Assembly: GCA_934096815.1 (NCBI GenBank)
Contig: CAKOMY010000002.1
Location: 9,546-73,545, forward strand
DNA: 64,000 nt
Direction of reading: 5' to 3'
Source of the DNA: an uncultured Bacilli bacterium
GTDB taxonomy: Bacteria > Bacillota_I > Bacilli_A > RF39 > UBA660
Both the position numbers and the translations under genes were made by a program. The notes under the pieces are model-generated. The model was not told the DNA's origin. It was given only the letters and a program-made list of their open reading frames with translations, and did no database searches. Shown in pieces: positions 1-64,000 of the stretch (within the stretch, counting starts at the first letter, position 1; every line of letters starts with the position of its first letter).

Positions 1-180
1 TATGGATAAAATTATATTTAAGAAAACAAAATCTAAATCAAGAAGATATTTTTTATGCATTTTATAAAAAAGGTAAGATTTATACTATATTAAAGTCCAA
101 TGTAAATGAATTGTAAATTTTCATATTAATTTACATTTTATAAACATAATAATACGTAAAGTGTTATATAATGATTTTAG

Positions 181-882
181 GTGGTAAGAATGAAAGATTT
201 TTTAGTAAATTTAATTAAATTAATATTAAGTGTGTTAGTAATAATGTTTACTGAAGAATATTTTTATAAATTATTAGATTTACTTAAGTTAAGTATTAAT
301 AGTAAAGCGATAGTTTCTTTAATTGTTTATATATTAATATTTATTATTATATATATTATTTATAAAGGAGAAGTTAATGCGGCTTTTGCAAAGTATAAAA
401 ATAAGTTAACTACAAATATTTTTTATAGTGTTATTTCATTTATGGTTTTATTTATTGCAATGATGATTATAGATTATTTAGTTGCTGCTCTTGCTAAGGG
501 ATTTAATATAACATATGAAGGATTAAGTTTTGTAAATATATTTGATTATAAGTTTAGTTTTGAATTAATTGCGATTATTATTAAAGATATAATTATTGTG
601 CCTTTTATTAAAGTTGTTATTTTTGTATTAGGGGTTAATAATATGTGTTCTAAGAAGACTGGAATGTTCTTTAGTGGATTATTGTATTCCTTATTTGCAA
701 TTTATACTATGTGTCATTTTAATGCTTCAATAAGTTATGTGTTAATTAATATGATTCCTTATTATTTATTATTTAATATGTTAAGTTTTATATATAAAAA
801 GAATAATAATATAGCATATAGTATAGTATCTTATGGTTTATATGAGTTATTTACTAGTGTATTAATAAGAAGATTCTTGTGA
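181..882 (+). CDS. Polytopic membrane protein, hypothetical
   Basis: 233-aa ORF with multiple hydrophobic segments; no catalytic motif recognised; immediately upstream of a CPBP protease gene. Confidence 0.4.
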   Translation: MVRMKDFLVNLIKLILSVLVIMFTEEYFYKLLDLLKLSINSKAIVSLIVYILIFIIIYIIYKGEVNAAFAKYKNKLTTNIFYSVISFMVLFIAMMIIDYLVAALAKGFNITYEGLSFVNIFDYKFSFELIAIIIKDIIIVPFIKVVIFVLGVNNMCSKKTGMFFSGLLYSLFAIYTMCHFNASISYVLINMIPYYLLFNMLSFIYKKNNNIAYSIVSYGLYELFTSVLIRRFL

Positions 883-889
883 GGTTACT

Positions 890-1591
890 ATGAAAGATAA
901 TGTTAAAAATATATTTAAATTAATAATAAGTTTTGTATTGTTTTTTAATTTAAGTTTAGTAATAGCCTGTATATTTAAATTAGTAGGTATAAATTATAGT
1001 GATTTTAATTATATTGATTATGCTTGTTTAAATACTTTTATAGAGTTAATTATGTTTGTAGTAGTACTACTATTTTATAAAAAATATTTAAAAAAGGATT
1101 TAGTGTTATTTAAGTTAAATAAAAAAGACTATATAAAGAAAATTATTTCTTACTTTCTAATATTTTTGGTTGTAAAGTATGGAGTAGCATTATTTTCAAG
1201 TTTACTTTTAGTTATGTTAGGATCTGATCTTGTTACAAGTGAAAATCAAGAGAGTGTGGTAACCTTAGCTAAAACATTGCCTTTTATGATGATGATATCT
1301 ACTAGTTTACTTGCTCCTTTTGTTGAAGAAGGAATATTTAGATTAGGAATTAGAAAAGTAATTAATAATAAATATTTATTTATCCTAGTAAGTGGTTTAA
1401 TATTTGGATTTATGCATATATTTCCAACTGAATTACCATTATATGTAGCTTTAATAGAATCACTTAATTATGTTACTATGGGACTACTACTTGCATATAT
1501 TTATAATGAGACAGATAATATATATGTTGTAGTTATAATTCATGCTTTAAATAATTTACTTAGTATGTTAATGATACTTGCTACTATGTAA
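890..1591 (+). CDS. CPBP family intramembrane glutamic endopeptidase (CAAX protease/Abi-like)
   Basis: Multi-TM protein carrying the three CPBP motifs: EEGIFR (EExxxR), FGFMH (FxxxH) and HALNN (HxxxN). Confidence 0.7.
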   Translation: MKDNVKNIFKLIISFVLFFNLSLVIACIFKLVGINYSDFNYIDYACLNTFIELIMFVVVLLFYKKYLKKDLVLFKLNKKDYIKKIISYFLIFLVVKYGVALFSSLLLVMLGSDLVTSENQESVVTLAKTLPFMMMISTSLLAPFVEEGIFRLGIRKVINNKYLFILVSGLIFGFMHIFPTELPLYVALIESLNYVTMGLLLAYIYNETDNIYVVVIIHALNNLLSMLMILATM

Positions 1592-1617
1592 AAAAATATA
1601 TATAATAATAAGAAAAA

Positions 1618-2118
1618 ATGGAGTTAATTATGAAAGAAACATTAAAAGATTTATTTGGGTTTATGTATTCACTTAGTATGGGAGATTATTTCTTCTTTAT
1701 AGGTACATTTTTATTAATCGTTTTATTTATTTATATTATTTATTTACTTAAGACTGAACCTGATGAATTACCTAAGAAAAAAGAAGATAAATTTGATATT
1801 AGTAAAGTTACTAAGAATTTAGAAGAAAATTATAAACCTGCAACACCTAATATTAAATTAACAAGTTATGAAGAAGAACAAGAAAATAATGCCATTATAA
1901 GTTATGATGAACTTGTTAAAACTAGAGAAATGAATGTTGTAACGTATGATGATAATTTTTCTAATACTGAACCGGATTTAGATATTAAAAAAATTGATTT
2001 AGAGGGTACTGGTAAAATAAAGATTATTGATCCTAAGATTGAAGTTAAATTAATTGAATATGAAAAAGAAGAAGAGTTTTTAAAAGTATTAAAAGATTTA
2101 CAAAGCAAACTAAGTTAG
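1618..2118 (+). CDS. Membrane-anchored acidic protein, hypothetical
   Basis: N-terminal TM helix followed by an E/K-rich tail; good RBS spacing. Confidence 0.35.
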   Translation: MELIMKETLKDLFGFMYSLSMGDYFFFIGTFLLIVLFIYIIYLLKTEPDELPKKKEDKFDISKVTKNLEENYKPATPNIKLTSYEEEQENNAIISYDELVKTREMNVVTYDDNFSNTEPDLDIKKIDLEGTGKIKIIDPKIEVKLIEYEKEEEFLKVLKDLQSKLS

Positions 2119-2314
2119 GTTGCTTTTTTAATTACTAGTTTGGATATAAAAAAATATAGCTGATTGGTTAGAGAAGATAGTTAAAATATCTTCTTTTAAT
2201 TTGTAGCAAAAATATGTTTGCTATTTTAAAAAGTTTATGATAGAGTATATCTTACCAAAAGAAATAAAAGATATTGTGAAATAGAATGACAAAGAATATA
2301 ATTATAGAAGGTGA

Positions 2315-3373
2315 ATGGTAATGCAAAAAGAAGATTTGCAAAAAATTTATAATCAAGATAAAAACATAGAAAATAATTTAGCAAATAGGATTAATAATTA
2401 TGAAAGAAAATTAAATAAATTAAAACTATCAAGTTGTAGTTATCGTGTTAAAACAAATTTATTTGTTACTTTATTAATTTTATTGGGATTATCCAATAGT
2501 AGTTTAATCTTCTTAATTGCAGAAAATACTGTACTTAGTGAGGTTATTCTAACTACATTATTTGGAATTATTTATGGAGTTTCTGATTTTACATATAAAA
2601 TTATTGTAGGTAAAAAATATGGAGTTAATTTATTTAAGCCAACATCTGAAAAAGAAAGTATTAAGAAAGAAATTGAATATAATGTTAAGTTAGAACAAAT
2701 CAAAAATGAAGATATTATGGTAAAAAATTCTTTAAGTTATTTAAGCAAACAGATTAAAGCGTGTTATAATGGATTACCTTTATTTAGTAAGAATTATTAT
2801 GTATGTAAAAATGAATTAGAAATTAAATTAAATAATTTGAATGAAATTATTCAAGAAAAAAAATTTAGATTAAATGAAACTATAGAAAGATCAACAGTTA
2901 GTAAAGTTTCTACAAATTATTCCTTAATAAATATGTTTTTTCATACATTTTTTAATATTGGCATTGGTGCAGTTATAATTGTTAGTTTACCTGTTTTATT
3001 AAACTTAACTATTTCAAGTTTATTTCAAATTATTTTAGGCTTTATATTATTTACTAGATATGCAGTTAGCAAAAGTATTACTTTTAAAAAAGCTAGAGAA
3101 GTATTTAATAAATATGGAATTAATTTAATGTCTTTAAAACAATTTGGAAAATTTGAAGATAATGAGAAAAAAATTAAAGAAGAAAGCGAAGAATTAAGTA
3201 AATATAGAATTGAACAAATAGAGGTTAAAACAGTGTGTTGTTCCATAGAGTGCATGAATAATAATAGAATTGATGATAATTTAATACCAAAATCTATAGA
3301 TATAATTCTATTAGGAAAAGAACCAACTATGGATAAAGGAAAATTATTAATAAAAAATAGAAAGAAAATGTGA
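2315..3373 (+). CDS. Hypothetical membrane protein
   Basis: 352-aa ORF; polar coiled N-terminus, central TM segments, K/E-rich C-terminus. Confidence 0.35.
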   Translation: MVMQKEDLQKIYNQDKNIENNLANRINNYERKLNKLKLSSCSYRVKTNLFVTLLILLGLSNSSLIFLIAENTVLSEVILTTLFGIIYGVSDFTYKIIVGKKYGVNLFKPTSEKESIKKEIEYNVKLEQIKNEDIMVKNSLSYLSKQIKACYNGLPLFSKNYYVCKNELEIKLNNLNEIIQEKKFRLNETIERSTVSKVSTNYSLINMFFHTFFNIGIGAVIIVSLPVLLNLTISSLFQIILGFILFTRYAVSKSITFKKAREVFNKYGINLMSLKQFGKFEDNEKKIKEESEELSKYRIEQIEVKTVCCSIECMNNNRIDDNLIPKSIDIILLGKEPTMDKGKLLIKNRKKM

Positions 3374-3379
3374 ATTTAG

Positions 3380-4639
3380 ATGAAAATATATATAGAAACA
3401 TTGGGTTGTAAAGTTAATACTTATGAATCTGAAGTAATTAAGGAAGAATTTTTAAGAAATGGATATGAGGAAACAAGTGATGTAACAATTGCTGATGTAA
3501 TTGTTGTTAATACTTGTTCTGTAACTAATCAAAGTGATGCTAAGAGTAGGAAAGTTATTCGTGCAGCAAGGAAAGCAAATGAAAAAGCAATTCTTGTAGT
3601 TTGTGGTTGTTCTAGTCAGAATCATCAAGAAGAATTAAAAAAGTTAAATGTAGATATATTAATAGGAAATAAAGATAAATCTAAAATATATGATTATGTT
3701 AAAAATTATGATAATAAGCAAGTTGTTAAATATTATGATATGATTAAAACTAATTTTGAAAAGATGAGTCTAAATAATTATAGTGAAAGAACAAGAGCAT
3801 TTGTTAAGATTCAAGATGGTTGTAATAATTATTGCTCATATTGTATTATTCCTTATTTAAGAGGAACAATTAGAAATAAAGAATTAAATGATGCAGTGGA
3901 AGAAATTAATACATTAGTTAATAATGGTTTTAAAGAAATAGTTTTAACGGGTATTCATACTGGAAGTTATCCTGATTTAGTTAAATTAATTAAAGAAATA
4001 AGTAAAAATGATAAATTAGAAAGAATAAGAATTAGTAGTATTGAAGCAACTGAAATAGATGATGAATTTTTAGAAGAATTAAAAAATAATAAGAAGATTT
4101 GTAATCATATGCATATTCCTGTCCAAGCAGCTTGTGATAATACATTAAAAAAGATGAATCGAAAATATGATATGAATAAGTTTATTAGTATTATTAATAA
4201 AATAAGAGAAGTTAGACCTGATATTAATATTACTACTGATTTAATAGTAGGTTTTCCAACTGAAAATGAAGAGGATTTTTTAGAAAGCTATAATAATGCT
4301 TGTAAGATTAAGTTTGGTAAAATTCATGTATTTCCATATTCTAAGAGAGATGGAACTGTTGCTGCTAAGATGAAAAGTGTTTTAAGTGATAGTGAGAAAA
4401 AAGAACGTACTCATAAAATGATTGAGTTATCTAATAAATTAGAAAACGAATATTATAATAAATTTTTAGGTAAAATTTTAAATGTTTTAGTAGAAGAGGT
4501 ATTTGATGATCATAGCACGGGACATACTGATAATTATATTAAAGTAATTATTAATTCTAAGTTAGAACATAATAAAGATTATAATGTTAAAATTATTAAA
4601 GTAGATGGCATTAATGTCTATGGAGAGGTTATTAAATAG
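3380..4639 (+). CDS. mtaB: Radical-SAM tRNA methylthiotransferase, MtaB/MiaB-like
   Basis: N-terminal MTTase domain (ETLGCKVN...NTCSVT), radical SAM CNNYCSYC (Cx3Cx2C) and C-terminal TRAM-like region; 419 aa fits MtaB. Confidence 0.7.
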   Translation: MKIYIETLGCKVNTYESEVIKEEFLRNGYEETSDVTIADVIVVNTCSVTNQSDAKSRKVIRAARKANEKAILVVCGCSSQNHQEELKKLNVDILIGNKDKSKIYDYVKNYDNKQVVKYYDMIKTNFEKMSLNNYSERTRAFVKIQDGCNNYCSYCIIPYLRGTIRNKELNDAVEEINTLVNNGFKEIVLTGIHTGSYPDLVKLIKEISKNDKLERIRISSIEATEIDDEFLEELKNNKKICNHMHIPVQAACDNTLKKMNRKYDMNKFISIINKIREVRPDINITTDLIVGFPTENEEDFLESYNNACKIKFGKIHVFPYSKRDGTVAAKMKSVLSDSEKKERTHKMIELSNKLENEYYNKFLGKILNVLVEEVFDDHSTGHTDNYIKVIINSKLEHNKDYNVKIIKVDGINVYGEVIK

Positions 4640-4674
4640 AGTAACAAATATCCTATATATTAATATAATATAAT

Positions 4675-4893
4675 ATGATGAGAGTTATTAATATAAAGGA
4701 TTATAACAATGAAGGAGTATTTATAAATTTAGATATATCATTTAAACCATATGAAAATTTGCTTAATAATCATTATAAATATTTAAGTAAAGATAAAGAA
4801 TACTATTTTTATTGTAAGGGTGGAGTTAAATCTAAAAAAGTGGCAAGTATTTTATCAGCTTACGGTTATAACACTGTCCTTGTTCTAAACTAA
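4675..4893 (+). CDS. Small rhodanese-like domain protein
   Basis: FYCKGGVKSKKVASILSAYGYNTV resembles a rhodanese active-site loop region; only 72 aa, so possibly a partial domain. Confidence 0.3.
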   Translation: MMRVINIKDYNNEGVFINLDISFKPYENLLNNHYKYLSKDKEYYFYCKGGVKSKKVASILSAYGYNTVLVLN

Positions 4894-4920
4894 AGAACCA
4901 GTAAATATTGGTTCTTTTTT
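4894..4920 (+). terminator. Rho-independent terminator
   Basis: agaacca-gtaaatat-tggttct hairpin followed by TTTTTT. Confidence 0.6.
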
Positions 4921-4987
4921 GATATATAAATAATAATTGACATTGAAATTTAAATTAAGGTAAAATTTCGATAAGGAGATATGAAAT

Positions 4988-5506
4988 ATGGAAAATAAGT
5001 TTAGAGATAATAACAAGAAAAGTGTAACAATATTTTTTTGTGATATATGTGGCACAGTTGATGGTGGCTTTACTTTAGAAGATTGTTATAGATTTGCAGA
5101 ATTATTAAAAAAACTAAAAGAAAAGAATGGAAGCGATTACTTATTTTTTGGTATGTCATCGACAGAACATCCAGATGTGGTTGATTATTATGAAAAATGT
5201 CTTTCAAGATATTTTAGTGATGATATTTTATTAATGGATAAAATTCATAATGCAGAGACATTACGTGAAGCAAAAATTTCTTGTGCACTTCTTTATATTC
5301 AAAATTTGCAGAAGGATTATGATATAAAAGGTGTTTATTGTGCTGATGATATAGAAATATTACAAGAATTATTTAAAAATTTATTAAAAGATATATTAGA
5401 TATAGATTTAAATATTATAGTACCAAAGAGTGGTGAGAATAATTTAGAATTTATTAATAAAGAAATTGAAGAAAGTTTTATTAAGGAAAGTTCTAAAATT
5501 AAATAA
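4988..5506 (+). CDS. Hypothetical protein (weak HAD-like N-terminal motif)
   Basis: FFCDICGTVDGG resembles HAD motif I (DxDGT) with the second Asp replaced by Cys; otherwise unrecognised. Confidence 0.3.
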   Translation: MENKFRDNNKKSVTIFFCDICGTVDGGFTLEDCYRFAELLKKLKEKNGSDYLFFGMSSTEHPDVVDYYEKCLSRYFSDDILLMDKIHNAETLREAKISCALLYIQNLQKDYDIKGVYCADDIEILQELFKNLLKDILDIDLNIIVPKSGENNLEFINKEIEESFIKESSKIK

Positions 5507-5568
5507 ATGTAAATTGTTAATTGTATTTTAAATATTATATTGGTAAAATTATTGTAGGTGAATATGTA

Positions 5569-6939
5569 ATGATATATGAGTGTGATAAATGTGGGTTTAA
5601 ACATGAAGGAATACTGCCGGATGGATATCATTGTCCTTTGTGTTTATCGGGGTATGATCATTTAATTCCCATTGAATTTGAAAATAAAGTATATAAAAGG
5701 GTAGAAATATCTAATGGAAATGTTGGAATTAGAAGAATAGAGGAAAAATGCATTAATTGTGGTATGTGTTTAAGGACTTGTGAAAAAGTAACTAATTGTT
5801 TAGTTAATACGGCAAATAATGATTATAAAGATTCAAATGATTTATGTTTAGAATGTGGAAATTGTATATTAACTTGTCCTACATCATCATTAATTCCAAA
5901 GTATGATTATCAAGAAGTGCTAAAATATATTGATAACCCTGATTATATTGTAATAGCACTAACTAGTCCTGCAACAAGAGTTGGAATTGGAGATGCTTTT
6001 TTCAAAGAACCTGGTATGTTTTTAGAAGGCAAAATGGTAGCTGCTTTAAAAAAATTAGGGTTTGATTATGTTTTTGATTTAACTTTTGGAGCGGATATTA
6101 CATCAGTAGAGGAAGCACATGAATTAAAAGAAAGATTAGAAAGTAGGGGAAAACCCATGTTTTCTAGTTGTTGTCCTTCTTGGGTAAAATATTGTCATAT
6201 AGTTCATCCTGAGCTAATAGATAATTTATCCACTTGTAAGAGCCCTATTGGTATGGCAAGTACAGTTATAAAAAAATTATTTGCACCTAATGAGTATGAT
6301 AGAGATAAAAAAATAATAATAGTGGCTGTAACGCCTTGCACAAGTAAAAAAAGAGAAATTGTTGGTACAGATACTGATTTTGTTATTACTACAAGTGAGC
6401 TAGCTTTGATGATTAGAGAAAATGGGATTGATTTTAATAAATTAGAAGATGCTGCTTTTGATAGAGTAAAAGGATCATTTTCTGGTACTAATTATGGAAC
6501 TGGTGGAGGAGTTACTAAATCAGTTGTTAGGTGTCTTTATTATGAGATGACTGGTAAAGATTTAAAAGAAAAAGATTATATAATAGAAGATAAAGAATAT
6601 TACAGGTTACTTAAAGTTAAAATTAATTCAAGAATTGTTAGATGTATAATAGTTAGTACAATGTCAAATTTAGAAAAAATACTAAAAAATGATGTTGAGT
6701 TTGATTTTGCTGAGATTATGTATTGTGATGGTGGATGTGTTTCAGGCGGAGGCCAAGTCTTAATGCCTGTTAAAGATAAAGAATTGATTAAACAAAAAAG
6801 AGCAGAAAGCTTGAACAAAAAACATAATGAGATTGAATACTATCCTTATAAAAATGACTTAATAGATGATTTATATAATACTTATTTAAATAATCCGGGA
6901 AGTGCTGATGCTCATAAATATTTACATATTAATCATTAA
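5569..6939 (+). CDS. [FeFe] hydrogenase with 2x[4Fe-4S] ferredoxin-type and N-terminal Cys4 (rubredoxin-like) motifs
   Basis: H-cluster signatures SSCCPSW (L1), TPCTSKKRE (L2), EIMYCDGGCVSGGGQ (L3); CINCGMCLRTC and CLECGNCILTCP ferredoxin motifs; ATG 5569 has RBS AGGTGA, whereas the track TTG start at 5521 does not. Confidence 0.8.
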   Translation: MIYECDKCGFKHEGILPDGYHCPLCLSGYDHLIPIEFENKVYKRVEISNGNVGIRRIEEKCINCGMCLRTCEKVTNCLVNTANNDYKDSNDLCLECGNCILTCPTSSLIPKYDYQEVLKYIDNPDYIVIALTSPATRVGIGDAFFKEPGMFLEGKMVAALKKLGFDYVFDLTFGADITSVEEAHELKERLESRGKPMFSSCCPSWVKYCHIVHPELIDNLSTCKSPIGMASTVIKKLFAPNEYDRDKKIIIVAVTPCTSKKREIVGTDTDFVITTSELALMIRENGIDFNKLEDAAFDRVKGSFSGTNYGTGGGVTKSVVRCLYYEMTGKDLKEKDYIIEDKEYYRLLKVKINSRIVRCIIVSTMSNLEKILKNDVEFDFAEIMYCDGGCVSGGGQVLMPVKDKELIKQKRAESLNKKHNEIEYYPYKNDLIDDLYNTYLNNPGSADAHKYLHINH

Positions 6940-7021
6940 AACTTAAATATAATTATGAAAAAAATTAGTTGATATACTAATTTTTTTGTGGTAGTATTTT
7001 ATTAGAATAGCGAGGAATTTT

Positions 7022-7306
7022 ATGAATACTAATATTGAATTAAAAAGAGTAAATGGAGAAATAATAAAAGCAGAATTAATTAGTTATTTTGAGTATGTTC
7101 CAAATAATAAAAAATATGTATTTTATACTTTAAATGAAAAAGTAGAAAATGATTTAGTAAAAATGTATGTATCTGAAGTATCAAATGGGAACGCTTTATC
7201 AGATAATATGACAAATGATGAATGGAATAATATAAAGGGAATTATGAAATCCATTCTTACAGCAAATAATAATGAAAATATTAAATACTTAAATTGGGAG
7301 GCTTAA
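7022..7306 (+). CDS. DUF1292-like small acidic protein
   Basis: 94 aa; pattern I-x-L-x-x-x-G-E...YFEY...KKYVFY typical of the DUF1292 family. Confidence 0.4.
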   Translation: MNTNIELKRVNGEIIKAELISYFEYVPNNKKYVFYTLNEKVENDLVKMYVSEVSNGNALSDNMTNDEWNNIKGIMKSILTANNNENIKYLNWEA

Positions 7307-7308
7307 TA

Positions 7309-8064
7309 ATGGCAAACATAATACAAAATGAATCAAGAAAGATAGCATTAACTGCAGATCAGTTGAATTCACTTAAAAAAGCATATAGTGAGAGTATGAC
7401 AAAGCAAACTAAAATGACTACGCAAGCATCAGGGGTAACAAATGATGCTGTTGTTCAACAAATAGTAAATAATAGTACTAATTCAATGCCTCAAACTGAT
7501 GTTTTAATTCCTGATGCACCAGTAAATACAGTAGCACCAACACAGCCAGTTAATATGTTTGAGTCAGTTCCAATTGTAGATAGTCTAGTAGGAAATGCTG
7601 GTACTTCAAATACAAGTGAACCTAAAATAGAAGAACAAGTAGTTTCTGCAGTTCCTGGTGAACAACAAACAGATAATGTTATTAGTGATAATAAAGATTT
7701 AGCTGATTTAATAAAAAAAATTATAGATGAATATTATGATTTACAATTACATGTTCAAGAATATGGTGTAAAATTAGAAGAAACTTTAGAAAAGATGAAA
7801 AAGTTAATGAATGAAAATAACTTAACAAAACAAGTTACAAATACAGCAAATACTGTAACACAACAAGTTGTTCAGCCAACACCAACAGTAGCTGTAGCAT
7901 CTCAAGCAGCATCAGCTGGAACTAATGTTTTTGATGCTCCTAAAACTGAACCAGTAGCAACAATAACTCCAAAACAACCGCTTGCTTCACCTTATTCTGA
8001 AAACATTAATATATTTGATCAAATTCCGCAAACTCCCAGTAACGGAGGACAATTAAAAATATAA
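7309..8064 (+). CDS. Low-complexity Q/T/P/V-rich protein, hypothetical
   Basis: ATG 7309 with GGAG 8 nt upstream (track start 7294 is TTG); compositionally biased sequence. Confidence 0.35.
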   Translation: MANIIQNESRKIALTADQLNSLKKAYSESMTKQTKMTTQASGVTNDAVVQQIVNNSTNSMPQTDVLIPDAPVNTVAPTQPVNMFESVPIVDSLVGNAGTSNTSEPKIEEQVVSAVPGEQQTDNVISDNKDLADLIKKIIDEYYDLQLHVQEYGVKLEETLEKMKKLMNENNLTKQVTNTANTVTQQVVQPTPTVAVASQAASAGTNVFDAPKTEPVATITPKQPLASPYSENINIFDQIPQTPSNGGQLKI

Positions 8065-8115
8065 AATTAAGTCTAAATATTGGACTTTTTTTGTTTATTA
8101 AACATATAATTTAGT

Positions 8116-8994
8116 ATGGAAAATATATTAAATTATTATTATGATATAAACGTTATAGATATAAAAAAATATGATTATTATTACCTAATAACGAGTGATG
8201 ATGAAGAAGAATATTTATTTAATGAAATAGTAAATGTATCAGAATTAAAAGAAATAATAAATTATTTAAATAACACTAATATGTTATATCATTTATTAAT
8301 GCTAACTAAGGAACAAAATATAACGATAACTTATAATGATAAAGAATATGCTTTATTTAAAGTAAGAGATAATGATAACTTAAATATATTTAGTTTTTCT
8401 AATTTAATTACTAGTGGTAAATGTATATGGGGTACACTATGGTCTAATAGAGTAGATTATTATTTAGAACAATTAAAAGAAGTAGTTGATATAAATGAGA
8501 TTAAATATGCAATGGATTATTATATATCTTTAGCTGAAATTGCTATATCTTATTTTAATAATTTAGAAGAAATTTATAAAAGCAGTGAGTTAACTTATAC
8601 AATATCTCATCATTTTACTAGTTCACCATTATCTAAATATGAATTATATAACCCATCTAATATGTGTAAAGATTTAATAGTTAGAGATGTTGCCGAATAT
8701 ATTAAAGCATCCTTTTTTGAAGATATATTAACTAATAATGAAATACTTAATTTAATAGATAGGATCAATTTAAACGAAGTATTAGCTAACTATTTATTAG
8801 TAAGATTAATATATCCATCTTATATGTTTAAAATATACGATAAGTATATAGAAACAAAAGAAATAGATCGTAAATTTTATGACTATATGAAAAAAAGTAG
8901 GGAATATGAACGCCTACTAGCAAATATATATAATAAATTAAAACTTAAATTTCCTATTAAAGCTTATATTTACTTCTTTAAAGATCAATATTAA
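8116..8994 (+). CDS. Hypothetical protein
   Basis: 292-aa ORF, no recognised motif. Confidence 0.3.
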   Translation: MENILNYYYDINVIDIKKYDYYYLITSDDEEEYLFNEIVNVSELKEIINYLNNTNMLYHLLMLTKEQNITITYNDKEYALFKVRDNDNLNIFSFSNLITSGKCIWGTLWSNRVDYYLEQLKEVVDINEIKYAMDYYISLAEIAISYFNNLEEIYKSSELTYTISHHFTSSPLSKYELYNPSNMCKDLIVRDVAEYIKASFFEDILTNNEILNLIDRINLNEVLANYLLVRLIYPSYMFKIYDKYIETKEIDRKFYDYMKKSREYERLLANIYNKLKLKFPIKAYIYFFKDQY

Positions 8995-9211
8995 TTACAT
9001 CTTTAACTTCTGGAACTTCTTCTTTAATAGTTCTAAGAACAAAATCAGTTATTGTATCATCTTTGTAACCACATTCGGCACATGCTCCATGTAATTTAAT
9101 ATATACAATATTATCTTTTAAACTAATAAATTCTATATCGCCACCATCACTATTTAAGTATGGTTTAATAATATTAATTGTTTCTTTTATTTTTTCTTCC
9201 ATATATAACAC
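8978..9211 (-). CDS. NifU-like Fe-S cluster scaffold domain protein
   Basis: 77 aa, HGACAECG Cys pair and overall NFU C-terminal-domain-like pattern. Confidence 0.5.
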   Translation of the reverse strand: MLYMEEKIKETINIIKPYLNSDGGDIEFISLKDNIVYIKLHGACAECGYKDDTITDFVLRTIKEEVPEVKDVINIDL

Positions 9212-9267
9212 CCACTTGAGATTATATCACATTTTATTTATAATAATAAGAAGAAGGAAAGATATTT

Positions 9268-9618
9268 ATGTATAGAGTAGGAGAAATAATAGAGGTTGAA
9301 GTAACTGGAATAGAAAGTTATGGTATCTTTGTTAAGGCTGATAATGATTATACTGGTTTAATTCATATATCCGAGATAGATAATAATTATATAAAAGATA
9401 TAAATAAGTATGTTAAATTAGGAGATAATATATATACAAATGTGATTGGAGTAGATGATGCAACTAAGCATTTAAAGTTATCTATAAAGAATATGAATTA
9501 TAATGATAATAATCATGGTAAGAGAATAATAAAAGAAAATATAAATGGCTTTTTACCTCTTCATAATAAGTTAGAAGAATGGATAGAGGAGACAATTAAA
9601 AAATTGAAACAATTATAA
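9268..9618 (+). CDS. S1 RNA-binding domain protein
   Basis: N-terminal S1/OB-fold pattern VGEIIEVEVTGIESYGIFVK...GLIHISE. Confidence 0.6.
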   Translation: MYRVGEIIEVEVTGIESYGIFVKADNDYTGLIHISEIDNNYIKDINKYVKLGDNIYTNVIGVDDATKHLKLSIKNMNYNDNNHGKRIIKENINGFLPLHNKLEEWIEETIKKLKQL

Positions 9619-9642
9619 TATAAAAGACAAACATATTTTCGC

Positions 9643-9670
9643 TTGACGGGGGGGCTTTTAAAGGTATAAT
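9643..9670 (+). promoter_or_regulatory. Consensus sigma-A-type promoter with G7 tract (paralog family copy 1)
   Basis: TTGACG (9643-9648), 16-nt spacer beginning with the G run, TATAAT (9665-9670), then AAGGTGA RBS and ATG 9695; about 60 bp are near-identical to the segments upstream of 23295, 24898 and 26839. Confidence 0.55.
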
Positions 9671-9694
9671 TTCACTAGGATAAGGTGATTTTAT

Positions 9695-11029
9695 ATGAAT
9701 AATAAAGAAGAACAATTAAAAGTGTATGTAATGATAGGAACAATAATAATGCTCCTAGTGATATTTTCAGGGATAACATATGCTTTTTTTAGTGCGAGCA
9801 ATAATAAAGGAAGTACGTCTTTAATATCAGCAATAAGTGGTAAAATGACAATAAATTATGCCGATGGCAAAAGTGATTTATTAGTATCAAATGATATACA
9901 ACCTAGTGATGCAATATTAGTTAATAAGACATTTACTTTAACAGGTACAAATACAACTAGTGGACTTGCCATGCCATATAAAGTAGGACTAAAATATACA
10001 TCAACATTTAGTGATGGACAAATTCATTATTATATAAAAGAAATGAATAGACCAGATAGTTCTAAAGTAACAGTAGAATATACAGGAACAACTAATCAAA
10101 CAGTACAAGGATATAGTTCGTATATAGGATATTCTCATGGAATTTTAAAAAACGGAAATAATTATACTGAAATGGTAACAGGAGAGTTTCCAGTGAACAC
10201 GTCAAATCAAACAATCACATTTAATTTAATTCTTCAATTTCCTGATACCGGAAAAAATCAAGATAGCGAAAAAGGAAAAGAAATAGGTGGAAGGGTTGTC
10301 GTTAATTATGAACAACCAAAAGCAACCACATTTGCCGAAGATTCATGGAGTACAATAGCAGCCGTGGTTAAAGATGGACAGTTAAATGCTTATTCAGTTG
10401 GAGATGAAAAAGAAGTAGTGCTAAGCGATGGAAAAAGTTATACAGTGCGTGTTGCTAATAATACAACACCTGAAGAGTGTAAAGGACCTGATTTTTCACA
10501 GACAGCCTGTGGATTTGTAGTTGAATTTGTTGATATAGTAGATCAAAGAACAATGAATACTACGGGCACCAATGTAGGCGGTTGGCCAGCAACAGCAATG
10601 AGAATATATACAAAAGGAGAATTCTTAAATAAATTACCAGCAGAATTAAGAAATGTAATAATTGAAACAAAAGTAATATCTGGTCATGGAAGTACATCAG
10701 GAGAAGCTAACTTTATTTCAACAGATAAAATATATTTACTAAGTGCGCATGAAGTATGGGAAGATGGTATAAGTAATCCGGTATCTAGTAGAGATGCTGC
10801 GTATAAAAATACAAGACAATTAGATTATTATGCAAATCTAAAAGTAACCACCAGTAACTATTCAGGTGCTATAAAGAAAAATGTTAATGGTTCGAATTCC
10901 AATTGGTGGCTTCGCTCGGGCAGTTCTGGTAGTAAAAATTATTTTCTAATTGTCAAAAATGATGGAGACTGGACTAATTTTGATGCTAGGTATGCCAGTG
11001 GCTTTGCTCCAGCGTTCCGTATTGGGTAA
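9695..11029 (+). CDS. Secreted protein, paralog family member 1 (TasA/camelysin-like SipW-cognate-type N-terminal signal region, conserved N-domain, distinct C-terminal domain)
   Basis: N-terminus MNNKEEQLKVYVMIGTIIMLLVIFSGITYAFFSASNNKGSTS is near-identical (also at DNA level) to the ORFs at 23295/24898; C-terminal domain ends ...WWLRSGSSGS...GFAPAFRIG. Confidence 0.6.
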   Translation: MNNKEEQLKVYVMIGTIIMLLVIFSGITYAFFSASNNKGSTSLISAISGKMTINYADGKSDLLVSNDIQPSDAILVNKTFTLTGTNTTSGLAMPYKVGLKYTSTFSDGQIHYYIKEMNRPDSSKVTVEYTGTTNQTVQGYSSYIGYSHGILKNGNNYTEMVTGEFPVNTSNQTITFNLILQFPDTGKNQDSEKGKEIGGRVVVNYEQPKATTFAEDSWSTIAAVVKDGQLNAYSVGDEKEVVLSDGKSYTVRVANNTTPEECKGPDFSQTACGFVVEFVDIVDQRTMNTTGTNVGGWPATAMRIYTKGEFLNKLPAELRNVIIETKVISGHGSTSGEANFISTDKIYLLSAHEVWEDGISNPVSSRDAAYKNTRQLDYYANLKVTTSNYSGAIKKNVNGSNSNWWLRSGSSGSKNYFLIVKNDGDWTNFDARYASGFAPAFRIG

Positions 11030-11180
11030 AAATGCAAATCATGGATAGAATAAAATAAAACCTTACGAGGAAACTTATTCAATTAACAGATAAGAATAGG
11101 TTCTTTTTTTTAATTCCATTTACATAATTATAGATAACATTTGTAATTTATTATATAATTATAATGTAAGGAGAATGATT

Positions 11181-12269
11181 ATGAGAGTAATTATTACAGC
11201 AGGAGGTACAGGTGGACATATTTATCCGGCTATATCTATATTAAATAAAATAAAAGAGGAAGAACCAAACAGTACGTTTTTATATATTGGAACTCACAAC
11301 CGAATGGAAAAAGATATTGTTCCTTCATTAGGATATGATTATAAATCTATTGAAATATATGGTTTTAGTAAAAAAAATATAAAACTAGATTTTAAAAATA
11401 TTGGATTAATACATAAGGCTTATAAAGAAAGTTTAAAAATAATAAAAGAGTTTAAACCTGATATAGTAATAGGTGTTGGAGGATATGTAACATTTCCTGT
11501 TATAATGGCAGCTCATAAATTAAAAATTAAAACATTTTTACATGAACAAAATTCAATTCCTGGTAAAAGTAATAAATTCTTAATTAAATATGCTGATAAA
11601 ATAGGACTTAGTTTTGCTGATAGCAGTAAATATTTTCCTAAAGATAAATGGATATTAACCGGTAATCCTTGTTCTGAAAATGCTATAAATATTAAAGCAA
11701 CATCTAGAACAAAATATGGACTTAGTTACGATAAAAAAAGTATTCTGATAGTTCAAGGTTCACTTGGTTCTGAAGTAATTAATAATAAAATGCTATCATT
11801 CTTACAAAGTATTGATAATGAACCTTATGATGTATTATATGTAACAGGTAAAAATTATTATGAAAATTATAGTAAAAATAAATTTAGTAAAAATGTTAAA
11901 GTTGTTCCTTATGTTGAAAATTTGAGTAGTTTATTAAAAGATATCGATTTAATTATAACAAGAGCTGGAGCAAGCACTATTGCTGAAATTACTTCTCTTG
12001 GCTTACCAGCTATATTAATTCCTAGTCCATATGTTGCAAATAATCATCAATACTATAATGCTTTATCACTTAAAAATGCAAATGCATCAGAACTTATTGA
12101 ACAAAAAGATCTAAATGAAAAAACATTAAAAGAAACAATTAATAAAATATTAAATAATAAAAATACTTACGAGACATATCATAATAATTTATTAAAATTA
12201 AGTATTCCTAATAGTAGCACAATAATATATGAAAGTATAAAAAAGTTAATTAATGAAAAAGAAAGTTAA
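11181..12269 (+). CDS. murG: Undecaprenyldiphospho-muramoylpentapeptide beta-N-acetylglucosaminyltransferase
   Basis: MRVIITAGGTGGHIYPAISI N-terminal glycine-rich MurG signature; length 363 aa; second ATG chosen on RBS spacing. Confidence 0.85.
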   Translation: MRVIITAGGTGGHIYPAISILNKIKEEEPNSTFLYIGTHNRMEKDIVPSLGYDYKSIEIYGFSKKNIKLDFKNIGLIHKAYKESLKIIKEFKPDIVIGVGGYVTFPVIMAAHKLKIKTFLHEQNSIPGKSNKFLIKYADKIGLSFADSSKYFPKDKWILTGNPCSENAINIKATSRTKYGLSYDKKSILIVQGSLGSEVINNKMLSFLQSIDNEPYDVLYVTGKNYYENYSKNKFSKNVKVVPYVENLSSLLKDIDLIITRAGASTIAEITSLGLPAILIPSPYVANNHQYYNALSLKNANASELIEQKDLNEKTLKETINKILNNKNTYETYHNNLLKLSIPNSSTIIYESIKKLINEKES

Positions 12270-12936
12270 AAAGAAAAAATTAAATATCGTCAAGTTTTTA
12301 GTGTTCATCTTAATATTTTATATTATTGGATATAGCGGTTATAGTTTGTTTACAATGAAAACTAAAAACATAATTATAAAGGGAAATACTTATTTAAAAG
12401 ATTATGAAATAATAGAACAGGCTGGAGTTAAAGATTATCCTGCCTTGTTAACTCTAAATAAGAAAAAAACAATTAATAAATTGAAAGAATTAGATTTAGT
12501 AAGCGATGCAAAAATTACTAAAAAGTTTGATTTTACACTTATTATTGAAATAACTGAAAAGAAAATTATTTTAGAATATGAAGGAAAATATTATTTAAAT
12601 GATGGAACAAGAATAGATGGAGACTTCTTAGCAGTTCCAACTCTAATTAACTATGTTCCTGATGGAACTTTAAAGAAATTCCTTAAGGAAATGGGAAATA
12701 TCAATTATGACATTATTAATTCAATAAGTGAGATAGAGTATGCTCCTACCAAAAATAGCGATGGTACTATAACTGATGAAAACATATTTATTTTTAAAAT
12801 GAATGATGGTAATATAGTATACATATCTACTGATAAATTAGAAATAATGAATAAATATCAAAAAATTTATGCTAGTTTAGGAAATAAAAAAGGAATCTTG
12901 CATTTAGATAATGGAAATTATTTGGAGGTACAATGA
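12253..12936 (+). CDS. ftsQ: Cell division protein FtsQ/DivIB (POTRA domain)
   Basis: Basic N-terminus, single TM helix, then I-I-K-G-N POTRA-like region; conserved position after murG. Confidence 0.6.
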   Translation: MKKKVKKKKLNIVKFLVFILIFYIIGYSGYSLFTMKTKNIIIKGNTYLKDYEIIEQAGVKDYPALLTLNKKKTINKLKELDLVSDAKITKKFDFTLIIEITEKKIILEYEGKYYLNDGTRIDGDFLAVPTLINYVPDGTLKKFLKEMGNINYDIINSISEIEYAPTKNSDGTITDENIFIFKMNDGNIVYISTDKLEIMNKYQKIYASLGNKKGILHLDNGNYLEVQ

Positions 12937-13535
12937 TGAATATAAATTATAATGAAGAAATGAAAAAAATAATAAGTAATTTAGATAGTAATAATACACT
13001 TTTATTACATTCATGTTGTGGACCTTGTTCAACAGCAGTAATTGAAAGATTAAAAGATTACTTTGATATAACAGTTCTTTATTATAATCCAAATATTGAA
13101 CCGAAAGATGAATACATAAAAAGAAAAGAAGAACAATTAAAAGTATTAAAAGAATATAATATTAAATTTAAAGATATTGATTATTTAAATGAAGAATATC
13201 GTAAGAAAGTAATTGGATATGAAAAAGAACCAGAAAATGGCGCAAGATGTCATATTTGTTATGAACTTAGATTAGAAAAAACAGCTATTCTAGCTAAAGA
13301 AAATAGCTTTGATTATTTTGCAACAACCTTAACTGTTAGTCCATATAAAAATGCTAAAGTGATTAATGAAATAGGACTTAAGTTACAAAACAAATATGAT
13401 GTTAAATATTTACTTTCTGATTTTAAAAAAGAAGATGGTTATAAGAAAAGTATTGAACTATCTAAAAAATATAATTTATATCGTCAAGATTACTGTGGAT
13501 GTTTATTTAGTAAGGAGAGAAAAGTAGATGAATAA
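12933..13535 (+). CDS. queH: Epoxyqueuosine reductase QueH (DUF208)
   Basis: LLLHSCCGPCS...YYNPNIEP...DYCGCLFS cysteine pattern typical of QueH. Confidence 0.7.
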   Translation: MMNINYNEEMKKIISNLDSNNTLLLHSCCGPCSTAVIERLKDYFDITVLYYNPNIEPKDEYIKRKEEQLKVLKEYNIKFKDIDYLNEEYRKKVIGYEKEPENGARCHICYELRLEKTAILAKENSFDYFATTLTVSPYKNAKVINEIGLKLQNKYDVKYLLSDFKKEDGYKKSIELSKKYNLYRQDYCGCLFSKERKVDE

Positions 13536-13923
13536 AAAAGGATTTACATTAGTTGAGATATTAGCAACACTTGTGATACTATCTTTTATATTTATGCTTA
13601 CTTATCCAACGATACAAAAGGCTTTTAACAATGGTAAAACAGCAATTTCTGAATTAAGTAAGAAACAAATTGAAGATGCAGCTAAAATAGTAATAGATGA
13701 AGTTATTTATTGCAATATGTCAGAAGATACTAAATCACTGTTAAATGCTACTAACTGCAAGGATGCACTTGATAAAATTGTTAATGGAATTAATGTTGAT
13801 ATTTCTAAATTGAATTTAGACAATATAAATAATAAACAAAAATGTGAAGGTATAATAAGTATAAAAATAGATAGAGAAACATATAAAGAAACAATAGATA
13901 TGACAAATGTAATATGTAAATAA
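13528..13923 (+). CDS. Prepilin-type N-terminal cleavage/methylation domain protein (type IV pilin-like pseudopilin)
   Basis: MNKKGFTLVEILATLVILSFIF matches the class III signal and N-methylation motif. Confidence 0.6.
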   Translation: MNKKGFTLVEILATLVILSFIFMLTYPTIQKAFNNGKTAISELSKKQIEDAAKIVIDEVIYCNMSEDTKSLLNATNCKDALDKIVNGINVDISKLNLDNINNKQKCEGIISIKIDRETYKETIDMTNVICK

Positions 13924-13932
13924 GGTGAGGTT

Positions 13933-14904
13933 ATGGGACTATTTAATAAATTTAAAGAAATATTTAAAAAAGAAGATAAACAAGATATTGAAGCTTTTGA
14001 TAAAGGATTAGAAAAAACTAGAAATGAATTTGTTTCTAATTTAAGTTTTCTAGGTCATAAATATACTAAAGTAAATGATGAATATTTTGATGAACTTGAA
14101 AGTATTTTAATCAAAGCAGATATTGGTGTTAATACTACTTATAAGTTTTTGGATAAATTAAAAAAGAGAGTTAAAGAAGAAAAAATAGAAGATGCTGAAG
14201 TATTAAGAGAAATAATTATAGATGAATTATTCATGATTTATGTTGATGGCGATAATTTAACCGATAAAATTAATATTCAAAAAGAAGGACCAACAGTTAT
14301 ATTAATGGTTGGAGTTAATGGAGTAGGAAAGACAACAACTATTGGAAAAATTGCAAACAATTATAAAAAACAAGGACATAAAATAATGTTAGTTGGAGCA
14401 GATACATTTAGAGCAGGAGCCGTTAAACAATTAGAAGAATGGGCTAAAAGAACTGGTTCAAGCTTTTGTGGTAAAGAAAATGTTGATCCTTCAAGTGTTA
14501 TTTATGATGGATTAGAACAAGCCCTAAAAGAAAAATGCGATTTAATAATTATAGATACAGCTGGAAGATTACAAAATAAAGTAAATCTAATGAATGAGCT
14601 TGAGAAAGTTAATAAAGTTATAGGTAAAATAATTCCGGGAGCTCCTCATGAAACTTTGTTAGTAATAGATGCAACAACTGGTCAAAATGGTATAAGTCAA
14701 GCTGAAAGTTTTAAAGAAATTACAAATATTACAGGGATTGTTTTAACAAAATTAGATGGAACAGCTAAAGGTGGTATTGTCCTTGCAATTAAAGAAGAAG
14801 TTAAATTACCCGTTAAATTTATTGGCTTAGGTGAAGGAATTGATGACTTAAAATCATTTGATATTGAAGAATATATTTATGGGCTTCTAAAGGACTTAAT
14901 GTAA
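13933..14904 (+). CDS. ftsY: Signal recognition particle receptor FtsY
   Basis: SRP GTPase motifs GVNGVGKTTT, DTAGR, TKLDG; short Gram-positive form. Confidence 0.85.
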   Translation: MGLFNKFKEIFKKEDKQDIEAFDKGLEKTRNEFVSNLSFLGHKYTKVNDEYFDELESILIKADIGVNTTYKFLDKLKKRVKEEKIEDAEVLREIIIDELFMIYVDGDNLTDKINIQKEGPTVILMVGVNGVGKTTTIGKIANNYKKQGHKIMLVGADTFRAGAVKQLEEWAKRTGSSFCGKENVDPSSVIYDGLEQALKEKCDLIIIDTAGRLQNKVNLMNELEKVNKVIGKIIPGAPHETLLVIDATTGQNGISQAESFKEITNITGIVLTKLDGTAKGGIVLAIKEEVKLPVKFIGLGEGIDDLKSFDIEEYIYGLLKDLM

Positions 14905-15185
14905 TGGATGATATTGTATATTATAATGCTTTGTTTGATTATTATGGAGAATTATTAACAACAACTCAAATTAATTATTTTAAGGCTTATTATTATGACA
15001 ATTTAAGTTTAAGTGAAATTTCAAGTGAATATAATGTGTCAAGAAATGCTATTAGTAAAACTTTAAAAGAAGTAAAAGATAAACTAGATTATTATGAAAA
15101 TAAATTAAATTTATATAAAAATAAACAAGTAATTATTAATTTATTGCCGGAAAAAGATATTGATTTGATTATAAATTATATATAA
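14904..15185 (+). CDS. ylxM: YlxM/UPF0122 putative DNA-binding protein
   Basis: 93 aa, sigma-region-4-like HTH (LSLSEISSEYNVSRNAISKTL); canonical position after ftsY. Confidence 0.7.
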   Translation: MDDIVYYNALFDYYGELLTTTQINYFKAYYYDNLSLSEISSEYNVSRNAISKTLKEVKDKLDYYENKLNLYKNKQVIINLLPEKDIDLIINYI

Positions 15186-15238
15186 AGGTTATATTTAAAA
15201 TATAAGCTTTTTTTATGCTTTGATTAGCGAACATTAAT

Positions 15239-15267
15239 TTGACTTATAGTAAGATAAATGTTATAAT
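15239..15267 (+). promoter_or_regulatory. Consensus sigma-A-type promoter upstream of the first large sigma gene
   Basis: TTGACT, 17 nt, TATAAT, followed by a GGGGGA RBS and ATG 15291. Confidence 0.45.
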
Positions 15268-15290
15268 ACGACTTAATTAATGGGGGATTT

Positions 15291-17240
15291 ATGAAATATC
15301 AAAATAAAAATAATCAAATTTTTATTAAATTAAAGTCTAAATTAAGTAGATATTATGATGAAATTCGTTTAATACCAATGAGTAAGGAATATTATTTCGA
15401 TTATGTAACTGAATTGATTAGTAGATGTAGTTGTGAAAATGAAGAAGAAGTATTTAATTTGATAAAAGATCAAACTATAGAGTTAATTTTAAATAGTGAT
15501 AATTGTTTTGAATTTATAAATGGATATATTAATGATAATTTTTCTATAAATAGTGATATTTTAGATTTTTTTAACAAGTTAAATAATTTATTGTTGAAAT
15601 GTAAAAAATTAATAGATTTGGATTTTTATATTGAATTACTAAATAAAAATAAGTTATTGTATTCTATAACTGAATTATATTTTAAGAAGCGTGAGGAACA
15701 AATTATTGGAAGTAATCTTTGGGATTTATTAGATTGTTATGTATTAGTTTATTGTTTACAAGCATATTTAATAATAAATAATATTGAACTTAAGGAAGAA
15801 ATAATTGATTTTGATTACGAATTTGATTATGATTATAAAACTGATTCTTTAACGCAATATTTAAATGAAATAAAACAATATAAAGTTTTAGATGCTCATG
15901 AAGAAAGAAAAATTATTATTGCTACTCAATGTGGTAATATAGAAGCACGTGATTTATTTATAAAATGTAATTTAAGATTAGTAGCAAGTATAGTTCTTAA
16001 AAATTATAATAATAAAGGTATATCAATTTTGGATTTAATTCAAGAAGGAAATATTGGCATGATGCGAGCACTTGATAAATTTAATGTTAATGCTGGATAT
16101 AAATTTTCAACTTATGCTTATCCATGGATTAAACAATATATTGAAAGATATATTGAAAGAAATGGAAGAAATATAAGAATTTCAAGTAATTTTATATTAA
16201 AAATCAATAAATATAAGACTGTATATAGTGAATTAGAAATTAAATTAGGTAGAAAACCTACTAGAAAAGAAATAAGTGTCTTTGCTGGTTTATCAGAAAG
16301 TGATATAGAATTAATTGAAAAAAATTTAAGTGATGTTCTTAGTTTGGATGCGAAATGTGATAATAATGAAGATTTTAAAATATCTGATTCAATAGTAGAT
16401 CCTAGTCCATTATTTGAAGAAGAATATATAGAACAAGAACAAATTAAAATTTTAATGGACAGTTTTTCGAAAGCTAAATTATCTGATAGAGAAGTTGAAA
16501 TATTAAAATGTAGAAATGGCTTTTATGGCAATATTATGTCTTATGAAAAAATTGGAAAAAAATATAATATTAGTAAAGAAAGAGTAAGAAAAATTGAAAT
16601 TGCTACAGTTAAAAAGATAAAAGAATATTTAGAAAAAACTGGAGTTCTTTCAGAAAAAATAAATGTTGATAATATAAATTCAAAACTTATATATGACTAT
16701 TTTAAAGATTATTCTAGGGAACAGATAAATTATGCAATAAAATTTTTGAACGAAGGATATAAAAAGTTAATTTATCTTCATTTAGGAAAAAATTTAAATA
16801 AATTATATGCTTCAAGGTTAAATAGTGAACAAATAAAAATGTTTGATGATTATGTTTTGATAAGAATTTTTAATATTTTATTAATGATATTTGGAGATAG
16901 AAATAGTGATTATAAAAAAGAATTGAATAAAAAAACGTTTGATATAATGCTGTGTTTATTAGAAATGTATCCTTTTACAATAATAAAAGAAAATATATCT
17001 TTAGATGTGTTGATCACGGGGTTATTAAAATTAGGGTATGTTAATGGAGATACTTACAGTGATGAAGTAATTGCTAAATTTTTTAATACATCTGTAGAAA
17101 ATATTACCAAATATTTTAGGGATTTTTTAAGGCTTACTAAAAGTGATCCTTATATTAATAGTATAGTAAAAGAAAAAGAATTTTATTTAAAGTTAGCAAA
17201 CCTAACATATATGGCTAAGATTAATAAAAAGATAAAGTAG
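15291..17240 (+). CDS. Atypical 649-aa sigma-70 family protein (regions 1.2-4 flanked by about 175-aa N-terminal and about 200-aa C-terminal extensions)
   Basis: RpoD-like core: FIKCNLRLVASIV (2.1), DLIQEGNIGMMRALDKF (2.2), YKFSTYAYPWIKQYI (2.3/2.4), region 4 HTH LSDREVEILKCRNGF...ISKERVRKIEIATVKKIKE. Confidence 0.6.
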   Translation: MKYQNKNNQIFIKLKSKLSRYYDEIRLIPMSKEYYFDYVTELISRCSCENEEEVFNLIKDQTIELILNSDNCFEFINGYINDNFSINSDILDFFNKLNNLLLKCKKLIDLDFYIELLNKNKLLYSITELYFKKREEQIIGSNLWDLLDCYVLVYCLQAYLIINNIELKEEIIDFDYEFDYDYKTDSLTQYLNEIKQYKVLDAHEERKIIIATQCGNIEARDLFIKCNLRLVASIVLKNYNNKGISILDLIQEGNIGMMRALDKFNVNAGYKFSTYAYPWIKQYIERYIERNGRNIRISSNFILKINKYKTVYSELEIKLGRKPTRKEISVFAGLSESDIELIEKNLSDVLSLDAKCDNNEDFKISDSIVDPSPLFEEEYIEQEQIKILMDSFSKAKLSDREVEILKCRNGFYGNIMSYEKIGKKYNISKERVRKIEIATVKKIKEYLEKTGVLSEKINVDNINSKLIYDYFKDYSREQINYAIKFLNEGYKKLIYLHLGKNLNKLYASRLNSEQIKMFDDYVLIRIFNILLMIFGDRNSDYKKELNKKTFDIMLCLLEMYPFTIIKENISLDVLITGLLKLGYVNGDTYSDEVIAKFFNTSVENITKYFRDFLRLTKSDPYINSIVKEKEFYLKLANLTYMAKINKKIK

Positions 17241-17248
17241 GTGTTAGT

Positions 17249-19198
17249 ATGAATAATGATAATATATATGAAATTATAATAGAATGGTTAGAATCTTTAT
17301 ATAGTGAGATACCATATATTTCGAAAAATTTATCCGATTATTTGGAATATGTGAAAGAAAAATTAAAAGATGAAAAATTAAATATTGATAGTTTAAAAAT
17401 TGAATTAAAAGATAAGATTATAATAGATATATTAAAAGGATATAACTATTTAGAGTTTTTGAATTTTTATATAAATCATAATTTTAAGGAAACTAATAAA
17501 ATAGAAGAAATAATAGATTATTTTTATGAATTAAACAGGTTAATAGAAGATTCTGGAAGAATAATGTTAATGGATGATTATTTTTATTTATTAAAAAATA
17601 ATAAAATTCTATTAAAATTACTTGAAGTTGTATATAATAGGTACGATAAATTTATAAAAAATAATAGATTTTCGGAGGTTAATAGTAATTCTTTATTAAA
17701 AGCAATTATGCAGGCTTATTGTGATTTAAATAATATTGAAATAGAAGATAGATTTGATAAATTAGAAGATTATTATAGTGATGATAGTTTAGCACAGTAT
17801 ATTTTTGAAATTAGAAGATATCCATTGTTAAATAAAGAAGAAGAAAGAATGTTAATTCTTGAAATAAATAAGGGTAATCAAGATGCTAAAGATTTCTTTA
17901 TAAAATGTAATTTAAGATTAGTTGTATCTGTGGTAATGAGAGAATTTTATAGTTGTTCAATATCTAAATTAGATTTAATTCAAGAAGGAAATTTAGGATT
18001 AATGAGAGCTGTTGAAAAATATAATATTTTAAGTGAGAATAAGTTTTCTAGTTATGCTTACTATTGGATTGAATCCTTTATAACTAGGGCTATAAATAAT
18101 CAATGTCGTACTATTCGCGTTTCTGTTGATTTTCATTATAAAATAAATAAGTATAAAAAGATTTATGAATTATTATTCAACAAATATGGTAGAATTCCAA
18201 CAATGCAAGAAATGATAGAAGCAACAGGAATGAATGAGGAAACTATAAATCTTATTCGAAGTAATCTTATTGGTGTAGTAAGTTATGATTTAGAAGTTAC
18301 CAATGATACTACAGATAAAATATTAGATTTTGTAGAAGATTCAGATGCGAATATTGAAGCAAATTTTCTAATAAAACAGAAGAAAGAAATTTTTAGACAA
18401 TTGTTTAAGAGTAATTATTTAAGCGAAAGAGAAAAGAAAATTTTAATTGATAGGTTTGGTTTTAATGGAGATATTAAATCTCTTGAAGAAATTGGTGCTG
18501 AAATGAAAATAACTAGAGAAAGAGTAAGACAACTTGAGGAAAAAGCAAAAAGAAAAGCATTTAATTTTATCAAAAAACATTATAGAAAAATAATTGAAGT
18601 ACCAAATGAATATCAAAATGGTTTAGATAAAAACTCTGATTTGGTTCAAAAACCATTATATTCTTCATTACCATATCCTTTTGAACAAGTTGATAATGTA
18701 ATATCATTATTGGATAAAAAAGAGCGTGATTATGTAGAATTAAAATATGGAACGGACTTAAGTAAAGCTTATGAATCTAAATTATCAAAATATGAGACTA
18801 AACGTTTTTATAAATTAGTTTTACCAAAAATAAAATTACTTCTAGAACAATTAAATGAAAGTCAACCTGTTTCTGAATTTGATACAATTCAAAGTGATAC
18901 ATGTAATAGACTTTTGAAGTTAATTAGACTGGATTCAATTAATGAATTAATAAATTTATATTCATATAACACTATTGTTATTGGTTTTCTTAAAACTGGT
19001 TATGTTGATTTAATTAAATATAATAATTTAGTAATTGCTAATTTTCTTAATATTAGTGAAGAAAATGTGATAAATGATTTTGAAAAGTTTCAAGGATTAT
19101 CAAATAATGATGAGAAATTAATAGATATTTTATCTAAACGAACTAAATATATTAATTTAATTTCAAAAAAAGAAACTACTGAAAAGTTGTCAAAGTAG
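17249..19198 (+). CDS. Atypical 649-aa sigma-70 family protein, tandem paralog of the preceding gene
   Basis: FIKCNLRLVVSVV, DLIQEGNLGLMRAVEKY, FSSYAYYWIESFI, region 4 LSEREKKILIDRFGF...ITRERVRQLEEKAKRKA; same length and architecture as 15291..17240. Confidence 0.6.
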   Translation: MNNDNIYEIIIEWLESLYSEIPYISKNLSDYLEYVKEKLKDEKLNIDSLKIELKDKIIIDILKGYNYLEFLNFYINHNFKETNKIEEIIDYFYELNRLIEDSGRIMLMDDYFYLLKNNKILLKLLEVVYNRYDKFIKNNRFSEVNSNSLLKAIMQAYCDLNNIEIEDRFDKLEDYYSDDSLAQYIFEIRRYPLLNKEEERMLILEINKGNQDAKDFFIKCNLRLVVSVVMREFYSCSISKLDLIQEGNLGLMRAVEKYNILSENKFSSYAYYWIESFITRAINNQCRTIRVSVDFHYKINKYKKIYELLFNKYGRIPTMQEMIEATGMNEETINLIRSNLIGVVSYDLEVTNDTTDKILDFVEDSDANIEANFLIKQKKEIFRQLFKSNYLSEREKKILIDRFGFNGDIKSLEEIGAEMKITRERVRQLEEKAKRKAFNFIKKHYRKIIEVPNEYQNGLDKNSDLVQKPLYSSLPYPFEQVDNVISLLDKKERDYVELKYGTDLSKAYESKLSKYETKRFYKLVLPKIKLLLEQLNESQPVSEFDTIQSDTCNRLLKLIRLDSINELINLYSYNTIVIGFLKTGYVDLIKYNNLVIANFLNISEENVINDFEKFQGLSNNDEKLIDILSKRTKYINLISKKETTEKLSK

Positions 19199-19205
19199 TT
19201 TCTTT

Positions 19206-19934
19206 TTATTTGATTATTGATTCTAGTGCTAAGATAATCATTTTGTTAAGATTTAATTGTCTTTCTTCAGCTGAATAATCTTTTCCTTTTTCAAATGGAC
19301 TATCAGTTATTGTTACTAAACAAGTTGCTTCTTTATCGAGATAGTCTGCGATACTATATAAACCAAATGATTCCATTTCACTAGCAAGTAATTTAATATT
19401 TTTAGGAATTTGTTTATTTAAATGAGGTGTAGGAATATATGGTTCAAATATTTCGGAAGTATATAATCCACCTTTTTTTAATTCAATATTAAGACTTTTA
19501 GCCTTACTTTCAATAATTTGATTTAAATTATTAGTAGATGATATTTTTTTTGCTTTACTCTTACACATAGCATATCTTATATTTGAAAAAGAAAATGAAT
19601 ATGTGCCAAGAACAATATCACCAACTGAAATATTTGGGTTAAATGCTCCAGCTGAACCAATTCTAATAATTTTTTTAACATTATAGATTTGATATAATTC
19701 ATAAGCATATATGCAGCAACTGGCACATCCCATACCAGAACCTATGACCGTTATTCTTTTTCCTTTATAAAATCCGGTATATCCTAACATATTTCTTATT
19801 GTGTTAATTAAAACTGGCTTTTCTAAATAATGTTCAGCAATATATTTTGCTCTTAATGGGTCTCCTGGAAATAATACTCTAGGAGCTATATTTTTTTTAT
19901 CAGTTACAATGTGAACTGGATTCACTTTTATCAA
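19206..19934 (-). CDS. deoD: Purine nucleoside phosphorylase, DeoD-type (PNP/UDP family)
   Basis: LFPGDPLRAKYIAEHYL...GYTGFYKGKRITVIGSGMGCASCCIYAYEL closely matches the DeoD N-terminal signature. Confidence 0.75.
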   Translation of the reverse strand: MIKVNPVHIVTDKKNIAPRVLFPGDPLRAKYIAEHYLEKPVLINTIRNMLGYTGFYKGKRITVIGSGMGCASCCIYAYELYQIYNVKKIIRIGSAGAFNPNISVGDIVLGTYSFSFSNIRYAMCKSKAKKISSTNNLNQIIESKAKSLNIELKKGGLYTSEIFEPYIPTPHLNKQIPKNIKLLASEMESFGLYSIADYLDKEATCLVTITDSPFEKGKDYSAEERQLNLNKMIILALESIIK

Positions 19935-20039
19935 CCTACCTTCTATCTTATTATAGCATGATATTCACGTTTTTAGTAAATAAAGTATCAAAATAAATTA
20001 ATTCTGTTTATAAATTGATATTATTTAGTTATAATAATA

Positions 20040-21317
20040 TTGGAGTGGTTAATAATGCTTATAAATAGTAAAAATTATGGCAGTTACAATTTACATACAA
20101 TTAAAACAGATAGATTTAAAACTTGTCATGTTGAAGTTGTATTTAGAAATAATGTAAATGTAGAAGAACTAACAATTAGAAATGTTTTATTTGATACATT
20201 GTTAGAAGGTAGTAAAAATTATGAAACTAATAGATTATTAAATTTAAAATTAGAAGATTTATATAATGCTTCAGTATATTCCGTAACTAGTAAAGTTGGT
20301 AATATGATTTTAACTAGTTTTTGTATTGATTTTTTAGCACCTAAATATAGTGAAGATAAAATAATAGATGAAGCCTTAAAGTTGTTATTTGAATTAATAT
20401 TTAATCCTTTAGTTATTAATAATGAATTTGATAAATCTAAAGTTGATTATGTTAAAATTAAACTTGAATCAGAGTTGAAATCAATAGTGGAAAATCCTAG
20501 GAAGATAGCAATAATAGATGCTTTAAAAACTTTAGGTGAAACTCCAACAAGTTATGAGACGAATGGTAGAGTAGAAGATTTATCTAAAGTTAATCAGAGT
20601 AATCTTTATGAATATTATGAAAAAGTTTTAAAAAGTGATTACATAGATATATATGTTATAGGTAATTTAGATCCTGATAAAGTTGATAAAATAGTAAAAA
20701 AATATCAACAATTTGATATAATTAAAACTCATGATGTAGATGTATATGTTAAAAATGAGAAAAGAAAATTAATTAAAGAAAATAAAACCACTAACTATTT
20801 TCAAACTAATTTAGTTTTTCTACTTAATTTATATAATTTAACAGATTTTGAAAAAAAATATATTGCTAATCTTTATAATATTATATTGGGTGGAGGATCA
20901 CTCCAAACTAAGCTATCTAAAAAATTAAGAATAGATAATTCTCTTTGCTATAATGTACAATCTTCTTATTTAAAGTATGATAATATGATTTTAATATCAA
21001 CAGGAGTAGATGTTAATGGAGAAACAAAAGCTATTAAATTAATTAAAGATGCTATTAATGAGATGAAGACAAATATTACTGATGAAGAATTATCAGAGGC
21101 TAAAGAACTTATTTTAACAAGTTTAAAAATGACAGAAGATTCTCCTAGTAGGATTATTGATAATTTACTTTATCGTGATTTGGGACTTATTGATGATTTA
21201 GAAGAGCGATTAATAAATTTTAAAAAGGTAACAAAAGAAGATATTTATAATTTAGCAAATAAAATAAGTATATGTACAATATATTCTTTAAGAGGGAGTC
21301 TAAATGAAGAAAATTAA
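20040..21317 (+). CDS. M16 (pitrilysin) family peptidase-like protein, non-catalytic subunit
   Basis: M16 fold-like length and organisation but no HxxEH motif; paired with the following gene. Confidence 0.55.
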   Translation: MEWLIMLINSKNYGSYNLHTIKTDRFKTCHVEVVFRNNVNVEELTIRNVLFDTLLEGSKNYETNRLLNLKLEDLYNASVYSVTSKVGNMILTSFCIDFLAPKYSEDKIIDEALKLLFELIFNPLVINNEFDKSKVDYVKIKLESELKSIVENPRKIAIIDALKTLGETPTSYETNGRVEDLSKVNQSNLYEYYEKVLKSDYIDIYVIGNLDPDKVDKIVKKYQQFDIIKTHDVDVYVKNEKRKLIKENKTTNYFQTNLVFLLNLYNLTDFEKKYIANLYNIILGGGSLQTKLSKKLRIDNSLCYNVQSSYLKYDNMILISTGVDVNGETKAIKLIKDAINEMKTNITDEELSEAKELILTSLKMTEDSPSRIIDNLLYRDLGLIDDLEERLINFKKVTKEDIYNLANKISICTIYSLRGSLNEEN

Positions 21318-22581
21318 ATTAGATAATACAGATGAATCTTTATATTATGATAAGTTAGATTGTGGTTTAGAAATTTATATGGTTCCTAATAATAATATAA
21401 ATAAATTTTATTTAACATTAAATACTAAATTTGGTTCAATAAATACTAAATTCAAATATGATAGTAAAGAATATGATATGCCTAAAGGTATAGCTCATTA
21501 TTTAGAACATTTATCGTTTAATATGGAAGATGAATCTGTGTTTGATCATTATGGTAAGATTGGTTCATCTATTAATGCTTTTACAACTTATGATTTAACA
21601 AGTTATAATGTAATGAGTAATAATAGATTTAAGGAAAATTTAGAGTATTTACTTGAGTATGTTTATACTCCTTATTTTACTAAAGAATTATTTCAAAGTG
21701 AAAAAGGGGTTATAGAAGAAGAAGTCAAAATGTATAAAGATGATCCAGGTATGACTATTGTTAATGGTACTTTAAAAAATTTATTTGTAAATGATGAACG
21801 TAAGTATTTGGTTGGTGGTACTGTTAAAGATGTTAAAAGTATTAAATTAGAAGATGTTATCACTTGTTATAATGCTTATTATAATCCTGAAAATATGTTT
21901 TTAGTTGTAACGGGTAATTTTAATGTTAATGAAGCTTTAGCGATTGTATCGGAAAAAATGAAAATATTAAATTTAAATAAAGATTTTAATGTTAAAAGTA
22001 TTTATCCGAAAGAACCGGAAAAAGTTTATAAAAATGAAGAAACAATTAAAATGAATATTGATAAACCAAAAATTTCTATTGGAATTAAAATACCCAAAAA
22101 TAATTTTAGAAATTTTAAGTTGGATAATTATGTGTTAAAGATATATTTGTCTAGTATTTTATATGCTAATTTTGGTGCAACATCTTTAATATTAGAAGAA
22201 TTACAAAAAGGAAATATTGCTGATGATCTAGATTTTTCTATAATTGAATCTAATGATTATTATATAATATTGTTTATAAGTTCAACATTTTATCCAGAAT
22301 ATTTTAAGGATAGAATTATTGACAAGTTTAATTCTTTAGAAGTAAGCAATGATGATTTACAAAGAATTATTAAAGTTAATATTAGTAATTATACATTATT
22401 GTTTGATTCAGCAGTAGCTGTTAATAATTATATAATTGATGAAGTAATGGATAGTGGAAAGGTTAATTCTGATTTTGTGAATATAATTAGATCACTTGAT
22501 ATCGATACTTGTAATAAAATTTTAAATAAGTTAAAATCTTATGATTATGCAATTTGTAAATTAATGCCAAATGATAAATGA
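21304..22581 (+). CDS. M16 family zinc peptidase
   Basis: GIAHYLEHLSFN contains the inverted zinc-binding HxxEH motif; 4-nt overlap with the preceding paralogous-fold gene. Confidence 0.65.
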   Translation: MKKIKLDNTDESLYYDKLDCGLEIYMVPNNNINKFYLTLNTKFGSINTKFKYDSKEYDMPKGIAHYLEHLSFNMEDESVFDHYGKIGSSINAFTTYDLTSYNVMSNNRFKENLEYLLEYVYTPYFTKELFQSEKGVIEEEVKMYKDDPGMTIVNGTLKNLFVNDERKYLVGGTVKDVKSIKLEDVITCYNAYYNPENMFLVVTGNFNVNEALAIVSEKMKILNLNKDFNVKSIYPKEPEKVYKNEETIKMNIDKPKISIGIKIPKNNFRNFKLDNYVLKIYLSSILYANFGATSLILEELQKGNIADDLDFSIIESNDYYIILFISSTFYPEYFKDRIIDKFNSLEVSNDDLQRIIKVNISNYTLLFDSAVAVNNYIIDEVMDSGKVNSDFVNIIRSLDIDTCNKILNKLKSYDYAICKLMPNDK

Positions 22582-22585
22582 TGAA

Positions 22586-22611
22586 TAGCGAACATAATGT
22601 TTGCTTTTTTA
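22586..22611 (+). terminator. Rho-independent terminator
   Basis: agcgaac-ataat-gtttgct hairpin followed by TTTTTT. Confidence 0.5.
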
Positions 22612-22657
22612 ATATATATATGCTATAATATAGACATATTTAAGGGGAAAAATTAAA

Positions 22658-23149
22658 ATGGAAAATATGATTATAGCATTTGATTATGTTGGAACGGATA
22701 ACAATATACATACTGAGGTATATAGACATTATAAAGAAGAACCATTTATAGTTAGTCCAAGTGTAGAGTTTGCATATATTCCAGCAAAAAGAATATTACA
22801 AAGAAATTTAGCATCAATTGTATCATTTAATGTTTATTATTTTGATAATGAAGGGAAATATATTAAAGAATCTTATTATATTTGTAGTAAAAAAAATAAA
22901 TATAAAAAATTTTTAAATAAAAATTATGAAAATGAAAAAGAAAAATTAGAACAATTGAAATTGAAAATATCTTTATTAAATATTCTTAGTAGAATTAATA
23001 AACATGCAAATGATATTAATGTTTCGTTAAATGAGACAGTCGGAGAATTTATGAACCATTCTCATCTTTGCAAATCAAGAAGTGAATTACTTACTAAATT
23101 GGATGAGTGGATATCACTACAAGAAGAAAGTAAAATTAAAAGAAAATAA
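22658..23149 (+). CDS. Hypothetical protein
   Basis: 163-aa ORF with RBS GGGGAAAAA; no recognised motif. Confidence 0.3.
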   Translation: MENMIIAFDYVGTDNNIHTEVYRHYKEEPFIVSPSVEFAYIPAKRILQRNLASIVSFNVYYFDNEGKYIKESYYICSKKNKYKKFLNKNYENEKEKLEQLKLKISLLNILSRINKHANDINVSLNETVGEFMNHSHLCKSRSELLTKLDEWISLQEESKIKRK

Positions 23150-23241
23150 TTTAATTACCGGCAGGGAAATCAAAACCCACCGGAATTTTTTAATATAAAT
23201 TATCATATATATTATAAATTACAAATAGAACAAAAATTCGC

Positions 23242-23269
23242 TTGACGGGGGGGCTTTTAAAGGTATAAT
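23242..23269 (+). promoter_or_regulatory. Consensus promoter with G7 tract (paralog copy 2)
   Basis: TTGACGGGGGGGCTTTTAAAGGTATAAT, identical to the 9643 and 24846 copies. Confidence 0.55.
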
Positions 23270-23294
23270 TTCACTATGGAATATGGTGATTTAT

Positions 23295-24788
23295 ATGAAT
23301 AAAGAAGAACAAATAAAAGTATATGTAATGATAGGAACAGTAGTGATGCTCTTAGTGATCTTTTCGGGAATAACATATGCTTTTTTTAGTGCCAGTAATA
23401 ATAAAGGAAGTACATCGATAGTAGAGGTAAAAAGTGGTAAAATGACAATAAGTTATGCAAATGGTAAAAGTAGATTGTTAGTATCAAAAGATATTCAACC
23501 AAGTGATAAGATAATAATAGATAAAACTTTTACATTAACAGGAACAAATACAACAAGTGGCTTAGCTATGCCATATAAGATAGGACTAAATTATGTATCT
23601 GAGTTTAGTGATGGACAAATACATTATTATATTAAAAGAACAAACGCCAATAGTAATATAACAAGTAATTTAGTAGGAACAGCAAATCAAACAATACCAG
23701 GAAATACCACTGAAACAGGATATACTACTGGGACACTTAAAAAAGGTAATAGATACTTAGAACTAGCAACAGGAGAATTTAAAGCAAACACAAGTAATCA
23801 AACAATAACATTTAATTTAAAAATCCAATTTCCTGTTACCGGAGTAAGTCAAGATAGTGAAAAAGGAAAAACACTAACTGGTGAAATAGTTGTAAATTAC
23901 GAAGAAACAGCAACTGATACCTTAATGGCTCTTTATGATAAAGAAACAAAGACAAATGAAGTATCAACAAGTGGATTATTTATTGATGATACTAAAGATG
24001 TAAATTTAAGATATACCGGAGCAACACCAAATAACTATGTCGAGTTTAATAATGAGACATGGAGAATAATTGGAATATTTAATGTATTTAATAATGAAAC
24101 TAAAAAAGTTGAAAAAATGATTAAAATAATAAGAAATGAATCTCTTGGATTATATTCTTGGGATACGTCTAATTCTAAAGTGAACGATGGAAAAGGAATT
24201 AATGAATGGAGTCAAGCAAAATTAATGTATGAATTAAATACGGATTATATAGACATTAGTAAAAGTGGAACAACTAAATGGTATAATGGTCCGGAAAATG
24301 CACAAAATGAAATTTATGAATATAGTAAAAACATAAATAGTGATTCGATGGATAAAATAGCAAATGTTAAATGGAATACTGGTGGAACAATATACGGAGT
24401 AAACGTAATTACTTCTTACAATCAAGAACGAGGAACAATTAATGTTGATAATCCGACAGATGGAATTGTTAGAAATAGTTATTGGAATGGTAAAATTGGA
24501 TTATTATATCCAAGTGATTATGGTTATGCATCCTCAAATGATATATGTAGAAGTCAGTTGAGTTCACCTGACTGTAAAAATAATAATTGGATTTTTATAG
24601 GTATGAGTCAATGGACAATAACTCCTTATAAAAATAGTAGTATGAGATCATTTAGTTCATTAGAACATGGTATTATAAATGATACCAATGTAAGCAATCC
24701 AAGTAATGTTCGTCCAACAATTTTTTTAAAAAATCATGTAAAAATAATAAGAGGAGAAGGAACAAATTCTAATCCATATCAAATATAG
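23295..24788 (+). CDS. Secreted protein, paralog family member 2
   Basis: Start moved to the ATG aligned with the other paralogs (MNKEEQIKVYVMIGT...); shares the conserved N-domain; mosaic C-region (middle like copy 4, end like copy 3) ending ...VRPTIFLKNHVKIIRGEGTNSNPYQI. Confidence 0.6.
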   Translation: MNKEEQIKVYVMIGTVVMLLVIFSGITYAFFSASNNKGSTSIVEVKSGKMTISYANGKSRLLVSKDIQPSDKIIIDKTFTLTGTNTTSGLAMPYKIGLNYVSEFSDGQIHYYIKRTNANSNITSNLVGTANQTIPGNTTETGYTTGTLKKGNRYLELATGEFKANTSNQTITFNLKIQFPVTGVSQDSEKGKTLTGEIVVNYEETATDTLMALYDKETKTNEVSTSGLFIDDTKDVNLRYTGATPNNYVEFNNETWRIIGIFNVFNNETKKVEKMIKIIRNESLGLYSWDTSNSKVNDGKGINEWSQAKLMYELNTDYIDISKSGTTKWYNGPENAQNEIYEYSKNINSDSMDKIANVKWNTGGTIYGVNVITSYNQERGTINVDNPTDGIVRNSYWNGKIGLLYPSDYGYASSNDICRSQLSSPDCKNNNWIFIGMSQWTITPYKNSSMRSFSSLEHGIINDTNVSNPSNVRPTIFLKNHVKIIRGEGTNSNPYQI

Positions 24789-24845
24789 TATATATAATAT
24801 AAATTACCATACATATTATAAATTACAAATAGAACAAAAATTCGC

Positions 24846-24873
24846 TTGACGGGGGGGCTTTTAAAGGTATAAT
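24846..24873 (+). promoter_or_regulatory. Consensus promoter with G7 tract (paralog copy 3)
   Basis: TTGACG plus G run, 16 nt, TATAAT; the whole 24786-24897 intergenic region is near-identical to 23180-23294. Confidence 0.55.
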
Positions 24874-24897
24874 TTCACTAGGATAAGGTGATTTTAT

Positions 24898-26457
24898 ATG
24901 AATAATAAAGAAGAACAAATAAAAGTGTATGTAATGATAGGAACAATAATAATGCTCCTAGTGATATTTTCAGGAGTAACATATGCTTTTTTTAGTGCCA
25001 GTAATAATAAAGGAAGTACATCAATAGTAGAAGTAAAAAGTGGAAAAATGACAATAAGTTATGCAGATGGTAAAAGTAGTTTATTAGTATCAAAAGATAT
25101 TCAGCCAAGTAATAAGATAATAATAGATAAAACTTTCACGTTAACAGGAACAAATACAACTAGTGGACTTGCCATGCCATATAAAGTAGGACTAAATTAT
25201 GTATCTGAGTTTAGTGATGGACAAATACATTATTATATTAAAAGAACGAATGCAAATGCAAATATCACAAGCAATTTAATTGGAACTGCAAATCAAACTA
25301 TACCAGGAAATATTTCTGAAACTGGTTATACTTTTGGAACACTTAAAAAAGGTAATAGATACTTAGAACTAGCAACAGGAGAGTTTAAAGCAAGCACAAG
25401 TAATCAAACAATTACATTTAACCTAAAACTACAATTTCCTGATACAGGTATCAATCAAGATAGTGAAAAAGGAAAAACACTAACTGGTGAAATCGTTGTA
25501 AATTATGAATCTGAAACTATTGCTAAAACAATTTCTAAATTAGATAAAGAAAGTAATGGACTTGAAATAGATGATACTGTAGATAAAAATTTAAGATATG
25601 TAGGAGTAAATCCTAGAAACTATATAACATTTAACAACGAAACGTGGAGAATTGTTGGCGTATTTAATAACATTACAACTATAGATGATAATGGAAATGA
25701 AAAACAAGAATCATTAGTAAAAATAATACGAGATGAACGTATAGGAAGCTATTCATGGGATAGTTCATCATCAGATATAAATGATGGTAGTGGAATCAAT
25801 GAATGGAGTCAAGCAGACTTAATGTATGAACTTAACTGTGATGGAACGTCTTCATCAAAATATTGTCGCGAAGATATAGCCGGTGGCTATTTATCAAACA
25901 TTACAAATGGAACAACTAAATGGTATAATACTCAGAATAATATTCAAGGTGCAACTTATTATTATAGTAAAAATGTCAAAAAGGAATATATAAATTATAT
26001 TGCAACTGCTAGATGGAATTTAGGTGGGGCAACATACGGCTCGAGTTCATTAAAATCATATAATGAGGAACGAGGAACTAACCATATAAGTAACCCATCA
26101 GATGGAATCTCAAGAACTAACTTTTGGAAAGGAAAAATTGCTTTATTGTATCCAAGTGATTATGGGTATGCTTCAACAGATTCATTATGTAGAAGTGATA
26201 TGCGTTCACAAACTAGTAATATTTATAATTGTCAAAATAATAATTGGTTATTCAATGGTACATATCAATGGACATTGTCTTCATTTTCTGATAGGGATAA
26301 AGCTATATTTAATTTCACTAATAAAGGGTGGGTAACTAATGTCGATGCATGTGCTAGTAGTAGCGTACGTCCAACTCTATACTTAAAATCTGATATTGTA
26401 ATAGTTGGAGGAACTGGAGAAAAAGGAGATACATATATAATAGATGAAATTAAATAA
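24898..26457 (+). CDS. Secreted protein, paralog family member 3
   Basis: N-terminal 60 codons nearly identical in DNA to the gene at 9695; C-terminal module ends VRPTLYLKSDIVIVGGTGEKGDTYII. Confidence 0.6.
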   Translation: MNNKEEQIKVYVMIGTIIMLLVIFSGVTYAFFSASNNKGSTSIVEVKSGKMTISYADGKSSLLVSKDIQPSNKIIIDKTFTLTGTNTTSGLAMPYKVGLNYVSEFSDGQIHYYIKRTNANANITSNLIGTANQTIPGNISETGYTFGTLKKGNRYLELATGEFKASTSNQTITFNLKLQFPDTGINQDSEKGKTLTGEIVVNYESETIAKTISKLDKESNGLEIDDTVDKNLRYVGVNPRNYITFNNETWRIVGVFNNITTIDDNGNEKQESLVKIIRDERIGSYSWDSSSSDINDGSGINEWSQADLMYELNCDGTSSSKYCREDIAGGYLSNITNGTTKWYNTQNNIQGATYYYSKNVKKEYINYIATARWNLGGATYGSSSLKSYNEERGTNHISNPSDGISRTNFWKGKIALLYPSDYGYASTDSLCRSDMRSQTSNIYNCQNNNWLFNGTYQWTLSSFSDRDKAIFNFTNKGWVTNVDACASSSVRPTLYLKSDIVIVGGTGEKGDTYIIDEIK

Positions 26458-26780
26458 TTTTATCAAAACAAAAAAAGATGATAAATATAGAAAACTTCAA
26501 TAATATATTTGATAAATTCCAAAAATATATTATAAATCATGGTTGGTGACATAAAAAAGGATTAAAATTCATAAAATTTTGTGCTGATTATTCTTGAATT
26601 TAATCGTATCATAAATATGTCGAAAGATAGTAATTTTGAAGGAAGAGAAACAGTTTAGCGACTAAGGAATCTCTTCTTTTATTTTATCTTAATATTCTTT
26701 AAATAATGTGCAATTCATTTTACACTATCTATGGCCCGTCAAGTGTAGTTAAAAAATTTTTAAAGTGAACCTACGTTTGC

Positions 26781-26808
26781 TTGACGGGGGGGTAAATGGC
26801 GATATAAT
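26781..26808 (+). promoter_or_regulatory. Consensus promoter with G7 tract (paralog copy 4, divergent spacer)
   Basis: TTGACGGGGGGGTAAATGGCGATATAAT; -35, G7 and -10 are conserved although the spacer sequence differs. Confidence 0.5.
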
Positions 26809-26838
26809 TTGACTATGATATAGGAAGGATAAAGAAGA

Positions 26839-28398
26839 ATGAATGAACAAAAAGTAAGAACAATTGTGGTTTTATCAATAATAATAATGATGATAGTGTT
26901 ATTTATTGGAATAACTTATTCTTATTTTACTGCTTTAAATAATAAAGGAAGTACATCATTAATATCAGCAACAAGTGGTAAAATGGTAATAAGTTATGCC
27001 GATGGATCTAGTAAATTATTATCAAGTGAAAATATACAGCCAAGTAATAAGATTTTAATAGATAAAACATTCACATTAACTGGAACAAATACAACTAGTG
27101 GCTTAGCCATGCCATATAAAGTAGGCCTAAATTATGTATCTGAGTTTAGTGATGGACAAATACATTATTATATTAAAAGAATGAGTACAAATAGTAATAT
27201 AACAAGCAAATTAGTAGGAACAGCAAATCAAACAATACCAGGAAATACAACTGAAACAGGATATACTACAGGAACACTTAAAAAAGGTAATAGATACTTA
27301 GAACTAGCAACAGGAGAGTTTAAAGCAAATACATCAAATCAAACAATAACATTTAATTTAAAAATCCAATTTCCGGATACCGGAGTAAGTCAAGATAGTG
27401 AAAAAGGAAAAACACTAACTGGTGAAATAGTTGTCAATTACGAAGAATCAGCAACTGATACCTTAATGGCTCTTTATGATAAAGAAACAAAGACAAATGG
27501 AGTATCAACAAGTGGATTATTTATAGATGATACTAAAGATGTAAATTTAAGATATGCAGGAGCAACACCAAATAACTATGTTTATTTTGGAAATGATAAT
27601 GAATTATGGAGAATAGTTGGAATATTTAATGTAACAGATTCAGAAGGTAATACAACAAGAAAACTAAAATTAGTAAGAGATTCAGCATTAGGTGGATACT
27701 CATGGGATGCAACTGGAAATAATAATCATGGATTTAATGATTGGACAGATGCAGATTTAATGAAAGAATTAAATGGAGATTATTTAAATACAACCTTAAC
27801 AGCCAATAAAACAAATTGGTACAATTCATATTGGGATTCTAGCACACAAAAACCAGTATTAAGACAAACAGGAACATTTAACTATACAACTGTCATAAAA
27901 GATAAATATCAAAACATGATAAGCAATAGTGTATGGAACATCGGTGGAAATAGTTATACCGATTCTACACCATATTCTATAAACTTATTAACTCAGTATA
28001 ATCGTGAGAGAGATAAAATAACCTATCAAAATAGTCGTCCTACCACTTGGATAGGTAAGGTTGGACTTATTTATGCAAGTGATTATGGTTATGCATCAAC
28101 TTATGCAGAATGTCATAAAAACTTAAGAGTAGGAGTAACTTATGATAAATCTACTAATAAGTGGGATTATTCTGGACTATGTAAAATAGATAACTGGCTT
28201 GCCAAGAACTCATGGTACTGGACATTGTCGCCTTACTCTGGTGACTCGTATCACGTGTTCTATGTGCATGGGGACGGTGCTGTCAACATCCTCGACGCGT
28301 GTCTTTCCAACAACGTTTTTCCGACAGTTTTCTTGAAATCTGATGTCAAAATAACAAGTGGAACAGGTGAAAAAGGAAGCCCATATATTTTAATTTAA
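26839..28398 (+). CDS. Secreted protein, paralog family member 4
   Basis: Divergent signal region (MNEQKVRTIVVLSIIIMMIVLFIGITYSYFTALNNKGSTS), same conserved N-domain, distinct C-region ending VFPTVFLKSDVKITSGTGEKGSPYILI. Confidence 0.6.
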   Translation: MNEQKVRTIVVLSIIIMMIVLFIGITYSYFTALNNKGSTSLISATSGKMVISYADGSSKLLSSENIQPSNKILIDKTFTLTGTNTTSGLAMPYKVGLNYVSEFSDGQIHYYIKRMSTNSNITSKLVGTANQTIPGNTTETGYTTGTLKKGNRYLELATGEFKANTSNQTITFNLKIQFPDTGVSQDSEKGKTLTGEIVVNYEESATDTLMALYDKETKTNGVSTSGLFIDDTKDVNLRYAGATPNNYVYFGNDNELWRIVGIFNVTDSEGNTTRKLKLVRDSALGGYSWDATGNNNHGFNDWTDADLMKELNGDYLNTTLTANKTNWYNSYWDSSTQKPVLRQTGTFNYTTVIKDKYQNMISNSVWNIGGNSYTDSTPYSINLLTQYNRERDKITYQNSRPTTWIGKVGLIYASDYGYASTYAECHKNLRVGVTYDKSTNKWDYSGLCKIDNWLAKNSWYWTLSPYSGDSYHVFYVHGDGAVNILDACLSNNVFPTVFLKSDVKITSGTGEKGSPYILI

Positions 28399-28401
28399 TA
28401 A

Positions 28402-28440
28402 AAAGGATATTGGAAAATAATAACAATATCCTTTATTTCT
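28402..28440. terminator. Bidirectional rho-independent terminator between convergent genes
   Basis: 10-bp stem aaggatattg/caatatcctt with 11-nt loop, flanked by A and T runs. Confidence 0.55.
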
Positions 28441-28996
28441 TTTTTAGTTTAAACCTATCTAATAATGTTTTTTTCTTTGTGATAATTTCATTTATTCTTA
28501 AGTTTATTAAATCTTCATCAGTTCCAAATACTTTAGCACAAAATTCTGGATTATGAAAATGATTTTCTAATTTAAGTAATTCATCTTTTGGAACTAATAA
28601 ATTTCTTGCCATATATTCCGCAAGTTCATTTCTTTGCATTTTTTCTATTGAACCATAACCTGTATGATAATTTATATTTTTAGAATTTAAATGAAACATA
28701 TAATAAGAAAGTAAATATAAAATTAGATATCTTTTATCTTTTGGTTTAAGATTTGATCTAATAACTATACTTTTATCTTTATTATTAACTCTTATGATTC
28801 CATCAATAAATGTTGGTAAGTTTTCATTTTCATAAACATTAAAATTAAATAGATCAGCAAGTTTTAATACTACAATTCTTTGAATATTAATATCATAATA
28901 TCTGTTTTTATATTCATAATTTTTATATACCTTAAATTCTTTTTTTATTTTATTAATTGTTTCATCTAATTCTTGTTTTGTTAATTCATCAATCAT
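28433..28996 (-). CDS. Degenerate ImmA/IrrE-like (DUF955) protein lacking the HEXXH zinc motif, paralog A
   Basis: Architecture I-x-V-N...R-x-R-[YF] then LLSYYMFH where HEXXH is expected, followed by the ELAEYMARNLLVP motif typical of the family C-terminus. Confidence 0.4.
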   Translation of the reverse strand: MIDELTKQELDETINKIKKEFKVYKNYEYKNRYYDINIQRIVVLKLADLFNFNVYENENLPTFIDGIIRVNNKDKSIVIRSNLKPKDKRYLILYLLSYYMFHLNSKNINYHTGYGSIEKMQRNELAEYMARNLLVPKDELLKLENHFHNPEFCAKVFGTDEDLINLRINEIITKKKTLLDRFKLKKK

Positions 28997-29017
28997 ATAA
29001 TTAATCCTTTCTAATTG

Positions 29018-29268
29018 GTTTATTGGATATTTCCAACTTATATGTATTTGTATTTGTTATTATATCATAAACTTTAGAAGAAACAAGTTCATATTTTCTT
29101 GTTAAAAAAGTATCAGATATTTTAGAACTAATTAATATATCACTTTTAATATTCCTTAAGTAATGTTGTCCTCTTTTATCAAAAACAAGTACTTTAACAT
29201 ATATGGTATCACAATTTTTTCGGTCTTCTTTAGTTAATCAAATTAAAATATGAATAAGCATTAATGTA
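29018..29268 (-). pseudogene. 3'-terminal remnant of a tmcAL paralog (product of a tandem duplication)
   Basis: About 250 bp, about 80% identical in DNA to 29985..30235 (C-terminal 85 codons of tmcAL) but interrupted by stops. Confidence 0.6.
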
Positions 29269-29397
29269 GAAGAAATTGTAAAAAATAACTAAAAAACAAA
29301 TATTTTTTACTTTACCTGTAATTTATATAATTTTATATGTCATATATATCAATACAACTTTTAATTAAGATTATTTTATCAATTAAATTATAACAAT

Positions 29398-29961
29398 TTA
29401 GTTCTTTATTTTATTTATTAAATTTTTAACAGTATTGTCATTTTTAAGATAATATAACTGTTCACACATAATTTTTAAATTTACACTAAATATTTTAGTA
29501 CATAAAGTTGGATACAAGTAATAATTTTTAATTTTATTTAATTCTTCTTTTGGAACTAAAATATTTCTAGCTATATATTCAGCATTCTTATCTCTGTATT
29601 TAAAATCTTCTTCAGTATCAAATGATTGCAAAAAAATATAATCTTCATTTGCATGTAATAAATAATACGATAATAAATACATAATAATATATCTTTTATT
29701 ACTTAGACTTCTGTGTTTATTAACAATTATTTTTTTATATTCATTATTAGTATATAAAATACCATCATTTAAATCAGGAAGAATATCACTTTCTTCAATT
29801 TCTACATCAAATAAATTTGCAAGTTTAACTGTGTTTACTTTTTTTATTTCAATCTTATTGTGATTAATGTAATATTGATTTGTATCAAATGCAATATCAA
29901 GATTTGTTTTAATTTCATTAATTTTATAATCTAAAATATCTTTATTCACATTTTCATTCAT
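29398..29961 (-). CDS. Degenerate ImmA/IrrE-like (DUF955) protein lacking HEXXH, paralog B
   Basis: 187 aa, same length as 28433..28996; YLLSYYLLHANE in place of HEXXH, then AEYIARNILVP. Confidence 0.4.
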   Translation of the reverse strand: MNENVNKDILDYKINEIKTNLDIAFDTNQYYINHNKIEIKKVNTVKLANLFDVEIEESDILPDLNDGILYTNNEYKKIIVNKHRSLSNKRYIIMYLLSYYLLHANEDYIFLQSFDTEEDFKYRDKNAEYIARNILVPKEELNKIKNYYLYPTLCTKIFSVNLKIMCEQLYYLKNDNTVKNLINKIKN

Positions 29962-29966
29962 TAAAT

Positions 29967-31079
29967 TTATTTCTCCTTTCTTATCGGTTTATTCGACAAT
30001 TCAAATTTATATGAATCTGTGTTGCATATTATATCATATATTTTTGAAGAAACAAGTTCATATTTTCTAGTTAAAAAAGTATCAGGTATTTTAGAACTTA
30101 ATAATATATCACTTTTAATATTCTTTAAGTAACGTTGTCCTATATTGTCAAAACCAAGTACTTTAACGTATTCAATATCACATTTTTTTCTATCTTCTTT
30201 AGTTAGTCCAATTAAAATATGAATAAGCATTCTTCTAATTCGGTTATATGTATATCTTTTAGATTTAACTTTATTTATTAATTCATCTATTGTTTTACAA
30301 TTATTTATTTCTTTAATTAATTTATATTCGATACCTTCATCAACAGTTAAATATTTACTTAAATCTTTATCAGTAATAATTTTATATTTAATTAACTTAA
30401 ATAATAACTCTTCATTAATCTTATTAAAAATAGGATCATAATTAATATATTTTTTTACATCAATATTATTTTTAATTTTTTCTCTTATGTTACTTGCACT
30501 TACTATATTACTTTCGCTTACAGTATCTAAATAATTACTTGTTCTTTTAATAGTGATAGGCTTAATATCATAATTATTCTTTATAATAGCTTTAATATAA
30601 CTAACGCCTAATAAATCATTAGGACTATTTAAATTAACACCAATACCTTTATTTAAGGCAGTAGGGTAGTTTATTCCTTTTTTTATTTCTTCTTTAACTT
30701 TTAAAGAAAAATCATCTTCTAATTGTTTTTTAGCAATTAATGTAAGTTTATCTATATCATTTGATTCACTACCAAAAATTATTTTATCTACTTTCATATA
30801 ATTTAATATTTTGACACTTGCATCAGCAAAAGTATCAGCTGAATTAGAAGCAAAAACGAAAGGTAGTTCAACAACTATATTGATACCGTTATTAAGTGCT
30901 AATTTAGTTTTATCTTCTTTAGAAAGAATACTAATATCGCCTCTTTCTCCAAAATAACCATTAACACACAAAATAATTATTGAATCAGGACACATTTCTT
31001 TAATTTTATTAATATGATAAACATGACCATTATGAAATGGATTATATTCACAAATAATTCCGATAGTTTCCATAAACAC
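29967..31079 (-). CDS. tmcAL: tRNA(Met) cytidine acetate ligase (YlbM/DUF795 nucleotidyltransferase family)
   Basis: N-terminus METIGIICEYNPFHNGHVYHI matches the HIGH-like nucleotidyltransferase signature of TmcAL/YlbM; 370 aa. Confidence 0.7.
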   Translation of the reverse strand: MFMETIGIICEYNPFHNGHVYHINKIKEMCPDSIIILCVNGYFGERGDISILSKEDKTKLALNNGINIVVELPFVFASNSADTFADASVKILNYMKVDKIIFGSESNDIDKLTLIAKKQLEDDFSLKVKEEIKKGINYPTALNKGIGVNLNSPNDLLGVSYIKAIIKNNYDIKPITIKRTSNYLDTVSESNIVSASNIREKIKNNIDVKKYINYDPIFNKINEELLFKLIKYKIITDKDLSKYLTVDEGIEYKLIKEINNCKTIDELINKVKSKRYTYNRIRRMLIHILIGLTKEDRKKCDIEYVKVLGFDNIGQRYLKNIKSDILLSSKIPDTFLTRKYELVSSKIYDIICNTDSYKFELSNKPIRKEK

Positions 31080-31128
31080 CTCAAAGTTATTATAGCAAAA
31101 TATATGATTTTATGATAACATTTTTATA

Positions 31129-31566
31129 GTGATTAATATGGAAAGACTAAATATATATTTTATGCATTCGAATAAATTTGATTATGAAAATTTAATATAC
31201 AAAAAAGTATTAAGTAGTAGTGTTTGTTTAAGTCAAAATTTTATTTTACCTTATAGTGATAATAATAAAACTAAATATGCTAAGGATTTAATTAAAAATG
31301 CTGATTTAGTAATAGTTGATTTATATAAACCTTCCTTTGGATTATCTTTAGAACTTAGATGGTTATCTAAAATTAAAGATAAAAAAGTTTTATTTTTATC
31401 TCAAGATAATATGATTCCTAAAAAATATCGTAAATTAGTAACTGATTTAACTAAATATGATGAAAATAATACTTATATTAAATTAATTGAAGATTTTATT
31501 AATAAAGAATTAGAGATTCGAAGTAAAGTTAAAGATAATGTTTATACAATTGGAGAAATAAATTAA
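31129..31566 (+). CDS. Nucleoside 2-deoxyribosyltransferase-like small protein
   Basis: IKNADLVIVDLYKPSFGLSLELRWL...KVLFL resembles the PF05014 core (ADxVxAxL...GTxxExG...KPV). Confidence 0.35.
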   Translation: MINMERLNIYFMHSNKFDYENLIYKKVLSSSVCLSQNFILPYSDNNKTKYAKDLIKNADLVIVDLYKPSFGLSLELRWLSKIKDKKVLFLSQDNMIPKKYRKLVTDLTKYDENNTYIKLIEDFINKELEIRSKVKDNVYTIGEIN

Positions 31567-31843
31567 AATAGGAATTTAAGTAGTCAAAAAATGCAGAACA
31601 AATTACTCTAAATTTGCACAATATATGTTGATAAAATCATATGTTATTCCTATAGACAGGTGAATTTGATGAGCTTAACAAAAAAGTTTATAAATAGATA
31701 AAGCGACAAAAGAAAATATATAGTTATAACAATGGAATATATTCAATTTATGAAAAATATCAACAAAAGAAATTTAAATCATACTTTTTTATTGTTTTAT
31801 CGTTAATTTTATTATATACTTTAAGCGTAAGGATGTGATAGTT

Positions 31844-33250
31844 GTGGGAAAAGTAAAATTATTAATATTTAGCATCATAGCATGTTTATTTATTAATGTA
31901 AGTGCTCTTACATATACTGAAGAAGAAGTAGTAGATAGAATTAATTCATCTAAAGTAAGTGTAAATGAGTTATTAGGGGATTTAATAAATTGGTCTGATA
32001 CAAATAAAAATGCGACTAAAAAATTAGTTAACAAAGATTTTGTTAAAAGCATTAATTCTTTAGACTTTGAAACTAACTTAAATAAGACAATAAGTAAATT
32101 AAGAAATAGTGGAGAGATTAAGGCTGCTAATGACTTAGAAGCATTAAAATCAAAACTTTTAAATAATTATAATAGTTATAAAGAAACACTTAAAATAACT
32201 AAAACTTATTTAGAAGAAAGAAAAGATTATGGAGTTAATGGTAATTTAGATGTATTTATAGCAATTAGAGAACTTGCTAAATATAATAAGTCTAGTATAT
32301 CTTCTTTAGGAAAAATATATTATAGTGATGCATTTGATTATATATATGATAATATTGATAAATATACTATTGATGAGGTAATTAGTGAATTTGATTATAT
32401 TTATGAATTAGATATTGTTAATAAACTATTTAATAAGTCTGATGAGTTTATGGCAATTTATAATGATTATCATTTAGAAGACTATGATGATTTATTTAAG
32501 GATTACTTTGGAAGTTATTATAGTACTTTAAAGAAAGATTATTATAAATTATATGATAAATTAGAAAGTAAATATCAGGCTATTTTAGAAAAGAAAGTTA
32601 AAGAAATAGTTGATAATACTGATTTGAGTAGTGATGCAAGTATTACAAATAGAAATAACAAATTATATGAATTAATAGATGAAATAGATTTAACAAGTAA
32701 TAAGTTAAATACTAGATTTAATAATATTGATTCTAAAATTAAAATAGCAAGTATTAAAAAATATACTAAAGAATATCAAACTGAAGCATTAAATAGATTT
32801 GAAGAAGCAAGTAATTATGTAAGAAAATATATTATTGATAATCTTAAATTAGATGTTAAAAATGATTCTGATAGAAAAGATTTTCAAATAAATATGGCAA
32901 AAGAAATGATTATTTATAGTGGTACAAATTTAGACATTTCAGTTATTGATAAACTTGTAAGTAATTATGGATTTTTAAGAACTGTAAACTTATTTGGAAA
33001 TAATGTTGGTACAGGAAGTAGAATTCAAATTATTAATAATGAATTAATTGTAAAAGATTTCTTATTCATAGTTAAAGGTGATGTTAGTGCATCAGGAAGA
33101 ATAGATATTTCTGATGTAGTTAAAATGGCTAATAAGATGTTTGATAAAGTTAATTTAAGTGAATTTGAAATGATGGCTGCTGATATGAATGATGATAATA
33201 AAATTGATATTACTGACATAGTATTACTTTGTAACAAGATATTTAATTAG
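31844..33250 (+). CDS. Secreted protein with C-terminal type I dockerin-like domain
   Basis: Signal peptide (cleavage near VSA-LT); two 12-residue Ca-loop repeats at the C-terminus, DVSASGRIDISD and DMNDDNKIDITD, each followed by a hydrophobic helix; GTG 31844 preferred on RBS spacing (track start 31835). Confidence 0.5.
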   Translation: MGKVKLLIFSIIACLFINVSALTYTEEEVVDRINSSKVSVNELLGDLINWSDTNKNATKKLVNKDFVKSINSLDFETNLNKTISKLRNSGEIKAANDLEALKSKLLNNYNSYKETLKITKTYLEERKDYGVNGNLDVFIAIRELAKYNKSSISSLGKIYYSDAFDYIYDNIDKYTIDEVISEFDYIYELDIVNKLFNKSDEFMAIYNDYHLEDYDDLFKDYFGSYYSTLKKDYYKLYDKLESKYQAILEKKVKEIVDNTDLSSDASITNRNNKLYELIDEIDLTSNKLNTRFNNIDSKIKIASIKKYTKEYQTEALNRFEEASNYVRKYIIDNLKLDVKNDSDRKDFQINMAKEMIIYSGTNLDISVIDKLVSNYGFLRTVNLFGNNVGTGSRIQIINNELIVKDFLFIVKGDVSASGRIDISDVVKMANKMFDKVNLSEFEMMAADMNDDNKIDITDIVLLCNKIFN

Positions 33251-33258
33251 GAGGATAT

Positions 33259-34092
33259 ATGAAAAAGATTAAAAATTTATTAATACTTGTACTTGCTATT
33301 ATTTTTACAGGAAATGTTTATGCTGCAACAGCTACAACAAGTATTACAGGAACTAATACAGTTAAAGTAGGAAATACAACTAAAATTTATATTAAATTAA
33401 ATGCAAGTGATTTAATTGAAGGTGTAGATGTAACTTATGCTGCATCAGGAAATATTCAGGTTACTAATGCTGTTATTGGTAGTGGCCTAACTCAAATGGG
33501 AAAAAATGGAAATAGATACATTCTATATGCTCAATCACCAATTAAAAGTGGATCAACAGTTTTAACACTTACAGTAAAGGGTACAAAAGAAGGATCTGGA
33601 ACAATAACAGTATCAAAAATGGAAGCAACAGTAAGTGGTGGAACAGTAAATGGTGGAACAAAGTCTTATAATATTAAAGTAAATCCTGCTAAAACTGCTT
33701 CAGAAATAAAAGCTGAAGAAGAAGCTGCTAAAAATAAAGAAGAAGAAAGAAAAGCAAAGGAAGAAGCTAATAAAAAAGCTTTGGAAGAAGCAAAAAAATT
33801 AGTAGAAGCTGCTGAAAAATCACTTAATAGTGAAGATTATGATGCTGCTTTAAAAGCAGTAAATGCATTAACTGATTCAGATGATAAAACAAAATTAGTT
33901 GAAAGATTAGATAAAGTAAAATTTGATATTGAAGTAAATAAAGCTGCGTTAAATAAATGTTCAAATAAAGAACCAAATCAAACTGTATGTAACAATGTTG
34001 ATTGTAAGAAATGGATACTTCTTTCAGTAATCTTATTTGTTGGATTATTAACTGAAACAGCATATATTATTATTCGTAAAAATAATAAATAA
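33259..34092 (+). CDS. Membrane-anchored surface protein: signal peptide, about 125-aa beta-rich domain (possible cohesin-like), E/K/A coiled linker, C-terminal TM anchor
   Basis: Signal VYAATAT; S/T/G/V-rich beta domain; EEEAAKNKEEERKAKEEANKKALEEAKK linker; C-terminal WILLSVILFVGLL...RKNNK. Confidence 0.4.
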   Translation: MKKIKNLLILVLAIIFTGNVYAATATTSITGTNTVKVGNTTKIYIKLNASDLIEGVDVTYAASGNIQVTNAVIGSGLTQMGKNGNRYILYAQSPIKSGSTVLTLTVKGTKEGSGTITVSKMEATVSGGTVNGGTKSYNIKVNPAKTASEIKAEEEAAKNKEEERKAKEEANKKALEEAKKLVEAAEKSLNSEDYDAALKAVNALTDSDDKTKLVERLDKVKFDIEVNKAALNKCSNKEPNQTVCNNVDCKKWILLSVILFVGLLTETAYIIIRKNNK

Positions 34093-34117
34093 AGGTTATA
34101 AATAAATGGTATTAATT

Positions 34118-34151
34118 AGGGAAATAATGATTGGTTATTTCTCTTTTTTTA
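34118..34151 (+). terminator. Rho-independent terminator
   Basis: agggaaataa-tgattgg-ttatttctct (10-bp stem with one G-U) followed by TTTTTTT. Confidence 0.55.
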
Positions 34152-34167
34152 TGTTTAAAAAATAAAA

Positions 34168-34284
34168 GTGGGTGCAAAAAGGTGCAAGTACAACCAAAAA
34201 GTGGGTGCAAAAAGGTGCAAGTACAACCAAAAAGTGGGTGCAAAAAGGTGCAAGTACAACCAAAAAGTGGGTGCAAAAAGGTGT
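34168..34284. repeat. 33-bp direct tandem repeat, 3.5 copies (GTGGGTGCAAAAAGGTGCAAGTACAACCAAAAA)
   Basis: Three perfect copies (34168, 34201, 34234) plus a partial fourth; intergenic; GC-richer than the surroundings. Confidence 0.85.
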
Positions 34285-34403
34285 AAATCATACATATACA
34301 ATATATTAATCAATTAATCTTATTATTAGTATTCCATATTTCGACAAATAATATCAAAAAAATTAAATATAATAATAACGGATATTAAAGGAGAAATAAG
34401 TTT

Positions 34404-34502
34404 ATGAATATGTTTACAATCTTTTTTATAGGATTATTTATAGGTGGATTATTAGGTATAACCTTAATGTGTATGTTACAAATTAATAAAGATAAGTATT
34501 AG
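34404..34502 (+). CDS. Small hydrophobic peptide (32 aa), possible membrane micro-protein
   Basis: AAAGGAGAAATAAGTTT-ATG RBS; MNMFTIFFIGLFIGGLLGITLMCMLQINKDKY is a single TM helix; followed by a hairpin and T run. Confidence 0.3.
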   Translation: MNMFTIFFIGLFIGGLLGITLMCMLQINKDKY

Positions 34503-34616
34503 AGAAAAGGTCAATAATTGATCTTTTTTTAGTTTATCTAAATTTTTATTCATATTACAAGATCTTAAGTACTATTATTTAAAAGAGTGTGATTTATTAA
34601 TAATGTTAGGAGACTT

Positions 34617-34952
34617 ATGGAAAAACAAGATTTGAAAAAAATAAAAAGAAAAGATCTTTTAGAATTATTACTGGCACAGACTAATAGAATTAGAGAATTA
34701 GAAGAAGAAAATATAAAACTTCAAAATGAATTAAATAATCGAAAAATTAAGATTGATGAATCAGGAACACTTGCAGAAGCAGCTCTTAAGCTTAATAATC
34801 TTTTTGAAGATGCTGAGAAAGCTATCGATGATTATTTTTACAATCTTGAAGCTAGGCAGGGTAATAGTATATCCAAAAAAGATACTATAGTTACAATAAA
34901 TAATATTAGAAAGCCACTTAATAATAAGAAAAGTAATTATGAAAAAAACTAA
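34617..34952 (+). CDS. Coiled-coil protein, hypothetical
   Basis: 111 aa with heptad-like charged pattern; overlaps the start of the signal peptidase gene. Confidence 0.3.
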   Translation: MEKQDLKKIKRKDLLELLLAQTNRIRELEEENIKLQNELNNRKIKIDESGTLAEAALKLNNLFEDAEKAIDDYFYNLEARQGNSISKKDTIVTINNIRKPLNNKKSNYEKN

Positions 34953-35529
34953 AGAAAAACTAAATTATAAAGATTTAATTGTTTCAGATATTGAAGATGA
35001 AATTGCTAGAGAAAAATATAAAAAAAGTTTTACTAAAATACTTACAAATACCTTATTTATATTATTAATTATTTTAGCAGTTGGTTCAATTATAACAACT
35101 ATCTTTATGCCAGTTATAGAAGTTACATCATCTAGTATGAAACCAATAATTAATGATGGTAATTTAATTTTAAATTTTAAAACTAATAATTATAGAACTG
35201 GAGATATAGTTTCATTTTATCATGGTAATAAGATACTTATTAAAAGAGTTATTGGAACTAGTGGAGATTTTATAAATATAGATATAGATGGGAATGTGTA
35301 TGTAAATGGAAATAAAATAAATATTCCTAATGTTACAAACTTAAAAAAGGGGAATGGAGATGTAACTTTTCCTTTACAAGTACCAGAAAATTCTTTATTC
35401 GTATTAAGTGATGAAAGAGATAATATGTTTGATTCAAGGACTAGTGAAATAGGTTTTGTAAGTAAAAATGACACAATAGGTAAGGTTATTTTAAAAATTT
35501 ATCCATTAAATGAGATAAGAATCATATAA
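34939..35529 (+). CDS. Signal peptidase I (S26 family, P-type), pilus-locus associated
   Basis: N-terminal TM; SSSMKP (Ser box), IKRVIGTSGD (Lys box), LSDERDNMFDSR (GDNRxxSxDSR-like box). Confidence 0.7.
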   Translation: MKKTKEKLNYKDLIVSDIEDEIAREKYKKSFTKILTNTLFILLIILAVGSIITTIFMPVIEVTSSSMKPIINDGNLILNFKTNNYRTGDIVSFYHGNKILIKRVIGTSGDFINIDIDGNVYVNGNKINIPNVTNLKKGNGDVTFPLQVPENSLFVLSDERDNMFDSRTSEIGFVSKNDTIGKVILKIYPLNEIRII

Positions 35530-35548
35530 TAACTTAGCGGGAGGTTTT

Positions 35549-37816
35549 ATGAGAAAACTTAAACAATTTATCTTATTGTTCTTTATATTCATTTTCGTAC
35601 TAAATCCTTTTTTAAATGTTTTTGCAAGTAATAATGAACAACAAATTAAATATATTGGTACAACTACAACTGGTGAAAAGGCTACAATTAGTAAAATTAT
35701 TACTCCTTCAGAATTAGAAAATTATTTTGATATAACTTTAAAAGTTAAAACAGAAGAAGAACTTAGAAAGCAAGATATGTCAATTGTAATAGTTATGGAT
35801 ATATCTAATACTATGAATGATTATTTAGATATAAATAAAACGGATACTAAATATGATGCTGCAATTAAAGCGATGGAAAGTTTTATTAAAAAGTTTGCGA
35901 GTGTTTCTTTAAATGTTCCAAACTCTGTAACTCGTAAAATTGGATTTGTTGCTTTTAATACTGATGCTCATTTAATATTTTCCTTAAGTGATTGTAAAAC
36001 GCAAGAAGAAGCAGATGCTTTAATAGATAAAATGAAAACAAGTACTAAAAAAATTATTAAAGCTGATGGCTATAAAGATTCTCACTTACGATTTACTAAT
36101 ATTGAAGCTGGATTAAAAGCATCTAGTGATATGCTTACTTATGTTACTTCTAATAAACATGTTATTTTCTTATCGGATGGTTTTCCAACAACTTATATTT
36201 CATCTGGTTACAAAGGATATGATCCATATACAATTTATAAAGCAAACAGTAATGATTCTAAAGAAGGATATTTCTTTGATGGTAAAAAAACTACAACTTC
36301 AAATAATCAAAAAGTATGCTTATATGGAACTAGTTATAGTGATAGAGGAGCAATAAAAGCAAGGAATATGGCTATACAAATGAAAAAAAATAATATAACT
36401 ATCCATTCAGTAGGTGTTGGAATAATCAAAAAAGAAGATGGAGGAACTTTAAAAACTATTGCAGAATATCGTAGTCAAAGTAATAAAAGTAATTTTTCGG
36501 TTATCGATGTTGATAAAAATGCAACCAAGTATGAAATTGGTGGTGAAAATGATTTAGAAGGATATAAAAATTGGTTAAAAAATAAAATTGGTTCAAACAT
36601 ATATTATGATGCAACAGATACAGCGGGAATGAATGAAGCGTTTAATGGAATATTTGAAAATGTAAAGCTTTTATCTGAAGCAGGTGAAGTAATAGATCCA
36701 ATGGGTGATGATATTGAGTTTGTTAAGTTTTATAATAATCAAGATAATAAAGTTACATATGATAATGAGACAATTAAATGGAATTTAAAAGATTCTAAGT
36801 TTGTAACAAGTGTTAAAGATAATATTACTTATTATGAATATGAACTTAAATATCAAATAAGATTAGAAAATGAAAATCCTGATTTTAATTATAATAATGC
36901 TATCTCTACTAATAAGAAAACAACCTTAAGTTATGTTATTAAAAATGGTGATGATACTATTATTAAAACATTAGATTTTAAAATTCCTACCATAGAAGGA
37001 TATTATGCTTCATTAGAGTTTGATAAAAAATCAGATTATAAAAATGAAATACTTGAAGGAGCAGTTTTTGAACTTATTCATGATGATAATTGTTCTTGTA
37101 TGAGTGAGTCTAAACATATTGATAAAAATTATAAATTAACGGCAAGTTCAAATTCTAATGGTAAGGTTGTATTTAATAAAGTTCCTTCAGGACATAGTTA
37201 TAAATTACATGAAATAGAGACTGATGAATATCATAGTTTAGATGATAATTATTATAATATAAAGATTGATTTTGGGTTACTTACACATAACATAGCTAAT
37301 AATACAATTATAAATAATATAATTAAGAAGGATTTAATTATAAGTAAAGTTGTTAAAAATATAACAACTAATAAATCATTTGATTTTGAAATAAATGCAA
37401 ATTATAAAAATAAACAATTAAATGGTACATATCAAGTTATTAGAAACACAAGTGGTAAAGAAACTAATGAATCAATAACATTTATAGATGGCAAAACTAA
37501 GTTTAAATTAAAAAATAATGAATCAATAACAATTAAGGATTTACCTTTTAAAATAGATTTTAATATTAAGGAATTAAATTATGATGGTTTTAGTGTTAAG
37601 TATCAAATTAATGATGGAGATATAAAGAAATTTAATGATAATAAAATAAAAAGTAGTTTAGAAGATGATATGAAAATAAAATTTATTAATTATTCAGGAT
37701 ATATGATGCCTGAAACTGGTAGTAATAAAATGTTAATTTTAGCAATAATAGGTACATTTTTAGTTTTAATACCTATTTTGTATATATCAGTTAATACTTT
37801 TAAAAAGTTTAACTAA
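35549..37816 (+). CDS. Pilus tip adhesin candidate: vWA (MIDAS) domain surface protein with C-terminal sortase signal
   Basis: Signal peptide; vWA MIDAS IVIVMDISNTMND (DxSxS) and ...IFLSDGFPT; C-terminus MPETG, then hydrophobic helix, then KKFN. Confidence 0.6.
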   Translation: MRKLKQFILLFFIFIFVLNPFLNVFASNNEQQIKYIGTTTTGEKATISKIITPSELENYFDITLKVKTEEELRKQDMSIVIVMDISNTMNDYLDINKTDTKYDAAIKAMESFIKKFASVSLNVPNSVTRKIGFVAFNTDAHLIFSLSDCKTQEEADALIDKMKTSTKKIIKADGYKDSHLRFTNIEAGLKASSDMLTYVTSNKHVIFLSDGFPTTYISSGYKGYDPYTIYKANSNDSKEGYFFDGKKTTTSNNQKVCLYGTSYSDRGAIKARNMAIQMKKNNITIHSVGVGIIKKEDGGTLKTIAEYRSQSNKSNFSVIDVDKNATKYEIGGENDLEGYKNWLKNKIGSNIYYDATDTAGMNEAFNGIFENVKLLSEAGEVIDPMGDDIEFVKFYNNQDNKVTYDNETIKWNLKDSKFVTSVKDNITYYEYELKYQIRLENENPDFNYNNAISTNKKTTLSYVIKNGDDTIIKTLDFKIPTIEGYYASLEFDKKSDYKNEILEGAVFELIHDDNCSCMSESKHIDKNYKLTASSNSNGKVVFNKVPSGHSYKLHEIETDEYHSLDDNYYNIKIDFGLLTHNIANNTIINNIIKKDLIISKVVKNITTNKSFDFEINANYKNKQLNGTYQVIRNTSGKETNESITFIDGKTKFKLKNNESITIKDLPFKIDFNIKELNYDGFSVKYQINDGDIKKFNDNKIKSSLEDDMKIKFINYSGYMMPETGSNKMLILAIIGTFLVLIPILYISVNTFKKFN

Positions 37817-37831
37817 GAAAGGAAAAAGAGA

Positions 37832-39220
37832 ATGAAAAGTATAAAAAGACTTATTTGTATGTTATTTATGTTAGTGCTTTCTATTGTAAATGTTAGTGCA
37901 GCAGAAAAAGGTACAATAATAATTAACAAAGCAATTGTTAATGAAAGTTATAATATCTATAAAGTATTAGATTTAGAAACTTATGATAAAGTTAATAATC
38001 ATTACATTTATAGAGCAACAAACGAGTGGAAAGCATTTTTAGATGAAACAACTGATTATTTAGAAGTAAAAAATGAAAATGGGGATAAATATTATATTTG
38101 GAAAGATGGGGTTGATAAGGCAAAAGCTAAAGAATTTGCTGAAGCAGCATATAAATATGCAAAAGATAATAATATTACTCCAACTATGACTAAAAAGGCT
38201 ATATCTACATCTGTTAAATTTGATAATTTGGAATTAGGATACTACTTAGTAGATTCATCAGTAGGAGCTTTACTTCATTTAACTACAACTAATCCTAGTG
38301 CAATAGTTAATGAAAAGAATACATTAAATCCTAATGTAGATAAAAATGTATTAGAAAATAGTACTGGAACTTATGGTAAAGAAAATGATGATATGATTGG
38401 AAGTACTATTAGTTATAAGACTACAATAACAACTGGTGCTGGATATGGAAATTATGTATTATATGATGTAATGGATAAAGGTTTAACATTTAATGTTAAT
38501 TCTGTAGTAGTTAAAATTGGTGATGAAGTTGTAGATAGTACTAACTATATAGTTAAAACAAATGTTACTGGTTATACATTTGTAGTAGAATTTAATAATG
38601 ATTTTATTCTTAAACAACCTAAAAATATTAATATAGATGTTTATTATACTGCAACATTAAATAAAGATGCTATTGTTGCTGGTAGTGGTAATGTTAACGA
38701 AACATATTTAGAATATGGAGAAAAAACAGCAACTGATAAAAGTAAAACAACAACTTATACATATTTATTTAACCTAGTTAAAACTAATAAAGAAGGTGTT
38801 GAATTAAACGGTGCTGAATTTAAATTATTAGATAAAAATGATAATGAAATAAAAGTAGTTTTAAAAGATGAAGTAAGTAATACTTATAGAGTTGCTACTG
38901 GAAGTGAAGAGGGAGTAACAATTAAAGTAGGACACGCCATTATTGAAGGTTTAGATAAAGATTCATATAAATTATTAGAAGTAGTTAGTCCAGAAGGATA
39001 TAATAAATTAACAAGTCCAGTAGATATTCAAATTAATGGGAAAACAAATAGTTCATCTTATGAAATAGCTGAAATTAAAGTAATTAACTATACAGGATCA
39101 GAACTACCAGAAACAGGTGGAATAGGTACTAAAATGTTTATTACAGGCGGTTTATCATTAGTGCTTATTTGTGGATTAGTATTAGTTACAAAATTAAGAT
39201 TATATAAAGAAAATTTATAA
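37832..39220 (+). CDS. Backbone (major) pilin subunit with LPETG sorting signal
   Basis: Signal peptide; CnaB-like GAEFKLLDKNDNEI; E-box-like YKLLEVVSPEGYN; C-terminal ELPETGG, then TM, then KLRLYKENL. Confidence 0.65.
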   Translation: MKSIKRLICMLFMLVLSIVNVSAAEKGTIIINKAIVNESYNIYKVLDLETYDKVNNHYIYRATNEWKAFLDETTDYLEVKNENGDKYYIWKDGVDKAKAKEFAEAAYKYAKDNNITPTMTKKAISTSVKFDNLELGYYLVDSSVGALLHLTTTNPSAIVNEKNTLNPNVDKNVLENSTGTYGKENDDMIGSTISYKTTITTGAGYGNYVLYDVMDKGLTFNVNSVVVKIGDEVVDSTNYIVKTNVTGYTFVVEFNNDFILKQPKNINIDVYYTATLNKDAIVAGSGNVNETYLEYGEKTATDKSKTTTYTYLFNLVKTNKEGVELNGAEFKLLDKNDNEIKVVLKDEVSNTYRVATGSEEGVTIKVGHAIIEGLDKDSYKLLEVVSPEGYNKLTSPVDIQINGKTNSSSYEIAEIKVINYTGSELPETGGIGTKMFITGGLSLVLICGLVLVTKLRLYKENL

Positions 39221-39258
39221 TAATTATTATAGTAAAGATTGAAGGAGGTTAAAGTAAT

Positions 39259-40107
39259 ATGAATAAAAGAAATACTATAATTATGATAATATTATTTTTC
39301 ATAGGACTTTTAACCCTCTTTTATCCTACTTTAAGTAATTATTATAATGAAAAAATAGGATCTAAAACTATTTATAATTATGAAAATATAATTGATAGTT
39401 ATGATTTTAATAAATTTAAAGAAATAAAAGATAACGCTATTAAGTATAATAAATATTTATCTAAATTAAGTGATCCTTTAATAGATTATAAGGAAATAAA
39501 GAATTATGAAAATATTCTTAATGTAAATGATGAAGGAATGATGGGGTATTTATCTATCGATAAAATTAGAGTTGAAATACCTATTTATCATGGAACTAGT
39601 AATGATACATTAAACAGTTTTGTAGGACATGTTGAAGGAACTAGTCTTCCAATAGGTGGAAATAGTACTCATAGTGTTTTATCAGCTCATAGAGGACTTC
39701 CATCAGCTAAATTATTTTCTGATTTAGATAAGTTAGAGGTAGGAGATACATTTAAAATTATTGTACTTGATGAGGCTTTAACTTACAAAGTAGATAAAAT
39801 ATCAATAGTTAAACCTAATAATAGTAAAGAATTAATGAATGTTAAAGATAAAGATTATGTAACTTTAATTACTTGTACTCCTTATGGAATTAATACGCAT
39901 AGATTATTAGTAAGAGGAGTAAGAGTAGATAATAATATTAATAAAGTTTATATAAGTACAGAAGGATTTAAAATAAATAAGCTAATAGTAATACCTATTT
40001 TAACATTACCTATAATAATACTATTAATATTAATTATAGTAATTAAACCAGTTAAGAAACCTAATAATATGATATTTAAAAAGTATCTATATCCTAATGG
40101 AAAATAG
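39259..40107 (+). CDS. Class C (pilus-assembly) sortase
   Basis: N-terminal TM, HRGLPSAKLF (catalytic His region), TLITCTPYGINTHRLLVRG (TLxTC Cys, Arg), C-terminal hydrophobic lid/anchor. Confidence 0.8.
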   Translation: MNKRNTIIMIILFFIGLLTLFYPTLSNYYNEKIGSKTIYNYENIIDSYDFNKFKEIKDNAIKYNKYLSKLSDPLIDYKEIKNYENILNVNDEGMMGYLSIDKIRVEIPIYHGTSNDTLNSFVGHVEGTSLPIGGNSTHSVLSAHRGLPSAKLFSDLDKLEVGDTFKIIVLDEALTYKVDKISIVKPNNSKELMNVKDKDYVTLITCTPYGINTHRLLVRGVRVDNNINKVYISTEGFKINKLIVIPILTLPIIILLILIIVIKPVKKPNNMIFKKYLYPNGK

Positions 40108-40115
40108 GAGGTAAT

Positions 40116-40997
40116 ATGAAATATTTAAAATTTATATTGTTAATATTAATGATATTTACAACTAATGTATTTGCTAATAATTATAGTGTGGACTTAAGTG
40201 TAAGTGGTAAAATTAATATTGAATTAACCGATAAAGAAAATAATGAATCTATCAAAGGAGTAGAATTAACTTTATATAAGATTGCAAATGTTTTAGAAGA
40301 AGATAATCATTTAATTTACAAATATGTTGATAATATTAATTGTGATATATCTTTAGATAATTTAGAATCTAAGGAACTTTCAGATAAAATTAATTTATGT
40401 GTAAATGATGATTTAATTCTTGATACTAAAGTAACTGATTTAGAGGGGAAAGTTACATTTGATAATTTATCTTTAGGTTTATATTTAGTTAAGCAAACTA
40501 ATAAAGTTAAAGGATATTCTAGTATTAATTCATATTTATTAACTATTCCTAAAGTAGAAGATAATAAATTTATTTATGAAATAAATAGTAAACCTAAAAC
40601 TGATATTTTAAGATTAATGAATCTTACTGTTAAAAAAGTTTGGAATGAATCATTAAGTAACAAAAATGATTTAGAAAGTTTACCTAAGTATGTTGAAATT
40701 GGTTTATATAAAAATAATAAATTAATAGATAAGGTTAAATTAGGTAAAGATAATAATTGGGAATATACTTGGTTAGATATAGAAAAAAGTGATGATTATA
40801 ATGTATTAGAATTAAATGTTCCTAAAGGATATATTGCTACTTATGAAGAAATAGATAATACTTTTATTATTACTAATACTAAGACTTTAGTACAAACTGG
40901 TAATAATTATTATTTAGTAGTAATTTTAGGTAGCTGTGGAATAATACTTATATTATTAAGTATTATTTATAATAAATATAAGGAACATAATGAATAG
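40116..40997 (+). CDS. Minor/basal pilin candidate with non-canonical sorting signal (LVQTG)
   Basis: Signal peptide; CnaB-like GVELTLYKI and LYLVKQTNKVKGY; C-terminus LVQTG plus TM plus KYKEHNE. Confidence 0.5.
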   Translation: MKYLKFILLILMIFTTNVFANNYSVDLSVSGKINIELTDKENNESIKGVELTLYKIANVLEEDNHLIYKYVDNINCDISLDNLESKELSDKINLCVNDDLILDTKVTDLEGKVTFDNLSLGLYLVKQTNKVKGYSSINSYLLTIPKVEDNKFIYEINSKPKTDILRLMNLTVKKVWNESLSNKNDLESLPKYVEIGLYKNNKLIDKVKLGKDNNWEYTWLDIEKSDDYNVLELNVPKGYIATYEEIDNTFIITNTKTLVQTGNNYYLVVILGSCGIILILLSIIYNKYKEHNE

Positions 40998-41547
40998 AAT
41001 ATCTAAATTATTATTGTTAATGGGAATTATTTTATTATCTTTATCTATTTTATTATATTTTTATTTTCAACTAGAAGAGATATGTTCTAGAAAAACGGTT
41101 AAGGATACTATGAATAATTTAATTAATAATGGTAGTGAAGTTATTCATAATGATAATTTTGATATTAAGGTTATTGATAATGAAGAATATATTGGGTATT
41201 TAGAGATACCTTCTTTGAATTTATTATTACCTATAACTAATGGTTATTCATATAACTCTTTAAGGAAAAGTCCTGCTTTATATTATGGAAATTTAAATAG
41301 TAATTTGGTTATTTGTGGACATTCTTATAAGGCTCATTTTGGTAATTTATATAAATTAAAACAAGGGGATACTGTTATTTTTAGAGATATAAATAATAAT
41401 AGGTATGTTTATGAAGTGGAGACAGTAGAAATTCTTAAACCTACTGAAATTAAGGAAATGATTGAAAGTAATTTTGATTTAACTTTATATACTTGTACTA
41501 AAGATAGTAAAAGTAGAGTAACTATTAGATGTAATAGGGTAGGTTAA
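40990..41547 (+). CDS. Second, small sortase (185 aa)
   Basis: N-terminal TM, ICGHSYKAHF (His), LTLYTCT (TLxTC-like Cys), RCNRV (Arg). Confidence 0.6.
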   Translation: MNRISKLLLLMGIILLSLSILLYFYFQLEEICSRKTVKDTMNNLINNGSEVIHNDNFDIKVIDNEEYIGYLEIPSLNLLLPITNGYSYNSLRKSPALYYGNLNSNLVICGHSYKAHFGNLYKLKQGDTVIFRDINNNRYVYEVETVEILKPTEIKEMIESNFDLTLYTCTKDSKSRVTIRCNRVG

Positions 41548-41717
41548 TTTGGGTAGAGAGATCTATCTTTTTTTTAAAATAAATATAAAATCGCTAATTT
41601 AATTATTTTATTGACATAATTTGCATAAAAATTGCAAATATTAATAATAAAATATAAAAAATAATTGATTTAATACAAAAAAATACATATAATAATATCG
41701 AATGGAGGAGTTATAAA

Positions 41718-42962
41718 TTGATAATAGAATTTAGTGTTAAAAACTTTTTATCATTTAAAGAAAGAGTGACATTTAGTATGTTATCAAACTCAAATAAAGG
41801 ATTAGATGATAATTATGTAGAATATAATGATAAAAAAATATTAAAAACATCTGCAATTTATGGAGCAAATGCTTCAGGTAAAACTAATTTATTCCAAATT
41901 TTAGCTAGTGTTATTTATATGTTAAGGAATTCAAATAATTTTAATATGAATTCTAAGCTTCTTATTGCACCATTTAAATTTGATAAAAAAACAATTAATA
42001 AACCAAGTGAATTTGAAATAAAATTTATTGCCGAAAATATTCGTTATGTTTATGGATTTGTAGCAGATTCTAAGAAAATATATGAAGAGTACTTATATTA
42101 TTATCCTAGTGGAAGAGAAACAAAAATTTTTGATAGAACTAATACTAATGAGTATTCTTTTCCTCAAAAAGATGGAAGAATATTAAATGATATTGCATCT
42201 AAAACTGCAGCAAATAAATTTTTTATTGCAACTGCAACCAATTGGAATTATGAGCAAACTAAAGTTCCGTATAAATTTTTAACTGTAGATATTAATACAT
42301 TTAATAATTTAAGTGGTCTTAGAGATACAGCAATAAGAGAATATTTAAAAAATGATAATGAATTAAAAAGTTTTGCTTTAGAATTTTTAAAAAAAGCAGA
42401 TTTTAATATAGTTGATTATAAAGTTTTAGAAACCGATGTTCCTGAAGATGTGTTAGCAACAATACCAGATTATATTAAAGCGGAAATAAATATGAAAGAA
42501 AAACTAAAAGTATTTACAGCTTTTTTTAAACATATTGATTCAGATATTGAATTATCATATGAAGAAGAATCTATGGGAACTCAAATTGTTTTTTGTTTTA
42601 TTCCTTTTATAATGGATGCATTAAATAATAAAAAAATTATTGTAGTAGATGAACTTGATAAAAGTTTACATCCATATTTAGTTGAAATGATTGTTCAAAT
42701 GTTTAATGATCCTAATATAAATAAAAATGGTGCTCAATTAATTTTTAATACTCATGATACTAATTTATTAAAATTAAATATTTTACGAAGAGATCAAATA
42801 TGGTTTACAGAAAAAGATCATAATAATGGAATAAGTGATTTATATCCTTTAAGTGATTTTTCTGTAAGGAAAACAGAAAATATTGAGAGAGGATATATGC
42901 TTGGTAGGTATGGTGCAGTACCATTTATCAAAAATGATTTTAATTTATGGGAAGAAGATTAG
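41718..42962 (+). CDS. AAA_21/AAA_15-type ATPase, AbiLi/RloA-like defence component
   Basis: MIIEFSVKNFLSFKERVTF...GANASGKTNLFQIL (Walker A), IIVVDELDKSLHP (Walker B), QLIFNTHDTNLL (ABC-like H-loop region). Confidence 0.65.
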   Translation: MIIEFSVKNFLSFKERVTFSMLSNSNKGLDDNYVEYNDKKILKTSAIYGANASGKTNLFQILASVIYMLRNSNNFNMNSKLLIAPFKFDKKTINKPSEFEIKFIAENIRYVYGFVADSKKIYEEYLYYYPSGRETKIFDRTNTNEYSFPQKDGRILNDIASKTAANKFFIATATNWNYEQTKVPYKFLTVDINTFNNLSGLRDTAIREYLKNDNELKSFALEFLKKADFNIVDYKVLETDVPEDVLATIPDYIKAEINMKEKLKVFTAFFKHIDSDIELSYEEESMGTQIVFCFIPFIMDALNNKKIIVVDELDKSLHPYLVEMIVQMFNDPNINKNGAQLIFNTHDTNLLKLNILRRDQIWFTEKDHNNGISDLYPLSDFSVRKTENIERGYMLGRYGAVPFIKNDFNLWEED

Positions 42963-43579
42963 AACAAAGTAGAAAAATTAGTAATGATAGAGTTAGAAAA
43001 ATTAGAAAACCAAAAAGTAAAATATTAATAGCTGTAGAAGGAAAAAATAAGACTGAGAAATTATATTTTAATCATTTTGATGATGGCAATAAAAATTATT
43101 CAATCTCATTTGCAAAAGGAAATTATACAGATCCATTAAATTTAGTTAGAATGTTAATTGATGAAATTAAAAGAATTGGTTTAGATTTGTTAGATGAAGA
43201 TAAAGCCTATTGTGTATTTGATGTAGATGTTGACTTTGCAAAAAATAGTTTAATAAATGAAGCAAAAAAACTTGCTGAAAAGAATAATATTAAAATTATA
43301 ACTTCAACTCCTTCTATTGAATTATGGTTCTTACTTCACTATGAATATACTTCATCTAACATGAACAATAAAGAAGTAATTAATAGATTAAGAAAGCATT
43401 ATATCGCTTATGATAAAAATGTTGATATTTATCCCAATATTTATAGTAATATGGGTGATGCAATAACAAATGCAAAAAAGTTAGAAAAATATCAATTAGA
43501 AAATAGTAAGATAATTGGAAATGTTGAAGCTAATCCAAATACAGAAATATATAAAATAGTCTTGGATCTGCTTAACTAA
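42947..43579 (+). CDS. RloB-like (DUF4276, TOPRIM-related) protein, AbiLii-like partner
   Basis: ILIAVEGKNKTEKLYFNHF...CVFDVDVD...PSIELWFLLHY pattern; 16-nt overlap with the ATPase gene. Confidence 0.55.
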   Translation: MGRRLEQSRKISNDRVRKIRKPKSKILIAVEGKNKTEKLYFNHFDDGNKNYSISFAKGNYTDPLNLVRMLIDEIKRIGLDLLDEDKAYCVFDVDVDFAKNSLINEAKKLAEKNNIKIITSTPSIELWFLLHYEYTSSNMNNKEVINRLRKHYIAYDKNVDIYPNIYSNMGDAITNAKKLEKYQLENSKIIGNVEANPNTEIYKIVLDLLN

Positions 43580-43955
43580 AAAAATGTTAGTTTATTAATT
43601 ATTAAGTTATAATATTGATTGTGCATTAGCAATTTAAATATGCATTTCTTGATAAAGGTGCTATTGGTATTATTGAAATACTTATTTCCAGATTTTGAAT
43701 TATTAATTGATATTTTATTATTGATTATTGATGAAAGAGGTATATTTATGAAAATAGATTTAAGCAAGTGGTTAAAAAAGGTACTTGTGGTAGGTGTTAC
43801 AATAGTTGCCTATAATATAGATCAAGAAAGAAGTGCCCTGAAGAGGTTCAAATCCTCAACCTACCACCAATTTGTGTAACATTAAAGAAGATTATCTTCT
43901 TTTTTTAGTGGTTTATTAATACAAAATTTTAAAATTACAAAATTGTGATTTTGCG

Positions 43956-43984
43956 TTGTTATTATATGAAATATTTGTTATAAT
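43956..43984 (+). promoter_or_regulatory. Candidate promoter of the polysaccharide locus
   Basis: TTGTTA, 17 nt, TATAAT, 35 bp upstream of the sugar transferase ATG. Confidence 0.4.
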
Positions 43985-44019
43985 ATGTACGAACTTGTAA
44001 CGAAAAGGGGTATGTTGTA

Positions 44020-44706
44020 ATGAATAATGATGTAAAGGATATAAGTATACATAGTTTATCTAATACTATAAATATATCTAAAGTAAATAAATATAGTTAT
44101 TTATTTATTAAAAGATTATTTGATATAATCTTATCATTATTTGGAATATTATTTTTAATTCCTATAGCTATTGTTATAAAGATATCATATATTTTAAATA
44201 AAGATTATTCTTCTATATTTTATAGTCAAACTAGAATAGGTAAGAATGGTAAAGAATTTAAATTATATAAGTTTAGAAGTATGATACCTAATGCGGATGA
44301 GGTACTAAAAGAGTTAATAAGAAAAGAACCATATAAAACAGAATGGAAAAACAATCAAAAATTATCTAAAGATCCAAGAATAACTAAAATGGGTAATATC
44401 TTAAGAAAAACATCATTAGATGAATTACCTCAATTGATTGCCATTATTAAAGGAGATATGTCTTTTATAGGGCCAAGACCATTAGTAATTGGAGAATTAG
44501 ATGCTCATAATGGGAATCATAAAATATATGAAAGTGTTAGACCTGGACTATCAGGTTGGTGGGCTTGTAATGGAAGATCTGATACAACTTATGAGGAAAG
44601 ATTAAATTTAGAGTATTATTATTGTAAAAATGCATCATTATTATTAGATATTAAATGTGTTTTTAAAACAATAAAAGTAGTATTTTTAAAAAAAGGTGCA
44701 GAGTAG
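44020..44706 (+). CDS. Polyprenyl-phosphate hexose-1-phosphate transferase (bacterial sugar transferase, priming glycosyltransferase)
   Basis: N-terminal TM then LYKFRSM...DPRITKMGNILRKTSLDELPQL...GDMSFIGPRP, the conserved WbaP/CpsE C-terminal catalytic domain. Confidence 0.75.
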   Translation: MNNDVKDISIHSLSNTINISKVNKYSYLFIKRLFDIILSLFGILFLIPIAIVIKISYILNKDYSSIFYSQTRIGKNGKEFKLYKFRSMIPNADEVLKELIRKEPYKTEWKNNQKLSKDPRITKMGNILRKTSLDELPQLIAIIKGDMSFIGPRPLVIGELDAHNGNHKIYESVRPGLSGWWACNGRSDTTYEERLNLEYYYCKNASLLLDIKCVFKTIKVVFLKKGAE

Positions 44707-44714
44707 GGAGAATT

Positions 44715-45425
44715 ATGAAAGAACATAATAGTATTAAATATTTGGTATACTTTTTTTGTTTATTAGGATTTATATTTTCCTTATTAATTATTCGCGAATT
44801 ATTGCATTATAATTATATAAGTACGAATGAGGTTGGAATTATTATTACAAGTTTAACTTTATTATTTGAAATAATTAATTCTGCTTATGAACGAAGAAAA
44901 AGTATTTTTGTTCAAAAAAATATTAAAGATCAGGAAAATTTTGAAAATATTGTTTCTGAAGTTCTTGATTTTTATTCAAATATAACAAGTGATTTTGTTA
45001 GTTATGCTCTTCTTGATATAAAATATGATAATAACACAAATACATATAGATTTGATATTAATTCTTTGGATAGATTAAATGCTATGATTTCAAATTATTA
45101 TTGTAAATTAAGAACTTATAATAATAAAATAGAATATTTACATGGAATGAAGAATCAATCTCATCCTGAATATGATAAATTTAAGATTAAAGTTATAGAT
45201 TTAAATACTTCAATTGCTTCAATAATGAATGATTTATCAATTTTAATAAATAGATGTGTTGATACACCAGCAGAAGGATTTTCTGAAAGAGATGTAAAAA
45301 ATTTAAATGATAGTCGAAATGAATATGTGAATAAATTGCAAAATTTATTTGAATGTAATATCAATGAAATGTATATTTTAGCAACAAATTGTGTAGATGA
45401 AAGAAACAAATTAAGAATGAAATAA
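44715..45425 (+). CDS. Hypothetical protein with N-terminal TM helices
   Basis: 236-aa ORF within the polysaccharide locus; no motif recognised. Confidence 0.3.
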   Translation: MKEHNSIKYLVYFFCLLGFIFSLLIIRELLHYNYISTNEVGIIITSLTLLFEIINSAYERRKSIFVQKNIKDQENFENIVSEVLDFYSNITSDFVSYALLDIKYDNNTNTYRFDINSLDRLNAMISNYYCKLRTYNNKIEYLHGMKNQSHPEYDKFKIKVIDLNTSIASIMNDLSILINRCVDTPAEGFSERDVKNLNDSRNEYVNKLQNLFECNINEMYILATNCVDERNKLRMK

Positions 45426-45436
45426 ATGTAAAGGTT

Positions 45437-47602
45437 GTGGTTAAAGTGAATCAAGAACCAATTAGAGTAGCACATATTATTGGTAAATGGTTATGTGGAG
45501 GAGTAGAATCTGTTGTTATGAATTATTATCGACATATTGATAGGACTAAAATTCAATTTGATTTTATATGTGATAAAGATTCTACAAATATACCTTATGA
45601 TGAAATTGAACAATTAGGTGGTAGAGTTATTTTAGTTTCACCATATCAAAAAGTATTTGAATATCAAAAAGAATTGATAAAAATTTTTAAAGAAAATAAA
45701 TATAAAATAGTTCATTCACATATAAATACATTATCTGTTTTTCCTTTAAGAGCAGCGAAAAAAGCGGGAGTACCAGTTAGAATAGCACATAGTCATAGTA
45801 CAACTAATAAAAAAGAATGGAAGAAAAATTTAGTAAAACAGGTTTTAAGACCTTTTAGTAAGGTTTATGCTACTGATTATATGTGTTGCTCTGAGTTAGC
45901 TGGAAGATGGTTATTTGGTAATAAAGAGTATGATAAAGGAAATGTTTATTTATTAAATAACGCAATAGATTTAGATAAGTTTAAGTATGATGAAAAGATT
46001 AGAAAAGAAAAAAGAAAAGAATTAAATATAAAAGATGATACATTAGTTATTGGTCATGTAGGAAGATTTGTAGAGCAAAAAAATCATAGATTTTTAATAG
46101 ATATATTTAATGAAGTACATAAACAAAGAGAAAATTCTATTTTATTACTTGTTGGTCAAGGTCCTTTAATGGAAGAAATGAAAGAAAAAGTTAAAACATT
46201 AGGAATAGAAGATAGTGTTAAATTTTTAGGACAAAGAAATGATATAAATGAATTATATCAAGTATTTGATGTTTTCTGCTTGTCATCATTGTATGAAGGG
46301 TTGCCAGTTGTTGGAGTTGAAGCACAAGCAACAGGATTATTATGTGTATTTTCTGATGATATGACAAAAGAAACAAAAGTATTAGATACTACTGAATTTT
46401 TATCATTAAATCAAAATGCTGAAGAGTGGACTGATGTATTGCTAGAAAAAAATCAAAAATTTAAGCGATTAAATCAAACAAAAAAGTTATCGAATAGAGG
46501 ATTTGACATAAATATTGAAGCAATGAAACTCGAAAAAATGTATATAGAAAAATCAAAAAGTACAATCATTCATGTTGTAAATTCAAAAGTTTTTTCTGGA
46601 TTAGAAAGTGTAGTTTGTGACATAATCACGTCTAAACTTTCCAATAAATATAATTTTGTATATGTAACACAAAACGGCTCAATTGTTGAAGTTTTAAATG
46701 AAAAAAATATAAATTATGAAATAATAGATAAACTTAATTGTAAAGAAATTAAGAGAGTATTAAGAAAATATAATCCGTCAATTATACATGCTCATGATTT
46801 TACTGCAAGTGTAATATGCTCATTATTTAAGAGAAAAAGATATTTAATTGAACATTTGCACAATAATTGTCCTTGGTTAAAAAATATAAATTTTAAAACA
46901 TTGGTCTTTTTATATGCTGGTTTAAGAGCTAGTATTATCTTAACTGTATCTAAATCAATTGAAAATGAATATATTTTTTCAAAATTAATAAATAAAAAAA
47001 TAGAATGTATTGGAAACCCAGTTTCAAGAAAAAAAATAATGACAATGATAGGCACAAAAAAATATAGTAAGATTTATGATGTATGTTGTGTTGCTAGACT
47101 AACTGAGCAAAAAAATCCTTTTAAATTTTTGAAAATAATTTATGAAGTTAAAAAAGAAATTCCAGAAATTAAATGTGTTTGGGTAGGAGATGGAGAATTA
47201 AAAGAATTGATTGATGAAAAAATTAAAATATTAGAATTAAAAGATAATATAGAGCTAGTTGGATTTAAGAAAAATCCATATAAATATATGGCATCTTCAA
47301 AAATTTTTTTATTAACATCTGATTGGGAAGGCTATGGGTTAGTAGCATTTGAGGCTTTGACATTAGGCGTCCCCTGCGTTGTATCAAATGTTGGTGGCTT
47401 ATCAAAAATTGTAGATGAAAGTTGTGGATATTTATGCAATTCTAAAGAAGATTACATAAATGAATGTAAAAAGTTATTGAAAAATGCAATATATTTGAAT
47501 CAAAAGGCCAACAAGTCTATTAAAAAATCAAAAAAACTTGAAAATTATAATGAATATATTACTAAGATAGGTAATTATTATAAAAATATGGAGGGAAAAT
47601 AA
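45437..47602 (+). CDS. Tandem GT4 (GT-B) glycosyltransferase fusion
   Basis: Two copies of the GT1/GT4 E-x7-E region: EGLPVVGVEAQATG and EGYGLVAFEALTLGVPCV; 721 aa. Confidence 0.6.
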   Translation: MVKVNQEPIRVAHIIGKWLCGGVESVVMNYYRHIDRTKIQFDFICDKDSTNIPYDEIEQLGGRVILVSPYQKVFEYQKELIKIFKENKYKIVHSHINTLSVFPLRAAKKAGVPVRIAHSHSTTNKKEWKKNLVKQVLRPFSKVYATDYMCCSELAGRWLFGNKEYDKGNVYLLNNAIDLDKFKYDEKIRKEKRKELNIKDDTLVIGHVGRFVEQKNHRFLIDIFNEVHKQRENSILLLVGQGPLMEEMKEKVKTLGIEDSVKFLGQRNDINELYQVFDVFCLSSLYEGLPVVGVEAQATGLLCVFSDDMTKETKVLDTTEFLSLNQNAEEWTDVLLEKNQKFKRLNQTKKLSNRGFDINIEAMKLEKMYIEKSKSTIIHVVNSKVFSGLESVVCDIITSKLSNKYNFVYVTQNGSIVEVLNEKNINYEIIDKLNCKEIKRVLRKYNPSIIHAHDFTASVICSLFKRKRYLIEHLHNNCPWLKNINFKTLVFLYAGLRASIILTVSKSIENEYIFSKLINKKIECIGNPVSRKKIMTMIGTKKYSKIYDVCCVARLTEQKNPFKFLKIIYEVKKEIPEIKCVWVGDGELKELIDEKIKILELKDNIELVGFKKNPYKYMASSKIFLLTSDWEGYGLVAFEALTLGVPCVVSNVGGLSKIVDESCGYLCNSKEDYINECKKLLKNAIYLNQKANKSIKKSKKLENYNEYITKIGNYYKNMEGK

Positions 47603-47603
47603 G

Positions 47604-48728
47604 GTGTTATTTTTTATTGGAATTATTTTAGGATTGCTAAATTTAATAGATTTTGGAACATTTGGATTAGGAGAATTTTTCTTAATAATTATTTTATTCT
47701 TTTCGAATTTTATGAAAAAAGGAAATAATAAAACAAATTATATTATTTATTTAAAAAATAATTTTAATTCTGAATTGTTTAAAATTGGTTTATTTATTAT
47801 ATTTTTAATTGGTTATTTCTTTTGGACAAATATTAGTAAAAGTTTTGTAATTAAAGATGTTGTCAAATGGCTGACTATTTTTACAGAAATGTTTTTAATA
47901 AATAAATCGTTAAATAACAATAAAAAAATTATTGATTTGTTAATTTCTTTTATGTTGTTTTCTAAGCTATCAGAATATCATACTTTTAATACAATATATT
48001 CTTTACATTATTTTTTTATTATACCAATTTTTAATTTACTATATATAAAAAATAAAAGTAACAATTATAAATACTTGTTATATCTAATATGTTTGATATA
48101 TTTTTTTATTGGAAAATCAAGATCAGCATTAATATTATTAATGATTTATATAGCATACGAATGGGCTAATTTTGTTCTAATAAATTTGATAAGCAAAAAA
48201 TTTAATAATAAAATAAAAGCTTTGGGGGTAATTTTCCTATTTATAGTTGGTTCTATATTTTCAATACAATACATTAAAAGTAATACTTCTTTATCAACCG
48301 AATCAAATAATGAGAGAAGAATTTTAATACAAATTGTTTTTGAAGAATTTAAAACACATCCCATATTAGGAGTAGGGCCAATTAACTTTAATAATTATGC
48401 TCAAAATACCTTAGGATATAGATTGCGTAATAACCAATTAACGCCGCATAATTTATATTTAGAAATATTATCTGAAAATGGTATAATAGGTTTTATGTTA
48501 TTTTTAAATATATTAAGTATTCTTTTTAGAATTATAAAAAAACAAAATTTAGATTTCTCTGTTAAGTTTTCAGCATTATACATTTTAGTATATTATATGT
48601 TTTCAACTTTTACAGGAACAAATAGAATAGTCTTTACTATTTTATTTGCTGTAGTATCTTATGAATATTATAGAATGATTGGAGCGGAGCATTATGAACA
48701 AAATATCAGTGATTGTACCTATATATAA
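47604..48728 (+). CDS. Wzy-type polymerase / O-antigen ligase family membrane protein
   Basis: About 10 TM segments; central periplasmic-loop region with basic residues (NNERRILIQIVFEEF...GVGPINF) typical of Wzy_C. Confidence 0.5.
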   Translation: MLFFIGIILGLLNLIDFGTFGLGEFFLIIILFFSNFMKKGNNKTNYIIYLKNNFNSELFKIGLFIIFLIGYFFWTNISKSFVIKDVVKWLTIFTEMFLINKSLNNNKKIIDLLISFMLFSKLSEYHTFNTIYSLHYFFIIPIFNLLYIKNKSNNYKYLLYLICLIYFFIGKSRSALILLMIYIAYEWANFVLINLISKKFNNKIKALGVIFLFIVGSIFSIQYIKSNTSLSTESNNERRILIQIVFEEFKTHPILGVGPINFNNYAQNTLGYRLRNNQLTPHNLYLEILSENGIIGFMLFLNILSILFRIIKKQNLDFSVKFSALYILVYYMFSTFTGTNRIVFTILFAVVSYEYYRMIGAEHYEQNISDCTYI

Positions 48729-49665
48729 TTCTGAAAAGTATTTAAGAAAATGTTTAGATTCAGTTATAAATCAAACATACAAGAACTTAGAAATTATTTT
48801 AATAAATGATGGTTCTAATGATAGTTCTAGAAATATATGTGAAGCATATGAAAAAAAGGATAATAGAATTGTATTAATAAACCAAGAAAATAGTGGACCA
48901 GCAAAAACTAGAAATTATGGTTTAAAGCTTGCAACAGGGGAATTTATTGCCTTTATTGATTCTGATGATTTTATTGATGAAAAAATGTTTGAAAAATTAA
49001 TTTCCCACATTATCGTTGATAATTCTGATATTGCGATTTGTAAGCATGTTGAAGTTATAAATAATGCAATAATTCATATGAATTATAAACATTTATCCCC
49101 AATTATATCAAATGAAGATATAATTAAATTATTTTTAAAAGGTGATACGATTAATGCTTATTTGTGGAATAAATTGTACCGAAAAGAGTTGTTTAAAAAT
49201 TTAGAATTTAATGAAATAAAGATGTTGGAAGATTTAGATATTATGTATAAGCTTTTACGTAAAAGTCAAAAAATTTCGTTTGTAAATGAAGAATTATATT
49301 ATTATAAATGTGATAATAATAACAGTTTAAGTAAAAAATGTAGTACCCAGATGATAAATGATTATTGTTATGCGATTAATGAAATGTATAAAGAATTAAG
49401 CAAAATTCCGAATATTGAAAGTGAAATTAATTTTAATAAGGTAATTATGTATACTCCACTTTTTTCTAATATTGCTCAATCTAAATATTATAATAATGAT
49501 ACCAAATTTAATAACTTATATTTTGATTTTAAATTATCTTTTAAATATATTATATCGCATAAAATGCTTAAAGACTTGAATACAAAACAAATAAGTAAAG
49601 GATTATTATTATTTTGCAACAAAAAGTTTTTTTACAATATTTATAGAAAGAAGATGAGAAAATGA
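48694..49665 (+). CDS. GT2 family glycosyltransferase
   Basis: ISVIVPIYNSEKYLRKCLDSVINQTY...LINDGSND...FIDSDD (DxD) signature; ATG 48694 with GGAGCGGAG RBS (track TTG 48679). Confidence 0.7.
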   Translation: MNKISVIVPIYNSEKYLRKCLDSVINQTYKNLEIILINDGSNDSSRNICEAYEKKDNRIVLINQENSGPAKTRNYGLKLATGEFIAFIDSDDFIDEKMFEKLISHIIVDNSDIAICKHVEVINNAIIHMNYKHLSPIISNEDIIKLFLKGDTINAYLWNKLYRKELFKNLEFNEIKMLEDLDIMYKLLRKSQKISFVNEELYYYKCDNNNSLSKKCSTQMINDYCYAINEMYKELSKIPNIESEINFNKVIMYTPLFSNIAQSKYYNNDTKFNNLYFDFKLSFKYIISHKMLKDLNTKQISKGLLLFCNKKFFYNIYRKKMRK

Positions 49666-50426
49666 AAAATTTAATTTATGTTGTTACGCATAAAAAGTTT
49701 AATTATAAATTGAAAGATAACTATGTTCCTATTCAAGTAGGGAAATCGAACAGTAGAAATGATCTACCTTATATTTCAGATGATACAGGTGATAATATTT
49801 CATTAAAAAATGCAAATTATTGTGAATTAACCGCAATTTATTGGATTTGGAAAAATGTGGTTAACTGTGATTACATAGGAATTGTTCATTATAGGAGATA
49901 TTTTGTATATGGAGTTGATTCTAAATTGGTTGATGATTATTATATTAATAAATATTTAAAAAAATACGATGTAATTTTACCATATGAGTATAAAACTGAA
50001 TCAACTGTTTATAATCATTTCATCAATAGCACAAGTGGAAGAGAAAAAGATTTAAAAAATTTAAAAGTAATAATTAGCGATAAATATCCCGAATATATTA
50101 ATGATTATGATTATATTATGAATTCAAAAAAAACATCTTATTGTAATATGGCAATCATGTCTAAAAGTAATTACAATAAATACTGTGAGTGGCTATTTGA
50201 TATATTATTTTCTTTAGAAAAAATAACGGATTTATCAGGTTACACGAAACAAGAGCAAAGATTATATGGGTTTCTTTCTGAATTTTTATTAAATGTATGG
50301 ATAAGACATAACGGGTTAAAAATTAAGTATTGCAGTATGTATTATATAGAAGATAACAAATTTAAAAATATATTAAAAAAAATTAAATTGGGATTAAGAA
50401 GTTTTATAAAAAATAAAGGAGAATAA
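49662..50426 (+). CDS. DUF4422 domain protein (glycosyltransferase-like, polysaccharide loci)
   Basis: IYVVTHK...YVPIQVG...DDTGDNISLKNANYCELTAIYWIWKN...YIGIVHYRRYF matches the DUF4422 consensus pattern. Confidence 0.55.
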   Translation: MKNLIYVVTHKKFNYKLKDNYVPIQVGKSNSRNDLPYISDDTGDNISLKNANYCELTAIYWIWKNVVNCDYIGIVHYRRYFVYGVDSKLVDDYYINKYLKKYDVILPYEYKTESTVYNHFINSTSGREKDLKNLKVIISDKYPEYINDYDYIMNSKKTSYCNMAIMSKSNYNKYCEWLFDILFSLEKITDLSGYTKQEQRLYGFLSEFLLNVWIRHNGLKIKYCSMYYIEDNKFKNILKKIKLGLRSFIKNKGE

Positions 50427-50432
50427 TTAATT

Positions 50433-51560
50433 ATGAAAAAATATGACTATGTCATTGTTGGAGCTGGATTATTTGGAACAACATTTGCAAATTTGGCAAA
50501 ACGTGATGGAAAAAAGGTAATAGTTATCGAAAAAAGATCTCATGTAGCTGGCAATATTTATACAGAATATGTACAGGGAATACAAGTTCATAGATATGGA
50601 GCTCACATATTTCACACTGATTATAAAGATGTCTGGGATTATGTCAATTCTTTTATTGAATTTAATAGATATACTAATTCCCCAATGGCTAGAATTAATA
50701 ATGAAATATATAATTTACCATTTAATATGAATACATTTTCAAAAATATGGACAGATGTATTTACTCCAGATGATGCCCTAAAACACATTGAATTTGAAAA
50801 AAAGGAAATGGCTGGAAAAGAGCCATCAAATTTAGAAGAACAGGCTATTAGCTTGGTTGGAAGAACAATTTATGAAAAATTGATAAAAGGCTATACAGAA
50901 AAACAATGGAATAGAAAATGTACAGACTTACCTGCATTTATTATTAAAAGATTACCTGTAAGACTTACTTATGATAATAATTATTTTAATGATAAATATC
51001 AAGGTATTCCTGTAGGTGGGTACACTAAATTAATTGAAAATATGTTAAGTGGGATTGAAGTAAAATTAAATACTGATTATTTTTCAAATGTAGATTATTA
51101 TAAATCAATATCTGAAAAAATTGTTTATACTGGTCCGATTGATGAATTCTTTAATTATTCATTAGGAAATTTGGGTTGGAGGTCTTTGAGATTTGAAACA
51201 AAAATATTAAATATGTCAAATTTTCAAGGTAATGCGGTTATTAATTATACTGGGCATGAAGTGGAATATACTAGAATAATAGAACATAAACATTTTGAAT
51301 TTGATATCACTAGTACAAAAACCATTATTACGTATGAATATCCCGCTGATTATGAGCAAGGAATGGAAAAATATTATACATTAAACGATGATGATAACAA
51401 TAAAATTGCGGAAAAATATCGTGAATTGGCAATGAAAGAAGAAAATGTTATATTTGGTGGTAGATTAGCTGAGTATAAATATTATGATATGGATGATGTC
51501 ATTAAGTCAGCATTTGAAAAATATAAAAATGAACAGATTTCGAGAGTGAATTTAAAATGA
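50433..51560 (+). CDS. glf: UDP-galactopyranose mutase
   Basis: MKKYDYVIVGAGLFG FAD-binding N-terminus plus conserved Glf blocks (HRYGAHIFHT, YTEKQW, EYPADY). Confidence 0.85.
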   Translation: MKKYDYVIVGAGLFGTTFANLAKRDGKKVIVIEKRSHVAGNIYTEYVQGIQVHRYGAHIFHTDYKDVWDYVNSFIEFNRYTNSPMARINNEIYNLPFNMNTFSKIWTDVFTPDDALKHIEFEKKEMAGKEPSNLEEQAISLVGRTIYEKLIKGYTEKQWNRKCTDLPAFIIKRLPVRLTYDNNYFNDKYQGIPVGGYTKLIENMLSGIEVKLNTDYFSNVDYYKSISEKIVYTGPIDEFFNYSLGNLGWRSLRFETKILNMSNFQGNAVINYTGHEVEYTRIIEHKHFEFDITSTKTIITYEYPADYEQGMEKYYTLNDDDNNKIAEKYRELAMKEENVIFGGRLAEYKYYDMDDVIKSAFEKYKNEQISRVNLK

Positions 51561-52633
51561 AAAAAATTGGAATTTTAACAATAAATGATGATGGAAATTA
51601 TGGAAATCGATTACAAAATTATGCTGTTCAACATGTATTAGAGAAAAAAGGTTTTGAAGTAAATACAATTAGTAATCAAAAAAAAAGTCATAGTATAATA
51701 TTTTTTTTCAAAAATTTAATCAAATCAATAATGCCAAACAATAAAGGCACCAGGTATAGAAATTTTGTTAAATTTAATAAATATATCAAGTATTCTAAAA
51801 TACATATTGATGAAAATCATATTCCAAAAAAATTAAATAAATTATATGATTGTTTTTTTTCAGGTTCTGACCAAGTTTGGAATCCTACATTTGGAAGAAT
51901 GTCTGACATTGATTTTTTAACTTTTGCCGACGAAAATAAAAGATGTTCTTTTTCTGCAAGTTTTGGTATAACAAAAATACCAGAAGAAAAAAAAGAATAC
52001 TATAGAGATAGACTAGAAAAATTTAAATGCATTTCAGTTCGTGAAGATGTCGGTAAAAAGATAGTTGAAGATTTAATAGGTAGAAAAGATGTTGTTACTT
52101 TGGCTGACCCAACTATGTTGCTATCTAGTGAAGAATGGGATAATTTAAGCAAAATGCCAAAACAAATTGAAAAATTAAAAATAAAAAAATATATATTAAA
52201 TTATTTTTTAGGTAATTTATCAGATAAAAGATATAAAGAAATAGAAAAAATAGCTAAAAAAAATAAATGTGAAATAATAAATTTGCTTGATAAAAATGAT
52301 CCTTTTTATATATCAGGGCCAAGTGAATTCTTATGGCTTGAGAAAAATGCTTTTTTAATATGTACTGATTCTTTTCATTCAAGTGTATTTGCCATTATTT
52401 ATAATAGACCATTCGTTATATTTGATAGAGAAGATCAAGAACAAAATATGAGTTCGAGATTAGAAACTTTAATAAGTAAATTTCATTTAAAAGATAGAAA
52501 ATATAATGAAAAAAGTATTACTGATAATAATTTGAATCATGATTATAGTGATGCATATAAAATATTAGAAAAAGAAAAAGAAAAAAGCAATGTTTTTTTA
52601 AGAAAAGCTTTAAATATAAAGGAAGGTGAATAA
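51557..52633 (+). CDS. Polysaccharide pyruvyl transferase family protein
   Basis: MKKIGILTINDDGNYGNRLQNYAVQHVL N-terminal pattern of the CsaB/WcaK-type pyruvyl transferases. Confidence 0.5.
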   Translation: MKKIGILTINDDGNYGNRLQNYAVQHVLEKKGFEVNTISNQKKSHSIIFFFKNLIKSIMPNNKGTRYRNFVKFNKYIKYSKIHIDENHIPKKLNKLYDCFFSGSDQVWNPTFGRMSDIDFLTFADENKRCSFSASFGITKIPEEKKEYYRDRLEKFKCISVREDVGKKIVEDLIGRKDVVTLADPTMLLSSEEWDNLSKMPKQIEKLKIKKYILNYFLGNLSDKRYKEIEKIAKKNKCEIINLLDKNDPFYISGPSEFLWLEKNAFLICTDSFHSSVFAIIYNRPFVIFDREDQEQNMSSRLETLISKFHLKDRKYNEKSITDNNLNHDYSDAYKILEKEKEKSNVFLRKALNIKEGE

Positions 52634-54167
52634 TATGAATGATAGTAAAAATCGTAAAATTGGCGCATTTTTATCTTATTTATCTATAATTGCTACAACA
52701 TTAATTTCTTTAGTTTATACTCCTTTTTTGATTAAAATGTTAGGTTCAAGTGAATATGGTTTGTTTTCTCTTGTTAACTCAATAATAGGCTATTTGACGT
52801 TATTGGATTTAGGTTTTGGAAATGCAATAATTGTATATACATCTAAATATAGAGCACAAAAAAAATATGCAGAAGAAAAAAAATTACACGGAATGTTTTT
52901 TATTATATTTGTGATTATAGGATTTTTAGCTGGGATTGGTGGATTAATATTATATTTTAATGTTGACAAATTATTTGGAGCTACTATGAGTAGCCTAGAA
53001 CTACAAAAAGCAAAAATAATGATGTTAATATTAACATTTAATTTAGTAGTAACATTTGCATTTAACATATATGGGTGTATATTAAATGCTTACGAAAAAT
53101 TTGTATATCAAAAAGTACTAAGTATTATCAATACTATATTGAGACCTCTCATAATGATTCCGTTATTGTTTTTGGGCTATAAATCTATTACTATGGTGAT
53201 AGTAATTACTATATTAAATATTTTAACACTATTATCTAATTATATTTATTGTCAAAAAAAATTACACATAAAAATAAAATACATGGGTTTTGATAAAATA
53301 CTATTTAAAACTATATTAGGATATTCTATATGGATATTCTTAGGTGTTATTGCAGATAAGATTAATTGGTCTGTTGATCAATTTGTATTAGGTGCTGTTT
53401 CTGGAACGATTGCTGTTTCAATATATTCTGTTGCTAGTAATTTAAACTCTTTATTTATTAATTTATCTACTGCTATCAGTGGGGTTCTTTTACCAAAAAT
53501 GTCTAAAATGGTTGCCCAAAAAGCGAGCAATATTGAAATTACAAATGAATTTATCAAGGTTGGTAGAATACAATATTTGATTATATTTTTAATGGCATCA
53601 GGGTTTGTTCTGTTTGGGAAAGAATTTATTATCGCATGGGTAGGAGAAGAATATATTATATCATATTATGTTGCATTATTATTAATTTTACCAATGTGTA
53701 TTCCTTTGATTCAAAACTTAGGATTAAGCATAATGCAAGCTATGAATAAATTTAAATTTAGAACAATATCAATGGCTATTATGTCTATATTTAATATAAT
53801 ATTAAGTGTTTTTCTAGCAAAATTATATGGTCCAATAGGAAGTGCAATAGGTACTACAATCAGCTTATTTATTGTAAATATTTTAATAATAAACATTTAT
53901 TATTACAGAGTTATTAAAATTGATATTCCAAAATTTTGGAACAATATAATTGAAATGACTGTTCCTAGTATAATTCCTATATTGATAATTTTGATGTTAG
54001 AATATTTTATACATTTAAAAGGGTTTTTTAACGTAATTATATTTGGCGGAATCTACACAATTATGTACGTTTGTATTTGTTATTTTATTACTATGAATGA
54101 TTATGAAAAAGAAATAGTAAATAAAATAATTAAAAAAATTCCTGTATTGAAAAAGATGGCTAATTAG
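52626..54167 (+). CDS. Wzx-type oligosaccharide flippase (MOP superfamily)
   Basis: 513 aa, about 14 TM segments, polysaccharide biosynthesis protein architecture; last gene of the locus. Confidence 0.65.
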   Translation: MNNMNDSKNRKIGAFLSYLSIIATTLISLVYTPFLIKMLGSSEYGLFSLVNSIIGYLTLLDLGFGNAIIVYTSKYRAQKKYAEEKKLHGMFFIIFVIIGFLAGIGGLILYFNVDKLFGATMSSLELQKAKIMMLILTFNLVVTFAFNIYGCILNAYEKFVYQKVLSIINTILRPLIMIPLLFLGYKSITMVIVITILNILTLLSNYIYCQKKLHIKIKYMGFDKILFKTILGYSIWIFLGVIADKINWSVDQFVLGAVSGTIAVSIYSVASNLNSLFINLSTAISGVLLPKMSKMVAQKASNIEITNEFIKVGRIQYLIIFLMASGFVLFGKEFIIAWVGEEYIISYYVALLLILPMCIPLIQNLGLSIMQAMNKFKFRTISMAIMSIFNIILSVFLAKLYGPIGSAIGTTISLFIVNILIINIYYYRVIKIDIPKFWNNIIEMTVPSIIPILIILMLEYFIHLKGFFNVIIFGGIYTIMYVCICYFITMNDYEKEIVNKIIKKIPVLKKMAN

Positions 54168-54333
54168 ATGATTCCTTACTTAATTCCAAGAAATCATTAT
54201 TAATATCTTGTCATACCAGTTATTTAAGATATCATCAAAAGCTAGTAAAAAAATTGAATGGATTTTATATCATAATACAAAAAATATATAATTATAATAG
54301 AATATCTTATTTCTTAGTTCGAATAAGAATAGA

Positions 54334-54853
54334 AATTTAGAAATAATGCATTTATCAAGAAAAATTATTTAGTTAATTATATAAGAAATTGTGCTGTACA
54401 TAATAAATTTAATGAAGATGAATTAATAAATAAGTTTAATGAATATGGTATTAAGTTAGTTATTGAAGATGACTTACCTAGTTCAAAAATAAGAGGAGCA
54501 TTTAAAGTTTATAAAAATATTCCTAGTATTTATATTACTCATAAACATCAAAGAATTGCTGATATATATTTTACTTTATTACATGAACTATCTCATTGTA
54601 AAAGTGATTTTAATAAGGCAAAGGCAACTAATATAGTTATATATAATGATGAAGAGGTAGCAGATAAACAAGCATTAAATTGGATGGTAGATGATATATA
54701 TTATAATAAAGTTTTATTAGATAAAAATTATGATATTAATAAAGAAGAAAATTATCCTAAATGTTTTATTGCTTATCGTTTAGCCATGGATAATAATATT
54801 AAATATTCTAGTAAAATTTATCAAGAAAATAATCCATTAATTTCATCAATATA
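54334..54853 (+). pseudogene. ImmA/IrrE-family metallopeptidase gene fragment lacking an ATG start
   Basis: Open frame with no ATG before the internal Met codon of NWMV; encodes ...YFTLLHELSHCKSD (HEXXH) ...EVADKQALNWMV; missed by the ORF track. Confidence 0.5.
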
Positions 54854-55379
54854 GTTAGGTGAAATGATTATTTAATAGTATGAATTTAATTAATTATTTT
54901 GGAACTTTGAACTAATCAGAGTTCTTTTATAATGTATTAAAAAATGTTTTCTATATAAAATATTTTAAAGAGAGAGGTAATAAATAAAATATATGGAAAA
55001 TATAGATAAATAAAGAGAAAAATTGGTGGTAGTTGATGAAACTATTCACATTACTTAAGTTAGGATATGGTTATTATAATGAAATTATTAAAAGTAGTAG
55101 CAAATAATTTTAAACTATGTGAAAAAAATTTTACTATTTCTTTTATTCCTATAGCTAATAAAACAGAGGAAGATAAAGAATTTGAATTACAAAAATAGAT
55201 GAATAGTTATATAAATTTAATACTCTTGGTATTATAGGTAAGAGATATACTACAGATTTAGTTAAAAATGATAATTTTGTTAATAATAATCTAGTGTTTT
55301 TTTAAATCAAAAATTATATAAAAGAGAATATAAAAAAACTCATATTACAGAATTATTTAATTATTATAAGTATGAAGAA

Positions 55380-55817
55380 GTTTTATTAAATATTTTTTTA
55401 CCAGCGGACACATCAATTTTATATGTAATACTTAAAAATATAATGACTAGAGGAATGTGTGATGCTATAAAAGGTTTTGGTTTATTTATGTTTGTTGCAT
55501 ATTTATTAAAAACTGGTACTGACTTAATAATTGATGAAATAGAAAATCATTTTTATAAAGTTTTAATTAATTTATATAAGGATAAATAAGTTAATAAAAA
55601 TAAAGTGACTTTAATTTTTACAACTCATTATTGTGAAATATTGGATTTATTTAATAGAGGCGATAATATTCATATAAGTAAATTTCAAAATGAAAATAAT
55701 TTAGAAAATATGTATGAGAAGTATAAATTTTATAATAATGAATTTAACGCTAATGTAAGTTATGAAGCATTAATGAATTTTAAAAAGGAATTAATGATAA
55801 TTTATTATTTTAAATAG
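55380..55817 (+). pseudogene. Remnant of an AAA_21-type ATPase gene (paralog-like of 41718..42962)
   Basis: ...TDLIIDEIENHF (Walker B) then a stop, then in another frame TLIFTTHYCEILDLF (H-loop region); flanking DNA is full of stops. Confidence 0.4.
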
Positions 55818-55920
55818 TTATAACGTATATATGGGTGTAAGTTTTAATGAATTCATTGATGGATATTATGTTTAATTAATAAAATGTTATCATCTAAAGA
55901 CAGAAAATTTATTCTATCTT

Positions 55921-56180
55921 TTTTATTTTCTCCAAATTTCAAATTTAAATAAGCCTTAATATCCTCAAGTAAGTGTACAACTTTAATAAAATAACAAGTA
56001 AATTAGGTTACCTTTTACAATATATATTATAGAAACACCAAGTAAGGTGTTTTTAGTACGTACGAAAAAATATATATGGAAGGAGAAAAAATTATGTTTA
56101 ATTTAAAATTAATTTTAAAGTATTTAGCTAAAATATTAATATTTTATATTTAATGAAAAATGCGGAAAAAAAAGTCGTAA
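55921..56180 (+). repeat. Conserved leader region of the Rpn-family unit, copy A (with 19-aa mini-ORF 56094..56153)
   Basis: About 85-90% identical to 57226..57479 (offset 1300 bp); contains the hairpin aacacc-aagtaa-ggtgtt plus T run, a GTACGTAC palindrome, a GGAAGGAGA RBS and the ORF MFNLKLILKYLAKILIFYI. Confidence 0.6.
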
Positions 56181-56181
56181 G

Positions 56182-57216
56182 TTGAAAACGTATTTTAATG
56201 ATAAAACAGTTTATGCTACTAGAATTAATGAAATTAAAAATGGTCTTATTATAAAACCATCAGGTGAAATAATTAAGAAAAAGAATTTCCAAATACCGTT
56301 TATAGAAGATAGAGCCTTTAAACATTTATGTAAGTTAGATTCTAACATTATAATTAATTTATTAACTATAACATCTAAATATGCAAATATAACTTTAGAA
56401 CAATTAGATTTTACTGACACTACATTACCTAATTTAAAATTTAATGATAAAAAGATGACAACGGATACATTATTTAAATTTGCTAATAATACATATGTAA
56501 ATATAGAAGTAAATACAAGTTTAAATAAAAGTACTTTAATAAAAAATATCCAATATATTTATAGATTAATATTAAGTCAAGAAAAAATTGGTGAAGAATT
56601 AAATTCGGTAAATGTAATTCAAGTTAATATCGATTTATATTCAAGAAAATTTATGGGAGGAATAATAAATGTATATAATTTGAAGAATAATTTAAATGGA
56701 GGTATACATCCAGAAGCATTTACTATAATTCATATAGGACTTGATAAATTATTTGAAAATCCGTATAATGAGGATATAGATGACTGGACAAGGCGTTTTT
56801 TAAATATGCTAGTATCGATAGATGTAAAATATACGGAAGAATTAGCAGGAGATTATAAAGATTTAAAGGAGGTTGCCAAAATTATGAAAGAATATTCAGA
56901 AGATACATCTAATTTAATATATTATAATAAAAAAGCAATGGAAGAAAGTATGAGAAAAACTGATCTTAAATTTGCTAAAGAAGAAGGTATATCTGAAGGA
57001 TATAATGAAGGTCATGCAGAAGGTTTTAATGAGGGATATACTAAAGGAATTACAGAAGGTATAAATCGAGGTATTAAACAAGGTATAAATCAAGGAGAAA
57101 TAAAAAAATCATTAGAGATAGCAAAAAAATTGTTAGAAAATGATATGTTAATTGAAGATATATCAAAAATAACTGAATTAAGTAAAGAAGAAATATTAAA
57201 GTTACAAGATAACTAA
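56182..57216 (+). CDS. Rpn (YhgA-like, PF04754 Transposase_31) family recombination-promoting nuclease
   Basis: TTG start; N-terminal ...DRAFKHLCKLDSNIIINLL; C-terminal repeat EGISEGYNEGHAEGFNEGYTKGITEGINRGIKQGINQGE followed by ...IEDISKITELSKEEILKL, characteristic of the family. Confidence 0.55.
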   Translation: MKTYFNDKTVYATRINEIKNGLIIKPSGEIIKKKNFQIPFIEDRAFKHLCKLDSNIIINLLTITSKYANITLEQLDFTDTTLPNLKFNDKKMTTDTLFKFANNTYVNIEVNTSLNKSTLIKNIQYIYRLILSQEKIGEELNSVNVIQVNIDLYSRKFMGGIINVYNLKNNLNGGIHPEAFTIIHIGLDKLFENPYNEDIDDWTRRFLNMLVSIDVKYTEELAGDYKDLKEVAKIMKEYSEDTSNLIYYNKKAMEESMRKTDLKFAKEEGISEGYNEGHAEGFNEGYTKGITEGINRGIKQGINQGEIKKSLEIAKKLLENDMLIEDISKITELSKEEILKLQDN

Positions 57217-57225
57217 TAATATTTC

Positions 57226-57479
57226 TTTTTTTATTTTATCTAATTTTAAATAAGTCCTAATAGCCTCAAGTAAGTGTACAACTTTAATAAAATAACAAGT
57301 AAATTAAGTTATTCTTTACAATATATATTATAGAAGCACCAAGTGAGGTGTTTTTAGTACGTACGAAAAATATTAAGGAAAGGAGAAAAATATGTTTAGT
57401 TTAAAATTTATATTAAAAAAATTTGCACAATTCTTATTGTTATTTCTTTAATTGATATAATAGAAAGGAAAGTGATAAT
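57226..57479 (+). repeat. Conserved leader region of the Rpn-family unit, copy B (mini-ORF 57392..57451)
   Basis: Same hairpin, palindrome, RBS and 19-aa ORF MFSLKFILKKFAQFLLLFL as copy A. Confidence 0.6.
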
Positions 57480-57872
57480 ATGAAAATATCTTTAAATGAA
57501 ATATCAAAAGAAAATGATGCAAAAGAAATTCAAATTTATTTTGATATGTATTCAAAACCTTATATGGGAGGAATAATTAATAGATACACATACAAAAATT
57601 CTTTAAATAATAAAGAACTTCCAAATATGCCAGTAATAATTCGTATCGGACTAGATAAATTATTTGAAAATCCGTATAATGAGGATATAGATGACTGGAC
57701 AAGGCGTTTTTTAAATATGCTAGTATCAATAGATGTAAAATACACAGAAGAACTAGCTGGCGATTATGAAGATTTAAAGGAAGTTGCTAAAATTATGAGA
57801 GAATACTCAGAAGATCCTGAAAATATAAAACATTATTATGAAGAAGTAATTAAATCTAAAAATAATAATTAA
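57480..57872 (+). pseudogene. Truncated Rpn-family paralog (central segment only)
   Basis: 130-aa ORF whose residues 60-120 are about 95% identical in DNA to 56730..56920 of the full gene; lacks the N-terminal nuclease region and the C-terminal repeat region. Confidence 0.5.
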
Positions 57873-58006
57873 ATAAAGAATACTTAAGTGGGAATATTAT
57901 ATTTGAATTAATGAAGATAATATTCCCGCCTAAAAGTATTAAATATAAATATACAATTTATCAATAATTTGGTATATTTTTATTATGAAAGTAGTGAGAA
58001 TAAAAA

Positions 58007-58699
58007 GTGAAAGATTCAAAAAGTAAAATTATGTCAGGAATTTTGGTTTTAATAATAATATTTCTAATAGCAGCCTTAGTATATTTTGTATTACAAAATA
58101 ATAAATTAGAGAGGAAAATTACAAGTAATACAACCTCTGTAAGCAGTGATAATTCTTCATCTAATCAAAAAAATTCAATTTCAATTAACCAACCATTAGT
58201 TATAAGAGATATTGATTCTTTTATTTATGATAATGGATTATGTAATGATTCAAAATCAAATACAATAGACGCTGATAATAACTCTTATAAATTAAATTTT
58301 AAATTTTTAGGCATAAAAAAAGAAGATGATGAGGAATTATGTTCAATTATAGTAGATGATAAATTAAATTTTACATTTGGTTACATTACACAAAATGCAA
58401 TTCATATCATTAAAACCGACAAATATTATATTGTAGAAAGTGAGTTTGGAGGAACAAGACAATATTCATTTATAATATATGATATCAATGGAAAAAAAGT
58501 ATATAGTGAAGATAGTTGCACAAATGTTTTTGGGTATTCATATGTAGAAAATGGCATATATTATTACAATTGCTATGTTGAAATAGATGATCAACATGAT
58601 CGATTATACCATAAATCAATTGATTTAAATAAAAATACAATAATTAGTAAAGGTGATGATATTGGATATATTATAGATAAATTACCACAAGCATATTAA
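58007..58699 (+). CDS. Hypothetical exported protein (N-terminal TM/signal anchor)
   Basis: 230 aa; N-terminal hydrophobic helix then S/N-rich linker. Confidence 0.3.
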   Translation: MKDSKSKIMSGILVLIIIFLIAALVYFVLQNNKLERKITSNTTSVSSDNSSSNQKNSISINQPLVIRDIDSFIYDNGLCNDSKSNTIDADNNSYKLNFKFLGIKKEDDEELCSIIVDDKLNFTFGYITQNAIHIIKTDKYYIVESEFGGTRQYSFIIYDINGKKVYSEDSCTNVFGYSYVENGIYYYNCYVEIDDQHDRLYHKSIDLNKNTIISKGDDIGYIIDKLPQAY

Positions 58700-58796
58700 A
58701 AAGAATTAAATAAGAATTAAATAAAAAGTTAAAAGTTAGTGAAAACTATCTTTTTTTATGGTAATATTTAAATAGATATAAAGAAGAGTGATTATT

Positions 58797-59723
58797 GTGA
58801 AAGATTTAAGAGTTGTATTTATGGGAAGTCCTTCCTTTAGTGTTCCTGTCCTTGAAGAATTAAATAAAAATGTAAATGTTGTAGGAGTTGTTACAGCACC
58901 TGATGCATATGTAGGTAGAAAAAAAATTCTTACAATGTGCCCTGTTAAAGAGAAAGCTGTTGGTCTAGGATTAAAAGTTTATAGTCCGATTAAATTAAGA
59001 AGTGATTTTGAATTTATTAAAGAACTCAATCCAGATATGATTATTACTTGTGCTTATGGTCAAATATTAAGTGAAGAAATATTAAATATTCCTAAATTAG
59101 GATGTTTTAATTTACATGGTAGTTTACTTCCTAAATATCGAGGTGGTGCCCCAATTCATTATGCTCTATTAAACGGTGATGAAAAAACAGGAATCACTTT
59201 AATGTATATGGATAAAGGTATGGATTCTGGTGACATGATTGCCAAAGAAGAAATTAAAATAGAAGATAATGATAATATTGAGTCATTAACAAGTAAGTTA
59301 AGTATAATTGCTTCTAAGATGATAATAAAATATTTACCTAGTTTAATTGATGGAACTAATAATAGAGTAAAACAAGACATTAATAAAGTTACTTTCTCAC
59401 CAATTATTACAAGAGAAGATGAACATTTAGATTTTAATTTAACAGCTAAAGAAATTTATAATCGATATCGTATGTTAAGTCCAAATCCACTTCCAAATAT
59501 TAAAATAGATAATATAGAATATAAAATAGCAGAATGTAAAATAGTTGATGCAAGTGGTAAAGTAAGTACAGTTGTAAGTAAGGATAAAAATTCATTTACA
59601 ATTATGGCAAAAGATAAAGGGATAATGGTTTCAAAAATTAAACCTATTGGTAAAAATATAATGAACGTTAGAGATTTCTTTAATGGTTATCATGAAGAGA
59701 TAATAGGCAAAGAGGTTAAGTAA
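58797..59723 (+). CDS. fmt: Methionyl-tRNA formyltransferase
   Basis: VFMGSPSFSVPVLEEL... HGSLLPKYRGGAPIHYALLNGDEKTGITLMYMDKGMDSGDM (SLLP/formyl-transferase active-site block); GTG 58797 has good RBS spacing. Confidence 0.8.
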   Translation: MKDLRVVFMGSPSFSVPVLEELNKNVNVVGVVTAPDAYVGRKKILTMCPVKEKAVGLGLKVYSPIKLRSDFEFIKELNPDMIITCAYGQILSEEILNIPKLGCFNLHGSLLPKYRGGAPIHYALLNGDEKTGITLMYMDKGMDSGDMIAKEEIKIEDNDNIESLTSKLSIIASKMIIKYLPSLIDGTNNRVKQDINKVTFSPIITREDEHLDFNLTAKEIYNRYRMLSPNPLPNIKIDNIEYKIAECKIVDASGKVSTVVSKDKNSFTIMAKDKGIMVSKIKPIGKNIMNVRDFFNGYHEEIIGKEVK

Positions 59724-60274
59724 TGAATGATTTAGTAAGTTTATGGAATGATCCTAAATATAAAAATATTATTAAACTTATTTTATGGTTTATCTTTATA
59801 ATCTTCGTATTTTGTTTAGCTTTATTTTCTAATCGAAATAAGGTTATAAATAAAGAAAATATTCCTATAGAAAATAATAATATAATAAAAATTCATAATA
59901 AAAGTGTAAATATAAAATATCAAATAGATGATTACAAAATAGATGGAAATTATAGTGATAAAATATTTAAAGGAACAGTTATCTATCAAGATGGAACTAC
60001 GTATCAAATAAAATATGAAAATGATAGTCTTGTTAAGGATGATAATAATGGGGATTTCCTAGTTATTAGTATCGAAACAAGATATTTAGATCCTAATTAT
60101 ATAAGTGAAATATTTAATAGTAGTAAACCAACTATTTTAGAAGAAAATAAAAGTTATTTATATAATATTGATGGAACAACTTATTACGTATATATAAATG
60201 AAAATAATAGTTATAAAATAAGAATTATTAAATATGATAAAGAGGGAATATTAGAATATCAATATTTAGAATAG
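59723..60274 (+). CDS. Hypothetical membrane-anchored protein
   Basis: 183 aa, N-terminal TM, start codon overlapping the fmt stop. Confidence 0.3.
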   Translation: MNDLVSLWNDPKYKNIIKLILWFIFIIFVFCLALFSNRNKVINKENIPIENNNIIKIHNKSVNIKYQIDDYKIDGNYSDKIFKGTVIYQDGTTYQIKYENDSLVKDDNNGDFLVISIETRYLDPNYISEIFNSSKPTILEENKSYLYNIDGTTYYVYINENNSYKIRIIKYDKEGILEYQYLE

Positions 60275-60285
60275 TCTGGTGAAAT

Positions 60286-61023
60286 ATGAAAAATAAATTG
60301 ATTATTGTTAATTTAATTACAATTAGTAGATTAATTGGAACGATTATGTTTCCTATATTTGTAAATATTATACCTACAACCGGATTAATAATATATTTAT
60401 TATTACTTTTACTAACTGACCTTATTGATGGTATTTTAGCAAGAAATTGGAAAGTTAGTACCATATTTGGTGCATTACTTGATGCAACAGCAGACAAAAT
60501 GTTTGGAATATCTACAATGCTTGTTGTGTCAATGAAATATCCTATAATGTTTTTACCAATATTAACCGAAATAATTATTACGAGTGTAAATATTTGTGGA
60601 GCTAATCATGGAAGTGGATTAGAAAGTTCTAACTTGGGTAAATTCAAGACTTGGATATTCGGACTTGGAACGTTTATTTCATTTCTAACTATTTATGCAA
60701 ATGATTTATTGTTAGTAGCAAATAGTATTAAGTGGTTAAATAATATTTTTGACTATTTAATTAATAATAGTTCTTTAGTAGTATCTTATATGGCATTTAT
60801 TATGATGGGTGCAGATATAATGGTTACATTTGATTATCAAGCTAAAGTAAAAGAAGCAGTAAAAAATGCAAAAAAAGAAGGAATAAAAAGAAAAAATTAT
60901 AAATTAAAAAAAGGTAATGATTTAAAGTTTGCTTTATTTAATCATAATTATTATATAGAAACTAAAAAAATGCCTTTATTAATCAGATTAGGTAAGGAGT
61001 GTAAAAATGAAAGAAAAAATTAA
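60286..61023 (+). CDS. CDP-alcohol phosphatidyltransferase family protein
   Basis: DLIDGILARNWKVSTIFGALLDATADK fits D-G-x2-A-R-x8-G-x3-D-x3-D. Confidence 0.65.
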   Translation: MKNKLIIVNLITISRLIGTIMFPIFVNIIPTTGLIIYLLLLLLTDLIDGILARNWKVSTIFGALLDATADKMFGISTMLVVSMKYPIMFLPILTEIIITSVNICGANHGSGLESSNLGKFKTWIFGLGTFISFLTIYANDLLLVANSIKWLNNIFDYLINNSSLVVSYMAFIMMGADIMVTFDYQAKVKEAVKNAKKEGIKRKNYKLKKGNDLKFALFNHNYYIETKKMPLLIRLGKECKNERKN

Positions 61024-62242
61024 AGAAAATAAATATTATCAACTAGGATTAACCATATTTATGGTAATAGGAGCTTGTATATTACTTACATTTATAATAT
61101 TTAATATAGATAAGATATGGAAATTTTTAGGAACAATAGTGGGATTGTTTAGTCCATTTATTATTGGATTTGTATTTGCTTATTTATTAAATCCAATAGT
61201 TATATTTTTTAAGAAAAATGTTTTTGATAAATTTGTAAAAAAAGATAAAGTAGCTAATAATTTAAGTTTACTTACTACTTGTGTTATCTTTTTAACACTT
61301 GCAATTGTATTGTTTAATAGTATTATTCCGGCACTTTTAAAGAGTATTCAATCACTAGTTGTTAATATGCCAACATATATTAAAGATATAAAAGATTATT
61401 TAATTGCTACAACTGACTCAAGTGGACTTGCTGATACAATAAACGCTAATTATAGTACTATTAATGAAAGTTTAAATAGTATGATGAATAATTTTCTTCC
61501 TAAATTAGAGGATATGATTACAATAGTATCTAATGGACTATTTGGTGCAGTTAAAGTAGTGTTTAAAATATTTATGGGATTTGTTATTTCTATTTATTAT
61601 TTATCTGATAAGGACAACTTTGTTGCGGGAACTAAGAAGATCATTTATAGTATCTTTGGGGTAAAAGTGGCTAATCATATTATGGATAATGCTAGACACA
61701 CTAACGATATATTTGGTAACTTTATTGTTGGTAAATTACTTGATGGTTTTACAATTGGATTTATTACATGTATATTTCTAACTATTTTAGGTTTTAGTGA
61801 TTATGCTTTATTAATTGGCGTTACAGTTGGTTTAACAAATATGATTCCTTATTTTGGCCCATATATTGGAACTATACCTAGTGCTTTATTAATCCTTATG
61901 GATGAAGTACATGGCGGAGGTAAAATGTGTATTATATTTATTATATTTATAATCGCATTACAACAAATTGATAGTTATGTTATTGAACCAAAATTATGTG
62001 GATCTAAAACGGGTCTAAAATCATTCTGGGTACTTGCATCTATTTTATTCTTTGGTGATGCTTTTGGAATTATTGGTTTATTACTAGGTGTACCAGTATT
62101 TGCATTAATTTATGGATATGTCCATAATTTAATTACAATTAGATTAGAAGAAAAGAATTTACCAAGTGAAACTAAAGATTATATTGACTTAGAAAGAATT
62201 AATAGTAAAACTCATGCAGTTGTTAAATTAAGTGATAAATAA
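61007..62242 (+). CDS. AI-2E family transporter (UPF0118/PF01594)
   Basis: 8 TM architecture with the family-typical NMIPYFGPYIGTIPSALLIL block. Confidence 0.65.
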   Translation: MKEKIKENKYYQLGLTIFMVIGACILLTFIIFNIDKIWKFLGTIVGLFSPFIIGFVFAYLLNPIVIFFKKNVFDKFVKKDKVANNLSLLTTCVIFLTLAIVLFNSIIPALLKSIQSLVVNMPTYIKDIKDYLIATTDSSGLADTINANYSTINESLNSMMNNFLPKLEDMITIVSNGLFGAVKVVFKIFMGFVISIYYLSDKDNFVAGTKKIIYSIFGVKVANHIMDNARHTNDIFGNFIVGKLLDGFTIGFITCIFLTILGFSDYALLIGVTVGLTNMIPYFGPYIGTIPSALLILMDEVHGGGKMCIIFIIFIIALQQIDSYVIEPKLCGSKTGLKSFWVLASILFFGDAFGIIGLLLGVPVFALIYGYVHNLITIRLEEKNLPSETKDYIDLERINSKTHAVVKLSDK

Positions 62243-62339
62243 AATTAAGATGGGTTTAATGACAATCCGTCTTTTTTGTTGTGATATGAATTATTATATG
62301 TTATTCTTTAGATAGAAAAGTAGGGATGAGATTAGTTTT

Positions 62340-63230
62340 ATGAAATATTTTAAATTATATTGGTTACATATTTTATATTTTATACTATTTTTATCATTTA
62401 TAGTTGTAAGTGTTAAAAGTGTAGTTATCACGCAAATTAATCAGTTAGAATATCTTAAAGAATCGTATAGTAAACATTGTATGGATATTACTGAAGAGAA
62501 AAGAAATGCTTGTGAAGAATGGAAAATTGAAATTGAAAATGGTGGTAATTCAGGATTTTTGTTATATCAAGAAACAATTACTAATAAATATTTTCCAAAA
62601 GGTATTATGCAAGTTTTACTTATACTCATTCCATCATGCTATTTTATAACAAAATATTTTAGAGAAAGAATAATACTTTATGAAAACAATAGAAGAGGTT
62701 ATGCTAATAATTTATTAAGAGTATTTAAAAATAGTTATATTTTAGCATTAATTCCTTCTATTATTTTACTTTTTGTTTTCTTATTTTATTATAAATATAC
62801 TGGTGGATTTAACATAATGGATTATGAGGTTAATTCAATTGGTTGGAGTTATATTACTAAGCCTTGGTTATTTATATTAGTTTATTTAATTAATTTGACT
62901 CTAACTAATTTAATATATATAAATATAAGTATATTAGTTTCTAGAAAATATCATAATTATTTTATATCAGTTATATTGTCATTTTTAGTAACAGTTGGAT
63001 TACAGTTATTTTTAGAAATAGTTATGGATGGAATAATTTGTGGTATTATATTGCATAGTGAATTTGGAATTATTTTTAATATAATAAACGCTATACCTTT
63101 TAATGATTCATATGGATTAGTATGGCCTCTTGTGTTTAGTTTAAGTATGAATTTAATAATTATATTTATTATTTATTTAGTTTATAAAAATAAAGAAAAA
63201 TTAATAATAGATTGTGAAAAAAATAGTTAG
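62340..63230 (+). CDS. Polytopic membrane protein, possible ABC-2-type permease partner
   Basis: 296 aa, 6+ TM helices, directly upstream of an ABC ATPase gene. Confidence 0.3.
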   Translation: MKYFKLYWLHILYFILFLSFIVVSVKSVVITQINQLEYLKESYSKHCMDITEEKRNACEEWKIEIENGGNSGFLLYQETITNKYFPKGIMQVLLILIPSCYFITKYFRERIILYENNRRGYANNLLRVFKNSYILALIPSIILLFVFLFYYKYTGGFNIMDYEVNSIGWSYITKPWLFILVYLINLTLTNLIYINISILVSRKYHNYFISVILSFLVTVGLQLFLEIVMDGIICGIILHSEFGIIFNIINAIPFNDSYGLVWPLVFSLSMNLIIIFIIYLVYKNKEKLIIDCEKNS

Positions 63231-63238
63231 GAGTTTAT

Positions 63239-63877
63239 ATGATTATAGAATGTAAAAATATTATTAAGAAATTTGATAATAGCTTAATTATAAAAGGAAT
63301 TAATTATAAATTTGAAGAAGGAAAAATTTATGGATTATATGGATTAAATGGAAGTGGAAAGAGTGTTTTTCTTAAATTAATATGTGGATTTTATATTCCT
63401 ACTTTAGGAGAAATTTTATATAATGGAATAAATTTAAATAATAAAAAAGAATTTTGTAATGAGATTAGAGCATTAATAGAGAAGCCATCATTTTTTTCAG
63501 ATTTAAGTGGATATGAAAATTTAAAACTTCTTGCTAATATACAGAAAAAAATTAGTGATAAAGAAATACTAGAAGCTTTAGAAATTGTTAATTTAACAAG
63601 TGAAAAAGATAAAAAATATTGTAAATATTCTCTAGGAATGAAACAAAAGTTAGGAATTGCACAAGCAATTATGGAAAAAACTAAATTTATAGTTTTAGAT
63701 GAACCATTTAATGGTATTGAAAGAGAAACAGTTACAAGGATAAAAGATTATTTAAAATCATTAAAAGATAAAGGTGTAACAATTATTATAAGTTCTCATA
63801 TTAAAGAAGATTTAAATGAATTAGTAGATGAAATGATTTATTTTGAAGATGGAGAAATTTTAAGTGAAGCAAATTAA
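63239..63877 (+). CDS. ABC transporter ATP-binding protein
   Basis: Walker A GLNGSGKS, signature YSLGMKQKLGIAQA, Walker B FIVLDEPFNGIE, H-loop SSHIKED. Confidence 0.75.
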   Translation: MIIECKNIIKKFDNSLIIKGINYKFEEGKIYGLYGLNGSGKSVFLKLICGFYIPTLGEILYNGINLNNKKEFCNEIRALIEKPSFFSDLSGYENLKLLANIQKKISDKEILEALEIVNLTSEKDKKYCKYSLGMKQKLGIAQAIMEKTKFIVLDEPFNGIERETVTRIKDYLKSLKDKGVTIIISSHIKEDLNELVDEMIYFEDGEILSEAN

Positions 63878-64000
63878 GGAACATTTTAATAATAAAAATA
63901 ATTTCATTGTGTTTTTAATAATATTTATTGGGATAATGTGTCCTTTATTTTCGGGAAAATTAGAATTTAATTTTTGGACAAATATGAATGATGTTTTAAC

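Follow-up and report, generated by a model that had tools for sequence, protein, structure and literature searches.

In a low-GC gut bacterium that has not been cultured, does a single pair of neighbouring genes encode both a secreted protein and the cell-surface receptor that holds it? The question is raised by two adjacent + strand genes (31844..33250 and 33259..34092) in the 64-kb stretch of DNA that was analysed as a whole and is called the window hereafter. A first-pass annotation had proposed that they form a possible minimal cohesin-dockerin pair, with a dockerin-tailed secreted protein followed by a membrane-anchored beta-domain protein, and both open reading frames are indeed present as it described them. 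Our analysis favors, with a probability of roughly 0.7, the reading that gene 1 and gene 2 are a co-transcribed, self-contained surface-display module, in which a dockerin-cohesin contact would tether the cargo region of the first protein to the second.

Layout of the gene pair

The features on which the argument draws are listed below; those with no other basis in brackets were read directly from the letters.

31829..31833, + strand: AAGGA ribosome-binding site of gene 1
31844..33250, + strand: gene 1, predicted secreted dockerin-tailed protein of 468 aa with a GTG start (open reading frame)
31844..31906, + strand: Sec-type signal peptide of gene 1 (aa 1-21, cleavage after NVSA)
31907..32833, + strand: helical cargo region (aa 22-330; AF2 model)
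32834..33073, + strand: small beta module directly 5' of the dockerin (aa 331-410; AF2 strands 336-410, pLDDT 81-91)
33074..33247, + strand: type I dockerin (aa 411-468; Pfam PF00404 and profile matches to solved dockerins)
33080..33115, + strand: Ca-binding loop 1, DVSASGRIDISD (aa 413-424)
33182..33217, + strand: Ca-binding loop 2, DMNDDNKIDITD (aa 447-458)
33250..33254, + strand: GGAGG ribosome-binding site of gene 2, overlapping the TAG stop of gene 1
33259..34092, + strand: gene 2, predicted membrane-anchored cohesin-fold protein of 277 aa with an ATG start (open reading frame)
33259..33324, + strand: signal peptide of gene 2 (aa 1-22, cleavage after VYA; V20 and A22 invariant)
33325..33693, + strand: cohesin-fold ectodomain (aa 23-145; AF2 model and Foldseek)
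33694..33777, + strand: charged E/K/A-rich spacer (alignment); other members of the family have a T/K-rich spacer here
33778..33957, + strand: helical juxtamembrane module, conserved in the family (aa 174-233; BLAST; motif AEKSLxxxDYxxALxxVNxL...K..L..RL..V)
33958..34011, + strand: Cys-containing segment leading up to the membrane helix (aa 234-251; 3 Cys; alignment), with Cys at the same place in all full-length family members
34012..34089, + strand: C-terminal TM helix (aa 252-272) and basic tail RKNNK

The open reading frame list places the start of gene 1 at GTG 31835, whereas the first-pass annotation had chosen 31844, likewise a GTG. We prefer the latter because the homologues (P0021-P0028) start with MGKVKLL or MRKVKLL and because AAGGA lies 10 nt upstream of 31844 compared to 1 nt upstream of 31835. 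Gene 2 follows after a gap of 8 nt, with GGAGG positioned 4 nt ahead of its ATG at 33259, and no terminator-like site was found between the two genes. A consensus promoter scan gave a result no better than shuffled sequence, and an Rfam scan of the whole window returned zero matches.

The N-terminus of gene 1 was also considered as a lipoprotein signal (IIAC, residues 11-14), a reading that we rejected because many homologues lack Cys14, and the x-V-x-A cleavage site further downstream is conserved among them. The remaining N-terminal part, about 400 aa that had been described as uncharacterised, is not a single domain and in the AF2 model consists of a helical region of ~310 aa followed by a beta module of ~80 aa. 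The helices cover aa 26-327; pLDDT along them is mostly 70-95 and drops to low confidence around aa 189-203. Foldseek found no fold match for this cargo in the PDB (best E 0.029, TM below 0.3) or in BFVD, both of which gave just generic helical repeats, and no family was found in Pfam, NCBIfam, or PHROG. Given that there is no catalytic signature, a structural or adhesive role at the cell surface is most likely for the cargo, and an enzymatic one less so. The beta module could play a role resembling that of the X-modules adjoining some dockerins.

For gene 2, the layout claimed earlier (signal peptide at aa 1-22, beta-rich domain at 23-145, charged helical spacer, and C-terminal TM helix at 252-272) was recovered in full, and this architecture is constant across the family. 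The juxtamembrane module matches that of the partner protein at another locus (L028; 34% identity, E 5e-16, BLAST), the ectodomain of which does not align, and its match to Pfam GA_3 is sub-threshold. Within the TM helix, E-x-x-Y is conserved (LTETAY, IVESAY, IMENIY, and LLETIY). An LPXTG motif is absent from gene 2 and its homologues, and neither the NCBIfam sorting signal nor Gram_pos_anchor matches gene 2, the latter being weakly matched by the neighbouring pilin (37832).

A dockerin and a cohesin fold on adjacent genes

Having described the layout, we turn to the identity of the two modules. The first-pass annotation had expected a dockerin profile to match gene 1, and PF00404 (Dockerin_1) does so at 26 bits (E 1.1e-5) over profile positions 1-56 of 57, above Pfam's own gathering cutoff of 22.9 bits. 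The profile of the gene 1 family matches about a dozen solved dockerins at aa 410-467 (including 2y3n, 1ohz, 1daq, 2ccl, and 4uyq), and bona fide Ruminococcus and Acetivibrio dockerins match gene 1 at aa ~390-467. All full-length homologues of gene 1 have a precomputed PF00404 match, with family members reaching 33-39 bits; among 10 distant cargo homologues, nine retain a dockerin match, four are below the PF00404 threshold, and one is without a match.

The two canonical Ca-binding loops that had been claimed were located exactly, at aa 413-424 and 447-458, each with D/N/S at positions 1, 3, 5, 9, and 12. The hydrophobic helix after each loop (VVKMANKMFD after the first and IVLLCNKIFN after the second) and the LSEFEMMAA stretch between the two segments are likewise present in the sequence, and the segments start 34 residues apart. 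Such duplicated segments of ~22 residues, each made up of an EF-hand-like Ca loop and a helix, are the general dockerin pattern (PMC5429695). Across 19 sequences, D413, S417, G418, D421, I422, and D424 are invariant in loop 1, as are D447, N449, D451, D455, I456, T457, and D458 in loop 2. A strict pattern scan found the two 22-residue repeats with their 34-residue offset in the window and in three of the five related type-A lineages. AF2 placed helices in this tail at 422-433, 439-447, and 456-467, with a pLDDT of only ~45-55 (19-sequence alignment, no Ca). The contact positions of the two repeats are near-symmetrical (I-S and I-T at 10/11, A-N and C-N at 17/18, F at 21). [quoted passage not shown]

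The ectodomain of gene 2 was modeled by AF2 as an all-beta domain with pLDDT 96.8 and pTM 0.89, and its four best PDB neighbours in Foldseek are all cohesins (2jh2_A, 2w1n, 2jh2_C, and 2xdh; TM 0.70-0.81), in line with the cohesin-like receptor that had been suspected. The top match, to a C. perfringens cohesin (2jh2_A), has E 2.8e-8, TM 0.81/0.76, and an rmsd of 2.5 A at 11-12% identity; the type II cohesin 1qzn is found at rank 10, and the best non-cohesin match has a TM of 0.63. The cohesin profile PF00963, which had been suggested as a second way to recognize this domain, gave no match to gene 2 at E up to 1, nor was there an NCBIfam match, and neither phmmer nor the family profile found any PDB cohesin. 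The cohesin of gene 2 is invisible to sequence profiles, and therefore a PF00963 check alone would have failed.

Co-occurrence, conservation, and competing readings

The homologues of gene 1 fall into 21 clusters and those of gene 2 into 20. The cargo family of gene 1 is small, with 24 representatives among 1.84 billion proteins (exhaustive phmmer); its full-length members are 453-482 aa long with a fixed architecture, and it was found only in MAGs of uncultured gut Bacilli/'Tenericutes' and in metagenome contigs. A phage or mobile origin of the pair was rejected, as no relative of it was found in 2.9 million viral contigs.

At all 16 loci that reach past the dockerin gene, the partner gene lies 1-17 nt after it. 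These loci represent 13 distinct sequence versions (L001-L004, which are one version with the partner split, L005-L007, L009-L013, and L028-L032), and their cargo identities range from 97% down to 25%. The flanking genes, including the downstream neighbours, vary between genomes while the pair persists. Within gene 1, the dockerin is the most conserved region (64% identity at L005 and 78% at L012, compared to 35% and 52% for the cargo), and within gene 2 it is the ectodomain (68% and 82% at the same loci, compared to 43% and 63% for the spacer). Moreover, exactly in the two lineages with a short-type partner ectodomain, both dockerin repeats change from D-I-[ST]-D...[AC]-[ND]..F to S-A-[LF]-D...R-[NK].I-M. 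Constant adjacency, the best conservation of these two modules, and recognition residues that switch with the type of partner domain together support the earlier reading of a cohesin-dockerin pair, from which we infer that the dockerin and the cohesin physically bind each other.

The pair had also been called minimal. This holds within the window, where one dockerin and one cohesin are found and no second cohesin-like or dockerin-like open reading frame, and for the gene 1 dockerin signature, which occurs at one locus per related MAG; extended to the genome as a whole, the term goes beyond what these results show. A homology search with the dockerin only for further clients yielded only six short fragments and missed known family members, so that it cannot serve as a census.

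Mechanistically, display would proceed as follows. The gene 2 protein would be exported, lose its signal peptide, and be kept in the membrane by its C-terminal TM helix, with the short basic tail on the cytoplasmic side, inside the cell. The helical and Cys-containing juxtamembrane module and the variable spacer, which likely crosses the cell wall, would hold the single cohesin-fold domain off the membrane. The gene 1 protein would be exported via the Sec pathway, and its type I dockerin would fold around two Ca2+ ions and plug into the cohesin of gene 2, in a presumably Ca-dependent manner, by which the helical cargo and the beta module would be tethered non-covalently to the producing cell.

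We weighed three other explanations. The pair might be just the last part of a larger system for envelope assembly; the helical protein would then be a coat or layer subunit that needs the other proteins of the system for its deposition, and the cohesin-dockerin contact would be one step. At four loci of diverged relatives (L005, L028, L029, and L030), a block recurs in the order CpsB, a ~380-aa sortase, a ~247-aa multi-pass membrane protein, the dockerin protein, and its partner; the membrane proteins of this block are homologous (37% identity, E 1e-20), Wzz and a CpsD-like kinase are located upstream where the contig extends far enough, and in the window the pair is followed by a locus with a signal peptidase, a pilin, and a sortase. 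However, the window and the loci of close relatives are without homologues of that sortase, membrane protein, or Cps genes within reach, and the pair is intact there; neither of its proteins has an LPXTG motif, and the common block could be the inherited gene order of related organisms. The co-clustered 380-aa sortase has an N-terminal ectodomain for which homology to the N-terminus of the cargo was considered; this was not supported (hhalign 10% probability) and was rejected. We regard this larger system as quite unlikely.

About as unlikely, in our view, is that the dockerin is real and recognizes some other receptor, be it a second cohesin of its own genome, one belonging to a neighbouring species, or a ligand that is not a protein. 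Gene 2 would then encode an independent surface protein whose cohesin-like beta sandwich has another role, e.g., in adhesion, and the adjacency of the two genes would reflect shared envelope regulation. The ectodomain has no cohesin sequence signature, other beta-sandwich domains of adhesin or CARDB type appear lower in the Foldseek list (9ifr, TM 0.62; 4lee, 0.63), and a study of C. lentocellum considers that cohesins and dockerins may recognize each other across species and that cohesins may have non-canonical partners (PMC13487519). Nevertheless, cohesins lead all other folds in that list by a clear margin, the window offers no alternative partner, and the two genes stay adjacent even at 25-39% cargo identity with changed flanks. 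The slow evolution of the dockerin and the ectodomain within their proteins, and the change of dockerin contact residues together with ectodomain type, likewise speak against a receptor elsewhere.

Finally, it is extremely improbable that the C-terminus of gene 1 is a generic EF-hand-type Ca-binding tail with no working dockerin, that the two proteins have no plug-and-socket relationship, and that the fold match of gene 2 reflects convergence of small beta sandwiches. The PF00404 score of the window protein is just 3 bits over the threshold, AF2 confidence is low in this region, and of the ten distant homologues four fall below the threshold and one lacks a match, but the match spans the whole profile, both repeats keep their offset in the window and in three of the five type-A lineages, other family members score higher, solved as well as genomic cellulosomal dockerins match the same residues, and no other segment of gene 1 is as conserved as this tail.

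Relation to known systems and meaning for the host

The plug-and-socket mechanism favored here is of a known kind, and non-cellulosomal as well as one-to-one cohesin-dockerin pairs are already known. The nearest structural relatives of the gene 2 ectodomain are the modules of C. perfringens GH84 family proteins (2jh2 and 2w1n), which resemble this pair in being non-cellulosomal and in using a single cohesin to join two proteins; in C. perfringens, a cohesin-dockerin interaction assembles a two-protein toxin (PMC5429695). Those modules are found on large secreted glycoside hydrolases and toxins, whereas here a small stalk with a TM anchor is combined with a non-enzymatic helical protein in a dedicated adjacent gene pair, and sequence-profile similarity to the C. 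perfringens modules is undetectable. The cohesin of Archaeoglobus fulgidus (2xdh), an organism that also lacks a cellulosome, is the fourth-best structural match (TM 0.70/0.64), although it is archaeal and sits in another protein context than gene 2. It is not known to have an adjoining dedicated dockerin-cargo gene of this type.

The closest parallel in gene arrangement is ClcC/ClcD of Cellulosilyticum lentocellum, likewise one cohesin gene adjoining one dockerin gene. These two genes are adjacent and apparently co-transcribed, they are reported to encode the sole cohesin and dockerin domains of the genome, and their heterodimer was shown experimentally (PMC13487519). ClcD is a GH5 cellulase, and its partner ClcC has a CBM3 and an X2 module with no cell anchor, forming a cell-free, cellulose-targeted complex (PMC13487519), while in the present pair the cargo is without a CAZyme or CBM, the cohesin protein is predicted to be membrane-anchored, and the dockerin gene comes first. 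In addition, position 11 holds a hydroxyl residue in both repeats here, compared to a Ser-Thr pair in one repeat only in ClcD.

The anchoring scaffoldins of cellulosomes (SLH- or sortase-anchored) and the single-enzyme surface cohesins of C. thermocellum follow the same logic as proposed here, in that a cell-bound cohesin takes up a secreted dockerin protein in a Ca-dependent manner (PMC13487519, PMC5429695). Their anchors differ: scaffoldins use SLH repeats or LPXTG, whereas gene 2 combines a Cys-rich juxtamembrane module with a C-terminal TM helix in which a Glu is conserved. Unlike the anchoring scaffoldins, moreover, the pair combines a single cohesin with a single dedicated client and has no link to polysaccharide degradation. 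Gut bacteria also reuse cohesin-dockerin assembly beyond cellulose degradation in amylosomes and mucinolysomes (PMC4611034, PMC12997984), which are multi-enzyme systems with several cohesins and many dockerin CAZymes, in contrast to the one-to-one arrangement and non-enzymatic cargo seen here. Nor does the locus look like a cellulosome, as gene 2 has a single cohesin-fold domain with no CBM or other Pfam domain, the dockerin-bearing cargo has no CAZyme family, and the window contains no other dockerin.

For the cargo, which has no recognizable fold or family, one unlikely, tentative idea is that the helical protein is a subunit of an undescribed surface coat in uncultured low-GC gut Bacilli, attached by a dedicated cohesin-dockerin joint to a TM stalk instead of by SLH repeats or a sortase. 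In other lineages, the long sortase encoded in the same cluster, the ~247-aa membrane protein, and CpsBCD-type regulators would take part in its assembly. If true, a surface layer or adhesin would be anchored on the cohesin-dockerin principle, and its cargo would have a fold without known relatives.

More broadly, cohesins can diverge beyond the reach of sequence profiles, and therefore cohesin counts obtained with PF00963 will be too low. Orthogonal display tags could be made from the two natural specificity types (I-S/T with A/C-N, and A-L/F with R-N/K). The pair itself is about as simple as possible, with a single socket carried by a membrane stalk and a single client that bears the plug, the two always co-encoded, and its host belongs to uncultured human-gut Bacilli with almost no known surface biology. 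Non-cellulosomal cohesin-dockerin pairs have been catalogued with their biological roles mostly unknown, and this pair offers a directly testable case of what they do.

Domain identities of the adjacent gene pair

The window is very AT-rich (GC about 20-29% throughout), and the ORF list contains the two genes as the first-pass annotation had described them (31835/31844-33250 and 33259-34092, both on the + strand). The features of the pair are as follows.

31844-33250, + strand: gene 1, a 468-aa secreted protein with a helical N-terminal part (the cargo) and a C-terminal dockerin
33259-34092, + strand: gene 2, the partner, a 277-aa membrane-anchored cohesin-fold protein with its ectodomain at aa 23-145
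33778-34089, + strand: C-terminal half of the partner, with a helical AEKSL…DY…AL…VN…L motif, a Cys cluster and an invariant Glu-x-x-Tyr/Phe in the TM helix

The GTG at 31844 is most likely the true start of gene 1, since homologues begin with MGKVKLL or MRKVKLL and an AAGGA ribosome-binding site lies 10 nt upstream. The gap to gene 2 is only 8 nt, the GGAGG of gene 2 overlaps the TAG stop of gene 1, and the gap holds no terminator-like site, which points to a single transcript and possibly to coupled translation.

The match of the gene 1 C-terminus to Pfam Dockerin_1 spans almost the full profile and scores 26 bits, above the gathering cutoff of 22.9 (E 1.1e-5), and both Ca-loop segments quoted in the first-pass annotation were found exactly, at aa 413-424 and 447-458, with Asp/Asn/Ser positions that are invariant in an alignment of 19 family members. 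The gene 1 family profile matched about a dozen solved dockerins, every one at positions 410-467, and a species-genome scan seeded with the dockerin motifs also recovered dockerins of Ruminococcus, Acetivibrio and others through the same residues. AF2 modelled the dockerin with low confidence (pLDDT about 45-55). The two repeats are near-symmetrical at helix-facing positions (I-S vs I-T, A-N vs C-N, and F in both), a property that has been tied to dual-mode binding (PMC5429695).

The rest of the gene 1 model (overall pLDDT 74) has long helices at aa 26-327 and, after them, a small beta module at aa 336-410. The cargo has no family in Pfam, NCBIfam or PHROG, and its model had no significant neighbour in the PDB (best E 0.029, TM <0.3) or among viral structure models. 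An exhaustive cargo-only phmmer search of 1.84 billion representative proteins returned 24 proteins, the full-length relatives among them all being 453-482 aa, and 9 of 10 distant members tested kept the Dockerin_1 match (five exceeding the Pfam threshold); with this constant length and retained tail, the cargo is known in one architecture only. As it bears no catalytic signature, a structural or adhesive role would be the most economical guess.

For gene 2, none of the sequence methods (Pfam, NCBIfam, phmmer against the PDB, and a family profile against the PDB) identified a cohesin. The AF2 model of its ectodomain, built from a 17-sequence alignment, is all-beta (pLDDT 96.8, pTM 0.89), and its four best Foldseek matches in the PDB are, in this order, all cohesins: the C. 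perfringens cohesin-like module 2jh2 (E 2.8e-8, TM 0.81/0.76, rmsd 2.5 A), the GH84C cohesin 2w1n, another chain of 2jh2, and 2xdh, a non-cellulosomal cohesin of Archaeoglobus. The type II cohesin 1qzn was tenth, and the best non-cohesin folds reached a TM of about 0.6. The ectodomain is followed by a spacer that differs by lineage (E/K-rich in the window, T/K-rich or T/N-rich elsewhere). Beyond the spacer, a helical segment and a Glu within the TM helix are conserved, a Cys-containing stretch lies between this segment and the TM helix, and the tail is basic; neither the sequence nor NCBIfam revealed an LPXTG motif or recognised sorting signal. The C-terminal half is conserved even among homologues whose ectodomain is not alignable. 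Retention of a charged residue inside the membrane helix suggests that this helix takes part in an intramembrane interaction.

Conservation and distribution of the pair

Among related loci on other genomes and metagenome contigs, a partner-type gene lies 1-17 nt after the dockerin gene in every locus that reaches past the latter (L001-L004, with a split partner, L005-L007, L009-L013 and L028-L032). This adjacency persists with cargo identity as high as 97% and as low as 25%, and the far-side neighbours vary (pilus locus, sugar transferase, AMP ligase, ATPase or tRNA synthetase); the two genes thus move together. Compared with L005 and L012, the two most diverged window-type pairs, identity was 68%/82% for the cohesin and 64%/78% for the dockerin, and 35%/52% for the cargo, 38%/42% for the beta module, 43%/63% for the gene 2 spacer and 35%/48% for the TM region.

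Partner ectodomains fall into two types, the window type of about 123 aa and a shorter one that weakly resembles it (hhalign probability 71%).

L028 4395-5264 and L032 1946-2563: short partner ectodomain type (~100 aa), motif VSVSTxS…SFTI…GRVDI

At the recognition positions, the dockerins of these two loci have A-L/F and R-N/K, as against I-S/T and A/C-N elsewhere; in the cellulosome literature, positions 10/11 and 17/18 are the classical specificity determinants. Both repeats switch from D-I-[ST]-D...[AC]-[ND]..F to S-A-[LF]-D...R-[NK].I-M in exactly L028 and L032, with the Ca-loop scaffold mostly retained. Dockerin contacts run via helices 1 and 3, position 11 included (PMC5429695). That the dockerin change tracks the partner ectodomain type is suggestive, being one switch event and not a statistical association.

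The cohesin gene of L001 (7421-8243) is split by frameshifts into ORFs of 115, 54 and 77 aa, at least one frameshift adjoining a run of Lys (AAA/AAG) codons. The same split sequence occurs identically in four independent sequencing runs (L001-L004), and the dockerin gene there is intact; this may reflect a genuine pseudogene, phase variation of the gene or a recurring assembly artefact.

Custom HMMs of both modules found one dockerin and one cohesin in the 64-kb window, and the dockerin-motif scan of 185,579 species genomes gave a single locus in each of 8 related MAGs, one per species, all of them of uncultured gut Bacilli, 'Tenericutes' or 'Clostridium sp.'. The closest of the eight is CAKOQK010000001.1 (97% identity). 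A homology search with the dockerin alone recovered six short fragments and evidently overlooked known members of the family. Judged from these genomes, the family is restricted to one small gut clade of uncultured bacteria, and our literature search found no paper tying cohesin-dockerin to RF39-type organisms.

Neighbouring features in the window

34164-34283, intergenic, just 3' of gene 2: perfect 33-bp tandem repeat AAAAGTGGGTGCAAAAAGGTGCAAGTACAACCA, 3.6 copies, 100% match
34405-34501: small ORF with an AAAGGAG RBS, encoding the 32-aa hydrophobic peptide MNMFTIFFIGLFIGGLLGITLMCMLQINKDKY
34939-41547, directly downstream: complete sortase-dependent pilus locus, with S26 signal peptidase, VWA/GBS104-type tip pilin (755 aa), LPXTG-type-anchored backbone pilin, sortase, Cna_B/SpaA minor pilin and second sortase
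41718-43579: AAA_21 (AbiEii-like ATPase) gene, then an overlapping RloB-like gene
23283-28398: three consecutive genes whose ~500-519-aa products have a hydrophobic segment at the N-terminus
28433-29961, - strand: tandem pair of paralogous genes, 187 aa each

In L006, a relative at 97% identity, the repeat array recurs with another unit variant (…GCAAGCACAAACA) and is shorter by one copy, so that the units are homogenised per genome and copy number is strain-variable. The small ORF, too short for the ORF list, is also conserved there. The ~500-519-aa proteins have no Pfam family; in at least the one at 26839, the N-terminal segment ends in …GITYSYFTA, which may resemble the signal peptides of TasA/camelysin-type proteins, the substrates of SipW-type signal peptidases; a gene for an S26 peptidase lies at 34939. 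The 187-aa genes break an otherwise + strand gene order, and that at 28433 encodes an IrrE/M78 peptidase-like domain (24.7 bits against a Pfam threshold of 22). The AAA_21/RloB-like arrangement is typical of candidate defence systems.

Proposed mechanism and alternatives

The best-supported reading, to which we give a probability of about 0.7, combines an anchored cohesin, dockerin capture and surface display of a helical cargo. Gene 2 would be a type I membrane protein whose single cohesin is held above the wall, and gene 1, once secreted, would dock onto this protein via a Ca-dependent dockerin-cohesin joint, so that a non-enzymatic helical protein would be displayed on the producer's own surface. 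Domain identities, operon layout, co-occurrence and the pattern of conservation are shown by the data, and binding, topology and Ca dependence are inferred.

An unlikely alternative is that the pair makes up the end of a larger envelope system, as a conserved block in diverged lineages might indicate.

L005 2012-8247; L028 404-5264; L029 460-5506; L030 981-7316: CpsB phosphatase, ~380-aa sortase, ~247-aa multi-pass membrane protein, dockerin protein, partner

In these four loci the pair directly follows the sortase and the homologous membrane protein, CpsB precedes them, and Wzz and a CpsD-like kinase lie further upstream where the contig reaches (L005 and L030); however, the window and its close relatives have none of these genes nearby. 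The block sortase has a long N-terminal ectodomain, the membrane protein is 37% identical between L005 and L028, and neither protein of the pair carries an LPXTG motif. It is also improbable that the dockerin has its receptor elsewhere, with gene 2 a surface protein unrelated to it, a view that the silent sequence searches would allow and that the cohesin fold and constant adjacency speak against. The Dockerin_1 score and the Foldseek ranking support the cohesin-dockerin interpretation of the first-pass annotation, and a tail that is not a working dockerin is very improbable indeed.

Anchored display by capture follows the same logic as in cell-anchoring cohesins, and the one-to-one arrangement is like that of ClcC/ClcD of C. 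lentocellum, which are encoded side by side and were demonstrated to heterodimerise (PMC13487519); the nearest structural relatives of the gene 2 cohesin by Foldseek are C. perfringens non-cellulosomal modules. Unlike in those known systems, the cohesin lies beyond sequence-profile reach, the cargo is apparently non-enzymatic and of no known fold, and the family is limited to its small clade; anchoring is by a TM helix and its conserved juxtamembrane module instead of by SLH repeats or LPXTG. A cellulosome was ruled out for the window pair, which has no multi-cohesin scaffoldin, CBM or CAZyme. The principle of the pair is familiar, and its cargo and the biological role of that cargo are now easily testable.
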